Origin: Minisyncoccota bacterium
GTDB lineage: Bacteria; Patescibacteriota; Minisyncoccia; Phycocordibacterales; JABAAK01
Assembly (NCBI GenBank): GCA_965222235.1
Contig: OZ244939.1
Coordinates: forward strand, 248,585-312,584
Reading direction: 5' to 3'
Length of the DNA: 64,000 bases
How positions within the stretch are numbered: the stretch's first letter is position 1; every line of letters begins with the position of its first letter. Under the pieces are notes generated by a model. That model worked only from the letters and a program-made list of their open reading frames with translations. It did not search any database and was not told where the DNA came from. Both the position numbers and the translations under genes were made by a program. Below, piece by piece: positions 1 to 64,000 of this stretch.

Positions 1-1617
1 CAGCCGGCCCGCATCAGATGTGCGCCGTTTCTTCGGCACCTCAATCTGCCGGTCGCCGCGCAGGTACGAAAGTGTGAGCGATCCGGATGTGTTCCGTTTC
101 GCGGAAAGCAGCGGCTCAAGGAACCCTGACACGACGACCTCGCCGCCGTGTTTTCCCGCCGCAGGACCGATGTCAACGAGATAGTCAGACGCGAATATGG
201 TGTCCTCGTCATGCTCAACGACAATGATGGTATTGCCGAGGTTCCGAAGATGCAGGAGTGTTTTGATCAGCCGGTCATTGTCGCGCTGGTGCAGCCCGAT
301 GGTCGGCTCGTCAAGCACATACAGCGCACCGACCAGGCCGGAGCCGAGCTGTGAGGCGAGACGGATGCGCTGTGCCTCGCCACCTGAAAGCGTGTTCGCC
401 TTGCGGTTGAGCGTCATGTATTCCAGACCGACATCCCGCAGAAATGACACCCTGTTTGCAATCTCATTCAGCAGCGGCTCCGCGATTTCCTGCTGTTGTT
501 TTGACAGTGACAGTGACGTGAAAAAATCCGCGGCATCCTCAACGGTCAGTCCGATGACGGTATGAATATCATGTTTCTTTTTCCCGCCGCCCACAAACAC
601 GTTGAGTGCCTCGGGGCGGAGACGCGCGCCGTCGCAGGCATCGCACGGCGTGTCATCATAGATCTCAACCTGCCCGAGTCCGTTGCATTCGGTGCACGCG
701 CCGTAGGGTGAATTGAAGGAAAACAGTCGCGGCTCAATTTCCGGGAAAGTGAACCCGCATGCGGGACAGAGAAACCTGGACGAAATGAGCGACTCCTCGC
801 CGTTCGGATATTCGACGCGTACCATACCGTCAGCCTCATGAACAGAACGCTCCACCGCATCGGAAAGGCGCTCGCGAAACACCCGCGGATGTTTGGCATA
901 GTCGGTGAGATACAGCGAATCAATGTAGATATCAATAGTATGTTTTTTGTTCTTGCTGAGATTGATACGGTCGCGGAGCGACATGTCGGCGCCGTCAATA
1001 CGCGCCCGCTCATATCCTTTTCGGAGCATATCATAGAGAAGCTGGTAGTATTCGCCCTTTCTGCCGACCACCGCCGGCGCATATATCTTCAGCATCCGGT
1101 CGTTATACGCGACGCCGACCACCTTAGTATTTTTTTCAAACCATTTTTCTTCCTTAATCCGCTTCTCAATACGCCGGACAATTTCATCCTTGGACACCTT
1201 TTCAATCACATGCAAACACGACGGACAGTACGGCACGCCGATACGGGAGAACAGCACGCGGAGGTAGTCATATACCTCGGTAATGGTCGCGACTGTTGAC
1301 CGCGGATTGTTAGAGCGGTTCTTCTGGTCAATGGATATGGCGGGAGACAGTCCGGTGATTTCCCTGACCTCCGGCTTCTGCATCTGCCGGAGAAACTGCC
1401 GCGCGTACGCGGAGAGCGACTCCACATACCGCCGCTGTCCCTCGGCAAAGATGGTGTCAAACGCAAGTGAGGACTTTCCCGACCCGGAGAGCCCGGTACA
1501 CACCGTCATCATGCCGCGCGGAATATCAACATCAATATGTTTCAGGTTATGCGTTGACGCGCCTCTGATACGGATCCACCCGTCGGCGCACTTTTCTTGT
1601 TTTTTCTTTGCCGGCAT
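1..1617 (-). CDS. uvrA: Excinuclease ABC subunit A (UvrA), partial: N-terminal ~539 aa, C-terminus beyond window start
   Basis: Manual reverse translation from ATG at 1617: MPAKKKQEKCADGWIRIRGASTHNLKHIDVDIPRG...CTGLSGSGKSSLAFDTIFAEGQRRYVESLSAYARQFL... then ABC signature LSGGEAQRIRLASQL and Walker B LYVLDEPTIGLHQRDN. Not in the ORF track because it runs off the window edge. Confidence 0.9.
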   Translation of the reverse strand, partial: MPAKKKQEKCADGWIRIRGASTHNLKHIDVDIPRGMMTVCTGLSGSGKSSLAFDTIFAEGQRRYVESLSAYARQFLRQMQKPEVREITGLSPAISIDQKNRSNNPRSTVATITEVYDYLRVLFSRIGVPYCPSCLHVIEKVSKDEIVRRIEKRIKEEKWFEKNTKVVGVAYNDRMLKIYAPAVVGRKGEYYQLLYDMLRKGYERARIDGADMSLRDRINLSKNKKHTIDIYIDSLYLTDYAKHPRVFRERLSDAVERSVHEADGMVRVEYPNGEESLISSRFLCPACGFTFPEIEPRLFSFNSPYGACTECNGLGQVEIYDDTPCDACDGARLRPEALNVFVGGGKKKHDIHTVIGLTVEDAADFFTSLSLSKQQQEIAEPLLNEIANRVSFLRDVGLEYMTLNRKANTLSGGEAQRIRLASQLGSGLVGALYVLDEPTIGLHQRDNDRLIKTLLHLRNLGNTIIVVEHDEDTIFASDYLVDIGPAAGKHGGEVVVSGFLEPLLSAKRNTSGSLTLSYLRGDRQIEVPKKRRTSDAGRL

Positions 1618-1620
1618 ATA

Positions 1621-3369
1621 TTATTCAAATACCCTGTTTCGTTCCGCGAGCGACGCAACGGCATCTTCAGCGGACATCACCTGTTTTTCTCCCGCAGATT
1701 CCATTGTCACCGTATCGTTCTCTTTCTCTTCCGCGCCGACAACGATGCGGACCGGTATCTTTTCACCGTGCGCCCGCGCAACCTTTCTGCCGATGCTCTC
1801 ATCCTGCATGTCGGCATCCGCGCGCAGCCCCGCGCGCCTGAGACGGGAGAGCACCTGCAGTGCGTACGCGTGCTCCGCGGCGCCAATCGGCAGTATCCGC
1901 ACCTGCACCGGAACAAGAAAGAACGGAAAGTCGCCGGCAAAGTGCTCAATCATCACGCCGAGGAACCGCTCCAATGATCCGGAAACGGCGCGATGAATCA
2001 TGATCGGGGTTTTTTTGGTATTGTCCGCGGTAACATAGGTGAGGTTAAATCGCTCCGGCATGACGAAATCAAGCTGGATTGTGGAGAGCTGCCACTTGCG
2101 GCCGAGTGAATCACGGAAAACGAAATCAATCTTCGGTCCGTAGAAGGCTGCTTCTCCTTTCTCTTCGGTATACTCCAGCCCGCATGCGTGCAGTGCATGT
2201 TTCAGCGACTGCTCCGCCGCGGTCCAGGTTGTTTCATCGCCGAGATACTTTGACGCGTCATCGCTGCGCACCGAAAGCGAAATCTCGCAGTCATCACCCT
2301 GAAAAAATCCGAGCGCGGTATAGAATTCCTTAATGAGACTAATCGTGGCGATAATCTCCTGCTCCATCTGCTCCTCAGTGCAGAAAATATGCCCGTCATC
2401 CTGCGTGATGCTGAGCACTCTTGACAGCCCGAGCAGCTCGCCTTTCTGTTCGTCTCGGTACACGGTCGTGAATTCGGCGTAGCGCACGGGAAGATCATGA
2501 TAGCTGCGCGGGGCGCCGGCGTAAATCTGCGTGTGGTGCGGGCAGTTCATCGGCTTGAGCACGAATTCGTCATTCTTCCCCCGCACGTTGAACAGCTCGT
2601 CGCCGAACTTTTCCCAGTGTCCCGATGTCTGATACAAATCCCGCTTTGCCAGATGCGGAATCCACACCTTCTCGTATCCGTACCTATCCAGCAGCACTGA
2701 CAGCGACTGCTCAAGCGCCAGGCGGAGTGCATTGCCTTTCGGTGTGAACAGCGGAAGCCCCGGACCGACCAGCGGCGAAAAAGTGAACAGCCCCATCTCC
2801 TTCCCTATCTTCCGGTGATCCCGCTCCTTCGCCTGCTCCAGCATATGCCGATACGCATCAAGCTCTTCTACGGTGTCAAATGCCAGACCGTACACCCTGG
2901 TGAGCATCGTGTTATTCTCATCGCCGCGCCAATACGCGCCGGCGACAGAGCGCAGTGCGAATGCGTCGGGGTTAATATCGGCGATGGTGTCAACATGGCC
3001 GCCGCCGCAGAGATCCGTGAAGCTGCCCGAGGTGTAGAGTGTGATTTCTTTTCCCTCCTCCTCAAACTGATTGATGAGATCCGTTTTGTACGGATTGTCC
3101 CTGAACCGTTCGCGTGCCTCATCAGGCGTTATTGTTTTTTTTTCAAATGACAGCCAGGACGCCGCTATCTCCCGCATTTTTTTCTCCACCGTTTCAAGAT
3201 CATCGGCCGAAAGGGATACCGGCAGCTCAGCGTCGTAGTAGAATCCGTCGTCCACAGCAGGGCCGATGGCGAGCTTGGTGCCCGGATACAGCTCAACCAA
3301 AGCTGCGCCGAGTACATGTGCCAGCGAATGTCTCTTTTTTTGCAGCGTATCTGCCGGTGCGGAACTCAT
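1621..3369 (-). CDS. thrS: Threonyl-tRNA synthetase (582 aa; appears to lack the N-terminal TGS domain)
   Basis: ORF track 582 aa. Class II aaRS motifs, HxxxH editing-domain motif near the N-terminus, C-terminal anticodon-binding domain. Ends 3 nt from the uvrA start. Confidence 0.9.
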   Translation of the reverse strand: MSSAPADTLQKKRHSLAHVLGAALVELYPGTKLAIGPAVDDGFYYDAELPVSLSADDLETVEKKMREIAASWLSFEKKTITPDEARERFRDNPYKTDLINQFEEEGKEITLYTSGSFTDLCGGGHVDTIADINPDAFALRSVAGAYWRGDENNTMLTRVYGLAFDTVEELDAYRHMLEQAKERDHRKIGKEMGLFTFSPLVGPGLPLFTPKGNALRLALEQSLSVLLDRYGYEKVWIPHLAKRDLYQTSGHWEKFGDELFNVRGKNDEFVLKPMNCPHHTQIYAGAPRSYHDLPVRYAEFTTVYRDEQKGELLGLSRVLSITQDDGHIFCTEEQMEQEIIATISLIKEFYTALGFFQGDDCEISLSVRSDDASKYLGDETTWTAAEQSLKHALHACGLEYTEEKGEAAFYGPKIDFVFRDSLGRKWQLSTIQLDFVMPERFNLTYVTADNTKKTPIMIHRAVSGSLERFLGVMIEHFAGDFPFFLVPVQVRILPIGAAEHAYALQVLSRLRRAGLRADADMQDESIGRKVARAHGEKIPVRIVVGAEEKENDTVTMESAGEKQVMSAEDAVASLAERNRVFE

Positions 3370-3410
3370 ATACTTGACAGAATACCACGGAAGATTGATG
3401 AAATATACCG

Positions 3411-3875
3411 CTATGCAAATCCCTCGTCATGCATGAACGGACCGCGGGACGACGCCGTCACGGCAAGACTGTCCGCCATCTCGTTGCCCTCGTCATTCGC
3501 ATGCCCCTTGACCCACTGAAACACCACATGGTCGTCCGCCAGCGCATCAAGCTCCCGCCAGAGATCGGCGTTCTTCACCGGTTTCTTCTGTCCTCTTTCC
3601 GTGCGCATCCAGGCGTTTCTCTTCCAATTCTCTTTCCATTGTGTCATTCCTTTCTGTACATATTCGCTGTCAGTCCAGACCGTGACGGTGCCGGCATTGC
3701 CGAACTTTTTCAGCGCGGCGATGACGGCGAGCAACTCCATGCGGTTGTTTGTCGTTCTGTAATAGCCCTGGGAGAATGTGTGCACAACTGAACCGTCACG
3801 GTACACCACAGCACCGATGCCGCCGGGACCGGGATTCCCCTTGCACGACCCGTCCGTGTACACCGCATATTCCAT
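3411..3875 (-). CDS. rnhA: Ribonuclease HI
   Basis: MEYAVYTDGSCKGNPGPGGIGAVV...NNRMELLAVIAAL...TDSEYV...WVKGHANDEGNEMADSLA. Start taken at the internal ATG at 3875; the track ORF extends to 3959. Confidence 0.85.
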   Translation of the reverse strand: MEYAVYTDGSCKGNPGPGGIGAVVYRDGSVVHTFSQGYYRTTNNRMELLAVIAALKKFGNAGTVTVWTDSEYVQKGMTQWKENWKRNAWMRTERGQKKPVKNADLWRELDALADDHVVFQWVKGHANDEGNEMADSLAVTASSRGPFMHDEGFA

Positions 3876-3932
3876 AGTATGTTTCAGTGTACCACGGCTC
3901 TTCATCCCGCTTGATGATATACTGCGTGTACC

Positions 3933-4006
3933 GGACCGTAGCATAGTGGTAGTGTGCACGCATGGGGTGCGTGTGGCCCGGGTTCGATTCCCGGCGGTCC
4001 GACCAG
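3933..4006 (+). tRNA. tRNA-Pro (anticodon GGG), CCA encoded
   Basis: Cloverleaf folded by hand: acceptor CGGACCG/CGGTCCG, anticodon stem CACGC/GCGTG, loop AUGGGGU, T-arm CCGGG-TTCGATT-CCCGG. Close to E. coli tRNA-Pro. Confidence 0.8.
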
Positions 4007-4007
4007 A

Positions 4008-4871
4008 CTACGCGCTTTTCTGCGTGGAACGCAGGCTTTTAAGGAATGTGATGGTGCCCCGAATACCTGTCATAAACCGCTCGTCCGTCTTTCTGGCAAG
4101 TGCCTCATACCGGTCATGGTGCGGCGGTCGGTCTTTCTCTCCCAGATATATGCGGGTAAGGGACATGCACATGTTCCGGATGAAATAATCAAACGCCCTT
4201 TTTTCCAGGACAGATACATCAGTCAGGTTTCCTTTCATCTGTTCAATAATAGTAAACACCATGTTGCCGGGGATTGACAGTGAACACAGCGGAAAATCAC
4301 CGGCACTGCGGTCAGTCGGCATGAATGAACCGTCATCCTGCTTTTTGTACCCGTATTCAAGACGCGCATATCCCCCGTTGATTGAAAGTATCTGCTGCTC
4401 CTTGTTATGCAGCGTCCTTTTGTTTCCGAACACCACTTCGTCAACGGAACAGACGACATCACCGTTCTCCCGGTTGACAATAACAGTGTCAATGCCGTTT
4501 TTCAGGTCATCATAGAGTGATGACCGCACGGCGACCACCCGTTCCGGAACCATTTTAGTGAAAATAATAGGCACCAAATGCTCAAAAAGTTCCGATTCTG
4601 CCGCTGTCTTCTCTCCTTTCTCCCGCATATCCTCCTGCCGCGAGCGTACATAGTGTTCATGGCGACGCATATCTTCAGGTGCACGGGAATCGCGGAATGC
4701 GGACGGATGAATCCGTCCGTTCCGATCAAGGCGCACGCCGACCTGCCGATAGTGCTCAACAAGATCCGCCGTGGCGGCCTGCACTGTTTCCTGCGCCCTG
4801 GCGTGCTCCTGTTGTGTTGTGCGCTCGTTCGGAGCGGATGTTTTGCGCTCAAAACTCTTCATTGTCAACAT
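4008..4871 (-). CDS. Hypothetical protein (287 aa)
   Basis: Long ORF with gene-like composition. No family recognised by eye. Confidence 0.5.
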   Translation of the reverse strand: MLTMKSFERKTSAPNERTTQQEHARAQETVQAATADLVEHYRQVGVRLDRNGRIHPSAFRDSRAPEDMRRHEHYVRSRQEDMREKGEKTAAESELFEHLVPIIFTKMVPERVVAVRSSLYDDLKNGIDTVIVNRENGDVVCSVDEVVFGNKRTLHNKEQQILSINGGYARLEYGYKKQDDGSFMPTDRSAGDFPLCSLSIPGNMVFTIIEQMKGNLTDVSVLEKRAFDYFIRNMCMSLTRIYLGEKDRPPHHDRYEALARKTDERFMTGIRGTITFLKSLRSTQKSA

Positions 4872-4903
4872 ACTACCACGACATACCGTGGTATAACGGG
4901 GAT

Positions 4904-5560
4904 ATGGACATTGGTATCAGCGTGCTGCAACCGGATGCATATCCCGAATCCCTGCGTGAATTGCCTGATATGCCCGAACAGCTCTACATGCGCGGCGGCG
5001 CTATTGATATGTCACGGCGCATGATTGCCGTTGTCGGCGCCCGCGCATGCACTGAATACGGCAGAAGAGTATGCGAGACGATTATTGCGGACCTTGCCGG
5101 GCATCCCGTTACCGTCATATCCGGTCTGGCGATCGGCATTGACGGCATCGCCCATGAAGCTGCGCTGCGCTGCGGCCTTCCCACGATTGCCATTATGGGG
5201 TCGGGGCTTGATGATTCAGTATTATACCCCCGGGCAAACCGGCCGCTCGCACGTAGGATTCTTGAGAGCGGCGGCACGCTCATATCTGAACTGCTGCCGG
5301 AAGATCGGGGATCAAAACACACATTCCCCGCCCGTAACCGCATCATCGCGGGGTTTGCCGATGTCGTAGTCGCTGTTGAATGTGCGGAACGGTCGGGCAC
5401 GCGCATCACGACGAAACTTGCCGTGGAATATAATAAGGAAGTCGGCGCGGTGCCACACAGCATTTTTTCTGAAACCGGTGCCGGTGCAAACGCGCTCATT
5501 CAGCAGGGAGCACATGTCATACGAAACGGCGGGGATATTCTGTCACTGCTTAATTTGTGA
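4904..5560 (+). CDS. dprA: DNA processing protein DprA/Smf (short form)
   Basis: MIAVVGARACTEYGRRV...VISGLAIGIDGIAHEAAL...ARNRIIAGFAD. Start at ATG 4904, inside the longer track ORF. Confidence 0.8.
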   Translation: MDIGISVLQPDAYPESLRELPDMPEQLYMRGGAIDMSRRMIAVVGARACTEYGRRVCETIIADLAGHPVTVISGLAIGIDGIAHEAALRCGLPTIAIMGSGLDDSVLYPRANRPLARRILESGGTLISELLPEDRGSKHTFPARNRIIAGFADVVVAVECAERSGTRITTKLAVEYNKEVGAVPHSIFSETGAGANALIQQGAHVIRNGGDILSLLNL

Positions 5561-5579
5561 TGTATGAATACAGCGGGCA

Positions 5580-6668
5580 TCAGTTCCGCCTCTTCTTTTT
5601 GAAGAAATAGATTGATCCGCTAATAGCTGCAAGGATGACAATCAGCAGTGCGATGGGGTTATGCGCGATGATGGAGACGATGATTGTCACGGTTGACATG
5701 ACCAGCGCTATGAGCACTGAAGCGAGAAAGGCGACGAACTTTCCTGCCGCTCCGAAAATCGGAATGACGCTGAGGAAGATGACGAATGGATTCACTATGA
5801 GAAAGAGGCCGAACGCCATCATGCCGAAGCCGAGCAGTCTGAGCATCCATGTCCGGAAGGTGTCCTCGCTTCGCGCCTGCCGGTATGCCGCGTCACGATC
5901 CCCCGCGAACAGGTCAAAAGCGTTCGTCTCGCCGTGCCGACGCAGTTCCCCGCGGTCTAATGTACCGACAAATGTCATCTCATCGTCAAGCGGTACCGCT
6001 TTATACATAATTCGCTGGTCCCCCACCGTCGGATCAAGCGGTCCGGTCGTTCCGTTTCGGGACAGAAACAGCACAGTGCCTTCAACCACCTCGCCGCTCT
6101 GAACGCTGACCCGACCGAGCTCAAGCGGCGCATAGTTGTGCAAATGCAAAGTATTTTCCGAATGCAGCGGATAGTCGCCGATCAGAACACCCTCCGCAAT
6201 CTCGTCAAGATCGGTGATTGTTTTCTGTATATTCTCCCGTCCGCCCGGATCTTTGAAATCACGTGTATTCGGGGCGGAAGACACCCACTGTTTTTCATAG
6301 CTGTAGTCGGTGGTCTCCGTCTGGGACCCGCCGAGATTGTCCTCAGTCGTCGTGGACTGAACCTCCTCCCATGCGAACACTTCCGCCCGACGCTGCAGCG
6401 CCAGGAACTCGCCACCAGTGATGTACTCGTCGCCGAGTACCGGACTCGCGGCTGTTGCCGTATCGGTATGGGTGATAACGCCGTCCGCAGATGTCTGACC
6501 AGCCTCAAGCACCGCCGCATCCTCTATCACTTTAGCGAATTTCTGCAGCCCTTCATTGACATATAAAACAACGAATGAACCGAAGAAGAGAACAATACCG
6601 ACAAGCACCCCGATAAACGCATTTTTTATCCTGTCAAAAAATCCTATAGTACCTACTTCGGTTACCAT
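5580..6668 (-). CDS. Hypothetical membrane protein (N-terminal TM, central soluble domain, C-terminal TM cluster)
   Basis: Track ORF 5580..6845. The first ~59 aa are the antisense read-through of tRNA-Ser, so the start is placed at the internal Met (MVTEVGTIGFF...). Confidence 0.55.
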   Translation of the reverse strand: MVTEVGTIGFFDRIKNAFIGVLVGIVLFFGSFVVLYVNEGLQKFAKVIEDAAVLEAGQTSADGVITHTDTATAASPVLGDEYITGGEFLALQRRAEVFAWEEVQSTTTEDNLGGSQTETTDYSYEKQWVSSAPNTRDFKDPGGRENIQKTITDLDEIAEGVLIGDYPLHSENTLHLHNYAPLELGRVSVQSGEVVEGTVLFLSRNGTTGPLDPTVGDQRIMYKAVPLDDEMTFVGTLDRGELRRHGETNAFDLFAGDRDAAYRQARSEDTFRTWMLRLLGFGMMAFGLFLIVNPFVIFLSVIPIFGAAGKFVAFLASVLIALVMSTVTIIVSIIAHNPIALLIVILAAISGSIYFFKKKRRN

Positions 6669-6751
6669 ACATATAAGTATAGAATACATACAGCCGGCAT
6701 GAACAGCGATGGTGGATAACCGGCGCCGTACTGTGGTACGCTGTGCGTATT

Positions 6752-6842
6752 GGAGAGGTGGCTGAGCGGTCGAAGGCGCTCCCCTGCTAAGGGAGTAGGG
6801 GGTTTCAAAGCCCCCTCGAGGGTTCGAATCCCTCCCTCTCCG
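6752..6842 (+). tRNA. tRNA-Ser (anticodon GCT), long variable arm
   Basis: GGAGAGGTGGCTGAGCGGTCGAAGGCGCTCCCCTGCTAAGGGAG...GGGTTCGAATCCCTCCCTCTCCG. Near-identical to the E. coli tRNA-Ser(GCU) architecture. Confidence 0.85.
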
Positions 6843-7527
6843 CATCTGCGGGTACGGATGCTTCGTAGGCTTTCAGTGCTTTCTGCGCGGCGCGCTGTTC
6901 GGCATCCTGCTTGGACCGGCCCTCCGCCTGCGTGTATTGTGTATCACCGATGACAACGGCAACGGTGAACACTTTTTCATGATCCGGCCCGCGCTCATCC
7001 AGCACGGTATATACGGGAGTAGTGCGCAGATCCCGCTGCACCGCTTCCTGCAGAGCAGTCTTGGCGTCGCGCAGAGGTGCTTGCGCCAGGTATGACTGAA
7101 CATTAGTGAGAATATGCGTATGAATACATTCCCGGGCGGCTTCAATCCCGCCGTCAAGGAATACGGCACCGATAACTGCTTCAACGGCGTCGGCAAGCAG
7201 TGCTACATTCCGCTCCATTTCCTTCCGCTGTCCGGTGGATACCCTGAGATGCGCCGATATTCCAAGCACCGTCGCGACGCGCACCAAAAAATCGGTTTTG
7301 ACCAGCAGAGACCGGTAGATGCTCAGTACCCCCTCCGGTTCATCGGGGTACCGCCGGTACAGTTCGGCGGTGGAGACAAACTGCAGCACCGCGTCGCCGA
7401 GAAATTCCAGCCGTTCGTTGTGCACCGCATTCCGATGCTCGTTAGAAAACGAACGGTGCGTCAGCGCCTGAATCAGCAGATCTTTGTCAGTAAAGGCATA
7501 CCCGAGTCTGCGCTCAAGATCTTTCAT
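6805..7527 (-). CDS. rnc: Ribonuclease III
   Basis: MKDLERRLGYAF...ERLEFLGDAVL (RNase III signature) plus dsRBD. The last ~18 codons are antisense to the 3' part of tRNA-Ser. Confidence 0.85.
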   Translation of the reverse strand: MKDLERRLGYAFTDKDLLIQALTHRSFSNEHRNAVHNERLEFLGDAVLQFVSTAELYRRYPDEPEGVLSIYRSLLVKTDFLVRVATVLGISAHLRVSTGQRKEMERNVALLADAVEAVIGAVFLDGGIEAARECIHTHILTNVQSYLAQAPLRDAKTALQEAVQRDLRTTPVYTVLDERGPDHEKVFTVAVVIGDTQYTQAEGRSKQDAEQRAAQKALKAYEASVPADAEREGFEPSRGL

Positions 7528-7568
7528 GGTATCAGAACCGGTATGTGCCATATATCTGCATTCTACCA

Positions 7569-8450
7569 TCAGCGCATTTCCCGCGCCCGGTTCATACCGT
7601 CAAAGATAATCTGCTTGAGATCGGGGTACAGCGTCAGTTTCTGCACCTCGTCATGTGAAAACCAACGTGCATCGTCCAGTCCTTCCGAATCTTTCAGCCG
7701 CAGAGCCTCGTTCTCCGTCCGGCCGAGCAGGTAGGATACTTCCTTGCGGACAGCGCCTTCCGGCGGATGCGCGACATATGCGTTGGTTCCGATTACTTCA
7801 AGCGGCGTCACATCCACACCAATCTCGTCTTTGATCACGCGACGAAAACCGCCGTCCTCAGATTCGCCGTTTTCAAGACCGCCCTTTGACAGTGTCCAAC
7901 GTCCGAACACATCATGCACGAGCGCGAACTGCAGCTCACTGTCATCGCCGACGGAGAACACGACACCGCCGACCGACTTTTTCACGCGTATCTTCCGCTC
8001 AACATGTTCGTCCTCATCCTGATCTTTCACTTCAAGATACACCGCGCCCAGGACACCGTTAATGAATTTCCGGGCGCTGGAGTTTAGAAATACTTTTGTA
8101 ATCTCAATCGCCTCGTTCAGCGCAACCCGCCCCGGAACATCAAATTCCTTCCCGAACAGCAGTTCAAACACCCCGAGTCGCAGAATGTTTCGGTCAACAC
8201 TCCCCATTTTTTCCAGTGACCAGTTCGGGGCCGCCTGCTCTATGATCCGGTTGATATCGTCGTACTTTGAGGCGATGCCCTCCAGTATCTTTGTCGCGAA
8301 CGCATTGTTGATAAGTTCGGGGTTATGCTCCCGGACCAGGACATTGAATGTGTTAATATATGCGTCAGCACTCGGTGTTCGTTTATGAAAATCATGTTCA
8401 AACAACGTCTGGACAATTAAAATACGGATTTCCCTTCTTGAAGTAACCAT
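7569..8450 (-). CDS. NusB-like antitermination domain fused to a C-terminal Nudix hydrolase domain
   Basis: N-terminus IRILIVQTLFEHDF...RNILRLGVFELLF (NusB). C-terminus G-GLENG-E-SEDGGFR-RVIKDEIGV approximates the Nudix box GX5EX7REUXEEXGU. Confidence 0.7.
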   Translation of the reverse strand: MVTSRREIRILIVQTLFEHDFHKRTPSADAYINTFNVLVREHNPELINNAFATKILEGIASKYDDINRIIEQAAPNWSLEKMGSVDRNILRLGVFELLFGKEFDVPGRVALNEAIEITKVFLNSSARKFINGVLGAVYLEVKDQDEDEHVERKIRVKKSVGGVVFSVGDDSELQFALVHDVFGRWTLSKGGLENGESEDGGFRRVIKDEIGVDVTPLEVIGTNAYVAHPPEGAVRKEVSYLLGRTENEALRLKDSEGLDDARWFSHDEVQKLTLYPDLKQIIFDGMNRAREMR

Positions 8451-8923
8451 AGATGCTCGTGATATATACAAATACCATTGTGAGTATACCATCTGTTTCG
8501 GCATACGACCGGCGAACGGGGATACTCTGCGGCAGGATGTACCCCTTATGCACCGGAAGCGGGCAGAGATGCCTGCTCTTCGGTCCGCTGTTCCTCCCCG
8601 GTGTCCGCTGACTTCCTGCGCATAAGCCGGCTCTCCCGCTTGGCGGTGTCAATAACATTCCGTCCGCGATAGACGCCGGTTATTCTGCTGGCGCGATGTC
8701 GGAGGCGCGCCACGCCGTTCTCCCGGGTATGCCCCGGCAGCGTGGTGCCGTGGTGCGACCGACGGGTATTTCTCTTCCCTTTTGTTGTCCGCATGCGTAC
8801 CATATTCCGCACTATACCACAGACAGTGCCCGGCACCAATCTTGCAGATGGCGGTGTGTGTATGGTATTCTGCATGTGTTGGAACCTCCAACGGAACTCC
8901 CGTGTAATAATCCCCAACTCTCT

Positions 8924-8953
8924 CCCTTCGGGACGCCGAAGGGGGATTTTTTT
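8924..8953 (+). terminator. Rho-independent terminator (8-bp GC stem CCCTTCGG/CCGAAGGG, 4-nt loop, U7 tail)
   Basis: Read directly in the sequence. The T-run is only on the + strand. It sits at the end of a ~500-bp region without a credible ORF. Confidence 0.6.
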
Positions 8954-9015
8954 GCCGACATTCCGAGCAGACACCGCACACTTTTTTTCCATGCTACGCT
9001 ACGCTCTGTATCTGT

Positions 9016-10008
9016 ATGAATATATACACCATCATCTCGCTCATATTTCTCATTGCCATGGTCGCGGTGTTCGCGCCGAACCTTCGGCAGGAACGGCAGT
9101 CCGGGCTGAAGGACACCGCACAAACTGATGAGCATTCAGACAGGCAGGCATTCGCCCGCTACAGTCTCAAAACCGACACCACAAAACGGAACATTGATCT
9201 GGATCTCGTTCTCTCCGGAGGTCCGGGCAAAGACGGAATACCCGCTATTACCAATCCTACATTCATTCCCATCGCCGAGACGGACATTCAGGACGATGCC
9301 CGCGGTATTCTGGTGAACCTGCACGGCACCCGCCGCTTCTATCCGTACAATATTCTGGTCTGGCATGAAATCGTAAATGACCGCATCGGGGAGACCTCGT
9401 TCGCCGTCACATTCTGCCCGCTCTGCGACTCGGGCATCGTGTTCAACCGGCAGGTCGGCGGGAAGGTTCTGCAGTTCGGCGTCAGCGGACTGTTGTATGA
9501 ATCCAACCTGCTGATGTATGATTCGCTGACCGAATCACTCTGGTCGCAGACGCGGCGGGAGGCGGTTGCGGGTGCCTACACCGACACAACACTGAACATT
9601 CTGCCGTTACAGGTGCTTACCCTGCGTGAGGTTCGGGACAAGTATCCTGACACCGCCGTGATGAGCACCGACACAGGTCACCGGCGGGATTACGACCGGA
9701 TGCCGTATGACGGCTACGGAGGCATAGAGGAGACGCTGTTTCCGTTCTCCGGATCGGACAGCCGGTTTTTAGCAAAGGAGCCGCTCTATGTCATCCCGTT
9801 CAGAGGGCATTCAGTCGCTTTCCCGTTCAGAGACTTTTCGCCGGGCACACAAACCTTTACCGTTAAGGGGGAGGAGATTGTCATTTCCCGCGACGGCGAT
9901 GAAATCACTGCCATGAGCGGCGAAAAGACGCTCCCCGGCTATTTTGAATTTTGGTTCTCGTGGACAACACACCATCAGGATGACGGTATTGTGCTTGAAG
10001 TCACATAG
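9016..10008 (+). CDS. DUF3179-family protein with N-terminal membrane anchor
   Basis: SGLLYESNLLMYDSLTESLWSQ motif characteristic of DUF3179, with an N-terminal hydrophobic helix. Confidence 0.6.
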   Translation: MNIYTIISLIFLIAMVAVFAPNLRQERQSGLKDTAQTDEHSDRQAFARYSLKTDTTKRNIDLDLVLSGGPGKDGIPAITNPTFIPIAETDIQDDARGILVNLHGTRRFYPYNILVWHEIVNDRIGETSFAVTFCPLCDSGIVFNRQVGGKVLQFGVSGLLYESNLLMYDSLTESLWSQTRREAVAGAYTDTTLNILPLQVLTLREVRDKYPDTAVMSTDTGHRRDYDRMPYDGYGGIEETLFPFSGSDSRFLAKEPLYVIPFRGHSVAFPFRDFSPGTQTFTVKGEEIVISRDGDEITAMSGEKTLPGYFEFWFSWTTHHQDDGIVLEVT

Positions 10009-10208
10009 CGATGTTATTCACATGGACATTCCCCACCCGCTCCGCCTGTGCTACAGTACGGACATATGGAAATAGATGATGAGACAAAGAAACATATTCG
10101 GCATATATCGTTCTGGGTGCGGCTTTGGTCAATTATGAGTATTGTATGCCTCGTATCTGTTCCCTTTCTGGTAATATACCTCAACATCACCGCCAGTGTT
10201 TCATCCTC

Positions 10209-10754
10209 ATGAAAAACATTGTTGTTCTATATATACTCGGTGCCGTCATGGTGGCTGTGATAGGGTATGTATATATAACCGGCAATGAACACGATCCCGG
10301 TATCCGCACACTTCCTGTGTATCCCGCTGATATTTCCGCAGATGACCCCCGAGCGGCAGAACAGGCTGCACCGCCCGTTCTCAATGCTGAATCACCGGAT
10401 GCGGAGGCAATCCCACAGCTCCCGGCCGGTATGTATGTTGCATACAGCGGGGACGCCGTGCGGGAATATATATCGGCGAACCCAAGCGGGCGGGCGGTAC
10501 TCTTTTTCCATGCCGGATGGTGTCCCACCTGCCGATCCCTGCACAAAGCACTCACTGCCGCCGCGGATACTATACCCCCGGATATCGCCATATTCAAAGT
10601 AAACTATGACACGGAAAAGGAACTAAAACGTATATACCGGATAACCAGGCAGCACACCTTGGTTCTGCTGGACAGCAATCTGCAACCCGTGGACACCTGG
10701 TACGGTTCCCAAAATCTTGATGATGTAATCGCCCGTATTCACCGCGCACAGTAA
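10209..10754 (+). CDS. Membrane-anchored thioredoxin-like protein (CxxC motif WCPTC)
   Basis: FFHAGWCPTCRSLHKAL active-site motif and an N-terminal TM helix. Start at the internal ATG at 10209. Confidence 0.7.
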   Translation: MKNIVVLYILGAVMVAVIGYVYITGNEHDPGIRTLPVYPADISADDPRAAEQAAPPVLNAESPDAEAIPQLPAGMYVAYSGDAVREYISANPSGRAVLFFHAGWCPTCRSLHKALTAAADTIPPDIAIFKVNYDTEKELKRIYRITRQHTLVLLDSNLQPVDTWYGSQNLDDVIARIHRAQ

Positions 10755-10756
10755 CT

Positions 10757-11473
10757 ATGGAACCTTCTTTTCTCATCGCGGCATTTATTGCCGGCTTTCT
10801 TACCGCACTGGCGCCGTGCCAGCTGCCGTTTCTGCCGGTTATCATCGGCGGGTCCGTCGGCGGCGCGCGCCGAAATTCGTACATCATCATCGGATCCCTC
10901 CTTTCCTCAATCGTTATCTTCACCTTCATTATTGAAGGACTCGCCTCATTGTTCTATGTCCCGAACGAGGTGTGGGCATATATATCCGGTTCGCTGGTGC
11001 TGTTTGTCGGCATATCGTTTCTGTTTCCGTCGGTGTGGACGCGCATGCCGTTCATCTCCCGTTTCCTACACACATCCAATACCGCTATCGGCGCGCGCGC
11101 GGCGCGGCGCGGCCATGTCAACGACATGGTCATCGGCGCGGCACTGGGTCCCGCATTCTCGTCCTGTTCACCGACATACCTGCTCATCCTGCCGATACTG
11201 CTGTCATCAGCATTTCTCGAAGGGCTGCTGTACCTCTTCGCCTTTCTCGCCGGACTCGGCGCGGTGCTTCTTTTTGTCGCCCTGCTCGGACAGATGGCGG
11301 TCAGGCGGCTCAATATCATGGCGGACACAAGAGGCTGGTTCAAGCGCATTGTCGGCATTCTCATTGTTCTTGTCGGCATTTCCATACTGACGGGGTATAA
11401 CCGTGTTATTGAAGAACGCCTGCTGGATATTGAGTTTCTCAGCACCTCGCACGTTGAAACGCACATCAGATAA
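10757..11473 (+). CDS. ccdA: Cytochrome c biogenesis protein CcdA / DsbD-type thiol-disulfide transporter
   Basis: Polytopic, with LAPCQLPFLPV and a second Cys motif SCSPTYLL. Sits immediately downstream of the thioredoxin gene. Confidence 0.7.
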   Translation: MEPSFLIAAFIAGFLTALAPCQLPFLPVIIGGSVGGARRNSYIIIGSLLSSIVIFTFIIEGLASLFYVPNEVWAYISGSLVLFVGISFLFPSVWTRMPFISRFLHTSNTAIGARAARRGHVNDMVIGAALGPAFSSCSPTYLLILPILLSSAFLEGLLYLFAFLAGLGAVLLFVALLGQMAVRRLNIMADTRGWFKRIVGILIVLVGISILTGYNRVIEERLLDIEFLSTSHVETHIR

Positions 11474-12428
11474 CGGGATTCAGCGGACTGCCGCCCTGCA
11501 GCACGGCAATGACATTGTTCGCGGCCATTTCAGCCATGCGACTCCGGGTTGCCACGCTCGCCGATGCGGTATGCGGCGTCAGTACAACATTGGACAGCCG
11601 GCGGAGCCTGCGCGGCACCTCGGGCTCATGTTCAAAAACATCCAGACCGGCACCGAAGATGGTCCCGTTTTCAAGCGCCGAAGCGAGCGCCTCCTCGTCA
11701 ATCACGGCGCCCCGGGAGGTGTTCACCAATATCGCGCCCGGTTTCATGTATGTAAGCCGCGTTTCATTCAGGAAGTGATAGGTGATCTCCGTCAGCGGCA
11801 GATGCACTGATATGACATCCGATCGGCGCAGCACATCCTCGGGCGCATCGCACCGCTGCGCGCTGACCGACTGTTCAAGTGCGGGGTTCGCCTGAATGTC
11901 GTAATAGCAGACGGACATGTTGAATCCCTTCCCCGCCATTTCGGCGACCCTGCTGCCGATACGACCCGCGCCCAGTATGCCGAGGGTGCCGCCGCGCAGA
12001 TCAAGCCCAAGCAGCAGCTCCGGCTCCCAGCCGGTAAATCGTCCGCCGCGGACGAAAGTATCCGCTTCCACGACCCGGGTTGCGACCGCGCATATCAGCG
12101 CTATTGTATGTTCCGCAACCGTTTCGGTGAGCACACCCGGCGTGTTGGTCACTATCAGACCCCGATCCTGTGCTTCCTGCACCATAATATTGTTGTACCC
12201 AACGGCATAATTGGCGATGACGCGCATATCGGAGCCGACCGCATCAAGCACTTCCATATCAACGGCGTCAGTGAGCAGTGTAATCATTCCGTCATACGGC
12301 CGTTTCCTGAGCGCGCGGACAACATGTTTCTTCTTCGTGCCGTCGGGCAGTATGTCAAATGTAATGCCTGCCCCGCGCAGCAGCTGCAGACCGGCATCGG
12401 GAATATGACGGGTAATGAGAACATGCAT
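11466..12428 (-). CDS. D-isomer-specific 2-hydroxyacid dehydrogenase (GyaR/SerA-like)
   Basis: NAD-binding GILGAGRIGSRVA motif and family catalytic residues (R, E, H region LPLTEITYHFLN). Confidence 0.75.
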   Translation of the reverse strand: MHVLITRHIPDAGLQLLRGAGITFDILPDGTKKKHVVRALRKRPYDGMITLLTDAVDMEVLDAVGSDMRVIANYAVGYNNIMVQEAQDRGLIVTNTPGVLTETVAEHTIALICAVATRVVEADTFVRGGRFTGWEPELLLGLDLRGGTLGILGAGRIGSRVAEMAGKGFNMSVCYYDIQANPALEQSVSAQRCDAPEDVLRRSDVISVHLPLTEITYHFLNETRLTYMKPGAILVNTSRGAVIDEEALASALENGTIFGAGLDVFEHEPEVPRRLRRLSNVVLTPHTASASVATRSRMAEMAANNVIAVLQGGSPLNPVI

Positions 12429-12497
12429 ACATACTCAGTATATATCACCCATACACATATACGCGCGACTGTACACACGCATGGTATATATACATAT

Positions 12498-13493
12498 ATG
12501 AACGGCACCTTCTTTTCCCTCGGCGATGTCACCACCGACGCGTTTATCACGCTGCAGGATGCGAAAGTGGACTGCACCGTTGACCCCGAACAGTGCACCA
12601 TTTCCATGCGCTGGGGGGATAAGATTCCGTACAGGAGCGTCACCGTTGTGCCGGCGGTCGGCAACAGCGCGAACGCCGCCGTAGCGGCGGCGCGCCTCGG
12701 CATACCGGCCAGCTTTGTATCTTTTGTCGGCGCCGACCGCAACGGTGAGGAATGTGTCGCGGCACTCAAAGATGAAGGAGTGGATACCGCATATATTACC
12801 GCGGAGCCGGGAAAAAGCACCAACTATCACTTCGTACTTTCATATGAAGCGGAGCGGACGATACTGGTGCGGCACGAACACTTCTCATACAAACTCCCTG
12901 AACTCCCGGACACCGTATCCTGGCTCTACTTCTCTTCGGTCGGCGAGGCGGCGGAAACATTGCATGACAATCTGGCGGCGTGGCTTGCCGTCCGTCCGAA
13001 GGTGAAAATGGTGTTTCAGCCGGGAACCTTTCAGATTCGGCTGGGGTATGAACGGCTACAGGATATCTACGAGAAAACGCATCTCTTTGTGTGCAACAAG
13101 CAGGAAGCGCAGCGCATCCTGAAAACCAAAGAATCGGACTGCCGGACGCTGGCATGCAGCATGCGGGCGAAAGGTCCCAAGATTGTATCCGTAACGGACG
13201 GACCGAACGGTGCCTACGCATATGACGGCGAAGCGGTGCTGTTCGTACCGCAGTATCCGGACATATCTCCGCCGAAAGAACGGACGGGTGCGGGTGACGC
13301 ATACACCGCGACACTTGCCGTGTTTCTCGCCAAAGGATACCCGCTCAAAGAAGCACTGCTGCGGGCTCCGATTAACTCAATGTCAGTTGTGCAGCATATC
13401 GGCGCACAGAAAGGGCTGCTCACAGAGCAGGACATACAGCGGTATCTGGACCGGGCGCCGGAGACATACGCAGTTTCAATACTCCCCCGTTAG
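12498..13493 (+). CDS. PfkB-family carbohydrate kinase (ribokinase/fructokinase-like)
   Basis: C-terminal PfkB signature TGAGDAYTATLAV. Start at ATG 12498, inside the longer track ORF. Confidence 0.7.
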   Translation: MNGTFFSLGDVTTDAFITLQDAKVDCTVDPEQCTISMRWGDKIPYRSVTVVPAVGNSANAAVAAARLGIPASFVSFVGADRNGEECVAALKDEGVDTAYITAEPGKSTNYHFVLSYEAERTILVRHEHFSYKLPELPDTVSWLYFSSVGEAAETLHDNLAAWLAVRPKVKMVFQPGTFQIRLGYERLQDIYEKTHLFVCNKQEAQRILKTKESDCRTLACSMRAKGPKIVSVTDGPNGAYAYDGEAVLFVPQYPDISPPKERTGAGDAYTATLAVFLAKGYPLKEALLRAPINSMSVVQHIGAQKGLLTEQDIQRYLDRAPETYAVSILPR

Positions 13494-14146
13494 CGACGGC
13501 GCGTAACATATGCCATGCCGCGGTGTGCAAGGCGCTCAATATATGGGCTGGCGATGATTGAAAGAAGCAGAAAGAGAATGAACGCGGTGAGAAACATGCC
13601 GATGGTTCTGCCCTCACTCTCCGTGAGAAGCTGCCTGCCGATAAGCACGCCGGGAATGAATATGCACCCTCCCCACAATATGGTGACAATCATATCCCGA
13701 ATGATGAACTGCAGGACGGTCATCCGATAGCGGAGCGCAAAGAAAAAGATGGTGATTTTTGTAAACGGCAGCACCTTCAGGACAAACAGAAGGAGCAGCG
13801 GGAATGATTGGTATTCCAATTCATACTCCTTAATCCGGTTGCAGAAGCCGACGAGGAATGGCGGCACGGACAGACATTCTATCTGTTTCCGAAACAGACC
13901 GTACCGGCGGATACACTTAACGCCGAGAAATACCGCGGTATCATAGAATACAACGCTCAGAAACATCAACAGAACGGCAAACAATGATGTATCGCCCGAT
14001 CCGAACAGCACACTTATGAAATATATACCCACTTCACCGGTGAGAATCGGGGTGAGCACCGCAATGAGATACTGATGCTCCTCCACAAATATGATGAACT
14101 CATTAAATGCTTCCGGTGAGGATATTATACCGAGAAGATCAATCAT
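13490..14146 (-). CDS. DedA/VTT-like integral membrane protein (tentative)
   Basis: 218 aa, multiple TM helices. The family assignment is a by-eye impression only. Confidence 0.35.
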   Translation of the reverse strand: MIDLLGIISSPEAFNEFIIFVEEHQYLIAVLTPILTGEVGIYFISVLFGSGDTSLFAVLLMFLSVVFYDTAVFLGVKCIRRYGLFRKQIECLSVPPFLVGFCNRIKEYELEYQSFPLLLLFVLKVLPFTKITIFFFALRYRMTVLQFIIRDMIVTILWGGCIFIPGVLIGRQLLTESEGRTIGMFLTAFILFLLLSIIASPYIERLAHRGMAYVTRRR

Positions 14147-15126
14147 ACTCGTTCGGCGGCGGTGCGGATAACAGCAATAATATGATCCTTGGTCAGGCTG
14201 TAATGCGTAAGCAGCTCCTCGGGCGTGCCGGACTGACCGAACACATCATCAATGCCGATACGGTATACCGGCATCGGACATTCTTCGGACAGACGCTCGG
14301 CGACTGCCGAGCCAAGACCGCCGATTCGCTGATGCTCCTCAACGGTCACCACCGCGCCGCTCTCGCGGGCGAGAGAACAGACTGCGCCGTCAAGCGGCTT
14401 GACGGTCGGCACATTCACAACGATGCAGCCGATATCCCTCTCAAGATCCATCGCCGCCTGTACGGCGGTATGGAGTATCGCTCCGCAGGCAAATACGGTC
14501 ACGCGGGGGCGGCTGCTCCTGAATACACAATACGCCCTGCCGATTTCAAACGGCGAAATGTCGGTGGTCATCACCGCCGTCGGCTCCCGCTGCAGGCGGA
14601 TGTAGACCGGTCCGTCATACGCCGCGGCGGCAATGGTCGCCTTGCGCGCCTCTTCCGCATCACAGGGAACGAGCACCGTCATCCGAGGAATGACCCGGGT
14701 GATGGCTATATCTTCCAGCGCCTGATGCGTGCCGCCGTCGGGACCGACGGAGACGCCGGCATGCGATCCGACTATTTTTGCATTTGCGTTGTTGTAGCAA
14801 ATAGTGGTGCGAATCTGCTCCCAGTTTCGTCCGGGGGAAAACACTGCATATGAGGTGAAGAACGGTACCTTTCCCATCGCCGCCATACCGGATGCGACGG
14901 ATGCCATGGACTGTTCACCGATACCCATCTCAAAAAACCGACCCGGGAAACGCTCTTTGAAATAGTGGGTCTTGGTTGATTCCGTCAGATCGGCGCACAG
15001 CGCGACGACGCGGATATCCTTCTCCCCCGCCTGAACCAGGCCCCGTCCATATCCCTCGCGAATCGGAACATATTCCTCCTGTTCGCTGAACGCCTTGCCG
15101 TGAATGTGTATATTCTTCTCCAACAT
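14143..15126 (-). CDS. Transketolase, C-terminal subunit (split tkt)
   Basis: Pyrimidine-binding and C-terminal transketolase domains. Directly follows the N-terminal subunit gene with a 1-nt gap. Confidence 0.85.
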   Translation of the reverse strand: MLEKNIHIHGKAFSEQEEYVPIREGYGRGLVQAGEKDIRVVALCADLTESTKTHYFKERFPGRFFEMGIGEQSMASVASGMAAMGKVPFFTSYAVFSPGRNWEQIRTTICYNNANAKIVGSHAGVSVGPDGGTHQALEDIAITRVIPRMTVLVPCDAEEARKATIAAAAYDGPVYIRLQREPTAVMTTDISPFEIGRAYCVFRSSRPRVTVFACGAILHTAVQAAMDLERDIGCIVVNVPTVKPLDGAVCSLARESGAVVTVEEHQRIGGLGSAVAERLSEECPMPVYRIGIDDVFGQSGTPEELLTHYSLTKDHIIAVIRTAAERV

Positions 15127-15127
15127 A

Positions 15128-16018
15128 TTATTCGCATTCTGACACAATAGTTCCCTTCAGTGTGCGCAACTGTTTGAGCGCGCATTCGCCCTGCCGGTCT
15201 TTCGTCAGCACATCCTCCGGCCCCTTACCCGGAGGAACGCCGTGCCAGCGGTAGTCCCGCTCAAACTGCGGTACACCCTTTCCGGGAATTGTGTGGGCAA
15301 TGATGACGACGGGCTGAAACGCCGACTGTGCCTCACCGAACGCGGTATAGAGATCCTGAATACTGTGCCCGTCAACATCAACAACATGCCAGTTGAATGA
15401 TTCAAATTTTTCCCTGAGCGGCTCAAGCGGCATGATGTCGCGGGTGAACCCGTCTATCTGAATCCCGTTCCGGTCCACAACGGCAATAAGATTGTGGGGC
15501 TGCTCCCTGCCGGCGAGCATGACTGCCTCCCAGGTCTGTCCGCAGTTCAGCTCTCCGTCACTCATAAGACAGTAGAAAAAGATATGTGACTGCGGCCGTT
15601 CAATCCGGTCCGCGAGCGCCATACCGACCGCCTGCGAGAGTCCGGAGCCGAGCGGTCCCGAACTCGTCTCTATGCTCGGAAGAAACTCACGATGCGGATG
15701 TCCCTGTAACTTGGTGCCGAATTTTCTGAGTGTTTTCAGCTCTTTTACCGGAAAGTAGCCGGCGTGTGCCATTGTTGAGTAGAGCACCGGACAAATGTGG
15801 CCGTTTGAAAGTATCAGCCGGTCGCGGCTGTCCATGTGCGGATTCTTCGGATCGTACCGCATGACGGCGAAAAAGAGTGTCGCGAACACATCGGCCATGC
15901 CGAGCGGACCGGCGGTGTGCCCCGAACCCGCTTCTATGAGCGATTCAATGAGCGACACACGAATCTGATTTGCCTTTTTTTCAATAACGGCAACCTCTCT
16001 GTCCTGTAAATGCTCCAT
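15128..16018 (-). CDS. Transketolase, N-terminal TPP-binding subunit (split tkt)
   Basis: SGHTAGPLGMADV...GHP...DGELNCGQ TPP-binding motifs. Confidence 0.85.
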   Translation of the reverse strand: MEHLQDREVAVIEKKANQIRVSLIESLIEAGSGHTAGPLGMADVFATLFFAVMRYDPKNPHMDSRDRLILSNGHICPVLYSTMAHAGYFPVKELKTLRKFGTKLQGHPHREFLPSIETSSGPLGSGLSQAVGMALADRIERPQSHIFFYCLMSDGELNCGQTWEAVMLAGREQPHNLIAVVDRNGIQIDGFTRDIMPLEPLREKFESFNWHVVDVDGHSIQDLYTAFGEAQSAFQPVVIIAHTIPGKGVPQFERDYRWHGVPPGKGPEDVLTKDRQGECALKQLRTLKGTIVSECE

Positions 16019-16112
16019 TTTATATCAGCATAGCACACCGCCGAACGGACGACCGTCTGTTATCTACAAAATAGGGGCGAATGAAAGGAACCGCGGTATA
16101 CTGCATATATCC

Positions 16113-16898
16113 ATGGAATCAATAGCCGTTTCTATCACCTACACCAGAACATTCCACTTTATCTCCGTCATCTTTGATGTGGCCAGCATCACTTATTTCC
16201 TCATATCCTTCTTTATGCTTGAAAGCCCGCTCGTGCCGCTGGAGATATTTCTCGGAACGTATTTCCTGCTGGAATACATTCTGCTATTTCTCGCAAGCGA
16301 GAATCGAACGGAATATATGAAACATCCGCTCGCCATCTCAAACACTCTTATCATATTCGGCTATCTCGCGGCACCGTTCTGGAATCTCGGATTCCTGCGC
16401 GTTCTGAGGTCGTTCCGTATCATCCACCTGTATCAGATCATACCGGACATACGCATGATGACCGACCGTATTATCATCTGGGAGAAAGTTCTGGCGGTGT
16501 TCTTCCATGTCTGCGTGCTTGTGTTCATCATCTCTGAGGTCATCTACCTGCTGCAGGTGGACATCAACAATGATATTAATTCACGGTTTGACGCCTTCTA
16601 CTTCACCACCAACGCCATCACTAAGGTCGGCAGCGGCGAAACCATCGAACTGGTCGGCCTGCAGGGGCAGATATTCACCCTGTTCATCGCCTTCCTCAGC
16701 CTGTCGGTCTTTGTACAGCTGCTGGATACGGCGCGGGAGGTTCAGCAGGTGCGGCTGAGGAACAAGAAGGAGAAAATGAAAAAGGAAGCGGGCAGAAAAA
16801 CAAACGAAATATATTCCGAACAGATATGCACATTTTGTGATATTAAAAACCGGGAGAAAATTGCGAAAGACAAAAAGAAACAGCAGCGATATATATAA
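16113..16898 (+). CDS. Ion-channel protein with S4-like voltage-sensor segment and pore loop (non-canonical filter TKVGSGE)
   Basis: FLRVLRSFRIIHLYQII (Arg every third residue). Pore region FYFTTNAITKVGSGETIELVG aligns to the K-channel TTVGYGD but with T->K and Y->S. Confidence 0.6.
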   Translation: MESIAVSITYTRTFHFISVIFDVASITYFLISFFMLESPLVPLEIFLGTYFLLEYILLFLASENRTEYMKHPLAISNTLIIFGYLAAPFWNLGFLRVLRSFRIIHLYQIIPDIRMMTDRIIIWEKVLAVFFHVCVLVFIISEVIYLLQVDINNDINSRFDAFYFTTNAITKVGSGETIELVGLQGQIFTLFIAFLSLSVFVQLLDTAREVQQVRLRNKKEKMKKEAGRKTNEIYSEQICTFCDIKNREKIAKDKKKQQRYI

Positions 16899-16968
16899 AA
16901 GCCCGAACGATGGCCATTCGGACTGTTTTACGATATAGAAGGGTATTCGCTCAAAACAAACGGAATAA

Positions 16969-17625
16969 TTACAACATGCGCGTCAGGTGAGTGAAATTTT
17001 CCTTCACATCTCCCCGGAAAAGCGCCGAGCCGACGGCAAATTGCGACACGCCGGCTTCAGCAAGCATCGGTAGTGTGTGTGCTGATATGCCGCCATCAAC
17101 GGTGACCGGTACGGCCGGCCGCAGCAGCCGCGCCGCCTCTATAAGCCCGACCGCCTGTTCATCAAACGGTGCGCCCTGCGCGCCGATGTGCCGGATACCC
17201 ATACACTGCACGCCGTCAATCTGGTTGATATATTTTTCAAGATCAGCAAGATTGTCGCCGATGACAATGCCGACGTATATTTCCCTGCCCGCGTCCCGCA
17301 CCTGCTGAATACACTGTTCCATATGCCGGGTGGAGCTGAGATGGATAATGCAGCGCGACACATTTGTTTTAAGGAAGTGTCGCAGCAACCGCTCCGGCGT
17401 GCTGATCATCAGATCTAACTCATACGCAATATGCAAATTATCCAGCCGTCCGATTTCATTCCGCATATCATGTTCCGTAAAGAACGGCCAGGTCGTGTTC
17501 GGCGCATGTATGCCGTCAACAATATCTATCTGCACATATGAGGCGATGTCCGACACGCAGGCAACCGCCTCGGCTATGCCGCCGAATGTCTGCTGCAATA
17601 TCGCGGGAATGATGCGGGGCTGCAT
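16969..17625 (-). CDS. rpe: Ribulose-phosphate 3-epimerase
   Basis: Typical Rpe length and motifs (DIVDGIHAPN...VDGGIS). Confidence 0.8.
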   Translation of the reverse strand: MQPRIIPAILQQTFGGIAEAVACVSDIASYVQIDIVDGIHAPNTTWPFFTEHDMRNEIGRLDNLHIAYELDLMISTPERLLRHFLKTNVSRCIIHLSSTRHMEQCIQQVRDAGREIYVGIVIGDNLADLEKYINQIDGVQCMGIRHIGAQGAPFDEQAVGLIEAARLLRPAVPVTVDGGISAHTLPMLAEAGVSQFAVGSALFRGDVKENFTHLTRML

Positions 17626-17639
17626 ATAGTATCACTGTA

Positions 17640-18080
17640 TCATCTGTCTATCTGTCCAATCCGCCGTATATGACGGTCCTCGGCGGAAAACGGTGTTGAG
17701 AGAAACAGTTCAACCGCTTCCCGCATCTGCGCGTCAGTAAGCAGTCGCGCGCCGATTGAAAGTACATTCGCGTCATTATGCCGCCGTCCGAGAGTGACTA
17801 TCTCCGGATCATGCGCCGGATATACAATTGCCCTGACACCGGGATGACGGTTCGCGACGATGGACTCCCCCTGCCCTGATCCGCCGAACATGATGCCGAC
17901 GGTATCGGAAAATTGCGCCACCCGTTTCGCAAGATCATGCATGTACGCCGGATAGTCATCAACGGGATTCATGGTGTGTGCGCCCACATCCTCAACGGTG
18001 TGCCCCTGCTCCGTGAGCAGGACCTTTATATCCTCCTTCATGGAAAAACCTGCATGATCTGCTGCAAGCACTATCTTCAT
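17640..18080 (-). CDS. rpiB: Ribose-5-phosphate isomerase B
   Basis: MKIVLAADHAGF...GIMFGGSGQGESIVANR. Confidence 0.85.
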   Translation of the reverse strand: MKIVLAADHAGFSMKEDIKVLLTEQGHTVEDVGAHTMNPVDDYPAYMHDLAKRVAQFSDTVGIMFGGSGQGESIVANRHPGVRAIVYPAHDPEIVTLGRRHNDANVLSIGARLLTDAQMREAVELFLSTPFSAEDRHIRRIGQIDR

Positions 18081-19078
18081 ATGCTGTTCCTGGTATGTTC
18101 AATAAGCGACCGGGTATATCCCATTTCATTGTCGTACCACAGGAGTATTTTTATCAACGTCCCGTTTACCACCTTCGTCATACCGAGATCGGCGACTGAA
18201 ACGAACGGCTGACCGATAATATCCGATGAGACAACGGGGGCATCGGTCACGGCAAAGAGCGGGTCGGCAATATTCTTCAGCACTGTATTCACCTCATGCA
18301 CGGATGCGGCTTTCCCGGCAACGCAGGTCAGATCAATAAGCGAGCCGGCAACAATCGGCACTCTGAGTGCGATGCCGTCAAAACTGTTCTCAAGTGATGA
18401 AAGCACCTTGGTGGTGGCGACTGCAGCGCCGGTGGTGGTGGGAATGATATTCATCGCGGCAGCTCTGCCGTAGCGAAGGTTGTTCTTCTTTTTAGTCGGT
18501 CCGTCCACGGTCTGCTGCGATTTAGTGTAGCCGTGCACGGTGGTGAGAATAGCGCTTTCTATGCCGAATGCCTGATCAAGTGCGTCAAGAGGGATGCCCA
18601 CGGCATTGGTTGTACACGATGCGTTGGAGGTAACCGCACATGTTTTTGCCGTATCCGTGTTCAGTCCGACGAGCACGGTCGCTGCCTGCACATTCGCGGG
18701 CGGACTGCCTTTCGCGGGCGCGGTGATGATGGTGTGTCCGGCACCCGCAATATTATGTGCATATGCCTTTTCATAGCTGGTGAACACTCCGGTCGCCTCT
18801 ATGACAACATCAATATTCATGGCGCGCCACGGCAACTCGGTCGGATTCTTCGTCGAGAGCATGGAAATGGTTTTCTTCCCGATCCTGAGCGTATCGCCGT
18901 CCGCGACAACCTCTTCTCCGAATCTTCCGTACACCGTGTCGTACTGCAGCAGATATGCCGCTGTTTCACAGTCCATCAGATCATTGACCGCCACGACTGA
19001 TATATCTTTGCACGCGTGGGCAAGTCGAACATACGCCCGCCCTATTCTCCCGAATCCGTTAATTGCAACCCGCTTCAT
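18077..19078 (-). CDS. gap: Glyceraldehyde-3-phosphate dehydrogenase
   Basis: INGFGRIGR NAD motif and SNASCTTN active-site signature. Confidence 0.9.
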   Translation of the reverse strand: MKRVAINGFGRIGRAYVRLAHACKDISVVAVNDLMDCETAAYLLQYDTVYGRFGEEVVADGDTLRIGKKTISMLSTKNPTELPWRAMNIDVVIEATGVFTSYEKAYAHNIAGAGHTIITAPAKGSPPANVQAATVLVGLNTDTAKTCAVTSNASCTTNAVGIPLDALDQAFGIESAILTTVHGYTKSQQTVDGPTKKKNNLRYGRAAAMNIIPTTTGAAVATTKVLSSLENSFDGIALRVPIVAGSLIDLTCVAGKAASVHEVNTVLKNIADPLFAVTDAPVVSSDIIGQPFVSVADLGMTKVVNGTLIKILLWYDNEMGYTRSLIEHTRNSI

Positions 19079-19132
19079 ACCTATTGAACAGTGTAGCAGA
19101 TGTTTTGAATATGTATATACAGAAATATCCGG

Positions 19133-20545
19133 CTACATCAGTTTCTTTTTCAGCAGTTCCTGCACCTTCGCCGGATTCGCTGATCCTTTTGTTTCTTTCA
19201 TAACCTGGCCGACCAAAAATTGAAGTGCGCGCTCCTTGCCGGCACGGTATTCATCAGCCACATCGCCATGTCGTGCCGCAACAGCGGCGACGGCTTCACT
19301 GAGAACGCCCTCATCCGACTGCTGAAAGAGATTTTCTTCCTGAGCGACAGCGCGCGGACTGCCGCCCCGCTCAACAATAATTGCGATAATATCTTTGGCA
19401 CCGCGCGAGGAAATTGTTCCGGTGGTAATAAGTCCGATGAGCTCGGCCATCGCGTCTTCGGTCAGATTGGCAAAGAGGGCATCCCCCTTTGATTCGCTGT
19501 ACCGCATGACATCGGAGAGCAGATAATTCGCCGCAAGACGGGGGGCGTCGGCGTGATTAACGGATGCGGCAACATAATCAAACATATCCGCAAATGCCGT
19601 ATGTTTCACCAGGCGCTCCGCCTGCTCCTCCGGCAGACTGAAATCAGCAATGTAGCGGTCTTTTCTCTGCAGCGGCAGTTCGGGAATGGTTTTTCTGAGC
19701 GAGTCCTCATCCCAGCCCGGCACCTGATCAATGCGGCACGGCGGTATATCCGGCTCCGGCATGTAGCGGTATTCCGCTGATGTTTCCTTCAGTCGTTGAG
19801 AAAATGTTTTTCCGGTATGTTCGTTCCATCCCCGCGTTTCCTGTACCACATTCTCCCCGCTCTCCAGAAGATTCGTCTGTCGCTCAATTTCAAACAGGAT
19901 GGCACCGCACAGTGCTCTGAACGAATTGAGGTTCTTGACTTCCGCTTTGGTGCCGGGCGTACCGGTTGTGCTGACGGAGATATTCGCCTCAACCCGCATC
20001 TCACCCCATTCCATCCTGGCACGCGCAACACCGAGGTACCGAAGTATCAGCTGCAGCATCTCCGCGAACCGTCTCGCCTCTTCCGCATCGTGTATCACCG
20101 GACCGGTGACAAGCTCCATGAGCGGCACGCCGGACCGGTTAAAATCAATGACGGATCCCTGATCCGTGACATCATGGGAGCTCTTTGCGGTATCTTCCTC
20201 AAGATGAATCCGTTCAATGAAAACACCGAGCAGTTCCGCGTTTTTCACCAGCGGATACGGATACTGGCTGATCTGATATCCTTTCGGAATATCGGGATAG
20301 AAATAGTGTTTTCGATCAAATGCAGTGTATGTCGCCAGCTCCCCGCCGAGCGCGGTGCCGATACGCAGCATGTGCTCAACCGCCTTTCTATTGAGAAACG
20401 GCAGAGCGCCCGGATAGCCCATACAGACCGGACAGATGTGGGTGTTAGGCTGCTGCTCATTCGGGTCATTGCGGCAACCGCAGAAAAGTTTGCTTTCGGT
20501 CAACAGTTCCGCATGAATTTCAAGACCTATCGTCGGCGTATACAT
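19133..20545 (-). CDS. gatB: Asp-tRNA(Asn)/Glu-tRNA(Gln) amidotransferase subunit B
   Basis: MYTPTIGLEIHAEL...CPVCMGYPGALP... and C-terminal YqeY-like domain. Confidence 0.9.
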   Translation of the reverse strand: MYTPTIGLEIHAELLTESKLFCGCRNDPNEQQPNTHICPVCMGYPGALPFLNRKAVEHMLRIGTALGGELATYTAFDRKHYFYPDIPKGYQISQYPYPLVKNAELLGVFIERIHLEEDTAKSSHDVTDQGSVIDFNRSGVPLMELVTGPVIHDAEEARRFAEMLQLILRYLGVARARMEWGEMRVEANISVSTTGTPGTKAEVKNLNSFRALCGAILFEIERQTNLLESGENVVQETRGWNEHTGKTFSQRLKETSAEYRYMPEPDIPPCRIDQVPGWDEDSLRKTIPELPLQRKDRYIADFSLPEEQAERLVKHTAFADMFDYVAASVNHADAPRLAANYLLSDVMRYSESKGDALFANLTEDAMAELIGLITTGTISSRGAKDIIAIIVERGGSPRAVAQEENLFQQSDEGVLSEAVAAVAARHGDVADEYRAGKERALQFLVGQVMKETKGSANPAKVQELLKKKLM

Positions 20546-20593
20546 ACAGGCAGTGTAGCAAACATTCCGTCAATACAGAAATCACTCAGACCC

Positions 20594-21737
20594 AAGTTCA
20601 AACAAATAATAGAACACCTGTCATATACCAAGTAATACTGGAGACATATGACAAAAGCAAAGAAAAAGAGACGGGAACCGTTCACCCGTCTGAATATTCA
20701 TGAACGGAGTAGTATTGAAGTGAGATACTGTGCTGACAAGAGATCCCTGCGGGAGATAGCGAAAGAGTTGGGCAGGTCACCGGGAACCATACATCGGGAA
20801 ATAGGGGGAAAACCGAGAAAAGGAGTCGGACGGTACTGCGCGCTGAGGGCACAGCGGGAAGCAGAGAAAAGGATACACACCCGGGGGAGGAAAGGAGTGC
20901 TGACCGACAGAGCACTCCTTGGGTATGTGCGGGAGAAGATGGAGGAAGGATGGTCTCCCGAGCAGGTGAGTATTCGTCTTCCCCGGGAGTTTCCGGAGGA
21001 CACAACCATGCGGGTATCTCATGAGACGATATATACCTTCATATATGCGCAGATTCACCAAAGCGGACACGGTATCGTGAAACCGGGGTATCTAGACTTA
21101 CGGTCTCTTCTGCCGAGAAGAAGGAAGAGACGCATACGGCAAGGAGTGAGAAACACACAGAAAACAGAACGAAGAGCGGCCTTGCCCTCCATTGAGGAGA
21201 GACCGGGGATAGAGGGGGTAATCGGTCATTGGGAAGGTGACACCATGCTCTCAAGGAAAAGCAGCGTTAGGGTAAAGAGTATGAATGAAAAGATGACCGG
21301 TCTGGCATTCTTTGAGAAAACAAAAGACGGTACCGCTGAGTCCTGTGACGCGGCAATCATCAGACGAATGCGCGCTGTCCCTCCGAGATACCGCAAGACC
21401 CTCACCCAGGACAGAGGGGCGGAGAATAGGGGGTACCGCACCGTTGAAAAAGAACTCAGTCTCTCCTGCTACTTCGCCCATCCGTACTGCTCTCATGAAA
21501 GAGGATCAAACGAGAACACCAACGGATTGTTCCGTCGGTGTTTCCCGAAGGGGACTGACTTTGACAAAAGCAATGACCGTGACATTGCCAAGGTTGAGTA
21601 CCTATTGAATACCCGTCCCAGGAAACGCCTTACTGGTCTGACCCCTTACGAGGTATTCTACCGCATGACCGGTGTCAATCTCCAGAGGATGGCATATTAC
21701 AAACTGACAGGTGTTCAATTAGAAGTTTGAATGTAGG
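20594..21737 (+). mobile_element. IS30-family insertion sequence, copy 1 (1144 bp; imperfect ~27-bp terminal inverted repeats TTCAAAC...AACACCTGTCA)
   Basis: 100% identical to 42828..43971. The IRs were found by comparing the left end with the reverse complement of the right end. Confidence 0.85.
20648..21730 (+). CDS. IS30-family DDE transposase (360 aa)
   Basis: N-terminal HTH, HWEGDT and NENTNGLFRRCFPKG..LNTRPRK motifs typical of IS30 transposases. Confidence 0.9.
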   Translation: MTKAKKKRREPFTRLNIHERSSIEVRYCADKRSLREIAKELGRSPGTIHREIGGKPRKGVGRYCALRAQREAEKRIHTRGRKGVLTDRALLGYVREKMEEGWSPEQVSIRLPREFPEDTTMRVSHETIYTFIYAQIHQSGHGIVKPGYLDLRSLLPRRRKRRIRQGVRNTQKTERRAALPSIEERPGIEGVIGHWEGDTMLSRKSSVRVKSMNEKMTGLAFFEKTKDGTAESCDAAIIRRMRAVPPRYRKTLTQDRGAENRGYRTVEKELSLSCYFAHPYCSHERGSNENTNGLFRRCFPKGTDFDKSNDRDIAKVEYLLNTRPRKRLTGLTPYEVFYRMTGVNLQRMAYYKLTGVQLEV

Positions 21738-21877
21738 AGATAGATCGTTGTAGTGTTCGCGGAATGAAAAATTTTTTTGAATCATCACCATACCAACTAT
21801 ATCTACCTCATCTTCACTGCTCGGTACGGTATACACCGGAGCACGACCGTGCGAACACAACGGTATTAAACTATGGG

Positions 21878-21948
21878 TGACCCCACGGGGAATCGAACCC
21901 CGGTTTTCGCCGTGAAAGGGCGATGTCCTGCCGCTAGACGATGGGGCC
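21878..21948 (-). tRNA. tRNA-Glu (anticodon TTC)
   Basis: Reverse complement GGCCCCATCGTCTAGCGGCAGGACATCGCCCTTTCACGGCGAAAACCGGGGTTCGATTCCCCGTGGGGTCA. Very similar to E. coli tRNA-Glu. Confidence 0.85.
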
Positions 21949-21975
21949 CGGATAACTAATACTATACACAGTGAA

Positions 21976-22938
21976 TTACATCTCCACAATATCACCGGCG
22001 CGGGAAATTGTAAATGCAGCACTCTGCACGAAACCGTCATCCTGCGCAATATCCACCTCAAGCACCGAACCGTCACCCACGAAATGCATGTCCACCACCT
22101 CCCTGCCCGGAAGCGGAATAACCGCAACACCTTTCGCTTTCGGCAGGTGGGAATCGTATACCCGCAATGATGCCAGGTACAGACTTTCTGTCACTGATGA
22201 GATGAGCGGAACGAGGATGAGATTGTCTTTCCTGACTGCGTGATTGGTCTGAACCGTCACGCTGCCGATTTCCGCACCGCTCTGATATAGCCCAAGTATA
22301 ATATCACCCGGCATGTCGTAGGAAACATCCGCCCCCTGCCGTATGCTGGGAAATACCCTGCTGTCTTCATGATGAAGATCCAGTGTGGAGAAGAAAATGG
22401 CATTCCGTATCTGCTGATCAGGCTCAACGATGCACTGACGCTGCTGCTCATCCCACTCACCGAACCGCAGAGTTACGCAGGATGTCTGATCTGCCCCCTT
22501 TAGTGCGTATGAAATCAGCCATGCCGCGCCCATAATGAGGATGAGAAAGGCAATTCCCAGAACGATAAACCGTTGCTGCATATGCTGTGTTTTGTAAAGC
22601 ACACCCCCGCCGAATATGAGCAGAATGGCAAGCGGAATACCCGAGCCAAGTATGATGCCGTAGGCCCCCAACAGTCCTCCTATCAAAACACCGTACGCGA
22701 CGAACGGAAAGGCGATGCAGGAGAGAATGATAAATATATGCTGGTGCCGACGGGTCTCTATGCGGTTCAGAACACCAATGTATGCAGCACCGGCAGCGAG
22801 CATCCACAGAACGGACAGAAGCGGGTGCAGGAGCGCCGCCCAGCTGAGGACAGACATGCCGGGAAGAAACATGAAAAGAATGATAATTGCAGGAATAACG
22901 GCGAACCTGCGACGCACCGAATATTTATTTTTTTCCAT
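21976..22938 (-). CDS. Hypothetical polytopic membrane protein (320 aa)
   Basis: Multiple TM helices in the N-terminal half and a soluble C-terminal domain. No family recognised. Confidence 0.5.
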   Translation of the reverse strand: MEKNKYSVRRRFAVIPAIIILFMFLPGMSVLSWAALLHPLLSVLWMLAAGAAYIGVLNRIETRRHQHIFIILSCIAFPFVAYGVLIGGLLGAYGIILGSGIPLAILLIFGGGVLYKTQHMQQRFIVLGIAFLILIMGAAWLISYALKGADQTSCVTLRFGEWDEQQRQCIVEPDQQIRNAIFFSTLDLHHEDSRVFPSIRQGADVSYDMPGDIILGLYQSGAEIGSVTVQTNHAVRKDNLILVPLISSVTESLYLASLRVYDSHLPKAKGVAVIPLPGREVVDMHFVGDGSVLEVDIAQDDGFVQSAAFTISRAGDIVEM

Positions 22939-23002
22939 ATACCGGTAGTATATAGCATGTGCTTATTAAAAAAAAGATGTGTGGATAAAGTCACTGCCTT
23001 AA

Positions 23003-23185
23003 GTGCACCGCAAGCGGGAGAATATCACCTCTCTATGTAAACAATATACTGATATATCGCTATTTCTACCGAAAAACGCCTACGCTGCCGACAATGCCGT
23101 GATGATCGCTCTAACCGCCTATATCCATCGCAATCGCACAATAGACCCCACCGCCCTTCCCAACCTCTCATTCCCTGAGGCATAG
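23003..23185 (+). pseudogene. Possible gene relic resembling the C-terminus of TsaD/Kae1 (…NAYAADNAVMIA…)
   Basis: Short ORF in an AT-rich intergenic stretch. The motif resembles the CTDNAAMIA C-terminal region of TsaD. Weak. Confidence 0.2.
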
Positions 23186-23247
23186 TAGTAACACAGGATA
23201 CCACACGCTATCCATTTTAGTTATATGTTTTATCAACGCAACAATAT

Positions 23248-23287
23248 AAAAGAAAAAAGAGGCAAAATTGTTTTTAATTTTGCCTCT
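23248..23287 (-). terminator. Rho-independent terminator downstream of the 23322..23945 gene (12-bp perfect stem AGAGGCAAAATT/AATTTTGCCTCT)
   Basis: Perfect inverted repeat followed by TTTTTTCTTTT on the minus strand. Confidence 0.6.
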
Positions 23288-23321
23288 CTGTTGAACTTTA
23301 TGGAATCCACATCAAAAGACT

Positions 23322-23945
23322 TTATTTCTTCCCCTGGGTGACTGGTATATACTCACGCAGATTCAAAGAGCGACACACGCCGGCAATGGGTGCGATGTCT
23401 TCTTCCTCCCCGCCGCCATAGCGACTTTCCCACTCCAACATTACTCGTGCCGGTTGCGGTCCAGCTTCTTCACTCCAGCCGCGGGGAGCGCGCCATGGAC
23501 TGAAAATCAATTCACAACGCGCAGAATTGTCATATTTGTTATTGTTATAACAATCCTTGAAGAAGTGAAGGCTGCCGCGATATCCCTTGCGCAGGAAACC
23601 GGCGGCGATCTGTTTTGCGAGATCAAGAGTAATGATGCGGGATTCGTAACCGGCTTCGTTAAAATTGATGAAACCGGGCAGTTTCTGTTCCACCATGATT
23701 GCGAAGAGGTTGGGGATTCTGCGCTTCCCATTACTTTGATCGTAGCTGCCGACGATTGTGGGACGGATAGTATGGAAACGCTCCAACGCAAAACCCGTGT
23801 TCTCTTCAACTTCTCCGGAAGAGATAAGAGTGTTGAGAGCCCGGAGTCCGCCGTCCAACCATGCCCAGTCTGACGGCACCGCTTCAACCAGCTTTGCCAT
23901 AACCTCTTGATTGTCAGGAATTTCAAAAAACAGATTGCTTTTCAT
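23322..23945 (-). CDS. Hypothetical protein (207 aa), first gene of the lower-GC island
   Basis: ORF with AT-richer composition than the flanking core genes. No family recognised. Confidence 0.45.
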   Translation of the reverse strand: MKSNLFFEIPDNQEVMAKLVEAVPSDWAWLDGGLRALNTLISSGEVEENTGFALERFHTIRPTIVGSYDQSNGKRRIPNLFAIMVEQKLPGFINFNEAGYESRIITLDLAKQIAAGFLRKGYRGSLHFFKDCYNNNKYDNSARCELIFSPWRAPRGWSEEAGPQPARVMLEWESRYGGGEEEDIAPIAGVCRSLNLREYIPVTQGKK

Positions 23946-24203
23946 GCGAAAGTCTCCTTGTGTTGGTTTGCTTGACTTCTACATACAGGTTATCACAGGT
24001 TGCTAATTTTGTCTTGATCGCAAAATCTATATGACTTTGTCATTGAGTGATGACGAATGTGTACCACTTGTGCCCTCATGTGCTGATGAGTGCATAGCGT
24101 TGGAGTTGAGGTGTTGATAAGGTTCATATGCACCTAGTTTTATCACACATATTTTTATTTTAAGTTGGGTGTGTATAACTAAAAATCCATATCGGAATCG
24201 GAT

Positions 24204-24878
24204 CTACGGAATAATGCTCTCAACTTTGTGCACATATTCCATACACTTATGCCCTCCGTATTGAGTGCAAAACGGAATTAATGCGCTGTTATCTGTTCCG
24301 TCATACGGTATAAAATTATGTGGCATTGGAAAAAACTTTTTATCAAAAATGAAGACATTGGAAACTTCAATTGGCTTCAAGTAAGATATGTGCCCTGTTT
24401 TGATAATACGATACCTGTTTTCTTCTCCAGAGAGACGTATAACAACGATCTCTTCATGTATCCCGGAACCAAGAGTTATCCATGATTTTATGACATCACG
24501 AGGATCATCGGAGTGTGGCCTGGAGGATGTTACATACCCCAACAGGTCAATAAACAAAATACCATCCTCTCGGTATACATCGACGTCCAAATAGGAGGGG
24601 GGATTAGTAAAGTCATGTGTATATTCAGCGTTAAACACCACGATATTTCCTTGATATATAGGTCTGGTAGTGGTGCTATACGCCCCCAGCAGAGCTCTCG
24701 GCACATGCAATAGTTCCGGCGGTTGGGTGGGCTTATCGGCGGGTTTATTTTCAGGCAGTAATGTAATGAATACCGCCAATGCAACAAAGGGGGGAAATAA
24801 GAATCCAACCCGCACAACCCAGAAGCAGTTTTTTAGTAAAACGCATATACATGAAGTGCGCCATGGCACACGCCTCAA
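24204..24878 (-). CDS. Hypothetical secreted/membrane-anchored protein
   Basis: N-terminal hydrophobic segment followed by a Pro/Lys-rich linker. No family recognised. Confidence 0.4.
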   Translation of the reverse strand: MRRVPWRTSCICVLLKNCFWVVRVGFLFPPFVALAVFITLLPENKPADKPTQPPELLHVPRALLGAYSTTTRPIYQGNIVVFNAEYTHDFTNPPSYLDVDVYREDGILFIDLLGYVTSSRPHSDDPRDVIKSWITLGSGIHEEIVVIRLSGEENRYRIIKTGHISYLKPIEVSNVFIFDKKFFPMPHNFIPYDGTDNSALIPFCTQYGGHKCMEYVHKVESIIP

Positions 24879-25012
24879 GACTCGTCCCCGCCACTGTTAT
24901 TTCCAAACACCGTCAATGGTATCAAGCGACCGAATTCGACAGCGGAGGCAGGTACACATAAACAACTTTCAACCGTATGATATAGCAAATGTGTACCATC
25001 TTTACACTCCAG

Positions 25013-25096
25013 TGCCCAGGAGAGGACTTGAACCTCCACGGGATTACTCCCATACGCTCCTGAAGCGTACGCGTCTACCAATTCCGCCACCTGGGC
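25013..25096 (-). tRNA. tRNA-Leu (anticodon CAG), type II long variable arm
   Basis: Reverse complement GCCCAGGTGGCGGAATTGGTAGACGCGTACGCTTCAGGAGCGTATGGGAGTAATCCCGTGGAGGTTCAAGTCCTCTCCTGGGCA. Confidence 0.85.
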
Positions 25097-25230
25097 AATA
25101 CACCTCCAGTATGACACAAACATGGGTGCGGTGCATACATTTCCTGTCGGCGCACGGTAGAAACAGCATACAAAAACAGGACCGCCTATACGGTAAAAAC
25201 GGAGGAATATATGGTACAGTATGGTTACAC

Positions 25231-26139
25231 ATGGCGGTATACCAACTGAATCATGCGCAACATGTATCCGTATGGCTGTCGCTGTACGGACAGATAGAGC
25301 GGTTACGGATATTTCTTCATTTATGGAGAGTGGAATTAAAACTGCGGTCAGCGAATGTTGCACACCTTCCCGGACACCTGCAACGGAAACGGGCATTAAA
25401 TATCAGACGCCTGCGCACATACAGAAAAGAGGGATTGTTTCCTAAAAATCTTGATTTCCGCGGTGCCTTTATTCCCTACTTCAAAGATGCAACCGGCACA
25501 CCGTGCGCAGTCGCCTATCTCATGGAACAGTCCGGACAGCGGGATATAGTTGCGGATGTCGCAGTAAAAAACAACCATGTATATGTAAATGACATCAAGG
25601 ACGGACCGGTGCTTATATGGATTAAACAGTCCGGTCTGACACAACAGGAGGCGGCTCGCATACAGCCGTCCTATAGCGGTTGGGTGGGTGGGTTTGAATC
25701 GTCATATCAAACTCCTCATCTGGTTGATCTTTTCTACCCTGCGGCGGTTAACATAACGGTCATTTCAGGGCTGACGATTGCTCTGGCATTTCTGTTGTCC
25801 CGTTCATATCTTGCTTCATTGTGCGCCGGTATCGGCAAAAAAAGATTTTATACCGTCATGATTACGACGCTCGTTATGATTAATGTCGTATCTCTTCTCA
25901 CACATTTTGTCATCTATGATGGCTACGGCACTCGCAATCCTGATATTTCTTGGGCAATACTACTGGTTATCGCCTTCCCTCTTTTTATAATAACTGTCAT
26001 TGTCGGACTGATAAAACTGTTTCTGTATTTTTCGAATAAAAAGCGCTTCATATCTTCACTCATCATCTACCCGTTAACCGGAATCGTGCTCGCAATACTG
26101 CTGATATCCCTGCCTATAATGCTGCTGCTTCTCTGGTAA
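25231..26139 (+). CDS. Hypothetical membrane protein (soluble N-domain plus C-terminal TM helices)
   Basis: The track ORF 24670..26139 crosses tRNA-Leu, so the upstream part is spurious. Start set at the first ATG after the tRNA (25231); the true start is uncertain. Confidence 0.4.
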   Translation: MAVYQLNHAQHVSVWLSLYGQIERLRIFLHLWRVELKLRSANVAHLPGHLQRKRALNIRRLRTYRKEGLFPKNLDFRGAFIPYFKDATGTPCAVAYLMEQSGQRDIVADVAVKNNHVYVNDIKDGPVLIWIKQSGLTQQEAARIQPSYSGWVGGFESSYQTPHLVDLFYPAAVNITVISGLTIALAFLLSRSYLASLCAGIGKKRFYTVMITTLVMINVVSLLTHFVIYDGYGTRNPDISWAILLVIAFPLFIITVIVGLIKLFLYFSNKKRFISSLIIYPLTGIVLAILLISLPIMLLLLW

Positions 26140-26265
26140 CAGTGCTATCGGTACACCGAATCAGCGCATACCGACTGCTATCCCCACGTCATCTGTGCTT
26201 TGATTGGAAAAAATATTAGAACACTAAAGCGGTGCAATGATGAAGCCTGATATACTGTACTGGGT

Positions 26266-27990
26266 ATGAAATTTACTCGCAATCTTAAAGACATGGGAAG
26301 AAATGATACTGCAATCGCGGGCGGAAAAGGATTCTCTCTCGGTAGAATGATTCAAGCCGGCATACCGGTGCCGGATGGTTTCGTGATTCTTTCAACCGTC
26401 TTTGAGCATATTTCAGAAACATCAGGATTAAAATCTGAAATTAAATCAATACTTTATTCTGTAAACAGTAATGATAGTGACACAATCAAATATGCTTCGG
26501 AAAAAATTAGAAAACTTGTATTCAAATCAGAAATTCCCGAAAACATTTCTCATGAAATAATGAGCAATTTTGACCTTCTTCATTCCCAATATGTTGCTGT
26601 ACGATCATCAACCCCCACAGAAGATTCAGCGGATGCGACCTGGGCCGGCATACTTGAGAGCCATCTTGAGACAACAAGAGAAGATTTGTTGGAAAATATA
26701 AAGAAATGCTGGGCATCATTATTCACACATCATGCTATTCAATATGGTTTTGAAAAAGGGTTGGATGAGAAAAATATATCTATTGCGATTGTTATACAAA
26801 AAATGGTGAAAAGTGAAAAGTCCGGAGTTGCTTTTTCTGTTCATCCGGTGACACAAAACAGGGAGCATATGATAATTGAAGCCGGTTCGGGTCTTGGCGA
26901 GGCTGTAGTATCCGGCAAGACTATACCGGATTCCTACATTGTCAGGAGAAAGTCTCTGACAATTGTCAGTAAAAGCATTCATGGGAAGCGGAGTATTCTC
27001 TCTGAAAATGAAACATTGAAACTCTCGGAGATGGTTCTCACTGTTGAAAATCTTTTCGGTTTTCCTGTTGATGTTGAATGGGCATATGAAAAAAGAAAGT
27101 TCTTTATTCTACAGAGCCGCCCCATCACAACACTAACGGAAATAGAGAACCGGATGGTTTTAGTCGGCAAACGAAGAACAGACAAAATGCATGCTGAATT
27201 ACGTATCAAGGGGTGGACAGAGGGATTAAAAAAAGAAATCGGCACCGGTTATAGAAAGATAGTTATAAACTCGGGCGGTGAACATTTTGTAGATTCTGAA
27301 AGTAGGGATGAAATAAATGAATTACTTTCTCAAAAAAGTTTTCAGGATTTTAAGTTTTATTCAGATAAAATGCGTGTATTTAGAGGTGAGAATTTTTCTG
27401 ATTTATTCACATACTTTCTTATAGCCAGACACACTGCTGACGGAATCTATAAAACATGTTCCTCCGAACAACAAAAAGCTATTGAAGAGTGGCGCAACGA
27501 TGAAAATCTCTTTCAGCCACTGGATGAATATATAAAAACAAATCCTGTTAATAAAAGTAAGGAACATTGGAAGTGGGAATTTTATAACGGAAAAATGGTT
27601 CTTACTGAACAAAATGAAAAAAACGTTGATCAAGGCGACAAAGGTGGTTTACTGTCTAAAAAAACACATAAAGAAATAAAAGGTGAGCCGGTGTACGGGG
27701 GTGTGGTTCACGGAACGGTAAAAATTGTTGAAAACTTGGATGACCTTGCAAAAATTACTGAAGGAGATATAGCAGTCGCCCAAATGATGAGCCCTGACTG
27801 TCTTCCCATTATTAAAAAATCCCGGGCAATTATCACGGATGAAGGCGGAATATTAAGTCACACCGCAATTATGGCAAGGGAAATGGAAAAGCCCTGTATT
27901 GTTGGGACCGGAACAGCAACTACAATATTGAAAGATGGGGATCAGATTAAAATTGATGCGGCATCCGGCATGATTCACATCTTGAGCTAA
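26266..27990 (+). CDS. PEP-utilizing phosphotransferase: PPDK-N-type ATP-grasp, unique ~190-aa middle region, C-terminal swivelling phospho-His domain (rifampicin-phosphotransferase-like architecture)
   Basis: N-terminus ...AGGKGFSLGRM...VAVRSSTPTEDSADATWAGILES...FFILQSRPITT. C-terminus GGILSHTAIMAREMEKPCIVG with the catalytic His motif. Confidence 0.7.
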   Translation: MKFTRNLKDMGRNDTAIAGGKGFSLGRMIQAGIPVPDGFVILSTVFEHISETSGLKSEIKSILYSVNSNDSDTIKYASEKIRKLVFKSEIPENISHEIMSNFDLLHSQYVAVRSSTPTEDSADATWAGILESHLETTREDLLENIKKCWASLFTHHAIQYGFEKGLDEKNISIAIVIQKMVKSEKSGVAFSVHPVTQNREHMIIEAGSGLGEAVVSGKTIPDSYIVRRKSLTIVSKSIHGKRSILSENETLKLSEMVLTVENLFGFPVDVEWAYEKRKFFILQSRPITTLTEIENRMVLVGKRRTDKMHAELRIKGWTEGLKKEIGTGYRKIVINSGGEHFVDSESRDEINELLSQKSFQDFKFYSDKMRVFRGENFSDLFTYFLIARHTADGIYKTCSSEQQKAIEEWRNDENLFQPLDEYIKTNPVNKSKEHWKWEFYNGKMVLTEQNEKNVDQGDKGGLLSKKTHKEIKGEPVYGGVVHGTVKIVENLDDLAKITEGDIAVAQMMSPDCLPIIKKSRAIITDEGGILSHTAIMAREMEKPCIVGTGTATTILKDGDQIKIDAASGMIHILS

Positions 27991-28188
27991 CCTCTTCGTC
28001 GCCGCTGCTAAAAATGTATGTCTTCTCTGGTGCCCAGGAAAGGATAGCGTTGGAACTGAAAAAAGTTTTTAGACCAAATATCGCCCGCTCCGAGCGCACA
28101 GTAAACCCACGAATCAACATCGTACGCTTCAAACACCAACCAAAATTACCCGGCCAAACCACCACAAACAACCACAACAAACAAAAAA

Positions 28189-29928
28189 ATGATACAATAC
28201 CAATCAATGGGTATGCTTCGTTTATGTATTTTGGCTGTTTGTCTTGCGGCAGGGCTACATTTTGGGTATGAGGCATGGCAAACATATACGCAACATGGAG
28301 TGCCGCTTAAAACGGTTGCAACCTATGCTGTACCAAGTATTACTCATAACGGTATTGAATACACCATTACTGACGCAGGGTTGCAGGGCATCAGTGACAA
28401 ACACCGGAACAAACTGCTGCAACTTGCTTACTTTGCAACAGTTGCGCGAATTGATCCGCTCCTTGCCTTACCGGGTGTAGACCTAGAAGTATTTCGTGCG
28501 GTTATTGATGAGATAGAAGCGTCACAGGAACGGGTCACGTCCGTGTATAGTCCCGAAGACCGGAAGATGATTCGAATGTCACTGTATCCGATTTCATTCC
28601 TCAAATCGCTGCATGATCTGGAGCAACTACGTCGACAGGTTGTGGAAACCCCATCGTTTAGTGATACAGAGACATATCAACGACAGTTCGTTGAAACCTA
28701 CGAACTATATATAGAAAATATAGAAACTTTGCAACATGCGATTGAAGTGCTTGTTCCTGATGCAATCAAGCGAAGCACAATCCGCTTTCATACGGGAAAC
28801 TCAAGTATGGGATTTATTGCAAACACACTGGCCAAGTATCAGGACGGTATCACTCAGGTATATGAAACACAACTTGATCGGTTTCGCTGTTATAAGGGGG
28901 TAGCTAAATACTGTTTTGAAATTACCCGACCGCAGTTACCATCAATCGTACAGTCAACCGCATCGGACGAGTATAAGAATACAGTCATGCAACATCAAAC
29001 TTTTATTGAGGCGTTTCGGCAAGATCCGTATCGCGGATACAGTCACCCGTATGCCAATGTAGAGCTGTCTACGAGCAGGTGTGGTGACCCAGATAAGCCG
29101 GGTTACTACTACCTGTGGTGGCGTGAAGACGATTCAGGATTAGCTATTTTTCGCCCTGATTTGCTACACGAGCTATTTTTCTATGATTTTTGGCACGGAA
29201 AACAGGCTGATTGGCAGTATGCGCAAGTATACCGAACGCTTCGTGGTCCGCAGTATACCTACCAGCCAATTGCAAGCCATTATGTCTGTCCGGATCTTGG
29301 GTTAGATATGGCCACCATATTGTCAATGCTCTATGTAGATGAGAATAAACTACACATAGTACCCGTTGGGTCTGAACCACAGCCCGAGATTGACCCACTC
29401 ATTGATGCAGCTAATTTCGCATACGATGAATTGACTGACTCACAGCAACTTATCCAAGTAGCGATTGAGGTATATATTGATGCATTGCATGCGCTGCTAA
29501 CCTCTACATCAGAGTCAGAATTGTATGAATACATCGGTACTACCGCTACTCAAACGGCGCATGACCTGGTCACCGTATACTATGCCCGAACTGCCTATGT
29601 TCCGGATGTATTGATGAGTGTAGTCAGTGATAACGAAGCGGTTGCTAACTATGCGTTGCATGGCACATCAACCGGATTAGACGAGTTGCTATTACTACGA
29701 ACCGTACCAATGGTGTTGTATGGCGGTTTCACCCCGACAATTCAACCACAACCTCACACCTTTGTCCGTGAATTTATCTCTGAACCGCCAGATATTCTCG
29801 TTACCTGGCCAGATTTAGAAATTGTAGATACAGCAACATTTGTCCGCGAGCTACAGAAGGCTGAGCGGGTGAAGATTGATATGTCTGCCTCTGTTGGCAC
29901 TGTGTATCCAACCAACTCGTCTAACTAA
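28189..29928 (+). CDS. Hypothetical large protein (579 aa) with N-terminal signal anchor
   Basis: N-terminal hydrophobic helix, rest unrecognised. Part of the island. Confidence 0.45.
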   Translation: MIQYQSMGMLRLCILAVCLAAGLHFGYEAWQTYTQHGVPLKTVATYAVPSITHNGIEYTITDAGLQGISDKHRNKLLQLAYFATVARIDPLLALPGVDLEVFRAVIDEIEASQERVTSVYSPEDRKMIRMSLYPISFLKSLHDLEQLRRQVVETPSFSDTETYQRQFVETYELYIENIETLQHAIEVLVPDAIKRSTIRFHTGNSSMGFIANTLAKYQDGITQVYETQLDRFRCYKGVAKYCFEITRPQLPSIVQSTASDEYKNTVMQHQTFIEAFRQDPYRGYSHPYANVELSTSRCGDPDKPGYYYLWWREDDSGLAIFRPDLLHELFFYDFWHGKQADWQYAQVYRTLRGPQYTYQPIASHYVCPDLGLDMATILSMLYVDENKLHIVPVGSEPQPEIDPLIDAANFAYDELTDSQQLIQVAIEVYIDALHALLTSTSESELYEYIGTTATQTAHDLVTVYYARTAYVPDVLMSVVSDNEAVANYALHGTSTGLDELLLLRTVPMVLYGGFTPTIQPQPHTFVREFISEPPDILVTWPDLEIVDTATFVRELQKAERVKIDMSASVGTVYPTNSSN

Positions 29929-31172
29929 AACTCCAGTTTGATGCTTTTGTTCTTATCCTTTACTTCGTAGGTCGTGTCAAAGTAGAGTCTCGGCGGATTA
30001 AATAAACCAGCTTCGATGGCCTGCTTTAGAGTTACTCTGTGTGAAATCTGGACAGCATCAAGCGCGCTAAGTATACGTTCTCGTAATGATGATGTATCCT
30101 TAATACCGTCACAAAGCACCAGTGTGATATCTAGTAGTGCAACAATACGGTCACCAGTACGTATCTCACGCACGATGACATGTATTACCGGCTTGAGTTC
30201 GGTACTGAATACTGCCAGAGCAGCTTGTAGGTATTCAATTCTAAGTTCCGTCCCTCGTACGCGAACAAAATCTACTCCACTACGACCGGTGATTTTGAAC
30301 CTCGGTTTATCAAGACCACAAACACACGGCTCCTTGAGCAGAATCCCACTATCGCCAGTTTGATATCTAATCAATGGGAGGGGGTATAGGGGGGGGTTGA
30401 GGATGGTTATCGCAATCTCATTTGTAGAGTCAATATCGACCACAAAATCCTCATCGTTGATGTGCATGATGGTATAATCTTCACCACAGGCTGGCGTGTG
30501 AAAACCAAACGCTCCGGAGGATTCAATACTCCCAAAGTGGTTAAAAATTTGAGCCATTGGATACTGCTGTTTGAGTAGTTGTAGGGTGGTTGGAGTGAGG
30601 GCTTCACCACCGAGATCCAGTACCTTAAATTGCTCAAGCAGCTTCATGTTTTTGAGGTGTTGAGGCAACATTGTGGCAATTGATGGCGAAGCAGCTAATG
30701 TATCAAATGTTTCAGTCTGTAACAGTTCTTCGCAATACGATAATTGATGTGGGTCAATTGACATTACTTCAATCCCCGATGAGCGTATGGATGATGCCCA
30801 GAGAGGGGTTGTTGTGTAATTCCAGATAAGGAACATTCTTTTGGTGCCCCACTGTTGTAGTGTGCGATAGAATGAAATTGCATATTCATGCAGCCATACA
30901 AAAAAAGGTTCTCCCGAGGTTGATCCTGAGGATGAATTTAGCAGCGAAAGCTTTTGTGGTGGTACGAATATGTGGATACCTTGGGTGCGTGCAGCGACAA
31001 AAACAGCTTTGGTGACTGGTGGGAGTTGTTGTAGATCGGTTATGTCGGCAATGGTTGGACAGACCGTGATACCGGCTAATCGCCAATGTGTTTGGTATAA
31101 ATCGCTGTAGTCATTATTCCATGCAGCATTGATGGCGGCTTGGAGCTTGAACATTGTTTCATTCTGATACAT
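29925..31172 (-). CDS. PaaK/CapK-family adenylate-forming enzyme (phenylacetate-CoA ligase / F390 synthetase-like)
   Basis: P-loop SSGSTSGEPF, downstream YQTGD motif, length ~415 aa. The start is either ATG 31172 or 31154. Confidence 0.65.
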   Translation of the reverse strand: MYQNETMFKLQAAINAAWNNDYSDLYQTHWRLAGITVCPTIADITDLQQLPPVTKAVFVAARTQGIHIFVPPQKLSLLNSSSGSTSGEPFFVWLHEYAISFYRTLQQWGTKRMFLIWNYTTTPLWASSIRSSGIEVMSIDPHQLSYCEELLQTETFDTLAASPSIATMLPQHLKNMKLLEQFKVLDLGGEALTPTTLQLLKQQYPMAQIFNHFGSIESSGAFGFHTPACGEDYTIMHINDEDFVVDIDSTNEIAITILNPPLYPLPLIRYQTGDSGILLKEPCVCGLDKPRFKITGRSGVDFVRVRGTELRIEYLQAALAVFSTELKPVIHVIVREIRTGDRIVALLDITLVLCDGIKDTSSLRERILSALDAVQISHRVTLKQAIEAGLFNPPRLYFDTTYEVKDKNKSIKLEF

Positions 31173-31641
31173 AGTGTGAAAGCGGGTTAGATAGGCGTAT
31201 GACCTTTGACTCCCTGAGGTCAAACGACCTTCCGAGCACGAACTCATCCTCATCACTATCTGACACTAGAATAAGTTGTAGAGGTGTAGTTACTTTGTGC
31301 CGGCTCTCAAGTGCTTTTAACAAGTAAGGAAGTACACTGATTTCAGACACTATGCATGTAGCACCGCTGTAGGTATACGCCTGAACTGTCCAGGGCAAAT
31401 CATACACTGATCCGCACACCAGCGGAATCCCAGTTAACATAGTGACTGAAAGAATTACAGGTTCTAGGTGTCTCTCGGGCGGCAGAAAACTAATAATTGC
31501 CTCCGGTCGGTTGGTATCTAAAAACAGTTTTAATTCTGGCCAAACCAAATCGTTCACCGAGACAATTTTAAGTGACCCGTCTGATTGTCTCACTGGTATC
31601 AGTTGCGGGACATCAGATTTTACCAACGAGTTACTGCCCAT
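31159..31641 (-). CDS. Hypothetical protein (160 aa) immediately upstream of the adenylating enzyme
   Basis: Its start codon lies inside the conserved 3' UTR shared by the two small peptide genes. Confidence 0.45.
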   Translation of the reverse strand: MGSNSLVKSDVPQLIPVRQSDGSLKIVSVNDLVWPELKLFLDTNRPEAIISFLPPERHLEPVILSVTMLTGIPLVCGSVYDLPWTVQAYTYSGATCIVSEISVLPYLLKALESRHKVTTPLQLILVSDSDEDEFVLGRSFDLRESKVIRLSNPLSHYVSE

Positions 31642-31685
31642 AAAATCAAACTACAAACATTTTTAGATTATCCATTACTTATATA

Positions 31686-31940
31686 CTAAAGGAATCCGCC
31701 GCATCCGGCAAAGAGCACTTCATCTGAATCGTCAGCACTCTCCAAGTACTCAAGGTAATCCATTGTACCGAGTACGTCACACTGTAGACTTGATTGAGCG
31801 ACGGTATCATCGGTGTTAGATGAAGAATATCCCAACAATGGAGCTGTTTGCTCAGCACTTATCCACTGCAAACCAAAAAACCCTAATACCACTACAACAA
31901 AAAATACAATGCACTCCACGATTGTCTTTGTTTTAGTCAT
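31686..31940 (-). CDS. Small secreted/membrane-anchored peptide P1 (84 aa) with conserved acidic Cys-containing C-terminal core
   Basis: N-terminal TM/signal, then a Ser/Thr-rich stretch, then VAQSSLQCDVLGTMDYLEYLESADDSDEVLFAGCGGFL. Paralog of 34354..34614. Confidence 0.55.
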   Translation of the reverse strand: MTKTKTIVECIVFFVVVVLGFFGLQWISAEQTAPLLGYSSSNTDDTVAQSSLQCDVLGTMDYLEYLESADDSDEVLFAGCGGFL

Positions 31941-32289
31941 ATATATAGTATATCTATACAGTTCTGATTCTGGGAACGAAACTGGTCCAGACTGTGGATA
32001 ACCCGATTTTTGCTTGATTTCATAATCGCTTTCGAATCGTGTGGTCCGGTTCCACAGTTAAGTCATGAGATCTAAAATTATACTATCCTTCTTTGATATT
32101 ATAGACAAAAGATGCTTGATTAAGATTGATGGTTTCGTGTTTTGAATAATTCTTGAGCCAAAACATCCTGGAGGTAAGGCAACTATAAGTACGCGACTAC
32201 TGCTTGTCTGTTACTGAACATATCTTGCACCTTTCACTTACCATTTCTTTTTCAATTTCTTTCCGCCGCCATTTCGCGCTCCGTGCGAT

Positions 32290-32480
32290 TCAAAAGGCAA
32301 AAGAAATGGGTTGTGTGATCGGCACGGCAGAGCGAAGCGCATGGAGGAGCGGCACGGAACGAAGTGGAGTGTCACTCTGAAGCACTCCGACTGTTCCCGC
32401 GTGAAAGAGCGGTGCCGAACGGGGCGAGTTGCCTGCTCGGAGTAAGTGGAGTGACCACGAGCCTCGTTTGAAATGTTCTC
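32290..32480. repeat. GC-rich degenerate direct repeats (units approx. CGGCACGG..GCGAAG..GGAG; GAAGTGGAGTG twice) in the gap between membrane gene H and peptide P1
   Basis: Seen directly. It generates the spurious repetitive ORF 32290..32490 (SAPLFHA/SVPLLHA). Confidence 0.5.
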
Positions 32481-32506
32481 CGAATTTCAATGCACTGTCC
32501 GGCGAA

Positions 32507-34153
32507 TCACAAGATTCCTTGCCGGCGGATTGTATCGTAGGGAACAGTCTCTAAATTTTCCCGGTCAATTAAAATCCACGGATTGTGTCTTAATGGGTGA
32601 TACTCTACAGCACAAACATTGACCTCGTCCAACACCCGCCGATAAGGTTCCAAGTTAATGGCAATGTCCATGGTAAGCAATGCTGACTTGAGATTATTGT
32701 GCAAACACCGCTGCTTCAATACATACCATTGATAGTAAGGTCTGCAATACCCCATGCGTTCTTCTTCCCACCATTGAACGGATTCAGTGTTATCTTGATC
32801 ACGAATAGAGGTGGTAATGTAACACCAAGGCAACGCCTGAAACATATGCAGACCAAAACGGACTCCTTCACGGGTGAGTCGTGAATCGCCCGGTATGACA
32901 AGAGAGACACTCTGCCCCAGGATTAATAAGGCAGTTAACCCGATGATGATAATTTGATGCAGGCGTTTTGCGGGCCAATGTATAGGACATTCGTGTCCCA
33001 GGAACACAATAAGTAGTATCACCACAGCTACCGCCGGAAAGAAATATTGAATTAATACGACCGAATAAATATGAAATATGAACAATGCGCCGATCGCAAT
33101 ATATCGTAACGGTTTTTTACTCAACAATAACCAAATGATGCCCCCATGTATGGCTATGACTGTTAAGGCAAGTGGTGTGTGCAATTGGTCACCGACGATC
33201 GGGAGTCCCAGGTCAAGTGATTTAAATATTTCCCCCCCCCCCAACCACGAATCGTTCATTTTAGAGCTTAGTGATAAGATATAGGTCATCATAAGCACCC
33301 ATCCCACGGTCATAATTTTATTTGGCAAAAACAGAAGAATGAAATTGATTATGCAAACATAAAACATCACATGGCCATAGTAAAAATCATTATGGGTTAA
33401 CAATCCCACCAGGACTATGTGCCACACTGCAGGTACCAACAGCAGCATGTGTCCCAAAACCAGACGGCGCGAAAGCACGGCAACCAGGGCTCCGGAGAGA
33501 AATAGCATCAACACAATACTCCAGATGTGATATCCGTACTCTGAAAAAATATAATATTCATAACAATTTTGAAACCAGATGGGACAGATGTACTCCCCAA
33601 CCTGCAAAGGAGTGACGATTGATAGGGCTGGGTTTTTCAGGGCAAAAACTAAAAATGCAATTGAAGCGATTAATAGGTACGGTGCCAATTGACTGTTTTT
33701 AAACTCATGTACACTAAACAGTCGTTCGTATCCGGTAAAATATTTACGGAATGGCGACACATTCAACATGACACGTTGACCGATAGTTTTGACAAGTAGC
33801 CACAAACCGACACCCAGTACAAACCAATGAAGGTATGTATGTTCAAGGCTGGTATGTATAGTGGGATCTATGTAGCCCAGAAAAGCGGTGATAATTGACG
33901 GCAGCAAGAGTAACCATGCTGTTGTTGTATAACCACGATACATCTGTATGCCGCTGAGGAGAAACAATAATAACAACCCCGCGTACAAATACATAAAGGA
34001 ATAGCCCACCGGCTGTATAGTCAAATCGGACCCTAATATTGCTTTGCTGACATAGGGGGACTCAAGGATAACGAATGCTGTGATCAATGTCGTCCAATAT
34101 ATGACTGTGCCGGTCTGTTTGGTCAGGATGTGCTTTATGATATACATCGGCAT
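32507..34153 (-). CDS. Hypothetical polytopic membrane protein (548 aa, >10 TM)
   Basis: Highly hydrophobic ORF directly downstream of peptide P2. No family recognised. Confidence 0.5.
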   Translation of the reverse strand: MPMYIIKHILTKQTGTVIYWTTLITAFVILESPYVSKAILGSDLTIQPVGYSFMYLYAGLLLLFLLSGIQMYRGYTTTAWLLLLPSIITAFLGYIDPTIHTSLEHTYLHWFVLGVGLWLLVKTIGQRVMLNVSPFRKYFTGYERLFSVHEFKNSQLAPYLLIASIAFLVFALKNPALSIVTPLQVGEYICPIWFQNCYEYYIFSEYGYHIWSIVLMLFLSGALVAVLSRRLVLGHMLLLVPAVWHIVLVGLLTHNDFYYGHVMFYVCIINFILLFLPNKIMTVGWVLMMTYILSLSSKMNDSWLGGGEIFKSLDLGLPIVGDQLHTPLALTVIAIHGGIIWLLLSKKPLRYIAIGALFIFHIYSVVLIQYFFPAVAVVILLIVFLGHECPIHWPAKRLHQIIIIGLTALLILGQSVSLVIPGDSRLTREGVRFGLHMFQALPWCYITTSIRDQDNTESVQWWEEERMGYCRPYYQWYVLKQRCLHNNLKSALLTMDIAINLEPYRRVLDEVNVCAVEYHPLRHNPWILIDRENLETVPYDTIRRQGIL

Positions 34154-34353
34154 ATCTGTAAAAAGTATTCATGATGGATGACATGTGTACTCCGTGTGTT
34201 TCCGAGGCAGGGTTCGTAATGAGTAATATACAATAGATTCGGTGGATACTGGATAGAATCCGAACATTTCGACAAAAAGTATCGTGACCACACACCAATA
34301 AAATCAAACTACAAACATTTTTAGATTATCCATTGTTTATATACTATCATATA

Positions 34354-34614
34354 TTAAAGGAACCTCCCGCATTCGGCAAAGAGCGCTTCATCTGAATCGT
34401 CAGCACTCCCCAAGTACTCAAGGTAGTCCGTTGTGCCGAGTACGTCACACTGTAGACTTGATTGAGCGACGGTATGTGTATCAGTAGAATCGGTGGATGA
34501 GTTAGAGAATTTGCCAGATCCTGAAAAGGCGGATGTCAACACCAGGAAATATATTGAGCTGATGAAAAATCTTGTAAAAATGAAACGCAAATGATATATA
34601 ACCATGACTACCAA
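34354..34614 (-). CDS. Small secreted/membrane-anchored peptide P2 (paralog of P1)
   Basis: C-terminus VAQSSLQCDVLGTTDYLEYLGSADDSDEALFAECGRFL. The track start is a TTG; the likely ATG start is at 34605. The 3' half of the gene and 45 bp downstream are near-identical to the P1 locus. Confidence 0.55.
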   Translation of the reverse strand: MVVMVIYHLRFIFTRFFISSIYFLVLTSAFSGSGKFSNSSTDSTDTHTVAQSSLQCDVLGTTDYLEYLGSADDSDEALFAECGRFL

Positions 34615-34663
34615 AAAAGAGTGCTACCATTTCTGATAGCACTCCTCCGCTGATGCCGGCCCG

Positions 34664-35962
34664 TCAGAGCCCGATAACATTGCGCAAACGCTTCTCCTGC
34701 CGGAGACGAAGCTCGGCGTAGAGCAACGGATTCCGCATTGCGAGAATCTGCAGCGCCGCAAGGATGGCATTCTTGGGACTGAGAACGGTGGTAACCGGTG
34801 TCTCGCTCGGCGTACGAAGAGACGACCACACATCCTCGGGAAGTTCCCGCCACGTCGCGGGAACAGTGATTACTGGCACGGTACACTGAGCGGACAGGGT
34901 CGGTCCCGCACCGTTGCTCCTCCCGCAGTATACGATGACCACGGTATCAGGAACCTCTTGAACCAGTCGTCCGATCACCTCATAAGCCGTCACCGGATCC
35001 TTATGAAGCGAACAGGTTACCGTCTGCACACTGCACACCCCGTTCGCATCGTACGCCGCGAGCGCATCCTGAAACGGCTTCAGCTCATCGGATGCTGATG
35101 CCCGCCAAAGAATGATTCGCTGATGCGGCACGGTGAAACGCTCGGTCAGATTGGCTACCAGTCGGTAACTCGTGGTGACGGTATTGAGGTCAACGCCGTC
35201 GCGGTAGAGCTGCTTGTCAAGGTGCCGCTCGTGGTCAACCACCCGCCACGAATCGTTGTCGATCACGTCCGCGAGCACCAACTTGTCCTCCATGTTGGTG
35301 CCGAACTCCACCTTGAAGTCAACGAGCCGTCGCCCGACAATCCGCCACGCCTGCTCCAAAATGAGAAAGGCCTTGATGGCGATTTCGCCCATCCGTTCAA
35401 TATCTCCCGGTGAATTCCGCAGAGGAAAAGCATTAAGAGAACGGAACGGTGCCTGTTGATGGATCGGCCGATTGGGAAGGTATAAATCCGCATGATCCGA
35501 CTCAAAACGAATGAGTGGATCGTCCGTGGGAAGATCAGACCCCTCCCACGTCTTGCCGGAAGTCTTCAGGAAAAACTCCAACAGAAGACGCGGAAACACG
35601 TGACCCTTGTGGAGCCCCGGATGACGCTTGAGGAACGAGCCGTGTGCTTCACGCCGGACGACCACCTCGTAGTGAATCATGTCGCACCGCTCCGAGAGAA
35701 AGCTCGTCTCGTTCAGCTCCTGAATGAACGCGACAGGGAGACGGTCCGACACCTTGAGCAAACGGAACACATTCGATGTGGTGCGGTTCGAAAGTGCCGC
35801 CTTGCCGGTGATAACATCGCGCTTGGCGCCGTCGCCGGCAGTCACGTCGTCCTTGGACTCGATAATCACCTGTCCGGACTTCTCCGTCGCGAAGACTTTC
35901 TTGGTCTTCCCTTCGGTCAACAACTCTCCGGCAACTACACCATTGTTCATTGCACTGGTCAT
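34664..35962 (-). CDS. Bifunctional SAICAR synthetase (PurC) + AIR carboxylase (PurE) fusion, PAICS-like
   Basis: N-terminus GKTKKVFATEKSGQVIIESKDDVTAGDGAKRDVITGKAA (PurC). C-terminus ...VVIVYCGRSNGAGPTLSAQCTVPVITVP... (PurE fold). Strong SD AAGGAGGAAACG before the ATG. Confidence 0.75.
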   Translation of the reverse strand: MTSAMNNGVVAGELLTEGKTKKVFATEKSGQVIIESKDDVTAGDGAKRDVITGKAALSNRTTSNVFRLLKVSDRLPVAFIQELNETSFLSERCDMIHYEVVVRREAHGSFLKRHPGLHKGHVFPRLLLEFFLKTSGKTWEGSDLPTDDPLIRFESDHADLYLPNRPIHQQAPFRSLNAFPLRNSPGDIERMGEIAIKAFLILEQAWRIVGRRLVDFKVEFGTNMEDKLVLADVIDNDSWRVVDHERHLDKQLYRDGVDLNTVTTSYRLVANLTERFTVPHQRIILWRASASDELKPFQDALAAYDANGVCSVQTVTCSLHKDPVTAYEVIGRLVQEVPDTVVIVYCGRSNGAGPTLSAQCTVPVITVPATWRELPEDVWSSLRTPSETPVTTVLSPKNAILAALQILAMRNPLLYAELRLRQEKRLRNVIGL

Positions 35963-36600
35963 CGTTTCCTCCTTCTAAGGAAAAGAACTGGTAATCAATC
36001 CGCCCAATCTCCCACTGAAACGGGAGCAGTTGGATCTGCAATAAATAATACCAGAATTCCGTAAAAACACAACGAATTGATTATCAATAAAACTATAATG
36101 AAAGACAACTGATGGGAAAGCTCACTATTGTGCTTCAGCAACATTCAGATAATATTCATCATCTGTCGTTTGAAACAGACAGGTGCCTTTGCTTTGACTT
36201 GCTTTCCGTTGTCTTTCTCTTGAAGTACACCTTGGCTTTTGTGTTGCCGCGGGGCACCTTTCTCCTTTTTCAAACTGTTTTTTTGAGTTTTAATGCTATT
36301 CTCTATTGGAAACTTGGAAAGAAGAATGTATGGTATATTGCGAAACATAAAAAAACTCATGGAGGAACATTCCGTGAGATGAGACATCAAACGCGAAACA
36401 GAAAGGAGTCCGAGGGATACCATACCGTTTTCGGATTCTCCCATATGACATTAACGGAACGGAAGCCTGTGGCAGTAGTTGGTTCCGGCTCAACGGTGAA
36501 ACTGGGATCAAGGAAAACAGCACGAACGAACGGGGATACCGTGATACCGATACCCTCCGGTGCGGTGAGATACGCTTCGCCGGAGATTTATACTGTCCAG

Positions 36601-36684
36601 TGCCCAGGAGAGGACTTGAACCTCCACAGGATTACTCCTATACGCCCCTCAAGCGTACGCGTCTACCAATTCCGCCACCTGGGC
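36601..36684 (-). tRNA. tRNA-Leu (anticodon GAG)
   Basis: Near-identical to tRNA-Leu(CAG) at 25013..25096, differing by C34G, A38G and a compensatory pair in the variable arm. Confidence 0.85.
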
Positions 36685-36731
36685 TCACCATGTTGTACAG
36701 TATGACACAAATGATGTGCAGAAAATATGTG

Positions 36732-37364
36732 TTACTTCCAGTAAATGGTGGGGGCTGTTATGCTGGAATCCTGAGGACCGGTCGGAAGCATATAGTGTGA
36801 AACGGGAGGTCTGCGCTGCGGCACATCTCCTTCCCCGGGCTGAACAGGCTGCTGCACGGACACACCGTCGCTTGTGGATGAGAATGAAGAAACAGTCCGC
36901 CTTGCGCTGAGCGCTGACGGCAATCCGGACGGCAGGGATGATGTTTGCGGTGCATCGGTTATGACCCGTTCTGTTGATGTCGGCTTGAGCTCTTTCTGTA
37001 TCTGTCTTGACTCAGTTTTGCGCTGTTCAATGATGTCACTTATTGATAATGTGTCGCCGGTATTCAGCTCGGACAGTGACGGCGAACGCCGATCCACCAG
37101 CGACGTTAACAGCTGAATATTCGGCAAATGTATAACTGTTCTGTCCGCCTGCTGCTTACGCGCTTCAAGCAGCATCCGAATGCGCTTCTCCACATCCGCT
37201 ATCCTCAGTTTCAGGTATGTGATGAGAACCTCACGCTCATCCGTCTGAACTTTAAGCGCGGAATCACCCGGTACTTTATAAACAGGAGAGGTGGCATGCG
37301 CAGGATGCACGGTGAACAACAACAGTACTGCCAATGAAAAAAAGGCGGTGTATCTGCATGCCAT
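36732..37364 (-). CDS. Hypothetical secreted protein with signal peptide and coiled-coil region
   Basis: MACRYTAFFSLAVLLLFTVHPAHA signal-like N-terminus. Start at the internal ATG of the track ORF. Confidence 0.45.
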   Translation of the reverse strand: MACRYTAFFSLAVLLLFTVHPAHATSPVYKVPGDSALKVQTDEREVLITYLKLRIADVEKRIRMLLEARKQQADRTVIHLPNIQLLTSLVDRRSPSLSELNTGDTLSISDIIEQRKTESRQIQKELKPTSTERVITDAPQTSSLPSGLPSALSARRTVSSFSSTSDGVSVQQPVQPGEGDVPQRRPPVSHYMLPTGPQDSSITAPTIYWK

Positions 37365-37509
37365 ATTTTCAAACACCGCACCATTATTGTTAAATGAAAC
37401 CATATACAGAATTATACACCCTTTTTAGGAGGATAAGGATTATCCACAATACCGGCAATACGGAACGCACCGGTCGCATTGTTCGTTACTTATGCTACAG
37501 TATTCAGTA

Positions 37510-38331
37510 ATGAACCCGACGCCAATCGCTCTCATATATGATTTTGACGGCACTCTCGCCACCGGCAACATGCAGGAGCACGGTTTCATCCCCTCTCTCG
37601 GCATTAATCAGGATGCATTCTGGCGTGAAGTCGAAGACACCGCCAAAGAAGGTGATATTGATCCCATACTCGTGTACATGCACCTCATGATTCGCGAAAG
37701 CGCGAAACGAAATATACCGATTACAAGACAGACGCTTCGGGGTCATGGAGAGAATCTGCCCCTTTTCCCCGGTGTCACCGAATGGTTTGATGCACTGAAC
37801 GCCTACCGGCCCGATGCAGATGTGCGGCACTATATCATCTCCTCCGGACTGCGCGAAATGATACACGGGCTGCCGATTGCCCGCAACTTCACCCGTATCT
37901 TCGCCTGCGACTTTATCTATAAAAATGACATTGCCGTCTCTCCCGGACTGGGTATAAACTACACAAACAAGACGCAGTTCCTTTTTCGTATCAACAAAGA
38001 CACGAATGATGTTTCCGACACCTCCATAGTCAATGCCGTGGTTGTCCCGGAAGACCGACCTCTTCCCTTTTCACATATGATATATATCGGCGACGGTCCG
38101 ACGGATATTCCGTGCTTCACGGTAATCCGCAAAAATGGCGGATACGGTATTGCGGTGCATGAAGCTGAACAGCAGCGCGCGAAAGAAACCTGTGAGCAGA
38201 TGCTTGATGACGGCCGCATACATCATATAGCGGAGGCTGACTATCGCACGGATAGGCGGCTGATGCGCGTGGTAAAGGGGATGATAGATATAATTTGCGC
38301 GCAGCAACGGATTTATGATGAGCGAGGATAA
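37510..38331 (+). CDS. HAD-superfamily hydrolase/phosphatase
   Basis: Motif I DFDGTL and motif IV IGDGPTD. Confidence 0.7.
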   Translation: MNPTPIALIYDFDGTLATGNMQEHGFIPSLGINQDAFWREVEDTAKEGDIDPILVYMHLMIRESAKRNIPITRQTLRGHGENLPLFPGVTEWFDALNAYRPDADVRHYIISSGLREMIHGLPIARNFTRIFACDFIYKNDIAVSPGLGINYTNKTQFLFRINKDTNDVSDTSIVNAVVVPEDRPLPFSHMIYIGDGPTDIPCFTVIRKNGGYGIAVHEAEQQRAKETCEQMLDDGRIHHIAEADYRTDRRLMRVVKGMIDIICAQQRIYDERG

Positions 38332-38357
38332 CCGTGCTATTTCCTGGACACTACCCC

Positions 38358-38888
38358 TTATCCACTCAAGTTCGGCAGTCCTATTTTTCGTAAAGGGAGA
38401 TGATTAAAATAGCAAGAACACCCTCGTATTGAGAGTATGTAATTCAGGACATCTTTATATTCTTCCTTTTTAAACCAATCATTGAGTATATAAATATATT
38501 CAACTTTCACCCTTAACTTTGAAAGCAGTTTTCTGTATTGTTTTACTTTAAAATCACATGTTTGCAATTTTTCATCTGTAGATCCGGATGTTCTTTGAAA
38601 CTTTATTTCTAAAATGAAAAAAGTGTTATTTTTTATCACAAAAATTGCATCATCAGGTAGTAATTTTTTGGTAATATATTTTCTATAATCTATACCCCTA
38701 CCTTTCAAATAGTCATATAGCCCGTGTTTTCTGAAAGATGTCGCAACATACTTTTCTTTGTAATGTATATCAATGTCATTCTTAATGGTGTATCCTTTTT
38801 GTTTTGAAAGGAAAGAAACAAGATCCACCTCTCCTTCAAAATACAAACCTGTCTTTGTGCTCTCGCCTCCTACACCACCGCGCCTCAT
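38358..38888 (-). CDS. Putative type II restriction endonuclease
   Basis: AT-rich small ORF whose ATG overlaps the stop of the upstream DNA methyltransferase (ATGA). No family recognised; the call rests on context. Confidence 0.45.
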   Translation of the reverse strand: MRRGGVGGESTKTGLYFEGEVDLVSFLSKQKGYTIKNDIDIHYKEKYVATSFRKHGLYDYLKGRGIDYRKYITKKLLPDDAIFVIKNNTFFILEIKFQRTSGSTDEKLQTCDFKVKQYRKLLSKLRVKVEYIYILNDWFKKEEYKDVLNYILSIRGCSCYFNHLPLRKIGLPNLSG

Positions 38889-39709
38889 AGTGCCAACTGT
38901 AAGGTCCCCACACAATCATTAAACCTACTTTTGCTTAATTCTAAATATTTTCGCTCTTTGTCAAAGCCGATAAATTTTCTCTTGTGGTTAAAAGCAGCAA
39001 TTCCTGTTGTGGAACTTCCTGCAAATGGATCTAACACAACATCTCCTTCGTTTGTACTCGCTAAAATAATTCTTTCCAACAAGTTAATCGGTTTTTGTGT
39101 CGGGTGTTTTCCGTGTTGTTTTTCATTGTTCCTCGGGGTGTTGATAGACCACACCGATCGCATCTGTTTTTTGGGTGTTTTCATCGTATCCCTGCTCCAA
39201 TCTCCTTCTTTCATAAGGGCATAATTAAACACTTGTTTACTTTTTTTATCTTTCTTTGCCCAAATTAATGTTTCGTGACTCGCAGTAAACATTCTGCAGG
39301 ATAAATTAGGCGAAGCATTCGGTTTGTACCATGCGACATCGTTGAGTATATGGTATCCTTCAAGCTGCAATGCAAAACCGCACTGATAAATAGAGTGATA
39401 AGTGCCGCTAATCCAGATGGTCCCGTTCGGTTTTAACACCCTCTTACAGGCACGGATCCAGTTTCTTTGAAATTCAAAATCTTTTTCTGTCCCCTTACTC
39501 TTATCCCACGATCCTTTGTTTACGCTAACTCTTTTACCTGCATGAACAGAGAAACCGTCATTAGACAAATTATACGGCGGATCTGCAAAAATAAGATCAA
39601 CGGAGTGCTCCGGTGTTTTGTCCAATAAATTTATGCAATCACCCTCATACAGAGTAAAATGAGGTGAATTTTCTTTATGAAAATATGGTTTTATGCCTGA
39701 AAGCCTCAT
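38885..39709 (-). CDS. DNA methyltransferase, beta-class N6-adenine/N4-cytosine (DPPY motif precedes the FxGxG motif)
   Basis: LIFADPPYN (motif IV) followed by C-terminal VLDPFAGSSTTGIAA (motif I). Start at the internal ATG 39709. Confidence 0.75.
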   Translation of the reverse strand: MRLSGIKPYFHKENSPHFTLYEGDCINLLDKTPEHSVDLIFADPPYNLSNDGFSVHAGKRVSVNKGSWDKSKGTEKDFEFQRNWIRACKRVLKPNGTIWISGTYHSIYQCGFALQLEGYHILNDVAWYKPNASPNLSCRMFTASHETLIWAKKDKKSKQVFNYALMKEGDWSRDTMKTPKKQMRSVWSINTPRNNEKQHGKHPTQKPINLLERIILASTNEGDVVLDPFAGSSTTGIAAFNHKRKFIGFDKERKYLELSKSRFNDCVGTLQLAL

Positions 39710-39734
39710 ATATACAGTATATGGCAAATTTTGG

Positions 39735-39760
39735 ATATATAGATTTGAAGGATGTGACAA
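39735..39760 (-). promoter_or_regulatory. Candidate sigma70-like promoter for the methyltransferase-endonuclease operon (TTGTCA ... TATATA)
   Basis: Hexamers read on the minus strand ~25 nt upstream of ATG 39709. The spacer looks slightly short (~14 nt). Confidence 0.3.
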
Positions 39761-39855
39761 TTTGTGCACAATTTCTACGCCAAATCGTCTAAAACTCACT
39801 ATTCTTCTTTGCTTTCTTCTGTAAGATGTTTTATGCCCCCCTCTATCCACTCAAG

Positions 39856-39929
39856 TAGCGGGGGTTGGATTTGAACCAACGACCTCCAGGTTATGAGCCT
39901 GGCGAGCTACCTGACTGCTCTACCCCGCT
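39856..39929 (-). tRNA. tRNA with CAT anticodon (elongator Met or lysidine-type Ile2)
   Basis: Reverse complement AGCGGGGTAGAGCAGTCAGGTAGCTCGCCAGGCTCATAACCTGGAGGTCGTTGGTTCAAATCCAACCCCCGCT. No GGG/CCC initiator signature in the anticodon stem. Confidence 0.8.
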
Positions 39930-40057
39930 TCACTGCCGCAGGGTATATATACGCCTCATACATTTCTCTCAATATATGTATGTCTGTACAGCGTGTTTCA
40001 TGATTACCTTACGACGTACCGCCAGTATACAAAAATTGAACAATAAATGCAAATACA

Positions 40058-41080
40058 CTATGCCCAATGCGGCAGGAGACCGAGCCAAATGAGCGCTTCT
40101 TTGTACACTGAAGAAACTTTCTCCGCCACCTGCCCCGTTATCACCACGCTGTCCCCGGATTCATCTCCGAGACCGCGCATCCGGACAATGACACTGTGAG
40201 CTTCCCAGAGCCGATCAATCATCCACAGATCGTCTTCAGTCATTTCCTGCAGTCTCCCGTGCAGATCAGTGCCCTCAAACCGAAGGAGTATCAGCACGCC
40301 GTCAAGCACCTCCTCAAAGCTGACAAACGCCCCCTTCCACGATTCGGCGTCGCCTGATTCCGCGGCGACGCGTGCGGTCTCCCACTGCTCCCGCAGCTGG
40401 CGCGTCCGCCGCTTATCCTGCATCAGGCGGGAAATGTAGGTCGCGCGAAGCGTATGCTGTTCATACCACACTGTCCGCTTTTTTTCATACCGATATCCGA
40501 TGTAGCCGAACGCCACAACCGGCAGTGCAAGCAGCGCCATGAGAATATATATTGTATTGAGATAGAAATTGCGGAACCAGTTCGTGTACTGCTGTGTCGC
40601 AACGGGGGTGATCTGATGCAACGGCACATCCCCGGACGGCGTGCCGGCGTGAAGAAAGAGGATCGATGACACCGGAACGGAAAACAGAGAAGAAAACACC
40701 GACAGCGGACGGTACTCCCCCTCAACGAAGGAGGGCTGCGCCTTCGCAAGAATGTGCACACGTGCTGTTCCTTCCTCTTTATCCACCGAGTCAACGATGC
40801 CGCAGGCACCGGCGGTAATCACCGTCTCGCCGATTGAAACTGAACTCGTCGTTACCACCGTCGCGCCCGGAATATAGTCAATGGTGCGGGGATCGGGAAA
40901 GTTCGCGTCGTCATCCACATTGCCGCAGAAACCGACAAGGGTTGTCGCGGCGATTGAAAGCACACCGAACACCAGCAGTGCCAAAAAGAATATTTCAACC
41001 GGCGTCTGCACTGACTCCAACACCTTTTCCCCTATCTCATCCGCAATAGAGCGGGATGCATCCTGTGAATCTTCAGCCAT
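40058..41080 (-). CDS. Hypothetical membrane protein (340 aa)
   Basis: Two TM helices and acidic termini. No family recognised. Confidence 0.45.
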   Translation of the reverse strand: MAEDSQDASRSIADEIGEKVLESVQTPVEIFFLALLVFGVLSIAATTLVGFCGNVDDDANFPDPRTIDYIPGATVVTTSSVSIGETVITAGACGIVDSVDKEEGTARVHILAKAQPSFVEGEYRPLSVFSSLFSVPVSSILFLHAGTPSGDVPLHQITPVATQQYTNWFRNFYLNTIYILMALLALPVVAFGYIGYRYEKKRTVWYEQHTLRATYISRLMQDKRRTRQLREQWETARVAAESGDAESWKGAFVSFEEVLDGVLILLRFEGTDLHGRLQEMTEDDLWMIDRLWEAHSVIVRMRGLGDESGDSVVITGQVAEKVSSVYKEALIWLGLLPHWA

Positions 41081-41110
41081 ACTACTTCCAGTATATATGA
41101 TAGTTCCGGA

Positions 41111-42508
41111 CTACATTGACTGTATATCACGCGCACAGGCGAACAATATATCCTCGCATCCGTATCCTGATATGCACTGCACACCCCGCGGCAGCCCGTC
41201 AGTCCGCATCGGCACCGACAGTGCCGGCAGACCGGTCAGATTCGCCTGAAGCGTCAGCCGGTCCTCGGCATACATAGCAAGCGGATCCTGCTTCTCGCCG
41301 GCAATAAACGCCGTATCAGGCGCCGTCGGCAAAAGCAACACCGGCACCTCGTGCAACGCCGTAAGAAACGCCGAGCGCATTGCCCTGCGCGCCGCCATTG
41401 CTTTTTTGTAGTATGCGTCATAGTAGCCGGCAGAGAGCACATAGGTGCCGACGACGATGCGCCGCGTCACCTCATCCCCGAATCCGGCGCTCCGGGTGTT
41501 GATATAGTCAGCCCACAGCGTGTCGCCATCAATATGCAGCCCGTACCGCATGCCGTCAAACCGGGCCAGGTTTGATGATGCCTCGGCAGGCTGAATGATG
41601 TAATATATCGGACCGGCATGCTCCATAACCGGCAATGACACGGTCCGAACGGTATACCCGCAGCTTTTAAGCGAACGTAGTGTTTCGTTAAACGCCGCCA
41701 TGGTTTCCGCCGATACGCCGATCGTCTCAAGACTGTCGGGCACACCGACTATTTTTTCACCGGAACACGAACCTGAATCGGTATAGAAATCAAGCGTACT
41801 GTCATACGCCTCCCCCTCACCGGCTATCACCTGAAATAACAGTGCGGCATCATCAACCGTACGCGCGAGCGGACCGATGACATCAAGTGACGAACCGAGT
41901 GCGATGAGTCCGTGGCGTGATACGGAGCCGTAGGTCGGTTTCAGACCGACCAGCCCGCAGAAACCTGCCGGCTGACGAATGGAGCCGCCGGTGTCCGAGC
42001 CGAGTGCCAGCGGTACCGCGCCCATAGCGACCGCCGCGGCCGATCCCCCCGAGGAACCTCCGGGCACCCGGGTGATATCGTGCGGATTGCGCGTCGGACC
42101 GTACACGGAATGTTCGGTGCTTGATCCCATCGCGAACTCATCCATATTCGTCCGACCGACCAGTACCGCCCCCTGTTCGCGCAACCTGGAGATGACCGCG
42201 GCATCATACGGCGAGATAAACCCCTCCAGTATGTGGGAAGCGGCGGTTGCGGCATGCCCTTTCACACAGATGTTGTCCTTCACTGCGACAGGAATGCCCG
42301 TCAGCGGCTGTGTGCGTCCTTCGGCAATCATCGCATCAGCGATGCACGCGTCCTCATCCGCGGAATCAAAGGTTTCAATGAACGCATTGACGGAGGGGTT
42401 TTTTTCAGTGATGATTCGGCGTGCTTCTGCCAGCAAATCCGCGGCGGATGTTCCGCCGTCCTTCAATGTCCGCTGCATGTCCCGCACTGTTGCCTCCGCG
42501 TACTTCAT
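41111..42508 (-). CDS. gatA: Glu-tRNA(Gln)/Asp-tRNA(Asn) amidotransferase subunit A
   Basis: Amidase signature GGSSGGSAAAVA...GSDTGGSIRQPA. Confidence 0.9.
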   Translation of the reverse strand: MKYAEATVRDMQRTLKDGGTSAADLLAEARRIITEKNPSVNAFIETFDSADEDACIADAMIAEGRTQPLTGIPVAVKDNICVKGHAATAASHILEGFISPYDAAVISRLREQGAVLVGRTNMDEFAMGSSTEHSVYGPTRNPHDITRVPGGSSGGSAAAVAMGAVPLALGSDTGGSIRQPAGFCGLVGLKPTYGSVSRHGLIALGSSLDVIGPLARTVDDAALLFQVIAGEGEAYDSTLDFYTDSGSCSGEKIVGVPDSLETIGVSAETMAAFNETLRSLKSCGYTVRTVSLPVMEHAGPIYYIIQPAEASSNLARFDGMRYGLHIDGDTLWADYINTRSAGFGDEVTRRIVVGTYVLSAGYYDAYYKKAMAARRAMRSAFLTALHEVPVLLLPTAPDTAFIAGEKQDPLAMYAEDRLTLQANLTGLPALSVPMRTDGLPRGVQCISGYGCEDILFACARDIQSM

Positions 42509-42777
42509 GACAATATCTTTTTAGAAAGAAACCAGTCCTTATGTCGCGCGGGCGCCTGAGCCAACATCTCATCGCGGTATATGCCGGCGGGCACCGTAAC
42601 GGCATCATCACGGAACATATTCACGCGACCGGCGAATTCGTCCGAACCGGCAACGGACTGCACTTCCGCGACAAATGAGAGAATATCCTCGACGGTCTCG
42701 CGCAGTTTTTCGCGTTCACCCTCACTCTTTTCAAGAAGCGAGAGGCGTATCGCCCGTTCAATGGCATCCTGTTCCAT
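42505..42777 (-). CDS. gatC: Amidotransferase subunit C
   Basis: ~90 aa, overlaps the gatA start by 4 nt. MEQDAIERAIRLSLL... Confidence 0.75.
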   Translation of the reverse strand: MEQDAIERAIRLSLLEKSEGEREKLRETVEDILSFVAEVQSVAGSDEFAGRVNMFRDDAVTVPAGIYRDEMLAQAPARHKDWFLSKKILS

Positions 42778-42827
42778 ATATGCATAATATACCGCAAAAA
42801 TACCGCACACCCAAATAACTACCCCCT

Positions 42828-43971
42828 AAGTTCAAACAAATAATAGAACACCTGTCATATACCAAGTAATACTGGAGACATATGACAAAAGCAAAGAAAA
42901 AGAGACGGGAACCGTTCACCCGTCTGAATATTCATGAACGGAGTAGTATTGAAGTGAGATACTGTGCTGACAAGAGATCCCTGCGGGAGATAGCGAAAGA
43001 GTTGGGCAGGTCACCGGGAACCATACATCGGGAAATAGGGGGAAAACCGAGAAAAGGAGTCGGACGGTACTGCGCGCTGAGGGCACAGCGGGAAGCAGAG
43101 AAAAGGATACACACCCGGGGGAGGAAAGGAGTGCTGACCGACAGAGCACTCCTTGGGTATGTGCGGGAGAAGATGGAGGAAGGATGGTCTCCCGAGCAGG
43201 TGAGTATTCGTCTTCCCCGGGAGTTTCCGGAGGACACAACCATGCGGGTATCTCATGAGACGATATATACCTTCATATATGCGCAGATTCACCAAAGCGG
43301 ACACGGTATCGTGAAACCGGGGTATCTAGACTTACGGTCTCTTCTGCCGAGAAGAAGGAAGAGACGCATACGGCAAGGAGTGAGAAACACACAGAAAACA
43401 GAACGAAGAGCGGCCTTGCCCTCCATTGAGGAGAGACCGGGGATAGAGGGGGTAATCGGTCATTGGGAAGGTGACACCATGCTCTCAAGGAAAAGCAGCG
43501 TTAGGGTAAAGAGTATGAATGAAAAGATGACCGGTCTGGCATTCTTTGAGAAAACAAAAGACGGTACCGCTGAGTCCTGTGACGCGGCAATCATCAGACG
43601 AATGCGCGCTGTCCCTCCGAGATACCGCAAGACCCTCACCCAGGACAGAGGGGCGGAGAATAGGGGGTACCGCACCGTTGAAAAAGAACTCAGTCTCTCC
43701 TGCTACTTCGCCCATCCGTACTGCTCTCATGAAAGAGGATCAAACGAGAACACCAACGGATTGTTCCGTCGGTGTTTCCCGAAGGGGACTGACTTTGACA
43801 AAAGCAATGACCGTGACATTGCCAAGGTTGAGTACCTATTGAATACCCGTCCCAGGAAACGCCTTACTGGTCTGACCCCTTACGAGGTATTCTACCGCAT
43901 GACCGGTGTCAATCTCCAGAGGATGGCATATTACAAACTGACAGGTGTTCAATTAGAAGTTTGAATGTAGG
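42828..43971 (+). mobile_element. IS30-family insertion sequence, copy 2 (identical to copy 1); possible 4-bp CCCT flanking duplication
   Basis: 1144/1144 identity with 20594..21737, same orientation. The flanks read ...cccct|IS|ccctg... Confidence 0.85.
42882..43964 (+). CDS. IS30-family DDE transposase (identical to 20648..21730)
   Basis: Identical 360-aa translation. Confidence 0.9.
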   Translation: MTKAKKKRREPFTRLNIHERSSIEVRYCADKRSLREIAKELGRSPGTIHREIGGKPRKGVGRYCALRAQREAEKRIHTRGRKGVLTDRALLGYVREKMEEGWSPEQVSIRLPREFPEDTTMRVSHETIYTFIYAQIHQSGHGIVKPGYLDLRSLLPRRRKRRIRQGVRNTQKTERRAALPSIEERPGIEGVIGHWEGDTMLSRKSSVRVKSMNEKMTGLAFFEKTKDGTAESCDAAIIRRMRAVPPRYRKTLTQDRGAENRGYRTVEKELSLSCYFAHPYCSHERGSNENTNGLFRRCFPKGTDFDKSNDRDIAKVEYLLNTRPRKRLTGLTPYEVFYRMTGVNLQRMAYYKLTGVQLEV

Positions 43972-44415
43972 CCCTGAGGCACGGCGACGGATAATCAAAA
44001 GTATCAATTGGCGGGGTTCATATTATTTCACTTCCCCGGATGACCGAGGAAACCACACGATATCTAGAAAGTCGTACTGCACTCTCTGTAGCAAACTCTG
44101 CCTGGATGCCAGTCTCTGGACATTCATGCTTGAGTACGAAAACGACATCTGCGCGTATGATACGGAAGAGCACAACGACCTGTCATATCGGTTTACGGCA
44201 TGACATACCCTGCGCTATTATTTATTATTTGGCGCGTTCGGGTATGTTGAAATCTTCTTTTACGCTCTCTTCCACCATCGGAGATTTATATATTCCTCTC
44301 AAAAGTCTGTTGAGTAAATCTTCAGATACGGGATCACACATTATGAAAGCATCAACGGAAAAATGTTTCGCAGTAATTGGCATCGGCTTATTACAGTCAA
44401 AACATGTTTTCTTTG

Positions 44416-44646
44416 TTAATGAACACTCTCTGCTATTCCTAGCACTTTGATATTCATCTTCCTCAACCAGTACCAGAGCATTTTGAACATAAAGATTTTT
44501 TTCTGTGTATATGAAATTCTTTTTTCTACCTGAGAGGTCGCCATAACGAGCAACACTTTTGACTTAACGGTGTTGCTCTTGCTGATAACAACCCATCTGT
44601 GACTTCCCTCACTGAAGTCATATACAAACACAGATCCGATACTCAT
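44416..44646 (-). CDS. Small protein (76 aa), candidate toxin partner of the Panacea-domain antitoxin
   Basis: Its start overlaps the PanA stop (ATGA). N-terminal beta-rich segment IGSVFVYDFSEGSHRWVVISKSN..VLLVMATSQ is vaguely MazF/PemK-like. Confidence 0.4.
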   Translation of the reverse strand: MSIGSVFVYDFSEGSHRWVVISKSNTVKSKVLLVMATSQVEKRISYTQKKIFMFKMLWYWLRKMNIKVLGIAESVH

Positions 44647-45293
44647 ATTCGCGCCGCTTCCAAAATTTTCTCTGCCTGCTTATGTTCGATATAAAGATCT
44701 CTCGCCGTTTTAAGATCACACACTCCGAGTATATCTTTATTGTTCCCCGTTGCCGCACTCAACAGTTCTTCCTCGTCTATGTCCTCCCACTTTTCGCTTT
44801 TTTCAAACTTCGCCCCTTCCGGATATATGTGCGTTTTTTCCCAAAACACCCCCCTGCTTTCCGGCTGCTTGAGATCCTTCCTGAATATGTTCCAAACAAA
44901 ATCAAGAACCTCCCGGTCAGTTTCAGACAATTGTTTCATATCCGTTTCTCTCACGGATTCTATTTTCATGCGCGGGCGGTTCCCATCTTTGGAAGGGGTG
45001 TTCGGGAATGCCGTGACCGCAATAAACTCACGCGCATACTTCACCTGTTCCGCCCTGTTTTCGTCATCGTTTGAACAGGACTCAATCAACTCGACCGTGT
45101 TTTTCGCAACCGGTCCCATCTGTTTCGCCTGATATAAATCACCCGTTATGGTCCGCAGGTAGTCGCAAATGTGTTTTTTGTCGGCAAAATACACTAGTTT
45201 GAGCATGTTTGTTTTGTACAGCGGAATACCTTCTTTTTCTGCCCTTGCCGCAAAAAAGCTGAGGACCTGCGTTGCCTTTTTATAATTAAACAT
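44643..45293 (-). CDS. Panacea-domain (DUF4065, SocA/PanA-like) antitoxin
   Basis: LKLVYFADKKHICDYLRTITGDLYQAKQMGPV matches the conserved KLLYFA...GPV core of DUF4065 proteins. Confidence 0.55.
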   Translation of the reverse strand: MFNYKKATQVLSFFAARAEKEGIPLYKTNMLKLVYFADKKHICDYLRTITGDLYQAKQMGPVAKNTVELIESCSNDDENRAEQVKYAREFIAVTAFPNTPSKDGNRPRMKIESVRETDMKQLSETDREVLDFVWNIFRKDLKQPESRGVFWEKTHIYPEGAKFEKSEKWEDIDEEELLSAATGNNKDILGVCDLKTARDLYIEHKQAEKILEAARI

Positions 45294-45503
45294 ACGCCTT
45301 ATGTATAAACAGTATACCTATTAACCGCCTTTTCACCAAATTCCGTGGAAAACTCCGTTTAAACCGTACGGTGGTGTTCATGATTTGACGCTTGAACTAA
45401 TCCGATACTTTTGCTCTGTTCAAAAGTTTCATTGGGCGGAGTGAACGGAACCACGCTTGAACTTGTGCGGCACTTCAAGAATGAAATAATCGGAGATGAC
45501 CAC

Positions 45504-45550
45504 TGATCCGTCTTTTCATTTTACCACCCCAAAAAACGCACTACAGAGCC
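45504..45550 (+). repeat. 47-bp element TGATCCGTCTTTTCATTTTACCACCCCAAAAAACGCACTACAGAGCC, copy A
   Basis: An exact inverted copy lies at 46304..46350, immediately upstream of the DUF805 start. Copy A is followed by hairpins and a T-rich tract. Confidence 0.7.
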
Positions 45551-45764
45551 AAGAAAAGTGCCATAACTATGGAAATGACCTACTCGCTCGCTCCGTACCG
45601 ACACTGAAGCCGTGTCGGCACATCGCTCGCTCATATTCCGGCACCAGCAAAGCCGGTGCCGGAGACAGATGGTGTCCCTACTTTTTCTTTGCAATTTCAT
45701 CCCGCCGCACATCGCCTCGCAAAGCGAGGCAGTGAACGGAAAAGAAAAAAGTAGGGACGCTCCA

Positions 45765-46295
45765 CTAAAATGTATGAAAGAGACACACCTCGCCGTCTTC
45801 ACAGTTCTGAGTATGAAACTTACTATAGATTGCACTAAATCCCAGAAATAAAAAAACAATAAAGAGAATAATAAAAAGAAAATGGTACCCACGAAACCTG
45901 GGCTGTTTTGTATGTTCGTCTATGTTTTTCCCTCGGAAAGCAGAGAGAACAAGTACGGTAGGTATATTTATCAAGGGAATGGCAATGAGGATAGAAAACC
46001 ATCGTGACCAGCCAATGTCATTGAGCCGTTTTGATGCAACAGGTATAAGGAGAAGTGGAAGTATAATTAAAAAACTCGCAATCGCGTCAATCCAGAAAGT
46101 AGGGTCCTTGAAAGTCTTATAAAGAGTGGTTGTAAAGTAAAGTAAGTATGTAAGTTCAATCAGCGGAAACCAGAGAAAATACAATGTCCAAACAAAAAAA
46201 GGCAATCTCCCCACACGCCCCTGAAACAATTTTTTGTGATCTGAAATAAGTTTTTTGATACTACCCATATACACAGAATATACCATGGGATACAT
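45765..46295 (-). CDS. DUF805-family inner membrane protein
   Basis: LFQGRVGRLPFFVWTLYFLW (GRxxRxxFW signature). The track ORF extends through tRNA-Ser, so the start is set at the internal ATG 46295. Confidence 0.6.
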   Translation of the reverse strand: MYPMVYSVYMGSIKKLISDHKKLFQGRVGRLPFFVWTLYFLWFPLIELTYLLYFTTTLYKTFKDPTFWIDAIASFLIILPLLLIPVASKRLNDIGWSRWFSILIAIPLINIPTVLVLSAFRGKNIDEHTKQPRFRGYHFLFIILFIVFLFLGFSAIYSKFHTQNCEDGEVCLFHTF

Positions 46296-46303
46296 TTTTT
46301 TCC

Positions 46304-46350
46304 GGCTCTGTAGTGCGTTTTTTGGGGTGGTAAAATGAAAAGACGGATCA
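46304..46350 (-). repeat. 47-bp element, copy B (inverted), forming the 5' leader/promoter region of the DUF805 gene
   Basis: Exact reverse complement of 45504..45550. Confidence 0.7.
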
Positions 46351-46431
46351 TAGGCGCGCGCCTGCGCGCGCTCCATCAAGGCACCGGCAAAGCCGGTGCC
46401 GAACACACGACCGACAGGGAGTGTGTCCCAC

Positions 46432-46524
<93 letters not shown>

Positions 46525-46568
46525 TGAATACATACCACCATATCACACAACCGCGGACACGAATACCC

Positions 46569-46958
46569 CTACTCAAACATAATATCGTCATCCCGCTCCC
46601 GAAGCCTGTCCAGATAACTTTGAAGGATAATTGTAGCGGCCTCCGCGTCACTCCCTCTACCTATTCGGGCGGCCTCCCGCGTGGAAAACTGTTCCGGATG
46701 CAGAACCACTTCGGCAACTCCGTGTAGTGCGTCAGCAATATCACGAATATGCGCCATAACCGGATTGTCAGATCCGTCCAGCGCATACGACGCGCCGATG
46801 ACGACCGTACCGATGCGTCTCTCAGCGATGAGTGCGGTGATGGATGCAACACACTCGGACCGGGAGACAACCGAAAGTGGAAATGCGACCGTGCCGCCGT
46901 CATCAGAAACGGCGATGCCCACGCGCTTTTCACCGATATCAGCACCGAGATATTTCAT
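46569..46958 (-). CDS. ruvX: Holliday-junction resolvase-like YqgF/RuvX
   Basis: MKYLGADIGEKRVGIAVSD... typical RuvX N-terminus, 129 aa. Confidence 0.8.
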   Translation of the reverse strand: MKYLGADIGEKRVGIAVSDDGGTVAFPLSVVSRSECVASITALIAERRIGTVVIGASYALDGSDNPVMAHIRDIADALHGVAEVVLHPEQFSTREAARIGRGSDAEAATIILQSYLDRLRERDDDIMFE

Positions 46959-46967
46959 ATATTCATG

Positions 46968-48632
46968 TTACTTCTTTCTCCTGCCGCTCCGCTTCTTCCC
47001 CGCTTTCACCAGGCCGGTGAAGAGCGGATTGGGAGAAAACGGCCGGGCCGTAAATTCAGGATGATACTGCACACCGACAAAGAACGGGTGTTCTGTAGTC
47101 GGCAACTCCACCGCCTCAACGAGACCGGTCTTTGAGTACGCGGACACACACAGCTTATGCTCAAGAAGATCGTCAACATACGCATCATTTACCTCATACC
47201 GGTGCCGGTGCCGCTCATCGGCCTTGTCAGCACCGTAGAGCGACCGGAGCACGGTTCCCTTTTCAAAATACGCAGTATAGGCACCGAGGCGCATGCTTCC
47301 GCCGTATCGCTGCTCCGCCAGCTTATCACGCTGATCTTCCATAACGGTGATGACGGGATGCTTCGTTTTCGGATCAACCTCAATGGTATGCGCTGACTTT
47401 TTTCCGACCACATACCGCATATATTCAACGACCATCAGTTGCATACCGTAGCAGATGCCGAGCAGCGGAATGCCCCTGCGCCGCGCATGATGGATGACGG
47501 CAATCTTGCCGTCAACACCCCGCAAACCGAAACCGCCGGGGATAATAATGCCGTCATACTGCTCAAGATCCTTGAGAGATTTCGCCGCCGGTCGGTCCTC
47601 AAACTTCTTCGCACTCAGCCATGCAATTTCCGGGCGCACGCCGGCCTGAACACAGGAGAAACGAATTGCCTCTATGACCGAGACATATGAGTCGCCGAGC
47701 ACGTATGAACCTGTTTCAAAATACTTGCCGATGATACCGATACGCACAACCGACTTCCCGTTTTTGCGGATACTTTCACTGATTCGCTTCCAGCGCGTCA
47801 GCACACCGGCTGATTTCTGCTTCGGCAGATGCAGTTCGTTAATAAGAATGGAGCCGAGATGCGCCCTGTTGAAATTCAGGGGGACATCGTAGATGCTTTC
47901 CACATCGGGCGCCGGGATAATATTCTCTTTTTGTATATTGCAGGCGTTCGCTATCTTCTCCCGCCGTTTTGTGTCAATCTTCCCCTCCGAGCGGGCGATG
48001 ACAACGGAGGGATTGATACCGTATGAATTCAGCATGCGCACCGCATTCTGTGTCGGCCGGGTTTTCACCTCACCGATTGTTTTCGGATACGGCAGATAAC
48101 TGATGAGTACGAACAGTACGCTGTCCGGCGCGTCCAGGTACATGCACCGGGCCGTCTCAAGAAAGAGCATGTTCTGATAGTCACCGAGCGTGCCGCCGAT
48201 CTCAACGATCTGCACATCGCATTTGGACCGCTGCGCGGACAGCTCAATGCGCGTGCGAATCTCCTCAACAACGTGCGGAATCGCCTCAACGCATTTACCG
48301 CCGTACTTAAACGAACGCTCCCGCTCAATGACGGACTGATACACCATGCCGCTCGTCATGTAGTCATGCGGAGAGAGCGAGCGGTTCAGAAACCGTTCGT
48401 AGTTGCCCATATCCTGATCCGTTTCAAGGCCCGAATCCAGCACAAACACCTCTCCGTGCTCAGTCGGGCTCATGGTGCCGGCATCAACATTGAGATACGG
48501 ATCAACCTTCATGACGTTCACCCGGTATCCGTAGTGCGTAAGGATAACGCCGATGGATGAGGCACTGATTCCTTTTCCAATACCCGACATGACACCGCCG
48601 ACAATGAATATATATTTCGTGTTTTTTTTCAT
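46968..48632 (-). CDS. pyrG: CTP synthase
   Basis: N-terminal synthetase GGVMSGIGKGI and C-terminal glutamine amidotransferase GICYGMQ. Confidence 0.9.
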   Translation of the reverse strand: MKKNTKYIFIVGGVMSGIGKGISASSIGVILTHYGYRVNVMKVDPYLNVDAGTMSPTEHGEVFVLDSGLETDQDMGNYERFLNRSLSPHDYMTSGMVYQSVIERERSFKYGGKCVEAIPHVVEEIRTRIELSAQRSKCDVQIVEIGGTLGDYQNMLFLETARCMYLDAPDSVLFVLISYLPYPKTIGEVKTRPTQNAVRMLNSYGINPSVVIARSEGKIDTKRREKIANACNIQKENIIPAPDVESIYDVPLNFNRAHLGSILINELHLPKQKSAGVLTRWKRISESIRKNGKSVVRIGIIGKYFETGSYVLGDSYVSVIEAIRFSCVQAGVRPEIAWLSAKKFEDRPAAKSLKDLEQYDGIIIPGGFGLRGVDGKIAVIHHARRRGIPLLGICYGMQLMVVEYMRYVVGKKSAHTIEVDPKTKHPVITVMEDQRDKLAEQRYGGSMRLGAYTAYFEKGTVLRSLYGADKADERHRHRYEVNDAYVDDLLEHKLCVSAYSKTGLVEAVELPTTEHPFFVGVQYHPEFTARPFSPNPLFTGLVKAGKKRSGRRKK

Positions 48633-48720
48633 ATGATTGCACACCGCCCTGCCGGCCGCGCAGACGCGCGACCGTACAACACCCCACCGACTGAGTAATA
48701 AGGAGCGGGAGACCCGAACG

Positions 48721-49407
48721 CTATTCGGAAGCGTTCAGCATGACATTGATGACCTTGCTGGTCATGTCTGGAACGCCGTAGAATTGGGTATGATGCACCA
48801 CCTCGGCATTCGTCGCGGTACCGTTGGCAATATTTTCCGCGCCGCGGGATGGATCGGGCTGCCCTCCCGCAAAACCGGAACCAATCGGGGTATTCTCTTC
48901 AGTTCCCATGTCAAGAATCTCCGACCAGATGGAAACATCGTCAATGAGTGAACCGTCATCCCTGTACAGCGGAATGTGGTTAAGGAACACGACGCCGTCA
49001 TTGGTCTGCACAATCATCGCCATATATGACATCTTGGCATCAAGCTCCTCGGCGGCAACGACAACTGTCTGGGAACCGCCCGGGGACATTTCATGTGTCA
49101 TATATACACTGTACACATCAGTGTTGTCGCGCAGCAGATTGATAACTTCTTCGGGGTTGCCGACCTTGGCGAGAGACTCGTACGGTGCCGGCACTTCCTG
49201 ACCGAGATAGTTTATAAGGTTATCATGCTTGTGAACTACCAGCACGCCCGGAGAAATGTCATACTCGGATTTGTTCTCAAACAGAATGGTGACTTCCTGC
49301 CCGCCGCCGAAGCTCGGAACGATGGTTCCCGACGAATTACTCAACATGGCTGCGATGACCCCTACCAGAATGATCAGCAGTATTATCCATAAAGAAAACT
49401 TTTGCAT
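48721..49407 (-). CDS. Hypothetical secreted protein with N-terminal signal anchor
   Basis: MQKFSLWIILLIILVGVIAAM, then a soluble domain. No family recognised. Confidence 0.45.
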   Translation of the reverse strand: MQKFSLWIILLIILVGVIAAMLSNSSGTIVPSFGGGQEVTILFENKSEYDISPGVLVVHKHDNLINYLGQEVPAPYESLAKVGNPEEVINLLRDNTDVYSVYMTHEMSPGGSQTVVVAAEELDAKMSYMAMIVQTNDGVVFLNHIPLYRDDGSLIDDVSIWSEILDMGTEENTPIGSGFAGGQPDPSRGAENIANGTATNAEVVHHTQFYGVPDMTSKVINVMLNASE

Positions 49408-49498
49408 AAAAGTTGGTGTAATGATTGATAATAGTTTGGTGCAACCCCGTAACTGAGATTACATATATATACTACACTGATTCCCGTATACTGAACAT

Positions 49499-51619
49499 AT
49501 GAAATCCACAGCACAGAGTCTTGAAGAATACCTGCGGCGCCCAAAAAAGGCGACCCTTGCAGGGCTTAAACGATTCGGCATACACACCGTCCGCGATCTG
49601 CTTTATCACTTCCCCAGCCGGTATGCCGGCGCCGCGGAGATATTCGTCGGCGTCCTTGAGCCGAATAAGCATTTCACCATTATCGGCACCGTGCAAACGA
49701 TGCGCATGCGGAAAACTCGCGGCACGAGACGGGTGATGATCGCCGAGGCAACCGTCATAGCGGAAGGGGCGAAGATACCGGTCATCTGGTTCAACCAGCC
49801 CTACATCGCCAGGCAGTTTGCCGCCGGCGACACAGTGACTGTGTCGGGGAAAACGGCGGGTACAAAAAAAATATATCTCACCAACCCGATCATAAAACAC
49901 ACACAGCACGCGGAAGAGGGTGCGGAGACACGAAAAGAGCTCATCGCCGTATACCCGGAAACGGGCGGCATATCGTCAACATGGCTGTCGGAAACTGTCG
50001 GACAACTACTTGCGGAAGACACGGTAAAGCGTATGCCGGATCCACTGCCGGAGAATATGCGCAAAGGCCTGAAACTTCCCGGAATCTACGACGCATTGGT
50101 GTACATCCACAAGCCGAGAAATGATGACGATCATCAGGCGGCAAAAAAACGCTTTATCTTTGAAAAGACGCTGATCATGTTCACCATACAGCAGATGAGA
50201 AAACATGAACATATGGAATCAAAGGCGTATGCCATGCACATAGACACCGGACAGGCCGACGCATTCATGGCCGACCGGCTTTCGTTCAGGCCGACCGGCG
50301 ATCAGAAAAAGGCCGTGCAGGATATCCTGAACGACATACAGAAAGACAAGCCCATGGCGCGCCTTCTTGAAGGCGATGTCGGTTCCGGAAAAACCGTCGT
50401 CGCGGCGGCAGTCATGCACAGCGCCGTTACCGCGCGGCCCGAAGAGCGGACCAGCGGCAGACCCCAGATTGCCTACCTCGCGCCGACCGATGTGCTCGCC
50501 AAGCAGCAGTTCCATGCGATAATGGACCTCTTCTCCCACCTCCCCATCACCATCGGCTATATCAGCGGAAAAACATGCCTTAAATATCCGTCAAAGATAA
50601 ATCCGAACGGGGCGACCGCTGTCAGCAAGGCGCAGCTGAAAAAATGGATAGCATCGGGCGAGGTCGTCGTCCTGTTCGGCACCCACGCTATGATTCAGAA
50701 AGATATACAGTTTCAGCGGCTCGCACTCGCCGTCATAGATGAGCAGCATCGCTTCGGCGTCGCCCAACGCCAGTCGCTCATCAGCCTCGCAGAAACACAC
50801 CGTCCGCACCTGCTTTCAATGACCGCCACCCCTATCCCCAGAACGCTGGCGCTCACCATCTACGGAGATTTGGACATCAGCGTCCTTGAAGATATGCCGA
50901 AAGAGAGAAAAACGGTGCGGACAAAACTTGTCAGCTCAGCGAAAAAACAGGAGGTATATGACCACATCAGAGAAGAAATCGCGAAGGGGCACCAGGCGTA
51001 TATTCTCTGCCCGCGCATTGAGGAAAGCGATGATTCACCGCTGAGATCCGTGGAAGAGGAATATGCGCATCTGGTAAATACCGTCTTCCCGGACATGACT
51101 ATAGTGATGCTGCACGGAAAAATGAAACCAAAAGAAAAACAGGAAATCATGGAACGCTTCACTGACGGCACTGTACACATACTCGTGTGTACAACTGTCA
51201 TTGAAGTCGGTATCAATGTGCCTAATGCAACCATTGTTGCCATACTGCACGCCGAGCGGTTCGGACTCGCACAGCTGCACCAAATCCGCGGACGGGTCAT
51301 ACGCAGTAGCCACCAACCGTATTGCTACGCAATCACCGACAGCACGGGAGAAAACACGCTGGAGCGGCTAAACATATTTGAAACAGAGCATAACGGATTC
51401 ATCCTCGCACAGAAGGACCTTGATATGCGCGGTTCGGGCGAGATTGCCGGACTCAGGCAGTCGGGCATACCGGATCTGGTGGTGGAAGGGTTACGGAACC
51501 AAAAACTGGTCGCCTTGGCGCAGCAGGAAGCAAAAAACATCATTGATCGGGATCCGGAATTGAAACGGCACCGGGAACTTCGCATCTGCATACAGCAGGA
51601 TACGACACACCGGGAATAA
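49499..51619 (+). CDS. recG: ATP-dependent DNA helicase RecG
   Basis: Wedge domain, then helicase motifs LEGDVGSGKT, DEQHRFGV and QIRGRV. Confidence 0.9.
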   Translation: MKSTAQSLEEYLRRPKKATLAGLKRFGIHTVRDLLYHFPSRYAGAAEIFVGVLEPNKHFTIIGTVQTMRMRKTRGTRRVMIAEATVIAEGAKIPVIWFNQPYIARQFAAGDTVTVSGKTAGTKKIYLTNPIIKHTQHAEEGAETRKELIAVYPETGGISSTWLSETVGQLLAEDTVKRMPDPLPENMRKGLKLPGIYDALVYIHKPRNDDDHQAAKKRFIFEKTLIMFTIQQMRKHEHMESKAYAMHIDTGQADAFMADRLSFRPTGDQKKAVQDILNDIQKDKPMARLLEGDVGSGKTVVAAAVMHSAVTARPEERTSGRPQIAYLAPTDVLAKQQFHAIMDLFSHLPITIGYISGKTCLKYPSKINPNGATAVSKAQLKKWIASGEVVVLFGTHAMIQKDIQFQRLALAVIDEQHRFGVAQRQSLISLAETHRPHLLSMTATPIPRTLALTIYGDLDISVLEDMPKERKTVRTKLVSSAKKQEVYDHIREEIAKGHQAYILCPRIEESDDSPLRSVEEEYAHLVNTVFPDMTIVMLHGKMKPKEKQEIMERFTDGTVHILVCTTVIEVGINVPNATIVAILHAERFGLAQLHQIRGRVIRSSHQPYCYAITDSTGENTLERLNIFETEHNGFILAQKDLDMRGSGEIAGLRQSGIPDLVVEGLRNQKLVALAQQEAKNIIDRDPELKRHRELRICIQQDTTHRE

Positions 51620-52162
51620 TTAATCCCGGACAAACGGAATACCGATATGCTTAAAAAATGCAGTTGCCTCCTCGCGGTCCTGCGCCGAAGTAACGATTGT
51701 TATTGACAGACCGAACACATCCTGCAGATTTTCGTCGGGCGTCTCGGGAAATATAGTATGTTCCGGTATGCCGATAGTCAGATTGCCCATCTCATCCACG
51801 GAGGTGCGGGGAATGCCGCGGAAGTCGCGCATACGCGGTATCGCTATATTAATCAGGCGGTCAAGAAAACTGTGCATGTTCCTGCCGCGAAGCGTGACCA
51901 TGTAGCCGATAACCTCGCCCTCACGGAGTTTGAACGAAGCGATGGAAAGTCGCGCCTTTCTGGGCGCCGGCTTCTGCCCCGTGATTTTCGCAAGGCGGTT
52001 CTGAACGAGTTCAATTCGCTGCTTGTCCTTGCGCACCCGTCCGGTGCCGGTTGAGACGACGACCTTTTTCAGGCGGGGACGCTGCATCGGATTGTTCCAT
52101 GAAAACACACCCTTCAGTGCGTCAAATGTTTTTTTAATAGTTGTCTCGAGTGTCGTTGTCAT
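51620..52162 (-). CDS. rplE: 50S ribosomal protein L5
   Basis: Typical L5 sequence. Last gene of the S10/spc-type cluster here; its stop abuts the recG stop. Confidence 0.9.
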   Translation of the reverse strand: MTTTLETTIKKTFDALKGVFSWNNPMQRPRLKKVVVSTGTGRVRKDKQRIELVQNRLAKITGQKPAPRKARLSIASFKLREGEVIGYMVTLRGRNMHSFLDRLINIAIPRMRDFRGIPRTSVDEMGNLTIGIPEHTIFPETPDENLQDVFGLSITIVTSAQDREEATAFFKHIGIPFVRD

Positions 52163-52165
52163 ATG

Positions 52166-52510
52166 CTATTTTCCTCCGGCTTTCTTCACCGCTTTCTTCG
52201 CGCCGCCGATCACGGTTCCGCTTTTCCGCGCTGTCCGCTGCTTGTCTCTGCCGGTACCGGTATATGCGATTCTCGTTGGTTTCTTCGTTTTCGAATCAAG
52301 AATCGCCACGTTTGAAATATTGATCGGCCCCTCCTTTTTGACTATACTTCCCTTCTCCCCCTGCGTCCGCGGCTTCCGGTGCATCGTTCGGATATTGACA
52401 CCGGCGACGATAACGGCATCGCGCTCGTGCAGCACACGCAATACCTCGCCGACCCTGCTTCTGTCGGATCCTTTAAGAACGGTTACGGTATCTCCCTTTC
52501 GTATTCTCAT
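52166..52510 (-). CDS. rplX: 50S ribosomal protein L24
   Basis: MRIRKGDTVTVLKGSD..KGSIVKKE. Confidence 0.9.
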   Translation of the reverse strand: MRIRKGDTVTVLKGSDRSRVGEVLRVLHERDAVIVAGVNIRTMHRKPRTQGEKGSIVKKEGPINISNVAILDSKTKKPTRIAYTGTGRDKQRTARKSGTVIGGAKKAVKKAGGK

Positions 52511-52520
52511 AAGTTATGTG

Positions 52521-52892
52521 TTATACCACCTCGGGAGCCATGGAGATAATACGCTTGTATCCCGCTTTCTCAAGCTCGCGGGGAACCGGACCGAAGATAC
52601 GGGTCGCCTGCGGCTCCTTCTTTTTTCTGTCCACCACAACAACGGCGTTCTCATTGAACGATACATACGATCCGTCGCCGCGACGGAACGGCTTCTTCTG
52701 GCGCACGACCACCGCATGCACCACCTGCTTCTTTTTGATATTCTTGCGCGGTTCCGCTTCCCGCACGGAACACACCACTTCGTCACCGATGTGTGCGTAC
52801 CGGCGCCGCGTTCCGCCGAGCACCTTAAACACCCGGCACATACGCGCTCCGGAATTGTCAGTTACTCTTACGATTGTCTGCGGCTGTATCAT
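52521..52892 (-). CDS. rplN: 50S ribosomal protein L14
   Basis: MIQPQTIVRVTDNSGAR.. Confidence 0.9.
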   Translation of the reverse strand: MIQPQTIVRVTDNSGARMCRVFKVLGGTRRRYAHIGDEVVCSVREAEPRKNIKKKQVVHAVVVRQKKPFRRGDGSYVSFNENAVVVVDRKKKEPQATRIFGPVPRELEKAGYKRIISMAPEVV

Positions 52893-52898
52893 ATGCGG

Positions 52899-53156
52899 TT
52901 ATGCGGCGGATTCCGCTACAATGCGGAAATGTTTCTGTTTTGATATCGGACGGCATGACTCTATGACCACACGCTTGCCGACAGAAATGCCGCCGGGCGC
53001 ATGCGCCTGATACCGCTTCGTAATCCGGCGGTACTTGCCGTATATGGGATGCTTCACATACCGATCCACCGCAACAACGACCGTATCCTGCATCTTGGCG
53101 GACACGACGGTTCCCCGGAGTGTCTTTTTATTCACTGTTTTGGCATCCTGTGTCAT
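52899..53156 (-). CDS. rpsQ: 30S ribosomal protein S17
   Basis: KTLRGTVVSAKMQDTVVV. Confidence 0.9.
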   Translation of the reverse strand: MTQDAKTVNKKTLRGTVVSAKMQDTVVVAVDRYVKHPIYGKYRRITKRYQAHAPGGISVGKRVVIESCRPISKQKHFRIVAESAA

Positions 53157-53164
53157 ATATACCC

Positions 53165-53392
53165 CTATGTTACACGAGAAGTGTCCTTGCCGCCAGTATC
53201 CCTCCGCAGCGCTTTCAGCGCGGTCGCCGTGCGGGCTATGTCCCTGCGGAGCATGCGGCGCTTCGCGGTCCGTCGTTGCACCTCGGGCGAGAAGCGGAAT
53301 CGCGCCTGCTGCAAATCCTTTTTCTTGCCGCGGATGGCGGTGATGAGTGATTCCTTACTCGCTGGTTTTTGTTCTGATTTCTTCTTTATCAT
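53165..53392 (-). CDS. rpmC: 50S ribosomal protein L29
   Basis: 75 aa, Lys/Arg-rich helical protein in the canonical position. Confidence 0.8.
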   Translation of the reverse strand: MIKKKSEQKPASKESLITAIRGKKKDLQQARFRFSPEVQRRTAKRRMLRRDIARTATALKALRRDTGGKDTSRVT

Positions 53393-53395
53393 ATG

Positions 53396-53818
53396 TTATA
53401 TGTCTTTGACGACAAACTTCGTCCTGACGGGCAGTTTCTTCCCCGCCTTGGTGAGCGCGGTCCGCGCGAGCTGTTCCGACACGCCCGACACTTCAAACAG
53501 CACCCGTCCCGGCAGCACCTCAACCTCAAATCCTTGTGGATCGCCCTTGCCCTTGCCCATGCCGACTTCAGCGGCCTTCTGCGTCCACGGTCGGTCGGGG
53601 AATATGCGGATCCACATACGGCCGGTTTTTCCCATTGTGCGGGAGATGACCCGGCGGCTCGCCTCTATCTGATTACTTCTGATGCGCGCCGGAGTCACCG
53701 CCTTTATGCCGTATGAGCCGAAGTTAATCTTCGTACCGCGATCCGCGATCCGTACCTTCTTCGGATTCCTGCGCATACGCTGAAAACGGCGGTACTTTAC
53801 TTTCTTCGGAAACAACAT
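53396..53818 (-). CDS. rplP: 50S ribosomal protein L16
   Basis: MLFPKKVKYRRFQRMRR.. Confidence 0.9.
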   Translation of the reverse strand: MLFPKKVKYRRFQRMRRNPKKVRIADRGTKINFGSYGIKAVTPARIRSNQIEASRRVISRTMGKTGRMWIRIFPDRPWTQKAAEVGMGKGKGDPQGFEVEVLPGRVLFEVSGVSEQLARTALTKAGKKLPVRTKFVVKDI

Positions 53819-53819
53819 A

Positions 53820-54473
53820 CTATTTTTTTACAATCTCTCCTTTATATATCCATACCTTGATGCCGAGTGTGCCGTACGACATCACCACCTCCTTATGCGC
53901 ATAATCAATGTCCGCACGCAGTGTCTGCAGCGGAACCTTGCCGCGCTTCACTTCCTCACTCCGCGCAATCTCCGCGCCACCGAGCCGTCCGGCGACGAGA
54001 ATACGGCAGCCCTTTACACTTCTGTTCGCCATCACCTTTTCTATGGTGTGCTTAATCACGCGATTGTGGTGCATGTGCTGTTTCAGCGACTTGGCGACGG
54101 ATTCGGCAACCAGCACCGCGTCCTGATCAACATACCGCACCTCCTCAATGCGGATGTTGATCGTTTCGTTCAGTCCGTTTTTCTTCGCGAACTGTTTGGT
54201 GCGACGGATGAGCGCGTCAATGCCCGCGCCTTCGCGTCCGATGATGAGACCGGGTCGGGATGTTTTTATAGTCACCACCAGCGTCTCCCGGTCCCGTTCA
54301 AACAGTATAGCGCTCACCGCCTTGTCCTTCAGGTTCTTTTCAAGAAAGGTGCGGATGAGATGGTCTTCCCGCAACATCTTACAGTATTTCTTCCGGTTGC
54401 CCGCGAACCACTGCACCCGCCAGTCACGGGTGATGCCTAATCGGAAACCGTACGGATGTGCTGTATGTGTCAT
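53820..54473 (-). CDS. rpsC: 30S ribosomal protein S3
   Basis: KH domain and C-terminal S3 domain (GRLGGAEIAR). Confidence 0.9.
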   Translation of the reverse strand: MTHTAHPYGFRLGITRDWRVQWFAGNRKKYCKMLREDHLIRTFLEKNLKDKAVSAILFERDRETLVVTIKTSRPGLIIGREGAGIDALIRRTKQFAKKNGLNETINIRIEEVRYVDQDAVLVAESVAKSLKQHMHHNRVIKHTIEKVMANRSVKGCRILVAGRLGGAEIARSEEVKRGKVPLQTLRADIDYAHKEVVMSYGTLGIKVWIYKGEIVKK

Positions 54474-54477
54474 ATGT

Positions 54478-54795
54478 CTATTGCAGTATTATGTGTATAG
54501 TGCTTGTTCGCTTGCGCAGCGGAGTCGCCCTGCCGAATGCGCGCGGACGCCAGCGCTTGAAGATGATGCCCTCATTGATAGTGATACCGGCGACCGTCAG
54601 GTCATCGGCGTTTTTCCCCGCATGCTTCGCGTTGTGCGCCGCGGACTGAATGAGCTTCTGCAGCGGTCCGGCCGCCTTCTTGTCAAGCAGACGCAGTGAC
54701 TCAAGCGCATGCGGCACTTTTTTGCCGCGGACCGCGCCCGCAATCAGGCGAACCTTCCTCGGTGACTGCCGGTAGTTTTTCAGTATTGCTTTCAT
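54478..54795 (-). CDS. rplV: 50S ribosomal protein L22
   Basis: MKAILKNYRQSPRKVRLIAGAVRGKKV.. The start is internal to the track ORF. Confidence 0.85.
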   Translation of the reverse strand: MKAILKNYRQSPRKVRLIAGAVRGKKVPHALESLRLLDKKAAGPLQKLIQSAAHNAKHAGKNADDLTVAGITINEGIIFKRWRPRAFGRATPLRKRTSTIHIILQ

Positions 54796-54802
54796 ATATA
54801 TA

Positions 54803-55132
54803 TTATTTTGTCGTGCGCACCGCCTTTGCCGCCGCAATCTCCGCCTGCTTCACGGCTTCATCGGATGCCTTCTGCAGCTTACCGCCGTGGCGCAGGAATT
54901 TCTTTGACGGCGCGAACTCTCCGAAACGGTGACCGACCATATCCTCGGTGACCAGCACATCAACATGGACTTTGCCATTGTGCACGCCGAATGTGAAACC
55001 GATCATCTCGGGGGAAATCTGACTCCGACGCGCCCATATATTGATTACACCGGCATCTTCCGGTTTCTTTCCCGTGACCTTTTTCAACACCTTATTGTCA
55101 ACAAACGGTCCTTTTTTTACTGATCTCGTCAT
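54803..55132 (-). CDS. rpsS: 30S ribosomal protein S19 (with short C-terminal extension)
   Basis: [12 protein letters not shown]...[19 protein letters not shown]. Start at ATG 55132. Confidence 0.9.
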
Positions 55133-55182
55133 ATGTCTACCGGAATATATATACTGTAGCCGAGAGAACGGTATTCTGCAAG

Positions 55183-56040
55183 TTATGACCGCCGTTTCTT
55201 CGCCAATTGCCTGCGGCGGACAATGTGTGTGTCGGAGTATCGCTTCGGGTGCCGGGTCTTCTGCCCCTTGCCGGACGGCTTGCCCCATTTGGTAACCGCC
55301 CGCCTCCTGCCGCGGCCCTGCCGGCCTTCACCGCCGCCGTGCGGGTGGTCAACGGGATTCATTGCGTTGCCACGGACCGTCGGCCGCTTTCCCATCCAGC
55401 GATGACGCCCGGCTTTGCCGACCACGCGGAGGTGATGCTCCTTGTTGCCGACGGATCCGACCGACGCGAAACAGGCAGCCGGCACTTTCCGCACTTCCTT
55501 TGACGGCATGCGGATATGCATAAACGAACCGTCCCGACCGAGCACAACCGCGGCATTGCCCGCCGAGCGCGCGATTTTTGCACCGCCGAGCGACTTGAGC
55601 TCAATGTTGTACACCGCGGTGCCGACGGGAATATGCCTGAGCATCATGCGGTTCCCGGGTTTCAGCGGCGCCTGTTCCGAGGTGATGACAGTGTCGCCGA
55701 CCGCTACTTCCGCGGGCGTGAGCAGGTATCGCCGTTCGCCGTCGCGATAGCAGACGAGAGAAATATATGAACTGCGGTTCGGGTCGTATTCAACGGTCTC
55801 CACTTTCGCCGGAACATCAAATTTGTTCTGAAGAAAGTCAATAGCGCGGTACCGCCGCTTATGCCCGCCGCCGCGGTGGCGCATGGTGATGCGACCGTCA
55901 CTGTTGCGTCCGGAGCCGCGGCGCATACCGCGCACCAGCGGACGGAACGGACTGTTACCTTGTGATAGTATCTTGCGGTACAGCGGGACAACGGTGCCGC
56001 GTATTCCCGGAGTGGTCGGTTTGTATTTCTTGACTGCCAT
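55183..56040 (-). CDS. rplB: 50S ribosomal protein L2
   Basis: Canonical L2 motifs (...GGGHKRRYR...HPHGGGEG). Confidence 0.9.
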
Positions 56041-56045
56041 ATGTG

Positions 56046-56528
56046 TTATGTTAACTGTATAGTATCGCCCTTCTTCAGAAAGACATATGCCTTTTTGCGC
56101 TCCGCGGTGTACCCGTACCCGCGCTCCCGTCCGCGGACGCGGAGACGCCGACGCTTCGCCGGAGACTTCGCGATACGCACGCGCATCGGACGGACACCGT
56201 AGAGCGCTTCAACCGCGTCGGCAACGCTGTGTTTGGTTGATGCGCGGCGCACGAAAAATGCATAGACTCCTTTCTCGGACAGTCCCGCAACCTTTTCTGT
56301 CACTACCGGACGGGTGATGGTGTCAAACACACGGACCTGTTCTTTCACCGGCCGCCGCTTCGGGGCATAAAACGATTTTTGTGTGTGCACCGGCCGGCGG
56401 GTTCGGCGCTTGTCTGAGACCGTTCTGCTCTTTTTTGCCCGGCGCACCGGCGCGACATCGGACGGCTGCTCCGGCGTGTCTTTCTTGGGACCCTTGGTGC
56501 TGAATATCTTATCAAAAAACATACGCAA
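56046..56528 (-). CDS. rplW: 50S ribosomal protein L23 with long basic N-terminal extension
   Basis: C-terminal L23 core VFDTITRPVVTEK..YAFFV... The N-terminal ~60 aa are K/R-rich. Confidence 0.8.
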   Translation of the reverse strand: MRMFFDKIFSTKGPKKDTPEQPSDVAPVRRAKKSRTVSDKRRTRRPVHTQKSFYAPKRRPVKEQVRVFDTITRPVVTEKVAGLSEKGVYAFFVRRASTKHSVADAVEALYGVRPMRVRIAKSPAKRRRLRVRGRERGYGYTAERKKAYVFLKKGDTIQLT

Positions 56529-56532
56529 TATA

Positions 56533-57204
56533 TTATGACACCGGCACCGGTACGCTCACCGTTTTGCCGCGGGCTTCAAGGGCGGCGACTGTCCGTTCGG
56601 TACCGATGAAGATGAGTTTCTTCGCCGCAAGCACATCCCGGGTATTCAGCGCCTCAAGCGCGACTGTTCGGACACCGGGAAGGTTGGCGAAACTTTTCCT
56701 CGCAGCAATATTGTTCTCCGAAAAGATGATCGTGCAGATATTCTTTCCGGAGATGTCACCGCACAGTGCCGCAACACAGGCGGCGGCGGTTTTTGTTGAC
56801 GGTTCATTGACGGAAAATGTGTCAAGAAATATGAGCGCATCCTGGCGCAGCTTCTCCGAAAGCGCGGTGAAGAGTGCCTTCGCCCGCATCTTCGCGGGTA
56901 TGACGACGGCATATTTTTTCTGATTGTTCGGCCCGAAAGTGACGCCGCCGCCGACCCACAGCGGAGAGCGAATGCTGCCGTGGCGCGCGCGTCCTGTCCC
57001 TTTCTGCCGCCACGGCTTCCGTCCGCCGCCGCGGACATCGCCCGATCCCTTGGTGTGTGCGGTGCCGGCACGGCTGTTGTGCTCAATGCCGACTGCCACC
57101 TGATGCATCAGCGCATCCGTCCACGGAAGCGTGAACAGACGACCCGGAAGATCCAGTGTTCCGTGTTTCTTTCCGTCCTGTGTATATATCATTGCCTGTG
57201 TCAT
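56533..57204 (-). CDS. rplD: 50S ribosomal protein L4
   Basis: ...[16 protein letters not shown].. Confidence 0.9.
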
Positions 57205-57776
57205 ACGCCCTGAATTTCCACCAATGTGCCGTGCCGCCCCGGAATGGATCCGTGCAGCATCAGAAGCCCACGCCCCCTGTCAACCAGCACCACCCTGGTT
57301 CCCTTTACGGTAACTCGGTTGCCCCCCATGCGTCCCGGCATTTTCGTGCCCTTCGGCACGCGCGAACGCAGACCGGAGCCGATTGATCCGGGTTGCCGTT
57401 CATTGTGCTTCTGTCCGTGCGTTCGGGGACCGCCGGCGAAGCCGTACCGCTTCACCACGCCCTGGAACCCCTTCCCTTTGGATGTGGCGCGCACGCGCAC
57501 GACATCGCCCTCAGTGAACATGTCGGCACCGTCAATACTGGCGCCGGGGACATATTCTCCGGAGCCGCGGAACTCCTTCCGGCGCTTCGGACCGGAATGT
57601 TTCCCTTTCTTCTCCGGGCCGTAGCCGACCTGCACCGCATCGTAGCCGTCTTTGTCGGCGGCACGAAGCAGGGTCACGGTGAGCGGTTCAATCGCCACCG
57701 CCGTGACAGGATATACCAACCCGTTTTCATCGAACAGTTGCGTCATCTGTAGTTTTCTGCCTAATGCGAATTTCAT
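57201..57776 (-). CDS. rplC: 50S ribosomal protein L3
   Basis: ...KGKGFQGVVKRYGFAGGP.. Confidence 0.9.
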   Translation of the reverse strand: MKFALGRKLQMTQLFDENGLVYPVTAVAIEPLTVTLLRAADKDGYDAVQVGYGPEKKGKHSGPKRRKEFRGSGEYVPGASIDGADMFTEGDVVRVRATSKGKGFQGVVKRYGFAGGPRTHGQKHNERQPGSIGSGLRSRVPKGTKMPGRMGGNRVTVKGTRVVLVDRGRGLLMLHGSIPGRHGTLVEIQGV

Positions 57777-57835
57777 ATATATATGGGTAGAGGTGAGCGG
57801 CTCAGGACCGGCTTCGTCCGCTGCCTGCGGCTCCG

Positions 57836-58177
57836 CTACGACAGCATCTGCGCTTCAATGGAGACACCGGCGGGCAGCGAAAGACTGCCGAGTGCCTCAA
57901 TCACCTGCGGTGTCGGATGCTCAATGTCCAGCAGGCGGGTGTGCGTGCGCATCTCAAACTGCTCCTGCGATGTCTTGAAGACGAAGGGTGCCCGATTCAC
58001 CGAATATTTCTTCACCTTCGTCGGCAGCGGTATCGGACCGACCACTGTCGCCTCAAGACGGTTCGCCGTCTCCACAATCTGCTTTACCGAAGAATCCAGC
58101 ACGCGGGACTCGTACGCCTGCACGCGGATGCGGATCTTCTGAACATTGGATTTCTTTGTTGCTTTTGCCTGGGCCAT
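57836..58177 (-). CDS. rpsJ: 30S ribosomal protein S10
   Basis: IRIRVQAYESRVLD.. canonical S10. Confidence 0.9.
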   Translation of the reverse strand: MAQAKATKKSNVQKIRIRVQAYESRVLDSSVKQIVETANRLEATVVGPIPLPTKVKKYSVNRAPFVFKTSQEQFEMRTHTRLLDIEHPTPQVIEALGSLSLPAGVSIEAQMLS

Positions 58178-58202
58178 AGCTGCTGGATATATGGTGAAAT
58201 AT

Positions 58203-59393
58203 CTACGCGACTATCTTCGTCACCACGCCCGCACCGACAGTCCTGCCGCCCTCGCGAATGGCGAAACGCTGCTGCTCTTCAAGTGCGATAGGGTTGATGA
58301 GTGAGATGGACGCTTTGATGGTGTCCCCCGGCATTGCCATCTCCGTTCCCTGTGCGAGCTTCAGCTCACCGGTCACATCTGTCGTACGGATGTAGAACTG
58401 CGGTTTGTAGCCGTTCAGAATCGGGGTGTGACGACCGCCTTCATCCTTGGAGAGAATGTAAATCTCCGCCTCAAACTCCTTGTGCGGTGTCACGGTTCCC
58501 GGCTTCGCAAGCACCTGCCCGCGGGTCACATCCTCTTTCTTCACGCCCCGGATGAGGATACCGGCATTGTCGCCGGCACGACCTTCATCCAGCTGCTTGT
58601 TGAACATTTCAACACCGGTAACGGTCGTCTTGCTCGTGTCCCTGATGCCGACAATCGCTATCTCCTCGCCGACCTTCACTATGCCGCGCTCAACCTTGCC
58701 GGTCACCACGGTTCCGCGTCCCTCAATGGAGAACACATCCTCAATCGGCATGAGAAACGGCTTGTCGGTGTCGCGCACCGGCTCGGGGAAATACTCGTCC
58801 ATCGCGTTGACCAGATCAAGTATTTTCTGTCCCCACTCGCCGCCCGGATCCTCCAGCGCCTTCAGACCGGAGCCGCGGATGACGGGAGCGTTGTCGCCGT
58901 CAAACTCATATTTGGTGAGGAGTTCCCGCATTTCAACCTCAACGAGGTCAACAATCTCAGGATCGTCCACCATATCGCACTTGTTAATGAACACGATCAA
59001 ATTCGGTACACCGACCTGGCGGGCAAGGAGAATATGCTCTTTGGTCTGGGGCATGGCACCGTCCGATGCCGCGACCACAACGATCGCGCCGTCCATCTGC
59101 GCTGCGCCGGTAATCATGTTTTTGATATAGTCGGCGTGACCGGGCGCATCCACATGCGCATAGTGGCGCTTCGGCGTTTCATATTCATTGTGCGAAAGAG
59201 CGATAGTGATGCCCCGCGCCTTTTCCTCGGGTGCGTTGTCAATACCGTCAACGCCCTTCACGCGCGCGCTGTAGCCGTCCGTCTTGTCAAGGACTGTCAG
59301 GATAGCGGCGGTAAGTGTTGTTTTGCCGTGGTCAACATGACCGACGGTTCCCACATTCACATGGGGTTTGCTTCTGTCAAATGTCTCTGCCAT
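58203..59393 (-). CDS. tuf: Elongation factor Tu
   Basis: [31 protein letters not shown]... Start at ATG 59393. Confidence 0.95.
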
Positions 59394-59455
59394 ATATATA
59401 TTCTGTAAATGAAATAATCTGCATTCAGGGTTTTTTCGCCTTCCGGAAAAGCCGA

Positions 59456-59471
59456 CACACGAATTCGTGTG
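59456..59471. promoter_or_regulatory. Perfect 16-bp palindrome CACACGAATTCGTGTG ~63 bp upstream of tuf (candidate operator)
   Basis: Read directly from the sequence. Its position in the tuf/S10 operon leader suggests a regulatory role, which is inference. Confidence 0.3.
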
Positions 59472-59666
59472 CAAAAAAGAGCCCCATACACTGCCGCCTT
59501 ACACGACAAGATATATAGTACCGTGATATACCTGCATCAGTCAAGGCGGGTATACACGGAAAGCGGGTATGTGACGCATGAGGTGTGGTGGTGGTGTGGT
59601 GCGGCACTGCCGCATCTTCCACGGTCTGCACCGCCGTCCGACCGTACGGTGGTATACTTACCGCAT

Positions 59667-60074
59667 ATGGATATAAACGAGGGGCTGCACGCTGAGACGG
59701 CGGGGAGTGCCGATTTTGAAAAAAACATGCGCGGTATCGCAGAACAGGTACGGACAAAAGAAACGCCGTCTTCGTCGGAAAAAAAACGCGGAGAGCTGGA
59801 GCACATTCGGCGCGAACTGCATGAAACCTACGCAACCGCGGAGCAGGACGGACCCATATCACCCGCGGCGGATCCGGGCGGCGGGTATCTGGACGGGGTT
59901 GACCGGGAATATCGGGAACAGGTTGCGTCCCTGGTCAGCCGCGCGGTCAGCGACGGGATTCCCGCGGCCGTAACGGAGGCGCAGAAGCGGAACGATCCGT
60001 ATCTCATGGACTCCTTTCATGACGCACTCGCCCGCTTTCTTCATCAGAAGATGCAGGAGAATAACTTACTATGA
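59667..60074 (+). CDS. Hypothetical acidic small protein, overlapping the start of the downstream ATPase gene
   Basis: Start set at the internal ATG 59667. The stop overlaps the ATG of the 795-aa ORF (ATGA). Confidence 0.4.
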   Translation: MDINEGLHAETAGSADFEKNMRGIAEQVRTKETPSSSEKKRGELEHIRRELHETYATAEQDGPISPAADPGGGYLDGVDREYREQVASLVSRAVSDGIPAAVTEAQKRNDPYLMDSFHDALARFLHQKMQENNLL

Positions 60075-62458
60075 TCCCTGAACTTTTTTCAGACACCAAA
60101 ACACTCCAACTTGTCGCGCTCATCGCCGGAATCATCACTGTTTGGATCGCCGTCATGGTTATTGGCACGGGCATCAGCCGGAGAAAAAAAAGAAAACTGA
60201 TGCAGGACGCGGCCTCGTATGTGCTGCTTGAAGTAACACAGACAGCGCACGCGGAAGGAGGCACTGACGGCATTGAGGAAATACGGCTGTTTGAAGATGT
60301 GCTCGCCTCCGTCGTGCCGGAAGATGCGGCGATAACATTTGAAATCGCGGTGCCGAACGACGGAACCGATATCCGTTTCTATCTCGCCGTGCCGTCCGCA
60401 TATGTTGAAACCGCGCGCAATCAGATTCGCCGCGTCTTCACGCGGTCGGAAGTGAAAGAAGTGCCGGACTACACCATTTTTGAAAAAGGAGGCAGTACAA
60501 CGCTGGCGAGCGTGCGGCTGAAAGAATTCTACGGACTCCCGGTCAAAACATATGCAGAGAGCGGCGCGGACACATTCGCGTCCATCGTCACCGCGTTTGC
60601 CGGAGCGCGGGAGGAGCATGCCGGCATGGCGATGCAACTGGTGCTGCAACGGGCGGCGGCGGGAACGGTCGAAAACATACAACAGGTCATACACGGACTG
60701 AAATCAGGAAAAAAGCTCAGACATCTGAAACCGACGAATGTCGCCGACTCCGTTGCCGGCACACTCGCTTCCCTGTCCGAACAATCCCGCGAAGAACGGG
60801 AAACGGGGCAGGATATACAGCGCATGGAAAAAAAATCACAGGGGCTGCTGTATCAGGCGAATATCAGAATCGGCGTGTGTACCGCAAAAAAAGAGGAGGC
60901 CGCGATGCTTTTCAGCACGCTCAAACAGCGGTTCGCACAGTTCGGACCGTCGGGATACAACCGTTTCATATTCACCGAACAGACGGACAAAAAAACGGTG
61001 CTGGATTTTTCATTCCGGCTGGCGAACGCATCGGAGGCGGCGATACTGAGCGCGGAAGAAATCAGCAGCATATTCCGCCTGTTCAACCGCGGTGTTGAGG
61101 TCACGAACCTGGCACGGGAGAAAACGAAACACATCGCGGCGCCGACCGATCTCGCACGGGAAGGGCTGCTGCTGGGCGATAATATCTTTCACGGCAGAAA
61201 AACGCCGGTATATATACCGGATGAGGACCGGCTGCGGCATATCTACATCATCGGGCAGACGGGTACCGGAAAAACAGCACTCATAAAATCAATGGCGCAT
61301 CAGGACATTCAGAGCGGCAAAGGCGTCTGTATCATTGATCCGCACGGCGATCTGGTGGATGACATGCTCGCCGTGGTGCCGGAACACCGGCTTGACGATG
61401 TCATTATATTTGATCCGAGCGACACCGAACGGACACTCGCGCTCAACATGCTGGAGTATGACCGGAACCGGCCGGAAGAAAAAACCTTTATCATTGACGA
61501 GATACTGTCCATCTTTCATAAACTTTTCAGCGCGACGCCGGAAGGGCTCGGTCCGGTGTTTGAACAGTACATGCGCAATTCCCTGCTGTTGCTCATGGAA
61601 GGTAAACGGGGCGAGCCGGCGACACTGCTTGATGTGCCGCGGGTGCTCACCGACGAACAGTTCCGCGCGTCACTGCTCAGCAACTGCGGGATTGAACCGG
61701 TAACAAGGTTCTGGAAAGAGGAAGCACAGAATGTGGAGGGTGAGGCCTCACTGAACAACATCGCGCCGTACATCACCTCAAAATTCACCGGTTTCATTTC
61801 AAATGACTATGTGCGTCCCATTATAAGCCAACCGCGATCGTCATTCTCGTTCAGACAGGTGATGGACGAAGGCAGACTGCTGTTTATCAAACTGCCGCAG
61901 GGGAAAATCGGCGAGATTAACACAGGGTTGCTGGGTATGATCACCGCCGGTAAAATCGCGCTCGCCGCATTCTCGCGTGACAACATCCCGCCGGAGGAAC
62001 GGAAAGATTTCTATCTCTACATTGACGAGTTTCAGAACTTCACTACGGACAGTATCGGCAAAATATTTTCCGAGGCGAGAAAGTACCGTCTCGGTCTGAC
62101 GGTTGCCAACCAGGTCATGGCGCAGCTCACCGACACCGTCCGCGGCTCCGTGCTCGGCAATGTCGGCACCACCGTTTCATTCCGCGTCGGTATTGAGGAT
62201 GCGGAGATACTTGCAAAGAAATTCGCACCGGCATTTTCAGCGCCCGAACTGGCAAAGATAGAGAATCTGCACTGCGTGATAGCGATGCTCTCTCACAGCG
62301 CGCCGCTTGAGCCGTTCACCATGCAGATACGGTTCGCACCGGACGGATCAGGAGCGGTCAGGGATAAGATTATGCGGTACGCTTCGGTGAAATACGGAAA
62401 AGAGAGCCGGGTTGATAGCGAAACATCACAACCGGTCATGCCTGAGTTTCTGCAGTAG
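60071..62458 (+). CDS. Membrane-anchored P-loop NTPase of the VirB4/VirD4/HerA-FtsK (TraG-TraD-like) type
   Basis: N-terminal TM helix, Walker A IIGQTGTGKTALIKSM, then IIDPHGDL, Walker B LYIDEFQNF. The family-level call is by motif spacing only. Confidence 0.5.
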   Translation: MIPELFSDTKTLQLVALIAGIITVWIAVMVIGTGISRRKKRKLMQDAASYVLLEVTQTAHAEGGTDGIEEIRLFEDVLASVVPEDAAITFEIAVPNDGTDIRFYLAVPSAYVETARNQIRRVFTRSEVKEVPDYTIFEKGGSTTLASVRLKEFYGLPVKTYAESGADTFASIVTAFAGAREEHAGMAMQLVLQRAAAGTVENIQQVIHGLKSGKKLRHLKPTNVADSVAGTLASLSEQSREERETGQDIQRMEKKSQGLLYQANIRIGVCTAKKEEAAMLFSTLKQRFAQFGPSGYNRFIFTEQTDKKTVLDFSFRLANASEAAILSAEEISSIFRLFNRGVEVTNLAREKTKHIAAPTDLAREGLLLGDNIFHGRKTPVYIPDEDRLRHIYIIGQTGTGKTALIKSMAHQDIQSGKGVCIIDPHGDLVDDMLAVVPEHRLDDVIIFDPSDTERTLALNMLEYDRNRPEEKTFIIDEILSIFHKLFSATPEGLGPVFEQYMRNSLLLLMEGKRGEPATLLDVPRVLTDEQFRASLLSNCGIEPVTRFWKEEAQNVEGEASLNNIAPYITSKFTGFISNDYVRPIISQPRSSFSFRQVMDEGRLLFIKLPQGKIGEINTGLLGMITAGKIALAAFSRDNIPPEERKDFYLYIDEFQNFTTDSIGKIFSEARKYRLGLTVANQVMAQLTDTVRGSVLGNVGTTVSFRVGIEDAEILAKKFAPAFSAPELAKIENLHCVIAMLSHSAPLEPFTMQIRFAPDGSGAVRDKIMRYASVKYGKESRVDSETSQPVMPEFLQ

Positions 62459-62460
62459 TG

Positions 62461-63447
62461 TTAGGTGACATCACGGTCAAGCAGCGCCTGCACGGCATTA
62501 AGATCTATCGTCTCTCCCGGCTGCAGGATTCCCGCCCTGCCGCTTGCAATGCCGATACTCCTAATCGCCTCCTCATCCTCCGTGACGGAATGGATGAAAT
62601 CTTCAATGACCCCCTCAGGAACGCCGTGCTTCTCCAGAATCCCCCACAGCGTATCGTTCGGCTGCACGACATAGGTGCCGGATAGTTTTTCCCCGCCGGA
62701 CAGCGGCACGCGCTCTTCAGCCGGCGACCGGTTTTCCGGAACATTCGCTGACCGCAGTTGCCGTATTGCTGCGCACAGGTACTGCCTGATACGTCCCCGC
62801 GCTGCCTGATTAACATCGCCGCTTTTTCCGGAACCGTACATCGGCGGATACATCTCCAACACATTCTCGCTGATGTCTTCGGCAAGCTCGTCCGCGGAAA
62901 CAGATTCCGCCAGGCGCGGTACAACCATGGACTGAACAATCTCCTTCAGCATCTCAGGACTATATATCTTATTCCTCCCGAGCACCGCCTCCGCGTCGGC
63001 GAGCTCCTTCGCGATGGAACGCTCTTCATCCGACTGGTGCTGAAACGGCACGTCCTCTGAATGACGAAACGGGAACACGCGCGCCGGAGACTCCTGTAAT
63101 TTCTCCGTATTCGGCGACCCGATCTTTTCCATGACATCCTTATAAAATGTACGCAGCTGCCGGATATTCGCCTCGATTTCCTCAAGAATCCGTTTCTTTG
63201 ATTCTACAGAAAGTGCGGCATCCATGTCCGATATACTTTGATATTCATGCTGCATCTTTTGCAGCAACATGCTGCCCGCCTCGGCAAACGCTGCGGTTGA
63301 CTCCGGATTGTTGGGCTGTTTTTCCAGACGTTCAAATGCGTCAAGAAACGCGCCGTGGGAGGTCTTCGGCAGCCTATCACCGGGAAACTGCAGCACGTTC
63401 CCCCGCTCATGCGTGTTCCTGTTCTTTTCCTTGTCGTCATCATCCAT
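62461..63447 (-). CDS. LysM-domain protein
   Basis: C-terminal YVVQPNDTLWGILEKHGV matches the LysM consensus. The start is uncertain (internal Met used). Confidence 0.5.
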   Translation of the reverse strand: MDDDDKEKNRNTHERGNVLQFPGDRLPKTSHGAFLDAFERLEKQPNNPESTAAFAEAGSMLLQKMQHEYQSISDMDAALSVESKKRILEEIEANIRQLRTFYKDVMEKIGSPNTEKLQESPARVFPFRHSEDVPFQHQSDEERSIAKELADAEAVLGRNKIYSPEMLKEIVQSMVVPRLAESVSADELAEDISENVLEMYPPMYGSGKSGDVNQAARGRIRQYLCAAIRQLRSANVPENRSPAEERVPLSGGEKLSGTYVVQPNDTLWGILEKHGVPEGVIEDFIHSVTEDEEAIRSIGIASGRAGILQPGETIDLNAVQALLDRDVT

Positions 63448-63498
63448 ATATACATACTGTATACCGATATTGAACAGATGACCGGTACATATACACAA

Positions 63499-64000
63499 TT
63501 ACGCAGGCGGCGCAAGGGATGAAAGAGTTTTAATATACCGGCTCACATATGAATCTGCCGAGGCGCGACGGTACTGCATGATGAAACGGGGGTGCTCAAG
63601 CGGCACGACCGTTTCAAACCATCCGTGCACATCGTTCATCTTCGCGACGGCGGCATAGTTTTTCCCCTTGCCGAGCACGACGGCGACCGGTGCGGCGCCG
63701 AAGCCGTGCTGCACGGCGAATGTTTTCTGAATGTACGGTAAGAGCATGTTCATCCCCGCCGTGTCATCGTAGTAGTTGTAGTTCACTCCGTCTTTCACGA
63801 AACCGAGCGGGCAGATACTGGTGAGAAAGAAACGGCGATAGAACTCCGTAGGCCCGCCGAAACCGTCCACCACCTGAGATATAAATCCGGCGCTCAGCTC
63901 CCGTGTTTCCGGAACATCGTTCGGCACATTCCATGCCCGCAGCGCGTCAGTGTCGGCAAATGCGATGCCGGTTACTCCCGCGCCGAGCCGTCCCGGGTTA
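63499..64000 (-). CDS. Uracil-DNA-glycosylase-superfamily-like protein, partial (N-terminus beyond window end)
   Basis: The ORF continues off the window; the track start is a GTG. ...VVLGKGKNYAAV...VPLEHPRF resembles the UDG-fold LGxxA...HPS region. Weak. Confidence 0.3.
   Translation of the reverse strand, partial: NPGRLGAGVTGIAFADTDALRAWNVPNDVPETRELSAGFISQVVDGFGGPTEFYRRFFLTSICPLGFVKDGVNYNYYDDTAGMNMLLPYIQKTFAVQHGFGAAPVAVVLGKGKNYAAVAKMNDVHGWFETVVPLEHPRFIMQYRRASADSYVSRYIKTLSSLAPPA

Follow-up and report, generated by a model that had tools for sequence, protein, structure and literature searches.

Bacterial membrane proteins of the HTTM type have been tied to the maturation of secreted peptides, both in the case of SdpB/YitO (PMC6818787) and in the linaridin clusters (PMC9927463). 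In a Minisyncoccota bacterium, a protein with an HTTM-like membrane domain lies close to small signal-bearing peptides and an ATP-dependent ligase, in a stretch of lowered GC content within the 64,000 nucleotides analysed here (the window). The window contains neither a known RiPP recognition element nor a class-defining enzyme. The host belongs to the CPR and has a tiny, Kaiserbacteria-like genome without a close sequenced relative; the best match to its gatB is 72% identical, and a GTDB scan with a single protein gave no match. The best explanation, with a probability of roughly 0.6 when the mechanism proposed for the cargo is included, is that the low-GC stretch was assembled piecemeal by lateral acquisition and forms a mosaic of cargo rather than a self-mobile element. 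The island itself is ordinary; the cargo is unusual.

In 1-kb windows, the GC content between 23 and 35 kb is 0.38–0.48, as against ~0.52–0.59 in most flanking windows; in 2-kb windows, the core stands at 0.551 ± 0.016 (n = 34) and the island at 0.39–0.45 (z = -6 to -10). Normalised for GC, the tetranucleotide correlation with the core falls from 0.87 ± 0.03 to 0.23–0.60. GC3 is 0.33–0.48 in eight island genes versus 0.635 ± 0.041 in 31 core genes, with no overlap between the two sets (Mann–Whitney p = 1.6e-8), and the RSCU correlation with the core lies between -0.19 and 0.18 for the island genes versus 0.85 (minimum 0.70) for the core genes. These shifts in GC3 and RSCU are large and independent of amino-acid content. 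The comparison of GC, codon usage and tetranucleotides proposed in the preliminary description places the island far outside the core range, and its delimitation of an AT-rich stretch at 22.9–34.65 kb holds on all of these measures from ~24.0 kb onward, where the GC content drops from 0.55 to 0.38–0.46. The right edge, where purCE ends, is sharp (34.5–34.8 kb), the left one diffuse: roughly the first 2 kb are near host-like, as the GC3 values of the genes at 21976–22938 (0.58) and 23322–23945 (0.54) indicate, and the strongly atypical DNA therefore begins at ~24.0 kb. Strong hairpin terminators, also ascribed to the island, are not enriched in it (14 terminator-like sites versus 13.3 ± 3.6 in shuffled sequence), and a single hairpin of 14 pairs, at 23256–23289, is convincing. 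Further low-GC patches occur in the window at 36–40 kb and 44–46.5 kb, so that the one at 22.9–34.65 kb is not unique. The features of the flanks and borders are:

20591–21737, plus strand: IS30-family insertion sequence, copy 1 (transposase 20648–21730; NCBIfam NF033563, 219 bits)
21876–21948, minus strand: resident tRNA-Glu(UUC) (ARAGORN, Rfam)
21976–22938, minus strand: 320-aa polytopic membrane protein, GC3 0.58, host-like and outside the atypical DNA
23322–23945, minus strand: 207-aa family-less protein, GC3 0.54, followed by the terminator hairpin
24056–24109: degenerate copy of the tRNA-Leu(CAG) 3' flank and 3' end, then ATAGCGTTGGA; possible att-like relic, weak
24204–24878, minus strand: 224-aa family-less protein, membrane helix at the N-terminus, GC3 0.42; the first gene with a clear AT shift
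25012–25096, minus strand: tRNA-Leu(CAG) (ARAGORN, Rfam)
28026–28059: match to the tRNA-Leu 3' end, then ATAGCGTTGGA as at 24094; possible att-like relic, weak
34579–36585, minus strand: purCE segment (purC-purE fusion gene 34664–35962 and 620 nt upstream), right border of the low-GC DNA
36600–36684, minus strand: tRNA-Leu(GAG), paralogue of tRNA-Leu(CAG); the two bracket 25.1–36.6 kb
42825–43971, plus strand: IS30 copy 2, in direct orientation, 15 nt upstream of gatC

The 320-aa membrane protein gave no family match in the Pfam and NCBIfam searches. Between these borders, the contents agree with what had been described, namely a PEP-utilizing protein (26266–27990), a PaaK-like ligase (29925–31256), two paralogous small peptide genes and family-less reading frames:

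25330–26139, plus strand: ~270-aa family-less protein with a C-terminal multi-helix membrane region, GC3 0.47; start codon uncertain because the long reading frame 24670–26139 crosses the tRNA
26266–27990, plus strand: 574-aa phosphotransferase of the PEP-synthase/rifampicin-phosphotransferase type (PF01326, 2e-77; PF00391, 6e-24)
28189–29928, plus strand: 579-aa family-less protein, anchored in the membrane by its N-terminus, whose large extracytoplasmic part is rich in Cys and aromatic residues
29925–31172, minus strand: PaaK/CapK-like adenylate-forming ligase (415 aa in the source record; the reading frame reaches 31256)
31159–31641, minus strand: 160-aa family-less cytoplasmic protein
31686–31940, minus strand: peptide gene 1, 84 aa
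32507–34153, minus strand: 548-aa polytopic membrane protein with the fold of vitamin-K-dependent gamma-glutamyl carboxylase (AlphaFold, Foldseek)
34354–34614, minus strand: peptide gene 2, chimeric, 83–86 aa; its 3' part duplicates the end of peptide gene 1, its 5' end lies in the purCE-segment flank

The central four genes form a cassette, comprising a signal-bearing acidic two-Cys peptide, the 160-aa protein, the ligase and the convergent 579-aa anchored protein, which is very rare. Outside the window, it was found in three genomes only (L002–L004; GC 0.43–0.45) and at a different locus. A word-indexed search of 5.8 billion proteins returned just four ligase homologues above 45% identity, all on ENA contigs; three of the four are on long contigs, flanked by an aminotransferase gene and ClpB, in surroundings unrelated to those in the window. 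The cassette proteins are 58–73% identical to their equivalents in L002–L004 (the 160-aa protein 70–73%, the 579-aa protein 58–70%, peptide 1 56–58%), and the 58 nt upstream of peptide gene 1 (31946–32003) are 76% identical to L004. The gatB genes of these genomes are not among the best 120 gatB matches (down to 53% identity), and their tetranucleotide correlation with the window core is 0.22, as against 0.65–0.85 for Kaiserbacteria-like relatives; their distance from the host is gauged indirectly. The GC3 of the cassette genes is 0.41–0.43 in the window versus 0.64 in the host core, and in L002 and L004 it is 0.25–0.34, inside or slightly under the range of the adjoining IF-2, ClpB, L25 and T2SS genes (0.29–0.45). 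The cassette is compositionally at home in L002–L004, and its source was probably an L004-like lineage of ~0.43–0.45 GC.

These patterns bear on whether the DNA was transferred at all. It might instead have been inherited vertically as lineage-specific DNA and lost by the relatives; weak expression, products placed in the membrane or secreted, and a relaxed selection on codons would then have let it drift towards AT. In L002–L004, too, the cassette is slightly richer in AT than its own flanks, so that part of the skew may be intrinsic; moreover, mobility genes were not found, the window has the further low-GC patches, and the collections contain no close relative of the host to show the block's absence. 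Such drift is nevertheless improbable in view of the size of the codon-usage shifts and their independence of amino-acid content, a tetranucleotide correlation that descends to 0.23 even when normalised for GC, homologues confined to compositionally distant genomes at a different locus with an identity above that expected from gatB, the arrival of the cassette with its own upstream region, and the junction scars, i.e., a 171-nt duplication and a chimeric reading frame.

On the right flank, the ~2-kb purCE segment has a host-like GC content and is 92–96% identical in nucleotide sequence to the L001 genome, which is otherwise 63–68% identical to the host at the amino-acid level (68% for gatB); this discrepancy indicates that the segment was recently exchanged with another lineage, and purCE is hence not the stable core flank it had been taken for. 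Beside its 96%-identical purCE, L001 lacks the island and has just tRNA-Leu genes together with a relic of the sequence that flanks tRNA-Leu(CAG). The synteny comparison proposed in the preliminary description does not work in the form given there. An adjacency of gatB and purCE is found in no relative examined: the relatives have Obg-gatB, and in L001 gatB and purCE are ~110 kb apart. Lateral acquisition is well supported by the atypical composition and codon usage, the restriction of the cargo homologues to lower-GC CPR genomes with other genomic contexts, the absence of the block from L001, the identity of the cassette despite the rank of the L002–L004 gatB genes, and the loss of synteny at IS30 copy 1.

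That loss is precise, as the synteny shared with relatives (gatB-GAPDH-RpiB-Rpe-channel-transketolase) stops exactly at this copy, which adjoins gatB and has 27-nt terminal inverted repeats (20597–20623 and 21705–21731). The two IS30 copies are 99.9% identical, lie in direct orientation and bracket 21 kb containing the island. Hence, a discrete mobile element comes into view, either an IS30 composite transposon (20591–43971) or an integrative element that entered at the 3' end of a tRNA-Leu gene and has since decayed; for the latter speak the tRNA-Leu genes and the two possible relics, which occupy block boundaries in one common orientation, the second (28026–28059) at the boundary between the phosphotransferase block and the cassette. 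The bracketed segment, however, includes host-like gatA, gatC, a 340-aa gene and the 320-aa gene (GC 0.52–0.59), and the relics barely exceed background: 24056–24109 has the second-best score in the whole window against the tRNA-Leu unit (24 versus a background maximum of 21), and the 14/15 match of 28030–28044 to tRNA-Leu gene 3' ends is one of three matches versus 0.12 expected, two of which are the tRNAs themselves. With no integrase, excisionase, relaxase, phage or plasmid genes and no clean direct repeat found in the region, and with a tRNA as the sole match in phage, plasmid and viral collections, such an element is quite unlikely. The two tRNA-Leu genes are recent paralogues, 87–92% identical including ~25 nt of 5' flank, and the relic in L001 (11517–11550), adjoining purCE, is 97% identical to the 3' flank of tRNA-Leu(CAG). 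This tRNA had been counted as carried by the island; it is present, and it probably belongs, like the DNA on its left, to the resident anchors and not to the cargo.

The acquired cargo would then extend over ~25.1–34.6 kb, perhaps with the 224-aa gene (24.2–24.9 kb). The paralogous tRNA-Leu genes and the mobile purCE segment probably formed a rearrangement hot spot in the host genome, at which genes were picked up patchwise from lower-GC relatives: block 1 (25.3–28.0 kb) would have brought the membrane protein and the ATP-grasp/phosphohistidine phosphotransferase, block 2 (28.2–32.0 kb) the cassette with its upstream region, and block 3 (32.5–34.6 kb) the carboxylase-fold enzyme joined to the second peptide gene. 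The acquisition proposed in the preliminary description is supported, though as a mosaic made of three or more blocks and not as a single module; its observation is partly confirmed and its interpretation partly supported. Mosaicism is indicated by differences between the blocks in GC (0.384, 0.45 and 0.43, respectively), tetranucleotide correlation and phyletic pattern, and by the duplication marking the junction of blocks 2 and 3 (31637–31807 and 34295–34475, 88–94% identical), which breaks off where the 160-aa gene starts.

The low-GC DNA might also be an artefact, with lower-GC CPR DNA of the same sample joined into the contig during assembly or binning. The source is metagenome-assembled, the GC step at 34.6 kb is abrupt, the island GC (0.43–0.45) equals that of other CPR genomes with homologues, and an independent Logan contig that matches the window at 100% covers 21886–25076 only, ending inside tRNA-Leu(CAG). 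Yet the step is away from any repeat, peptide gene 2 forms one open frame that begins in the L001-like flank of purCE and continues into the island, which is itself heterogeneous. The source contig measures 641 kb, and NCBI, ENA and Logan all have records of island proteins. Moreover, the island DNA is found in no other genome above 76% nucleotide identity, leaving no evident donor contig. A chimera is, therefore, very improbable.

Among the acquired blocks, the phosphotransferase is cargo separate from the cassette. It combines an ATP-grasp domain (PPDK_N), a short middle region and a C-terminal swivel phosphohistidine domain, without the PEP/pyruvate TIM barrel; no other island gene is as low in GC (0.384) or GC3 (0.33). 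PDB entries 8a8e and 5fbs match it, every NCBIfam match is far under the cut-off, and no homologue of it or of its block turned up in the related loci retrieved.

In the cassette, the 160-aa gene overlaps the ligase start by 14 nt, likewise in L002–L004, and the genes for the ligase and the 579-aa protein converge with overlapping stop codons. The 160-aa protein has no family or PDB match, and the 579-aa protein none in Pfam, NCBIfam, PHROG, PADLOC or PDB. The ligase keeps the ANL motifs (P-loop SSSGSTSGEP, YQTGD, GRSG). Peptide 1 has a basic N-terminus, a membrane/signal helix, an ISA|EQ site and an acidic region with an invariant end, ...DYLEYLE.ADD...LFAGCGG[FL][FL]; two of its Cys are conserved. 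The cargo may accordingly be seen as a modified exported peptide system. The 84-aa precursor would be made in the cytoplasm, where the ligase and its translationally coupled 160-aa partner would adenylate a carboxylate with ATP—either that of an acyl donor, subsequently attached to the precursor, or that of the precursor's own acidic tail (DYLEYLE.ADD...FAGCGG[FL][FL]). The modified peptide would leave by Sec export with cleavage after ISA/VSA, the 579-aa protein might act on it or sense it outside the cell as a processing enzyme, receptor or immunity factor, and a further modification, on the outside of the membrane, may come from the carboxylase-fold protein. This proposal draws on the gene order, overlap and convergent arrangement conserved in four genomes, the signal-anchor design and invariant C-terminal motif of the peptide, the ANL motifs, and the neighbours of the carboxylase-fold family.

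The model of the 548-aa protein (pLDDT 82, pTM 0.79) shows the HTTM-like membrane domain and a lumenal beta domain with conserved Cys; the top 15 PDB matches in Foldseek are all GGCX (probability 1.0, E 3e-7 to 6e-5), the next having E > 1. Its family has 366 representatives, some with weak Pfam VKGC_lumenal_dom and MauE matches, and in metagenomes it recurs beside YcaO, SagB-like nitroreductase, DCC1-like oxidoreductase, PaaK-like ligases (E 4e-13 to the window ligase) and signal-anchored D/G/S/C-rich peptides. The nearest homologues (66% identical in L004, 48–52% in L168 and L169), in contigs of 0.43–0.44 GC, adjoin an acyltransferase (Acyl_transf_3) and a 750-aa polytopic spermine-synthase-like membrane protein, not peptides. 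PaaK/CapK-like ligases occur in polysaccharide loci too. Together with the lack of a RiPP hallmark enzyme in the window, this could suggest cell-envelope machinery in place of peptide maturation, with the carboxylase-fold protein working on lipids or glycans, the ligase activating an acyl group for envelope modification and the small proteins serving as membrane-anchored accessory subunits. That is rather unlikely, given that in L002 and L003 the four cassette genes stand together without envelope genes, that the invariant part of the peptide is its C-terminal motif and not its membrane part, and that the wider carboxylase-fold family sits among YcaO, SagB-like proteins and Cys-rich acidic peptides. 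Peptide maturation itself has points against it, too: the missing RiPP recognition element and class-defining enzyme, the lack of detectable relatives of the 160-aa and 579-aa proteins, the neighbours of the nearest 548-aa homologues and the altered motif of peptide gene 2. Chance recombination may have placed the 548-aa protein beside this gene. The last 42 codons of peptide gene 2 and the 52 nt downstream are a copy of peptide gene 1; in the copy, the conserved AGCGG has become AECGR with the loss of two invariant glycines.

The stretch of about 24.0–34.65 kb between tRNA-Glu and purCE is most probably laterally acquired, mosaic accessory DNA, ordinary in kind and unusual in its cargo; we put the probability that it is both acquired and mosaic at roughly three in four. 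The preliminary description had seen in it one horizontally acquired accessory module: lateral acquisition and accessory character stand, while the single module gives way to a mosaic, whose parts are as follows.

Gene content of the island. Identities are to the three other cassette-carrying loci (L002–L004).
25.3–28.0 kb: block 1, a family-less protein with a C-terminal membrane region and a 574-aa phosphotransferase
28189–29928: block 2, 579-aa gene, convergent, its stop overlapping the ligase stop; protein 58–70% identical
29925–31172: block 2, PaaK-like ligase; 67–68% identical
31159–31641: block 2, 160-aa gene, overlapping the ligase start by 14 nt; protein 70–73% identical
31686–31940, minus strand: block 2, peptide gene 1, first in the cassette along the transcripts; peptide 56–58% identical
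32.5–34.6 kb: block 3, 548-aa polytopic membrane protein, with peptide gene 2 upstream

The atypical composition that had been claimed relative to the flanks is borne out by GC, GC3, RSCU and tetranucleotide tests alike. Core GC of the window is about 0.55, and 1-kb windows across 23–35 kb fall to 0.38–0.48; in 2-kb windows, with the obvious low-GC patches masked for computing the core value, the core stands at 0.551 ± 0.016 (n = 34) and the island at 0.39–0.45 (z = −6 to −10). For tetranucleotides, the island reaches an L1 distance of z = +14, and the GC-normalised tetranucleotide correlation with the core drops from 0.87 ± 0.03 to 0.23–0.60, being lowest at 28–33 kb. Eight island genes show GC3 of 0.33–0.48 as against 0.635 ± 0.041 for 31 core genes, with zero overlap (Mann–Whitney p = 1.6e-8). 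In RSCU, core genes correlate with the core at 0.85 (minimum 0.70) and the membrane ORF at 25330–26139 at 0.52; values for the ligase group, the phosphotransferase and the 548-aa and 579-aa genes range from −0.19 to 0.18. The shift is therefore not due to amino-acid composition. That GC without GC3 can mislead in this genome is seen from the ion-channel gene at 16113–16898, which has a GC of 0.469 with a normal GC3 (0.65) and keeps its position in relatives.

The right edge of the low-GC DNA is abrupt, falling at 34.5–34.8 kb by the purCE stop. The left edge is gradual: the 320-aa gene (21976–22938) and the 207-aa gene (23322–23945) are near host-like in GC3 (0.58 and 0.54), and the 224-aa gene at 24204–24878 has a GC3 of 0.42. 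An independent Logan contig is 100% identical to 21886–25076 and ends within tRNA-Leu(CAG), thereby validating the left part of the region, with the island junctions outside its reach. The genes listed in the earlier reading are found in the island. The strong hairpin terminators it described dissolve into background, there being 14 terminator-like sites as compared to 13.3 ± 3.6 in shuffles, with a single convincing one among them at 23256–23289.

By its purC–purE fusion protein and its gatB, the window belongs to the Patescibacteria/CPR, and the named matches nearest to gatB are from Candidatus Kaiserbacteria. The best relatives of gatB are just 68–72% identical, and the island proteins, which come from a source contig of 641 kb, are singletons under 90% clustering. 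A scan of GTDB representative genomes with the single purCE protein gave no match, and an exact look-up returned no identical entry for it; a GTDB scan with the purCE alignment retrieved 80 loci, the nearest 71% identical, with no synteny to the window. A gatB–GAPDH–RpiB–Rpe–ion channel–transketolase block at 11.5–20.5 kb is common to the window and three family-level relatives (L085–L087), in which Obg (and SecA) lies upstream of gatB; both these genes are missing from the window. That an ancestral gatCAB operon had been broken up by the insertion of 20 kb was considered and rejected, the relatives having Obg–gatB. Synteny with them stops exactly at IS30 copy 1 (20591), and IS30 probably caused the break. 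As to the proposed check of whether gatB and purCE adjoin elsewhere, they are neighbours in no relative; in the genome behind L086 and the purCE-carrying locus L001, about 110 kb of a single 831-kb contig separates them.

The distribution of the cassette is sporadic. Four homologues of the ligase (68–69% and 48% identical) were recovered from 5.8 billion proteins by a word-indexed search, which misses remote relatives, and the three on long contigs, L002–L004, come from one ENA sample. These loci carry the four cassette genes in the window's order, 14-nt overlap included, between an aminotransferase/278-aa gene and ClpB, among IF-2, RbfA and L25. The cassette was found in just three other genomes and at another locus, and it is missing beside the 96%-identical purCE of L001, the best host gatB relative being 72% identical. 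Upstream of peptide gene 1, 58 nt (31946–32003) are 76% identical to L004. The spacer to which they belong (31941–32506, between the 548-aa gene and peptide gene 1) comprises 566 nt of non-coding DNA; its conservation in L004 is limited to these last 58 nt. It holds an imperfect inverted repeat (32241–32258/32292–32309) and no Rfam family, Rfam at the gathering threshold having given tRNAs alone.

In L002 and L004 the GC3 of the cassette is 0.25–0.34, within or just under that of the neighbouring core genes (0.29–0.45), whereas in the window it is 0.41–0.43, the core being at 0.64. Its composition thus fits genomes of 0.43–0.45 GC, and here the cassette is foreign and partly ameliorated. The flanks of L002–L004 show a tetranucleotide correlation of 0.22 with the window core, with Kaiserbacteria-like loci at 0.65–0.85, and no gatB from the 442-kb and 589-kb contigs of their genomes appears among the 120 best gatB matches (down to 53% identity). 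The possibility that the island shares the tetranucleotide signature of these flanks was rejected on a correlation of 0.35 versus 0.36 with the window core. Thus, composition alone does not identify the donor, about which the GC3 comparison is more informative than the tetranucleotide signature.

As a genomic island, the region is ordinary. Like tRNA-associated islands, it combines atypical GC and codon usage, sporadic accessory cargo, a tRNA location, IS neighbours and mosaic build-up; unlike the classical ones, it is without an integrase or recombination-directionality gene and without clear flanking direct repeats, it lies on the 5' side of tRNA-Leu(CAG), and its host belongs to the CPR. 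In composition, distribution and tRNA linkage it agrees with a genomic island, and in respect of an integrase it does not. The ORFs tested over 21.9–37.4 kb with Pfam, NCBIfam, PADLOC and PHROGs include no integrase, relaxase, phage or defence gene, and phage, plasmid and IMG/VR collections matched nothing but the tRNA. Entry as a composite transposon might be envisaged from the two IS30 copies (NF033563; 20591–21737 and 42825–43971), which are 99.9% identical, directly oriented and bracket 21 kb. The bracket also encloses gatA, gatC and the 340-aa and 320-aa genes with host-like GC and GC3, which makes such a transposon unlikely, and no second copy of the bracketed unit was found. The copies lie 15–46 nt upstream of gat genes (gatB start at 20545, gatC start at 42810) and might drive or disturb the expression of gatB and gatCA.

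The purCE side of the locus has a history of its own. The segment 34579–36585, comprising purCE together with the 620 non-coding nt upstream of it, is 92–96% identical at the nucleotide level to L001 (9005–11372), a genome otherwise distinct from the window's (gatB 68% identical, RNase III/NusB about 63% identical in amino acids). The extension of this identity into non-coding DNA points to a recent exchange of the segment, and the alignment implies that a purine-biosynthesis gene has recently been exchanged laterally between CPR lineages beside tRNA-Leu genes. L001 has no island: downstream of its purCE come 34 nt that match the window sequence 3' of tRNA-Leu(CAG) at 97% identity, then tRNA-Leu(UAG) and tRNA-Leu(UAA). 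In a GTDB relative, L005, purCE forms a high-GC patch (0.53) within a 0.41 genome. In the window, tRNA-Leu(CAG) (25012–25096) and tRNA-Leu(GAG) (36600–36684) flank 25.1–36.6 kb, with anticodons differing at the wobble base alone. They are 87–92% identical, and the similarity takes in roughly 25 nt on the 5' side and roughly 14 nt on the 3' side. The pair has the appearance of a recent duplication, and recombination between the two genes could delete the intervening 11.5 kb. The purCE exchange, the L001 arrangement and the paired tRNA-Leu genes together mark the locus as a tRNA-Leu/purCE rearrangement hot spot, in which tRNA-Leu(CAG) is probably an anchor and not part of the cargo. Sequences resembling the tRNA-Leu 3' end occur at block boundaries, at 28030–28044 (14/15) and, in degenerate form, at 24056–24094, followed at both by ATAGCGTTGGA. 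These are the two top-scoring window segments against the tRNA unit, with scores barely exceeding background; they are possible att relics, and we do not count them as evidence. In broader terms, the locus shows that tiny CPR genomes swap DNA between lineages at tRNA-Leu sites, from accessory cassettes to a gene of purine biosynthesis, with no mobile-element machinery that can be recognised.

Mosaic assembly is also visible in block 3. The last 42 codons of peptide gene 2 and 52 nt 3' of them are a copy of gene 1 (31637–31807 versus 34295–34475; 88–94% identical), the duplication ending precisely where the 160-aa gene starts (its start codon is ATT in the copy), and the 5' end of the gene lies within the L001-like purCE flank. 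Peptide gene 2 is thus a recombination chimera; its product retains a signal-like N-terminus, and AECGR replaces the AGCGG of all orthologues. L004 encodes a homologue of the 548-aa protein (66% identical) 2 kb from its cassette, so that an L004-like donor could have supplied blocks 2 and 3 together.

The cargo is of greater interest than the island that bears it, as the cassette joins a peptide, a ligase and two family-less proteins in a combination known from four genomes only. The ligase aligns with the phenylacetate-CoA ligases 9s3l and 4r1l over residues 9–382 and keeps the P-loop SSSGSTSGEP (A3), YxTGD (A7), GRSxD (A8) and C-x-CG. It is thus a complete adenylating enzyme, to which the 160-aa protein is an extra partner; the alternative of the latter being the detached N-terminus of the ligase is ruled out by the match of the ligase to PaaK from residue 9 on. 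With the PaaK/CapK/coenzyme-F390-synthetase-like ligases it shares length, domain order and two-domain layout, but the match to PaaK has an E of only 2e-6 to 4e-5 and Pfam AMP-binding scores 23.5 bits, under its cut-off of 29.9; its NCBIfam matches (DVU_1553-family, FlxY, PaaK) are all under cut-off. Unlike these ligases, it has a dedicated, overlapping partner gene. The peptides have a basic N-terminus, a single hydrophobic helix, an ISA/VSA site, a conserved acidic stretch and an invariant end, ...AQS..C.LG..DYLEYLE.ADD...LFAGCGG followed by two hydrophobic residues. In the 579-aa protein, a single N-terminal helix is accompanied by a large part in which Cys residues are conserved. PDB profile searches with the 579-aa and 160-aa families were matchless, Pfam at E up to 10 yielded noise only for the family-less island proteins, and the single-sequence AlphaFold model of the 160-aa protein (pLDDT 35) is unusable.

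Our best, though tentative, reading of these features is that the cassette yields a modified, Sec-exported acidic peptide, with the ligase and the 160-aa protein performing ATP-dependent chemistry on the precursor in the cytoplasm and the 579-aa protein acting extracellularly. On a further and improbable reading, the ligase would adenylate the precursor at its free C-terminus, and the invariant Cys, five residues before the end, would form a five-membered thiolactone of the residues C-G-G-[FL]-[FL]; this would constitute an ATP-driven, AgrB-independent path to an AIP-like signal.

Block 3 adds a potential second enzyme. The 548-aa protein, from a family of 366 representatives, is judged from its modelled structure to be a fold-level member of the HTTM/VKGC superfamily, and not a sequence-level member of Pfam HTTM or SdpB. 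An AlphaFold model built on 61 family members (pLDDT 82, pTM 0.79) matches only the human vitamin-K-dependent gamma-glutamyl carboxylase (GGCX) in a Foldseek search of the PDB: GGCX takes all of the first 15 places (probability 1.0, E 3e-7 to 6e-5, TM about 0.45), and the match after these has E > 1. The predicted likeness to GGCX lies in the overall fold, with a membrane domain and a lumenal domain, and a further parallel is the Glu-rich, Cys-containing small secreted proteins encoded alongside; the sequences are 12–15% identical. The window protein has no match to Pfam HTTM (PF05090) or VKGC_lumenal_dom, and sub-threshold matches among family members are to VKGC_lumenal_dom (6/61) and MauE (5/61). 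The NCBIfam/TIGRFAM SdpB models are unmatched by the window protein and the 61 members, and GGCX is out of reach of PDB sequence and profile searches from the family. An hhalign comparison does align the K-motif to a bona fide HTTM protein, albeit at an E of 0.047 and a probability of 1%. In this helix motif, Y-x-L-[SA]-x-x-x-K-x-x-x-x-W, K298 is nearly invariant, and we presume the region to resemble the surroundings of the catalytic K218 of GGCX. A second improbable possibility is that a carboxylase-fold enzyme of this kind would modify the Glu/Asp-rich stretch at the outer face of the membrane, as a bacterial counterpart of Gla formation. If the exported peptides are indeed modified, they would open a new way to study the signalling of episymbiotic CPR to hosts and neighbours, or their competition with them, and would provide a testable substrate for bacterial HTTM/VKGC-fold proteins.

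The pairing of the 548-aa protein with peptide gene 2 in the window may, however, be accidental, its subfamily (L004 and the loci L168 and L169) being usually found beside an Acyl_transf_3 protein and a 750-aa protein, not peptides. The closest homologues, in L168 and L169, are on contigs of 0.43–0.44 GC. In L004 (13123–15369), L168 (4331–7778) and L169 (3829–7248) the homologue always adjoins a polytopic membrane protein of about 750 aa, which in L004 and L168 has a weak spermine-synthase-like domain, and in L168 and L169 it adjoins Acyl_transf_3. This trio is missing from the window.

Comparable arrangements are known among exported peptides. SdpB is a member of the HTTM superfamily. SdpA and SdpB, the latter with the paralogue YitO, are needed for SdpC processing (PMC6818787); in linaridin clusters, HTTM proteins are a conserved component (PMC9927463). 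A signal-bearing small precursor beside an HTTM-type polytopic membrane protein is common to the window, SdpABC/YitPOM of B. subtilis and linaridin clusters (e.g., CrdG). Unlike these systems, the window cassette is without SdpA, SdpC-like, SdpI/R or linaridin enzymes and without an SdpB/HTTM sequence match; its peptide is acidic whereas theirs are hydrophobic, and the conserved partners of the peptide are the PaaK-like ligase and two family-less proteins. As in RiPP clusters, a candidate precursor is present in the 84-aa peptide, with its invariant C-terminal motif and a gene order kept in four genomes; Pfam and NCBIfam detect none of the class-defining enzymes (YcaO, LanB/M, rSAM, ATP-grasp, MNIO and others) and no RRE/PqqD-like domain. 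We regard it as improbable that the cassette and the carboxylase-fold enzyme form a new class of Sec-exported modified peptides in the CPR, with the 366-member family representing unrecognised RiPP-maturation enzymes.

The genomic neighbourhoods of the wider family were collected by scanning JGI metagenomes with typical family members, which gave 80 loci (L088–L167) whose neighbours were clustered; the same kind of scan with the close subfamily of the window protein gave no relatives.

Neighbours of the carboxylase-fold family among the 80 JGI metagenome loci.
PRTase and PQQ-propeller protein: 30 loci
TPR proteins: 15 loci
YcaO: 14 loci
signal-anchored peptides in which an A[HY]AD[IVA]P motif precedes an acidic tail rich in D, G, S and C: at least 11 loci
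SagB-like nitroreductase: 7 loci
DCC1-like thiol-disulfide oxidoreductase: 4 loci
PaaK-like ligases, 25–28% identical to the window ligase (E 4e-13): 3 loci
bona fide HTTM proteins: 2 loci

Some of the peptide tails in these loci are near-pure poly-Asp, and the PRTase and PQQ-propeller form a fusion. The carboxylase-fold family is often present as two paralogues per locus, with a conserved membrane ORF of 60–84 aa immediately 3'. In the literature, no paper was found mentioning HTTM together with YcaO.

Block 1 stands apart in both content and composition. Its 574-aa gene has the lowest GC (0.384) and GC3 (0.33) of the island, and the protein has no homologue in any locus carrying other island genes. 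Pfam recognises PPDK_N (2e-77) and the swivel domain of PEP-utilizers (6e-24) in it; it lacks the TIM barrel and scores 362 bits with PRK06464 against a cut-off of 598, and is therefore not a PEP synthase. It resembles rifampicin phosphotransferase and PigC/RedH in having an N-terminal ATP-grasp (PPDK_N) domain and a C-terminal swivel phosphohistidine without the PEP/pyruvate TIM barrel. In contrast to the roughly 860 aa of rifampicin phosphotransferase, it has 574 aa, with a matchless middle (substrate) region of about 170 aa, and all its NCBIfam scores are far under cut-off (RPH: 284 versus 999 bits).

Two further low-GC patches adjoin tRNA genes in the window. A second insert, of even lower GC (0.33–0.38), occupies 38358–39850 next to tRNA-Met (39855–39929) and encodes an N6/N4 DNA methyltransferase and a PD-(D/E)XK nuclease, together making up a type II restriction-modification pair. 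It is bounded by an 18-nt imperfect direct repeat (38354–38371/39839–39856). The third patch (44000–46550) comes right after IS30 copy 2 and adjoins tRNA-Ser(GGA). It contains a SocA/Panacea-domain antitoxin-like gene (44643–45293), a DUF805 protein and a 54-nt inverted repeat (45504–45557/46297–46350) whose arms are 94% complementary.

Follow-up and report, generated by a model that had tools for sequence, protein, structure and literature searches.

An ATP-grasp protein with a rare middle module and a C-terminal swivelling histidine domain, from the dikinase superfamily, in the genome of a Kaiserbacteria-like CPR bacterium

The 64-kb stretch of DNA that was analyzed (hereafter the window) contains, on its plus strand, a single open reading frame at positions 26266-27990 that encodes a protein of 574 amino acids (aa). 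The gene and the parts of its product are as follows, with residue numbers referring to this protein.

26266..27990, plus strand: complete ORF (ORF listing; 574 aa plus stop codon) for a dikinase-superfamily protein of the 'ATP-grasp - X - swivel His' type
26266..27141, plus strand: PPDK_N-type ATP-grasp nucleotide-binding domain, residues 1-292 (PF01326, E 2.1e-77; matches to PEP synthase (PEPS) and RPH in the PDB)
27154..27609, plus strand: middle module, residues 297-448, presumed to be acceptor-binding (AlphaFold2 model and profile search; no family or fold match)
27490..27498, plus strand: signature motif W409-R410-N411 of the middle module (R in 43 of 43, W in 42 of 43 and N in 39 of 43 module carriers)
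27610..27672, plus strand: flexible linker from the middle module to the His domain, residues 449-469 (pLDDT <50 at 450-467; rich in Lys, Gly and Asp)
27673..27987, plus strand: C-terminal swivel phosphohistidine domain, residues 470-574, with the motif TDEGGILSH (PF00391, E 6.3e-24)
27859..27861, plus strand: codon for H532, predicted to be the histidine that carries the phosphate (His in this column in 41 of 41 sequences; equivalent to RPH-Lm His825 and Klebsiella PpsA His421)

This region is flanked by housekeeping genes of bacterial type (gatB, gap, gatA and pyrG), and the GatB of the window is 66-72% identical to its relatives, of which the named ones belong to Candidatus Kaiserbacteria/Parcubacteria; these flanks and matches together identify the host as a Kaiserbacteria-like CPR bacterium. 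The base composition of the dikinase gene is foreign to this host. The GC content of the host is approximately 55%, and the gene has a GC content of 38.4% and a GC3 of 33%, compared to a GC3 of 59-68% in the core genes of the host and 41-48% in the adjacent low-GC genes. These differences point to a low-GC donor from which the gene was acquired horizontally, in an event of its own. The gene is located inside a region that is flanked by two IS30-like copies with 99.9% identity, and an identical protein was found on two contigs, one of 641 kb from NCBI and one in Logan that comes from a second sample. A scan for promoters and terminators gave matches at the chance level only.

The sole neighbor on the same strand is a 579-aa ORF with four relatives. 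A cassette that consists of this ORF, the PaaK-like gene, a 159-aa gene and a small peptide is kept in three related genomes, where it is found beside clpB or another gene, and in these three genomes there was no dikinase within 10 kb of the cassette and no tblastn match to one. Homologs of the island proteins were also not found near 58 other dikinase loci. Because the cassette is kept without the dikinase in three genomes, the island context is uninformative on the function of the dikinase, and the role that an earlier note on this DNA had derived from that context was abandoned. A functional tie between the dikinase and the PaaK-like/peptide cassette was rejected on the same observations, and a defense-system role was rejected after PADLOC returned no match for the protein or its neighbors. 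The contexts of the relatives vary by genome, as their genes are located after dnaJ, secA or a short pyruvate-kinase-like gene, with Peptidase_M23, or standalone, and no shared neighbor that hints at a substrate was found among these loci.

The PF01326 match lies at the N-terminus, the PF00391 match (PEP-utilizers mobile domain) covers residues 498-568, and no credible Pfam match was found between them. Searches of NCBIfam and of PDB sequences likewise gave matches that were confined to the two end domains. The earlier note had described a PPDK-type grasp domain at the N-terminus, a swivelling phospho-histidine domain at the C-terminus and the lack of a PEP/pyruvate barrel, and all of this was confirmed: the quoted grasp motif is part of FFILQSRPITT at residues 279-289, the histidine motif GGILSHTAIMAREMEKP occupies residues 527-543, and a tblastn search of the 64-kb window with four PEP/pyruvate barrels and the RPH rifampin-binding domain found nothing (best E about 1, and 1.3 for the barrels). 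Since the window encodes no barrel at all, the gene was not taken for a PEP synthase that had been split or frameshifted. Using domain borders from HMM envelopes that were built on the relatives (grasp 1-292, His 470-572), 177 aa without a match (293-469) are left between the domains, and the C-terminus of the protein is only two residues past the His domain. The earlier estimate of an unrecognized middle region of approximately 190 aa was therefore correct as to the missing family match and too large as to size, since the 177 aa comprise approximately 150 folded residues plus the linker.

The AlphaFold2 (AF2) model of the whole protein, for which the input was an alignment of 20 full-length relatives, had a mean pLDDT of 82.6, with all three domains folded confidently and a low-confidence, linker-like segment between the second and the third. 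The middle module (297-448) opens in the model with a strand and a helix, continues with two strands and five helices, and closes with a beta-hairpin, and a model of this domain alone gave the same fold (pLDDT >90 over the core, pTM 0.75). When the whole model was compared to the PDB with Foldseek, the RPH-Lm structures were the top matches (5hv1, E 6.7e-33), and these matches ran through both end domains. The module itself had no fold match (best E 1.3 in the PDB and 0.16 in BFVD), and among the 50 matches listed for the module alone there was no RPH chain and no barrel. Thus the modeling that had been proposed for the middle domain produced a confident fold, and this fold resembled neither RPH nor any other structure searched.

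Profile comparisons gave the same picture. Pfam and NCBIfam contain no family for the middle module, and a search of 11 middle modules alone against Pfam at E up to 1 returned only scattered, single-member noise. The references for the profile comparison were the Listeria monocytogenes rph gene and the Klebsiella ppsA gene. In hhalign, the middle-module alignment (A2) matched full-length RPH-Lm only at the PITTL end of the grasp domain, with a probability of 1.9%. Against Klebsiella PpsA the probability was 0.07%, and by this comparison and by Foldseek the middle region is not the degenerate TIM barrel that would have told against the reading of the earlier note. Among the module types compared were type A, to which this protein belongs, and a larger B type. 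The B profile matched the protein at E 2.5e-4 in a database of approximately 45 sequences, with an hhalign probability of 2.7%. Between the B type and the other fused forms the relationship is clear (96% in the module profile comparison), these other fused forms had a marginal match to RIF-BD-type domains (hhalign probability 7%), and the direct comparison of type A to RIF-BD-type profiles found nothing. All of the intervening regions could conceivably share a very remote common ancestry on these sequence comparisons, which would fit the rapid divergence of the dikinase intervening region stated by Stogios et al. (PMC4844700). Even so, in no sense that can be tested is the module of this protein a rifampin-binding domain.

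To place the protein within its family, the full-length sequence was searched, and 6,995 matches at E <1e-10 were obtained. The best 120 of the 6,995 all carry PF01326 and PF00391, and no further Pfam family except a weak PF02350 match in one relative (P0015). The named matches are from Paceibacterota, Yanofskybacteria, Taylorbacteria, Jorgensenbacteria, Uhrbacteria and Falkowbacteria (Patescibacteria/CPR), together with DPANN archaea and a few others. Those relatives that share the layout of this protein are 569-704 aa in length and 39-49% identical to the protein over the alignment; the nearest have approximately 48% identity, and none is close. An exhaustive search with the profile of the middle module found 40 clusters at E up to 1e-3 among 1.84 billion representatives (clusters at 50% identity), and it returned the protein itself at E 1.4e-59. 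The module is rare, yet it is not unique as the earlier note had called it. It occurs in fused proteins of 570-660 aa, in proteins of approximately 990 aa with the order grasp-module-His-module-His, and in proteins of approximately 300 aa with the module and the His domain only. The unit of module and His domain is separable, being found both in stand-alone form and in tandem behind one grasp domain. Across 55 genome loci the superfamily takes three forms. Some loci encode true PEPS, others a fused grasp-X-His protein, and in the split systems a grasp ORF of approximately 320 aa adjoins one to three X-His ORFs.

The protein scores under every curated NCBIfam cut-off. A rough neighbor-joining tree of 41 sequences, built from 418 columns of the joined grasp and His domains with 50 bootstraps, contained a clade of RPH-like sequences (support 94), a PEPS clade of 11 sequences (support 74) and a grasp-X-His clade (support 50) with the protein at its base. 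The clustering with PEP synthases that the earlier note had regarded as telling against its reading was not observed, as the protein lies outside the PEPS clade. By sequence, then, the protein belongs in this rough tree to a large CPR/DPANN grasp-X-His group that is separate from both PEPS and RPH, and it has, between grasp and His, the homologous module that defines those members of the group with a module of the WRN type. Stogios et al. (PMC4844700) had anticipated, in broad outline, that such an uncharacterized branch exists, and no characterized member of the short CPR/DPANN clade was found in the literature.

In terms of alternative assignments, the similarity of the end domains to PEPS raises the question of a minimal PEP synthase that phosphorylates pyruvate via a non-barrel domain. 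The grasp and His domains do score best against PEPS (362.5 bits for NF005057; E 1.8e-74 for PEPS 8a8e in the PDB sequence search, compared to 1.7e-64 for RPH-Lm), and these slightly better PEPS than RPH scores agree with midpoint rooting, which makes the grasp-X-His family the sister group of PEPS. The relatives also keep the PEPS-type GG-x-T-S/C-H motif, and one relative is located directly after the pyruvate-kinase-like gene. However, the scores are well under the cut-offs (598 for NF005057, and 350 bits against 739.75 for TIGR01418), the barrel is absent with nothing similar in its place, and canonical PEPS is also present in CPR genomes (L042, L049). The middle modules vary widely in the family, and this variation points to varied acceptors. 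A minimal PEP synthase is accordingly very improbable.

An even smaller chance is given to a reading that the earlier note had raised, a rifamycin or other antibiotic phosphotransferase acting as an RPH-like resistance enzyme. The architecture that had suggested RPH was retained in part: RPH has this same order of domains, and the whole model finds its best PDB match in RPH-Lm, but the middle module is approximately 150 aa long compared to approximately 445 aa for the RIF-binding domain, and no similarity between the two was detected by hhalign, by profiles or by Foldseek. CPR homologs have been labeled rph-like in an in-silico resistome screen (PMC8651080). Against this, the scores of the protein with the NCBIfam RPH models are 284.3 bits for NF041857 (cut-off 999) and 186.9 for NF000283 (cut-off 1700), the protein is outside the well-supported RPH clade, and the CPR relatives are found in housekeeping contexts. 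In summary, the protein lacks the RIF-binding domain and misses the cut-off that define RPH, and it lacks the barrel and misses the cut-off and clade that define PEPS.

The catalytic residues were compared using those that were defined experimentally in RPH-Lm, which are Lys22, Arg117, Thr136 and His825 (PMC4844700). These map to K21, R113, S132 and H532, respectively. The K21, R113 and H532 columns are invariant in 41 of 41 sequences from PEPS, RPH and the grasp-X-His family, and the S132 column contains Ser or Thr only. The swivel motif has been defined as T/SxxGGxxxH (PMC12167813), to which the TDEGGILSH of this protein corresponds. Two residues before the histidine the protein has Leu, where RPH has Met and PEPS has a regulatory Thr that most of the relatives keep. 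This Leu is non-phosphorylatable like the Met of RPH and unlike the Thr of PEPS, and it counts in favor of the antibiotic kinase that was considered above.

Within the middle module, G326, G338 and I406 are conserved among the module carriers like the W409-R410-N411 motif, and all of the signature residues are present in the protein. R410 is invariant in both module subgroups of alignment A1, and the invariant polar or aromatic residues in A2 are R303, E324, N335, D343, W409 and R410. By analogy to Arg666 in RPH, we infer that R410 may help to hold the transferred phosphate.

In other respects the protein is atypical for its family, and it may be a recently acquired copy that is losing its function, with an intact frame and an ATP-grasp domain impaired by substitutions. 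Of 151 near-invariant columns, 18 differ from the consensus in this protein, a higher number than in any other complete aligned sequence. These departures include Q129I in the AGQ motif (Q in 40 of 40 other sequences), R156H (R in 39 of 40 others), N135E (N in 38 of 40 others) and the change of SSATAED to SSTPTED (A116T/T117P). Several of the substitutions affect the nucleotide-binding half of the grasp domain, where they alter positions that are conserved across PEPS, RPH and the family, and for this reason the dikinase activity of this copy may be reduced or altered. The middle module is also the shortest in the alignment, with approximately 20 residues of the relatives absent, and the low GC3, the distance to the nearest relative and the bracketing by IS30-like copies can be counted on the same side. 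On the other hand, the frame of 574 codons is intact, K21, R113, H532 and the WRN motif are kept, all three domains fold in the AF2 model, and some of the changes are conservative. The intact frame and the occurrence of the identical protein in two samples make impaired activity a serious rival but not the leading reading, and we regard it as unlikely overall, though the least unlikely of the alternatives.

The explanation that we favor, and consider probable, is that the gene is an accessory, horizontally acquired member of the CPR/DPANN dikinase group, with an ATP-grasp domain, a variable module and a C-terminal swivel His domain. Its mechanism can be proposed by analogy to RPH, PpsAB and HpeHI. 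ATP would be bound by the grasp domain, and His532 would attack the beta-phosphate while the gamma-phosphate leaves as Pi. The His domain would then swing on the disordered 449-469 linker toward the middle module, which is presumed to be the acceptor-binding domain, and the phosphate would be handed to the acceptor at a putative site that includes W409-R410-N411. The net reaction would be ATP + acceptor + H2O -> AMP + Pi + phospho-acceptor. Rifampin is very unlikely to be this acceptor, whose binding would not involve a PEPS-type barrel.

A different use of the same phosphohistidine chemistry would be a regulatory, autophosphorylating kinase or a phospho-relay that acts on a protein partner, much as PTS enzyme I acts on HPr, in which case the middle module would be a protein-docking domain. 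A precedent is VadK, a barrel-less PPDK derivative that autophosphorylates and interacts with metabolic enzymes (PMC13400623), and the module is small and largely helical and has no conserved small-molecule pathway context. However, no conserved partner gene was found, and among the Foldseek matches listed there was nothing like the helical subdomain with which enzyme I binds HPr. The characterized members in which a further domain separates grasp and His (RPH, HpeHI, PpsAB and CreHI) all phosphorylate small molecules. A protein kinase or relay is thus improbable, somewhat more so than a copy in decay.

If the protein is active, it would be among the smallest natural swivelling-histidine dikinases, and no solved structure matches its presumed acceptor domain. 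The tiny CPR/DPANN genomes keep many such genes, sometimes with several modules per grasp domain, so that knowing their acceptors would fill a gap in the picture of metabolism in these uncultured lineages. A broader interpretation, which we offer tentatively and hold to be possible rather than likely, is that the W-R-N module is a previously undescribed acceptor fold and that the grasp-X-His proteins are a modular phosphorylation toolkit and a third branch of the dikinases. Such a toolkit would include fused forms, tandem forms with repeated module-His units behind one grasp domain, and split forms where several X-His proteins share a single grasp protein, and each module would steer ATP-derived phosphate to a different metabolite or protein. 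This third branch would then stand beside PEPS/PPDK and RPH/phenol kinases and would represent new chemistry. For the gene itself, none of the labels 'PEP synthase', 'PEP/pyruvate-binding' and 'rph-like resistance gene' is justified, as such labels arise because of the two shared end domains alone. The scaffold and the chemistry are familiar ones, and this copy is an atypical, accessory gene that is possibly impaired.

Compared to known systems, the protein is similar to PEPS (TIGR01418; 8A8E, 2OLS) in having its highest sequence similarity there for the grasp and His domains, and its His domain aligns with PEPS residues 381-481. In PEPS, however, the His domain follows right after the grasp domain and is itself followed by the PEP/pyruvate TIM barrel, while this protein has its 150-aa module ahead of the His domain and no barrel. 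VadK (Rv1127c) is likewise a barrel-less dikinase derivative with grasp and His domains, and it is limited to mycobacteria and related genera (PMC13400623). Unlike this protein, VadK, judged from the layout of the PRK05878 model, does not have its His domain at the C-terminus and has no module between grasp and His; residues 470-571 of the protein align to positions 353-455 of this 534-position model (NCBIfam).

The closer parallels are found among enzymes with an acceptor domain. RPH-Lm (5FBS/5HV1; NF041857) is composed, like this protein, of a grasp domain, a non-barrel middle and a C-terminal swivel His domain, it has the same catalytic Lys, Arg and His, and by analogy both likely use the same ping-pong dikinase chemistry. 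The middle domain of RPH-Lm is three times as large, without detectable similarity in sequence or fold, and RPH-Lm belongs to a separate clade. HpeHI, PpsAB (phenylphosphate synthase) and CreHI also resemble the protein in that a separable unit of acceptor domain and swivel His is served by an ATP-grasp domain, and the split gene pairs of grasp and X-His among the relatives of the protein are similar to these systems. In HpeHI and PpsAB, the H subunit alone performs the phosphotransfer to the acceptor (PMC12167813), and the stand-alone and tandem forms of the module with His mirror this arrangement. HpeH and PpsA (of PpsAB) differ in that they have an RPH-like acceptor domain of approximately 450 aa, act on phenolics and are encoded in catabolic operons, whereas this protein is fused, has a different and small module and has no catabolic context. 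Taken together, these comparisons suggest by analogy that the protein is most like the RPH/HpeHI/PpsAB type, in which an acceptor domain is placed ahead of a C-terminal swivel His domain.

Some relatives of the dikinase carry a single ATP-grasp domain followed by two swivel His domains, each with its own module before it, and in some genomes a grasp-only ORF is adjoined by two or three different ORFs that combine a variable acceptor module with a swivel His (X-His). These cases of several His units per grasp, all of which lie outside the window, comprise the relatives P0006, P0005, P0015 and P0125 and the genome loci L014, L024, L032 and L039. Because both tandem module-His proteins and multiple X-His ORFs per grasp are found, our data suggest that several acceptor modules are served by one ATP-loading unit. 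The sole context pointing to pyruvate/PEP metabolism is a hint from a single occurrence, in which the genes on either side of P0023, a relative of the closest type, encode an APH-family kinase and a short (351-aa) pyruvate-kinase-barrel protein (L065, 4887-8949, in one genome of the ultra-small CPR bacteria).

The dikinase gene lies beside a lineage-specific cassette that contains one of two small peptide ORFs.

28189-31940 plus 32507-34614: cassette (counterparts at loci L067-L069, each at about 10001-13900)
31686-31940, minus strand: small peptide ORF, inside DNA repeat 31637-31807
34354-34614, minus strand: small peptide ORF, inside DNA repeat 34295-34475

The cassette encodes a 579-aa protein with a hydrophobic segment at its N-terminus (plus strand); its minus-strand products are the small peptide, a 160-aa protein and an adenylating enzyme resembling PaaK/F390 synthetase. 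It is conserved in three related CPR genomes, with 58-69% identity for the 579-aa protein, and is independent of the dikinase. Apart from one weak AMP-binding hit, the cassette proteins had no match in Pfam. The cassette might serve in peptide or surface modification. The related genomes have one small peptide gene each, whereas the window has two, one ahead of the 160-aa gene and the other ahead of a gene for a 548-aa multi-pass membrane protein. The two peptides (84 and 86 aa) differ in their hydrophobic N-termini but have near-identical acidic C-terminal halves, TVAQSSLQCDVLGT.DYLEYL.SADDSDE.LFA.CG.FL, and the surrounding DNA repeat (about 180 nt, 92-94% identity between copies) extends about 50 nt downstream past each ORF.

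Two pairs of repeated elements enclose this region, and a second low-GC patch and a purine gene lie nearby.

20591-21737 and 42824-43971, direct orientation: IS30-like copies (360-aa transposase with HTH_38)
24998-25096 and 36586-36684, both minus strand: tRNA-Leu genes (anticodons cag and gag)
38358-39850, minus strand: second low-GC patch (GC 38%), N6/N4 DNA methyltransferase (PF01555, E 4e-60)
34664-35962, minus strand: 432-aa PurC-PurE fusion ORF

The IS30-like copies share 99.9% identity across 1,148 bp. Every low-GC gene falls in the approximately 21 kb between them, as do gatA, the purC-purE fusion and four tRNA genes. Since gatB lies immediately beyond copy 1, gatA and gatB are split by the bracketed segment. 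Between the tRNA-Leu genes, 92% identical over 99 nt, lie the principal low-GC block (about 25.1-34.6 kb) and the adjoining normal-GC purC-purE gene; insertions beside tRNA genes may have built up this intervening region. Directly downstream of the methyltransferase gene and overlapping it is a 185-aa ORF; the two, beside tRNA-Met, may form a small restriction-modification unit. In the fusion, a single ORF encodes SAICAR synthetase (PurC) at the N-terminus and a PurE-like AIR carboxylase at the C-terminus, an order more familiar in animal PAICS than among bacteria.

Follow-up and report, generated by a model that had tools for sequence, protein, structure and literature searches.

A rare cassette linking a conserved microprotein to a PaaK-type ligase, with a nearby partial copy of the peptide gene

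Two small open reading frames with near-identical C-termini and divergent N-termini, P1 and P2, lie within the 64,000-nucleotide stretch of DNA analysed here (the window). They raise the question of whether the locus encodes two functional and equivalent peptide paralogs, each with a partner of its own, as the first-pass annotation had it, or one conserved gene and a copy. Both frames are present on the minus strand in the ORF list, and the features surrounding them are as follows.

28189..29928, plus strand: 579-aa convergent gene (L001 ortholog; C-terminus kept in L007)
29925..31172, minus strand: 415-aa PaaK-family (ANL) adenylating enzyme (profile against PDB; motifs)
31159..31641, minus strand: 160-aa protein, founding member of a rare ~150-aa family
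31642..31685, minus strand: intergenic spacer from P1 to the 160-aa gene, previously termed a "conserved 3' UTR" (alignment with P2 and L001)
31686..31940, minus strand: P1, 84-aa microprotein (ORF; L001 ortholog; eight-member family)
31941..32003, minus strand: conserved region upstream of P1 (consensus scan; conservation with L001 3446-3503)
32004..32506, no strand assigned: non-coding spacer from the membrane gene to P1, with a GC-rich core at about 32290-32470
32507..34153, minus strand: 548-aa polytopic membrane protein (homolog contexts)
34354..34614, minus strand: P2, a chimeric ORF of 86 aa from TTG, with an ATG at 34605 (alignment with P1)
34613..34644, minus strand: intrinsic terminator of a purC/purE fusion gene (10-bp GC-rich stem, then T6)

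P1 and P2 share a 127-nt block of 3' coding sequence (31681-31807 versus 34349-34475) with 92% identity, recovered by both DNA alignment and a repeat finder. The identity does continue past the stop codon, directly after which comes a second block of 52 nt at 94% (31637-31688 versus 34295-34346), the two blocks being separated by a 10-nt indel. This is the second-longest repeat in the window and is therefore not a product of chance. The 5' halves cannot be aligned, and the likeness ends sharply at either side of the repeat. Two further details of the original description hold: the ATG of the 160-aa ORF (31641) falls inside the shared 3' element, where the matching triplet in the P2 copy is ATT, and a 548-aa polytopic ORF begins 200 nt downstream of P2.

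Judged from sequence conservation, P1 is a genuine conserved small-protein gene. It has a 61% identical ortholog in L001, and dN/dS between the two is 0.11 over the last 24 codons. The N-terminus is signal-peptide-like, with MTKTKT, a hydrophobic stretch of ~21 residues and then ISA ahead of EQ, the putative cut lying between them; the remainder contains Cys54, an acidic stretch and the C-terminus EVLFAGCGGFL. Across the family the N-terminus is basic and signal-peptide-like, a hydrophobic stretch follows, and the rest, which includes an acidic stretch, is net-acidic; five of the eight peptides keep (V/I)SA plus a polar residue, a pattern typical of cleavage sites. In 8/8 the final five residues are a Cys, GG and two hydrophobic residues; another Cys is found 29-31 residues from the end. 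As the stop codon always comes directly after these residues, the distance from Cys to free carboxylate is fixed. Upstream of P1 there is a promoter-like TTCCCA-18-TATACT (31976..31947; a pattern match only, from a consensus scan) and the nonamer TTATCCACA at 32001..31993. With 6 nt between the end of the -10 element and the ATG, the P1 mRNA may be leaderless. The spacer between P1 and the 160-aa gene is about 65-70% conserved with L001, which is not above the flanking coding DNA.

P1, the 160-aa protein and the 415-aa ligase form a conserved cassette, of which the 579-aa protein is a probable fourth member. The order is microprotein, ~150-aa protein, PaaK-type enzyme and, usually, a membrane-anchored protein of 400-580 aa. 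This linkage of P1 to the two downstream genes, already remarked upon in the first-pass annotation, is kept in five independent lineages (the window, L001, L007-L009, the P0015 contig and L010), with partner identity down to 25-36%. Partners are 69-73% identical in L001, while the 160-aa homolog and the ligase stand at 36% and 48% in L007-L009 and at 26% and 25% in L010; in the P0015 contig the proteins are 77, 153 and 418 aa, with a convergent gene next. The hosts are small-genome bacteria, probably of the CPR/Patescibacteria. The cassette is rare and previously undescribed, and its partners include no known RiPP enzyme, as had been suspected, and no curated-family match at threshold. Given this, the conservation and the five-lineage linkage, "undescribed peptide system" is a fair term for the P1 cassette, but it does not extend to P2 as an equivalent second copy.

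The start of the ligase gene overlaps the 160-aa ORF by 14 nt. It is most likely at 31172, since the resulting 415-aa form occurs in the protein collection and a 443-aa form does not. Profile comparison with the PDB retrieved BT_0428 PaaK (2.6e-21) and the ClxA amide ligase (2.6e-18), and the enzyme aligns with PaaK-family ligases across both domains; matches in Pfam and NCBIfam were weak and all below curated cutoffs. All ANL adenylation motifs are retained, the P-loop, E217, Y-x-TGD, GR-x3-D, CxC and the C-terminal lysines being invariant. On sequence grounds, the 160-aa protein founds a rare new family, with 17 clusters among 1.84 billion representatives. The peptide-ligase arrangement was present in every context read, which covers five of the ~17 clusters, P0032-P0034 being outside this set. 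A confident predicted structure shows a stand-alone alpha/beta domain resembling a subdomain of the ANL N-domain, and the ANL catalytic motifs are absent. The 579-aa protein, for which no Pfam or NCBIfam family was matched, has an N-terminal TM helix and a large Cys-containing domain. Its ortholog occupies the same position in L001 (70% identical) and its C-terminus is conserved in L007 (48% over 42 aa). The P0015 contig has a convergent gene, 400 aa or longer, at the matching place (seen by position, not sequence), and in L010 a TM-anchored gene of 444+ aa comes next, with weak collinear similarity (E 0.059).

The 548-aa protein, by contrast with these, lies beside the cassette without being one of its conserved members. 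It carries a Cys-containing C-terminal domain and has only six homologs among 5.8 billion proteins; in four other genomes (L002-L005) their neighbours are an AT3 acyltransferase and a SpeE-like membrane protein of ~750 aa, a peptide core being absent there. In the window and in L001, the two long contigs, it lies <5 kb from the cassette, but in L007 and the P0015 contig it is not immediately upstream. Neither Pfam nor the PDB, profile searches included, yielded a match, and the earlier proposal that it acts on the Glu/Asp-rich core finds no support. The spacer between it and P1 has no Rfam match and no homolog, and its fold z-score is about -0.4.

Our preferred reading, which we advance tentatively and at somewhat less than an even chance, is that the ligase joins an acyl group to the invariant Cys of P1 as a thioester before Sec export, P2 being a decaying partial duplicate. 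P1 would be made with a Sec-type signal peptide and modified before export. The ligase and its ANL-subdomain-like 160-aa partner would recognise EVLFAGCGG plus the two hydrophobic residues and use ATP to form an acyl-adenylate, from which the invariant Cys would capture the acyl group as a thioester. We favour activation of P1's own C-terminal carboxylate, possibly giving an AIP-like five-residue thiolactone without AgrB. P1 would then be exported, cut after the (V/I)SA motif and act extracellularly, where the 579-aa protein would serve as its receptor or help to process or attach it. The fixed Cys-carboxylate distance, the intact ANL motifs, the five-lineage synteny and the ANL-like 160-aa partner all argue for ligation. 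Against a thioester, a cytoplasmic ligase could modify a Sec substrate only ahead of its export, and the cassette has neither a protease nor an exporter of its own. The tail, which is the most conserved part of the peptide, would equally fit a mere recognition or sorting motif, and the two conserved Cys could just form a disulfide. In the literature searched we found no ANL enzyme that adenylates the C-terminus of a ribosomal peptide, and we know of none.

AIPs, the products of AgrD/AgrB in staphylococci and other Firmicutes, contain a five-residue thiolactone ring. AgrD and P1 are both ribosomal exported peptides in which a Cys precedes exactly four residues, the last ones hydrophobic, but the cassette lacks a membrane endopeptidase of the AgrB type, the AgrD family of Pfam is not matched, and a Sec signal peptide takes the place of the amphipathic leader. 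The family peptide ends at the fifth residue, whereas AgrD carries a C-terminal tail, so ATP activation would be required to close the putative thiolactone; the expected length of the mature peptide also differs, at about 50 aa. Adenylation-driven thiolactone formation is known for the ThiF-like GrcB in GRC-type RiPPs (PMC12250964). The proposed chemistry shares with it ATP-dependent adenylation of a peptide carboxylate and closure of a thiolactone macrocycle by attack of a Cys thiol, but involves ANL/PaaK instead of E1/ThiF, a different ring orientation and an ANL-subdomain-like partner instead of an RRE domain. ClxA is a PaaK-family CoA-independent amide/ester ligase (PMC12519233, PMC9400959) and, like such enzymes, the 415-aa ligase keeps the adenylation and CxCG motifs in addition to the two-domain alignment; it differs in falling below every curated cutoff and in always being paired with the ~150-aa protein and an upstream microprotein. 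DAG-RiPP precursors bear signal peptides (PMC13056109), and here too a general-secretion signal would replace a dedicated leader and exporter, with a cytoplasmic enzyme proposed to act first, although P1 has no lipobox after its signal peptide and the candidate modifying enzyme is not an MNIO.

DltX provides the model for another scheme, which we consider unlikely. In it P1 would stay membrane-anchored by its hydrophobic N-terminus with the CGG tail outside, and a small acid or amino acid activated by the ligase would pass to the Cys as a thioester, then to the 579-aa protein and an envelope polymer, a polytopic protein such as the 548-aa neighbour possibly moving the acyl group across the membrane. 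The length of the hydrophobic stretch suits an anchor, and DltX, too, is a membrane microprotein whose conserved C-terminal motif holds an invariant nucleophile, and it is found with an ANL enzyme and a single-pass extracytoplasmic partner (here encoded convergently) within the logic of DltX/DltA/DltB/DltD (PMC12148441). The proximity of the 548-aa protein, whose conserved neighbour is an AT3 acyltransferase, points the same way. However, the nucleophile is Cys rather than Tyr, P1 is longer and acidic, its probable signal-peptidase site does not fit an anchor, MBOAT, carrier-protein and SGNH signatures were detected in no cassette protein, the polytopic protein occurs without the cassette in L002-L005, and acyl-AMP would have no route to an external Cys. 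We also think it improbable that P1 is an unmodified secreted or anchored protein, for example a disulfide-bonded acidic attachment or signalling peptide, that merely shares a transcript with a metabolic acid-CoA ligase of the PaaK type and that enzyme's accessory subunit. An extracytoplasmic disulfide loop would agree with a Sec-type signal and two conserved Cys ~25 residues apart, the ligase is similar to ordinary PaaK enzymes, and the cassette contains no RiPP-type enzyme, protease or dedicated exporter. Yet as partner identity falls from 73% to about 25%, and in genomes of only ~0.6 Mb, the genes stay in the same order and remain closely spaced or overlapping; the 150-aa family occurs only in this arrangement wherever context is readable, and a disulfide alone would hardly account for the fixed Cys-to-C-terminus distance.

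The two-paralog model, in which P1 and P2 are both functional precursors and the 548-aa protein modifies or exports the acidic core, seems to us very unlikely. Instead, P2 is best explained as a partial copy of P1 that arose recently, apparently during a rearrangement, and is decaying. Its last 39 codons and 3' UTR (34295-34475) are a 92-94% copy of P1, the UTR as similar as the coding sequence, and its first ~46 codons are unrelated. In the rearrangement that put the membrane gene upstream of P1, the P1-derived segment would have been joined to sequence of other origin immediately past the purC/E terminator, which folds at -29.4 kcal/mol (z = -5.0). The TTG start overlaps the final two T of the terminator T-tract, and a consensus scan found no promoter-like site before it. 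P2 carries E67G, V75A, G79E and G82R; four of its five amino-acid differences affect residues that at least seven of the eight family members share, and it alone alters the V75, G79 and G82 (CGG) positions. The source record does not annotate it as a gene, and it is absent from L001, the syntenic relative, where no P2 precedes the membrane gene. In favour of function, the frame is open, the new N-terminus is hydrophobic and signal-peptide-like, both Cys and the acidic stretch are retained, and dN/dS against P1 is 0.34, not 1, although from just nine substitutions, and is no proof of relaxed selection. Two of three frames are open over the 5' half, however, so openness there says little, and the 548-aa protein matches no family, HTTM/gamma-carboxylase included. 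The recent local duplication that the first-pass annotation had named as its own counter-case thus describes P2, with UTR and coding sequence shared. The order from P2 to the membrane gene is nonetheless real, and an independent assembly, L006, which ends inside the repeat, confirms the side from the membrane gene to P1.

P1 belongs to a real microprotein-ligase cassette, which is rare and has not been described before. The genes needed to follow the argument are listed below.

Main features of the locus
31686..31940, minus strand, P1, peptide of 84 aa
34354..34614, minus strand, P2, peptide of 86 aa
32507..34153, minus strand, 548-aa membrane protein
31159..31641, minus strand, 160-aa protein
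29925..31172, minus strand, 415-aa PaaK-type ligase
28189..29928, plus strand, 579-aa protein, probably part of the cassette

On the minus strand of the 641-kb source contig, the order runs from a purC/purE fusion through a strong terminator to P2, then over 200 nt to the 548-aa membrane protein, and across a 566-nt spacer to P1, the 160-aa ORF and the 415-aa ligase. The ligase overlaps the 160-aa ORF by 14 nt, and the plus-strand 579-aa gene converges on it. The first-pass annotation had described two peptide ORFs sharing a 3′ repeat, and both are present as described: a 127-nt block at 92% identity corresponds to the last 39 codons, and a second block of 52 nt at 94% begins at the stop codon and ends where the next gene starts, with a 10-nt indel between the two. 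The similarity has sharp edges at either end, and no relationship is seen between the 5′ halves. Only one repeat within the window is longer, and the ATG of the 160-aa ORF lies inside the shared element, the P2 copy reading ATT. A functional RNA in the shared 3′ UTR was rejected because it has no Rfam match and no significant fold, and because the UTR is only ~65–70% conserved in the syntenic relative L001; the same idea for the 566-nt spacer failed for want of an Rfam match or a significant fold. Also rejected was the idea that the peptides are pieces of a bigger, duplicated gene: protein and profile searches found no larger homolog anywhere. The spacer has a GC-rich core (32290–32470) with short GCGGCACGGAACG-like repeats; it has no match in Rfam, does not fold significantly and lacks a homolog at related loci.

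The cassette recurs across lineages. In L001, counterparts of all four genes stand in the same arrangement: the P1 ortholog (61% identity), next a protein of 159 aa (73%), then a ligase of 415 aa (69%), and converging on them a gene of 575 aa (69–70%). The same gene order holds for every member of the 160-aa family with readable context.

Cassette composition in further lineages (peptide, 160-aa family protein, ligase, next gene)
L007–L009: 82 aa, 145 aa, 419 aa, convergent gene
P0015 contig: 77 aa, 153 aa, 418 aa, convergent gene
L010: 89 aa, 152 aa, 413 aa, then a TM-anchored gene of 444+ aa

The 579-aa protein is 48% identical over 42 aa to the tail of the L007 convergent gene product, while the fourth gene of L010 has only weak collinear similarity to it (E 0.059). 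In five lineages a short precursor gene sits beside a candidate modifying enzyme and points the same way, an arrangement expected of a RiPP cluster. The earlier claim that none of the partners is a recognisable RiPP enzyme is borne out, no RiPP enzyme being matched by Pfam or NCBIfam in the cassette; PADLOC likewise returned no defence system for any cassette protein.

A search of 5.8 billion proteins with the P1 sequence alone recovered nothing besides P1 itself, since short peptides miss the E-value threshold in so large a database. A four-sequence profile did recover further members of the family, among them a peptide encoded in a Candidatus Sungbacteria MAG. The peptide alignment, scanned as a pattern against GTDB genomes and JGI metagenomes, gave no relatives. 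All eight peptides have a basic N-terminus followed by a hydrophobic stretch, and a (V/I)SA motif precedes a polar residue in five of them (ATA in a sixth). Each has a cysteine 29–31 residues from the end with a net-acidic remainder, and each finishes with EV(L/F)xxxCGG and two hydrophobic residues directly before the stop codon, such that the last cysteine is invariably the fifth residue from the C-terminus. A lack of conservation in relatives had been named as grounds for dismissing the peptide core, and this tail, common to all eight, speaks otherwise. Between P1 and its L001 ortholog, dN/dS is 0.11 over the last 24 codons, which marks P1 as a translated gene under purifying selection. The family matches nothing in Pfam or NCBIfam, and a literature search found no match to the motif. 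A lipobox reading of the C-terminal FAGC was rejected, because some 50 residues separate it from the signal peptide and L010 has SVTC in its place. A perfect TTATCCACA nonamer, the DnaA-box consensus, is found at 32001–31993 (minus strand), 53 nt upstream of the P1 start; its ATCCACAG part is kept in L001, and it could be a coincidence or a regulatory site.

A profile built from four cassette ligases matched solved PaaK-family enzymes in the PDB over the full length, namely BT_0428 (E 2.6e-21, positions 6–380) and the amide/ester ligase ClxA (2.6e-18). The ANL motifs are invariant or conserved in all four: SSGSTSGEP (P-loop), E217 (A5 Glu), Y270/T272/G273/D274 (Y-x-TGD), G296/R297/D301 (GR-x3-D) and K405/K407/K409 (C-terminal catalytic Lys). 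Of the original call of a PaaK-type adenylating enzyme, the family assignment stands but no curated cutoff is reached, the protein scoring 23.5 bits against Pfam PF00501 (cutoff 29.9) and 37 and 18 bits against the NCBIfam PaaK models (cutoffs 700 and 646). The 415-aa protein is a PaaK-family ANL enzyme of a divergent subfamily. No ThiF/E1-like adenylyltransferase was matched among the cassette proteins, the ligase being of ANL type. The ligases of the window, L001, L007 and L010 also have an invariant CxC(G/N) after the TGD and a third invariant cysteine (C229), which together may form a metal site; the CxCG part is held in common with BT_0428 and ClxA.

When 1.84 billion representatives were searched exhaustively by HMMER with the 160-aa protein as query, 17 clusters proved to be true relatives. 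Their proteins are 145–180 aa long, except for a 74-aa fragment (P0013), and they have WPEL, FLPPE and GSVYDLPW motifs in common. The family alignment gave no relatives as a scan pattern against GTDB genomes and JGI metagenomes, and the family profile had no sequence-level relative in the PDB. An AF2 model from the single sequence was useless (pLDDT 35), whereas the 17-sequence alignment gave a pLDDT of 87.6, and Foldseek placed VinN and PaaK1 as the best matches to the model. By hhalign, the protein resembles ligase residues 103–202 (probability 77%, E 2e-5), although it is without the ANL catalytic motifs. The predicted fold is ANL/Rossmann-like rather than a winged-helix RRE, and our reading of the model is that of a stand-alone ANL-subdomain-like partner, possibly supplying the extra N-terminal subdomain that is present in canonical ANL enzymes and absent in PaaK types.

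The first-pass annotation had seen two paralogous peptides, P1 and P2, each with a partner of its own. The P2 ORF and the repeat that suggested this are real. Between P1 and P2 dN/dS is 0.34, a value from only 9 substitutions that points neither way. An open frame in the 5′ half of P2 is weak evidence for a gene, as two of the three frames are open there. L001 has no second peptide, its membrane gene following a 748-aa SpeE-like membrane protein. Of the five amino-acid changes in P2, four (E67G, V75A, G79E and G82R) replace residues that at least seven of the eight family members have in common, and P1 keeps every one of these. The purC/E terminator (−29.4 kcal/mol, z −5.0) extends with its T-tract into the TTG start of P2, a consensus scan found no promoter-like site before this start, and the four loci (L002–L005) with homologs of the membrane protein have no peptide core. 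For these reasons we regard P2 as a by-product and not a working gene, and the pairing of each peptide with its own partner as largely the outcome of rearrangement. P2 is not annotated as a gene in the source record, and an independent assembly (L006) breaks exactly inside the P1/P2 repeat. P2 thus appears to be a recent partial duplication, created as the membrane gene came to lie beside the cassette, and is probably decaying; continued expression of a variant peptide from it seems unlikely. Caution is called for in such cases, since a seeming second paralog with a partner of its own, however striking, can stem from rearrangement.

The 548-aa membrane protein is polytopic and belongs to a very rare family, with only 6 homologs among 5.8 billion proteins. 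At L002–L005 these lie beside a ~750-aa polytopic protein with a spermidine-synthase-like (SpeE-like) domain, and at L003–L005 an AT3 acyltransferase is also adjacent. The check for a known family ended without a match: Pfam at E≤10 returned nothing for 6 family members but a stray PAP2 match at 0.024, the family profile found nothing in the PDB, and HTTM/vitamin-K-dependent gamma-carboxylase (VKG_Carbox) and MBOAT assignments were rejected, there being no Pfam or PDB signal for them even with the profile. Together with the SpeE-like protein (and AT3), it has the look of an envelope module not yet characterised. A frameshift appears to split the L001 copy of its gene (9658..10053 and 10001..11389).

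We observe a linked cassette, a competent-looking adenylating enzyme, a cysteine at a fixed distance from a free C-terminus and signal-peptide features, and on this basis a mechanism can be proposed. The ligase would form an acyl-adenylate that ends as a thioester on the invariant peptide cysteine. Our preferred acyl donor is the carboxylate of the peptide itself, which would give a five-residue thiolactone like the AIP rings, whose sequences are C-x-x plus two hydrophobic residues. The cysteine, four further residues and hydrophobic end of all eight cassette peptides resemble AgrD products as a sequence pattern only; Pfam detects no AgrB-type endopeptidase or AgrD signature in the peptides and scanned neighbours, and the C-terminal recognition tail that AIP precursors lose on cyclisation is absent, every member stopping after the fifth residue. 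In its complete form, the proposal is a new class of CPR/Patescibacteria ribosomal thiolactone (or thioester) peptides, in which the PaaK-type ligase and its ANL-subdomain-like partner would adenylate the free C-terminus of a Sec-signal-bearing precursor, and the cysteine four residues upstream would capture it to close an AIP-like five-residue ring without AgrB. We consider it decidedly improbable that all of this holds. Episymbiotic bacteria might use a peptide of this kind for signalling or as a reactive adhesin.

The ThiF-like enzyme GrcB is an established case of thiolactones formed through adenylation (PMC12250964), the DAG-RiPPs are one of precursors bearing signal peptides (PMC13056109), and a PaaK-type ligase working without CoA is known in ClxA (PMC12519233); a literature search did not find ANL enzymes acting on RiPP C-termini. 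The cassette differs from GRC-type (ThiF-like) thiolactone RiPPs in having neither a ThiF/E1 enzyme nor an RRE. The peptide might instead be a DltX-like acyl shuttle (PMC12148441). Its conserved C-terminal motif contains an invariant putative nucleophile, which is a cysteine and not the Tyr of FXYXXF. The likely signal-peptidase site speaks against a stable membrane anchor of the peptide, and Pfam and NCBIfam give no MBOAT, phosphopantetheinyl carrier or SGNH match for the 548-, 579-, 160- and 415-aa proteins. Alternatively, the peptide could stay unmodified but for a disulfide and share its transcript with a metabolic ligase; for this reading the cysteine 29–31 residues from the end is to be weighed on one side and the fixed position of the last cysteine on the other.

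If the cassette works as proposed, the ANL/PaaK superfamily would join the modifiers of ribosomal peptides, there would be a second, ATP-driven route to AIP-like C-terminal thioester rings, and ultra-small CPR bacteria, which keep few dispensable genes and whose host interactions are poorly understood, would gain one of their first defined systems of peptide signalling or surface chemistry. Even without the mechanism, the analysis defines a family of microproteins whose C-terminal motif, CGG and then two hydrophobic residues, is invariant, and, strictly linked to it, a rare ~150-aa ANL-subdomain-like family. Both can be expressed and tested directly, so that the cassette is open to experiment now.

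The region of ~23–34.6 kb has a GC content of 0.40–0.47 against ~0.55 elsewhere. Low-GC islands (0.38–0.47 against ~0.55) lie at about 23000–34650, 38000–40000 and 44000–46000, and the GC of the cassette region matches the genome-wide value of L001 (0.40–0.48), a hint that it was acquired from a relative of lower GC. An IS30-like element is present in two direct copies (20591–21737 and 42824–43971), each with a 360-aa transposase ORF, which are 99.9% identical over 1148 nt and bracket a 21-kb segment holding the low-GC island and the cassette; the pair resembles a composite transposon and could explain local rearrangements. Two tRNA-Leu genes (24998–25096 and 36586–36684, CAG and GAG anticodons), one of them inside the island, are 92% identical over 99 nt, including 14 nt beyond the tRNA. 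Also in the island is a 574-aa PEP-synthase/rifampicin-phosphotransferase-like protein (26266–27990) with ATP-grasp and phosphohistidine swivel regions, ~200–300 aa shorter than matching models. Finally, a low-GC gene pair adjoins tRNA-Met at 38358–39850, where, on a reading of the sequence, a 321-aa protein with a DPPY motif, typical of N6/N4 DNA methyltransferases, overlaps a 185-aa ORF; the pair may be a restriction-modification module.

Follow-up and report, generated by a model that had tools for sequence, protein, structure and literature searches.

A bacterial PurC-PurE fusion of the PAICS type with a class II signature in a Patescibacterium

By the textbook rule, bacteria have PurK together with a class I PurE, and animals have a class II enzyme. 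In E. coli, the steps from AIR to CAIR and on to SAICAR are spread over three separate genes, encoding PurC, a class I PurE and PurK, and follow the ATP-dependent N5-CAIR route. Fungi and plants have in ADE2 a PurK-PurE fusion, whose PurE-fold domain likewise serves this step; the partner is PurK instead of PurC and its PurE is of class I, making it the opposite solution to a PurC-PurE fusion. Class II enzymes (PAICS and those of Treponema denticola and Archaeoglobus) carboxylate AIR directly, whereas those of class I act as isomerases on N5-CAIR, the product of PurK (PMC10484210, PMC3261824, PMC9376930). One visible difference in the active site is Lys304 of human PAICS, whose place is taken in class I by Arg (R51) (PMC10484210). 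The stand-alone PurE of T. denticola (3RG8/3RGG) is a bacterial precedent for class II, with kinetics cited in PMC9376930.

In this study, we describe a gene from a Patescibacterium in which PurC and PurE are joined in the manner of metazoan PAICS (human, 2H31/6YB8/7ALE; Bombyx mori, 4JA0). A 64-kb stretch of DNA, referred to here as the window, contains the gene and belongs to a contig of 641,294 bp. We propose that it very probably encodes a functional, bifunctional enzyme of the PAICS type, combining a class II AIR carboxylase with a SAICAR synthetase, because of its domain architecture, its homology to PAICS in sequence and predicted fold, its class II signature, the conservation of both sites, the purifying selection acting on it, and the purine operons in which its relatives are found.

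The fusion gene and its predicted fold

The gene is a single ORF without internal stop codons on the minus strand (34664..35962, stop codon included) and encodes 432 amino acids. An earlier note on this DNA had described one 432-aa ORF with PurC at its N-terminus and PurE at its C-terminus, a description with which both the ORF list and Pfam agree, and the motifs that it quoted (GKTKKVF, DDVTAGDGAKRD and CGRSNGAGPTLSA) are present in the ORF. The N-terminal half matches SAICAR_synt (PF01259, E = 3.8e-46, from residue 15) and the C-terminal half matches AIRC/PurE (PF00731, E = 2.9e-17, residues 288-424). From Pfam, NCBIfam and alignments to PAICS and E. coli PurC, the SAICAR synthetase (PurC) domain extends over residues about 12-277 (35132..35929, minus strand), and from PF00731 the PurE-fold (AIR carboxylase) domain over residues about 282-428 (34679..35119, minus strand). 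Identity between the PurC domain and E. coli PurC is 28.6%, and relative to E. coli PurC and PAICS the domain carries two lineage-specific insertions, at residues about 135-146 and 150-185. The NCBIfam purC and purE models match the two halves with scores far below their equivalog cutoffs, and each half is therefore a divergent member of its family; the best match of the PurE type is the generic purE mutase model TIGR01162, at 58 bits against a cutoff of 149.6.

The database gene calls of two homologs (P0001 and P0002) are 428 aa long and begin at Met5 (35948..35950, minus strand), where the alignment of homologs begins as well. Reading the sequence upstream of Met5, we found no Shine-Dalgarno motif at a suitable distance. 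The first ATG, at 35962, has the Shine-Dalgarno sequence AAGGAGG (35968..35974, minus strand, read from the sequence) 5 nt upstream, and motif and ATG are both kept in a 96%-identical homolog (L091); for these reasons we prefer the 432-aa reading, and the start at 35962 is probably the correct one. Further upstream, TTGTCT-17-GATAAT (36080..36108, minus strand) is a weak sigma-70-like promoter candidate, and it is given as a candidate only, the count of such matches near the gene being no higher than in shuffled sequence. Terminator and promoter scans around the gene remained at chance level, and an Rfam scan of the same surroundings, even at E <= 1, found no riboswitch and no other element. 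Given that Gracilibacteria were the closest named match, we also tried the alternative code in which TGA is a sense codon and rejected it, the housekeeping genes being intact under table 11; the nearest homologs of the ThrRS encoded in the window are Patescibacteria of the Kaiserbacteria/Paceibacteria type, with contigs of 0.6-1.1 Mb, which gives an approximate placement of the small-genome host.

The earlier note had likened the domain order and size to those of metazoan PAICS, and indeed full-length PAICS is the top PDB match both by sequence and by predicted fold. In a phmmer search of the PDB, both domains align to full-length Bombyx PAICS (4ja0, E = 6.7e-62) and to full-length human PAICS (2h31, E = 7.5e-57), with stand-alone PurC proteins at about 1e-24 and stand-alone PurE proteins at about 1e-3. 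When the PurE half alone was used as the query, PAICS was matched at 57 bits (E = 1.5e-14), whereas stand-alone PurE proteins came at E = 3e-4 or worse, with at most 24 bits for class I PurE and 21.6 bits (E = 0.0017) for the class II PurE of T. denticola. An AlphaFold model, computed from a 19-sequence alignment of homologs, has a mean pLDDT of 86 and a pTM of 0.88, with a low-confidence loop at residues 375-384. Foldseek aligns this model to PAICS structures over about 430 columns with E-values from 1e-32 to 1e-27; the match to human PAICS 6yb8_A has E = 1.3e-32 and a TM-score of 0.66-0.68 over 430 columns, and that to Bombyx 4ja0 has E = 2e-30. Below PAICS rank PurC structures and then PurE structures, each for its own half, and the PurC half reaches TM-scores of 0.85-0.91, normalised by target length, against solved PurC structures.

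The fusion protein thus resembles metazoan PAICS in domain order, in its similar length and in homology that is collinear over both domains. It differs in belonging to a separate bacterial subfamily, in a PurC domain about 25 residues longer, and in an identity to human PAICS of only 34% by BLASTP, or 38% over trimmed alignment columns. With the T. denticola enzyme it is predicted to share the chemistry, AIR carboxylation without PurK; unlike the fusion, that PurE is not joined to PurC, and its similarity to the PurE domain of the fusion is weak next to that of PAICS.

Class II signature and active sites

To read the class of the PurE half, we aligned it with PAICS and with class I PurE. The catalytic His is followed by the class II Lys in S318-L-H320-K321 (35000..35011, minus strand): the fusion has SLHK and human and Bombyx PAICS have SAHK, whereas the class I enzymes of Acetobacter aceti and E. 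coli have SAHR. The class II '70s loop', G347-R-S-N-G-A-G-P354 (34901..34924, minus strand), reads GRSNGAGP in the fusion and GRSNGLGP in PAICS, as against GGAAHLPG or its equivalent in class I. The earlier note had proposed this class test, and its outcome is class II on both motifs, with neither SAHR nor GGAAHLPG of class I being present. A tblastn comparison of E. coli PurE with the fusion gave no match at E 1e-3. The signature is not peculiar to this protein; among 99 full-length representatives of the family, SxHK and G[RML]SNG[LA]GP dominate, and an Arg after the catalytic His (SGHR) is seen in two of the 99.

The residues listed for human PAICS in PMC9376930 were then mapped onto the fusion protein. 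In the synthetase site, G18, K19, T20, K21, T41, E99, K133, K217, E219, D232, D237, S238, W239, R240, K250 and R254 are identical to human PAICS. Of these, G18-K19-T20-K21 form the ATP-binding loop (35900..35911, minus strand; human G16-K19), which is conserved in 86-88 of 90 bacterial representatives, and the Mg-ligand Asp is D148, aligned to D129 of E. coli PurC. In the carboxylase site, S289, S291, D292, S318, H320, K321 and G347-G351 are likewise identical. The differences from human PAICS are confined to non-catalytic shell positions (human to fusion: M272 to R287, G273 to A288, T275 to A290, A302 to L319, V328 to Y345, A329 to C346, L335 to A352 and D133 to S135). A comparison of the gene with its 96%-identical homolog gives a dN/dS of 0.27, indicating purifying selection. 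Judged by this ratio and by the conserved residues, both active sites look functional and constrained.

If the fusion works as human PAICS does, its PurE domain would add CO2 directly to AIR to yield CAIR, without ATP and without N5-CAIR supplied by PurK, with H320 acting as general base and with K321, S289 and S291 at the phosphate, the roles given for the human enzyme (PMC9376930). The PurC domain would then phosphorylate CAIR with ATP/Mg2+ and condense it with aspartate to give SAICAR. By analogy with PAICS, we infer these enzyme activities, independence from PurK, and an octamer with channelling.

Relatives, purine operons and eukaryotic PAICS

The earlier note had implied that such a fusion is rare in bacteria, and in this it did not hold: many bacterial phyla possess such a fusion, and IMG already lists its homologs as a bifunctional enzyme, under the name 'phosphoribosylaminoimidazole carboxylase / phosphoribosylaminoimidazole-succinocarboxamide synthase'. 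A search of 5.8 billion protein sequences returned 3,621 matches at E <= 0.001, and the best 120 of these all contain both Pfam domains, nearly all being 420-450 aa long; clustering at 50% leaves 424 representatives at E <= 1e-30. Scanning the GTDB species, each represented by one genome, we obtained at least 586 confirmed relatives, of which the best 80 are all full length. These best 80 include Patescibacteria (labelled Gracilibacteria, Staskawicz-, Vogel-, Giovannoni- and Taylorbacteria, Paceibacterota and Saccharibacteria), many Xanthobacteraceae/Pseudolabrys/Rhodoplanes, Verrucomicrobiota (Chthoniobacter, Akkermansiaceae and Spartobacteria), Dependentiae, Polyangiaceae, Tepidisphaerales and gammaproteobacterial MAGs. 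Among the matches listed, the closest relatives of the fusion protein are other Patescibacteria. A literature search found no paper that describes or characterises bacterial PurC-PurE fusions, and no biochemistry for any bacterial member. The fusion gene is an ordinary, well-conserved member of a large and little-studied bacterial family.

The same subfamily also contains PurC-only proteins, about 60 of the 150 representatives listed. One of them, a stand-alone PurC of 299 aa (P0200; L089, 4001-4900), is 52% identical to the N-terminal half of the fusion and has its gene in an S10/spc cluster of ribosomal-protein genes, where it lies on the opposite strand between those for S19 and L2; at this locus, the one examined, no PurE gene was found nearby, class II included.

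We compared 13 E. coli Pur and Gua proteins by tblastn with the window and with 80 homolog loci. A gammaproteobacterial MAG (L072, 1722-11263) has a compact operon of purF-purN-purD-purM-purL-fusion, without purK or purE, and is the natural setting in which bacterial purine synthesis independent of PurK could be tested most clearly. In a member of the Dependentiae (L071), the fusion occurs with guaA, purB, purA, purM and purL; in three Patescibacteria loci (L005, L052 and L003) the arrangement is fusion-purB(-purH, purM), and in L092 the stop of purB and the start of the fusion, which follows it, are 2 bp apart. No purK and no class I purE were found in the 80 homolog loci (about 1.3 Mb, within 10 kb of the homologs), nor in the 64-kb window, where an HMM scan of 70 ORFs gave no ATP-grasp match. 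Purine operons lacking purK and purE are the pattern to be expected if carboxylation and ligation are both supplied by the fusion, without PurK. Within the window, no other pur gene was found and the fusion gene is solitary, and in the 96%-identical relative it also stands alone, in a different neighbourhood.

To place the family relative to eukaryotic PAICS, we reconstructed a neighbour-joining tree of 67 taxa with 200 bootstraps. The eukaryotes, sampled as vertebrates, insects, a sponge and a protist transcript, form a monophyletic group with 96% support, and they fall inside a clade supported at 100% together with bacterial fusions from Armatimonadota, Eremiobacterota, Binatota, Acidobacteriota and Woykebacteria, which we call subfamily B. 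The bacterial fusions of subfamily B share with the fusion studied here their architecture, class II motifs and bacterial hosts; they differ from it in being 42-47% identical to human PAICS and in forming the 100% clade with eukaryotes. The window protein falls outside this clade, in what we call subfamily A, with other Patescibacteria, Dependentiae, Verrucomicrobiota and Xanthobacteraceae. The order of branches inside the 100% clade and the deeper branching are not resolved in the NJ trees, and NJ trees of the single domains, rooted on E. coli PurC and PurE, have backbone bootstraps near 0 and so decide neither the root nor the direction of any transfer between bacteria and eukaryotes.

Neighbourhood, alternative explanations and significance

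The fusion gene is flanked by a gene for a 548-aa membrane protein, immediately downstream, and by tRNA-Leu(gag). Both lie, with the fusion gene, in a 21-kb segment of mosaic GC content bracketed by a directly repeated element of 1,148 bp (20591-21737 and 42824-43971), whose two copies are 99.9% identical and each encode a 360-aa transposase-like protein with an N-terminal HTH_38, in which Pfam finds no catalytic domain. The segment parts gatB (19133-20545) from gatA (41111-42508). Its low-GC genes (0.38-0.45, with the genome at about 0.55) look horizontally acquired; they encode a PPDK_N/PEP-utilizer protein (26266-27990), the 548-aa polytopic membrane protein, which has no Pfam match (32507-34153), and an N6_N4 DNA methylase (38358-39850) adjoining a PD-(D/E)XK nuclease-like ORF, with which it likely forms a restriction-modification pair. 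The membrane-protein gene is itself bracketed by a 181-bp direct repeat of 88% identity (31637-31807 and 34295-34475). Over 89 nt, a tRNA-Leu(CAG) at 25012-25096 shares 95.5% identity with the tRNA-Leu(GAG) at 36600-36684, a similarity suggesting that a gene was duplicated recently and an anticodon then changed. We considered a recent acquisition of the fusion gene together with the IS-bracketed segment and rejected it; the segment itself is clearly mosaic, but the core-like GC of the gene rules against such an event.

Elsewhere in the window, a transketolase is split (14143-16018) into an N-terminal gene (15128-16018) and a C-terminal gene (14143-15147), and near it lie genes for ribulose-phosphate 3-epimerase (16969-17625) and GAPDH (18077-19078), together a pentose-phosphate/glycolysis cluster and a possible source of ribose-5-P for PRPP. 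A 795-aa VirD4/TrwB-like ATPase (T4SS coupling protein/HerA; 60071-62458) and a SocA/Panacea antitoxin-like protein (44643-45293) are possible mobile-element or defence cargo. The TMEM43 family is best known from eukaryotic nuclear-envelope proteins, and a 421-aa protein matching it (PF07787, E = 2.9e-38) is encoded at 5580-6845; with its listed boundaries, the ORF overlaps at its 5' end a tRNA-Ser on the plus strand (6752-6843).

Several other explanations of the fusion gene have to be weighed. The earlier note had named a frameshift or an assembly artefact as what would undo its reading, and a union of separate purC and purE genes by frameshift, sequencing error or chimeric assembly is hardly conceivable: both Pfam domains occur at similar length in the best 120 of more than 3,600 homologs, 80 full-length loci come from independent genomes, and the 96%-identical homolog, from a separate assembly, is collinear codon for codon with zero indels. 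The inter-domain junction is kept in 19 aligned homologs from independent assemblies, with F276, P279, Q281 and W286 invariant, and an artefactual join is therefore ruled out. That the PurE half joined to PurC is of class I (an N5-CAIR mutase), dependent on a PurK encoded elsewhere, would be consistent with TIGR01162 being the best PurE-type model, albeit far below its cutoff, and with a purK search that covered 64 kb of the 641-kb contig; the Lys after the catalytic His and the PAICS-like GRSNGAGP loop, the 57 bits of the PurE half to PAICS as against 24 or fewer to any class I PurE, and the relatives' operons with fusion and without purK make it very unlikely. Somewhat less improbable, though still unlikely, is a host-dependent Patescibacterium without the other steps of de novo purine synthesis, in which the gene would persist as a remnant or be put to another use, e.g. 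on scavenged intermediates. The absence of other pur genes from the window and the isolated position of the gene, here and in its 96% relative, would fit this explanation, but bacterial pur genes are commonly dispersed, so that a lone gene is weak evidence; moreover, both active sites are intact and under purifying selection, and in other Patescibacteria the fusion is accompanied by purB, purH and purM. CPR genomes often lack nucleotide synthesis, and one survey (PMC11608272) scored the de novo purine module as complete in only about 32% of them, a share that also makes a purine enzyme in this host plausible.

A recent acquisition of the gene from a eukaryote seems to us extremely improbable. 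The top PDB matches are indeed metazoan PAICS and the gene lies inside the mosaic segment between the nearly identical 1.1-kb repeats; however, its product is only 34-38% identical to human PAICS, its nearest relatives are other Patescibacteria, and its GC content of 0.57 is that of core genes (0.53-0.59), the foreign-looking genes being its low-GC neighbours, which are as low as 0.38. The position of the fusion protein in subfamily A, outside the 100% clade of eukaryotes and other bacteria, together with this core-like GC, therefore argues against a recent eukaryotic import. The bifunctional, PAICS-type reading remains the one that we favour.

The family corrects a common simplification, in that class II PAICS-type fusions are not confined to animals; numerous bacterial phyla have them, often in purine operons with neither purK nor purE. 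Hence, in pathway reconstructions of CPR/Patescibacteria, an absent purK or purE should not count as a gap, and the finding bears on PurK and class I PurE as selective antibacterial targets. It bears as well on the evolutionary origin of animal PAICS, a question of origin or exchange that comes from the family as a whole and not from this locus. As a tentative scenario, possible but short of probable, we suggest that the class II PurC-PurE fusion is bacterial in origin, that eukaryotic PAICS derives from, or was exchanged with, subfamily B as an already-fused gene, and that subfamily A is a second old bacterial lineage. If true, PurK-independent, CO2-dependent purine synthesis would be common in the Patescibacteria, Verrucomicrobiota, Xanthobacteraceae and Dependentiae of subfamily A, which would undercut the textbook rule that sets PurK and class I PurE in bacteria against class II in animals, and would make PurE/PurK a weaker universal antibacterial target.
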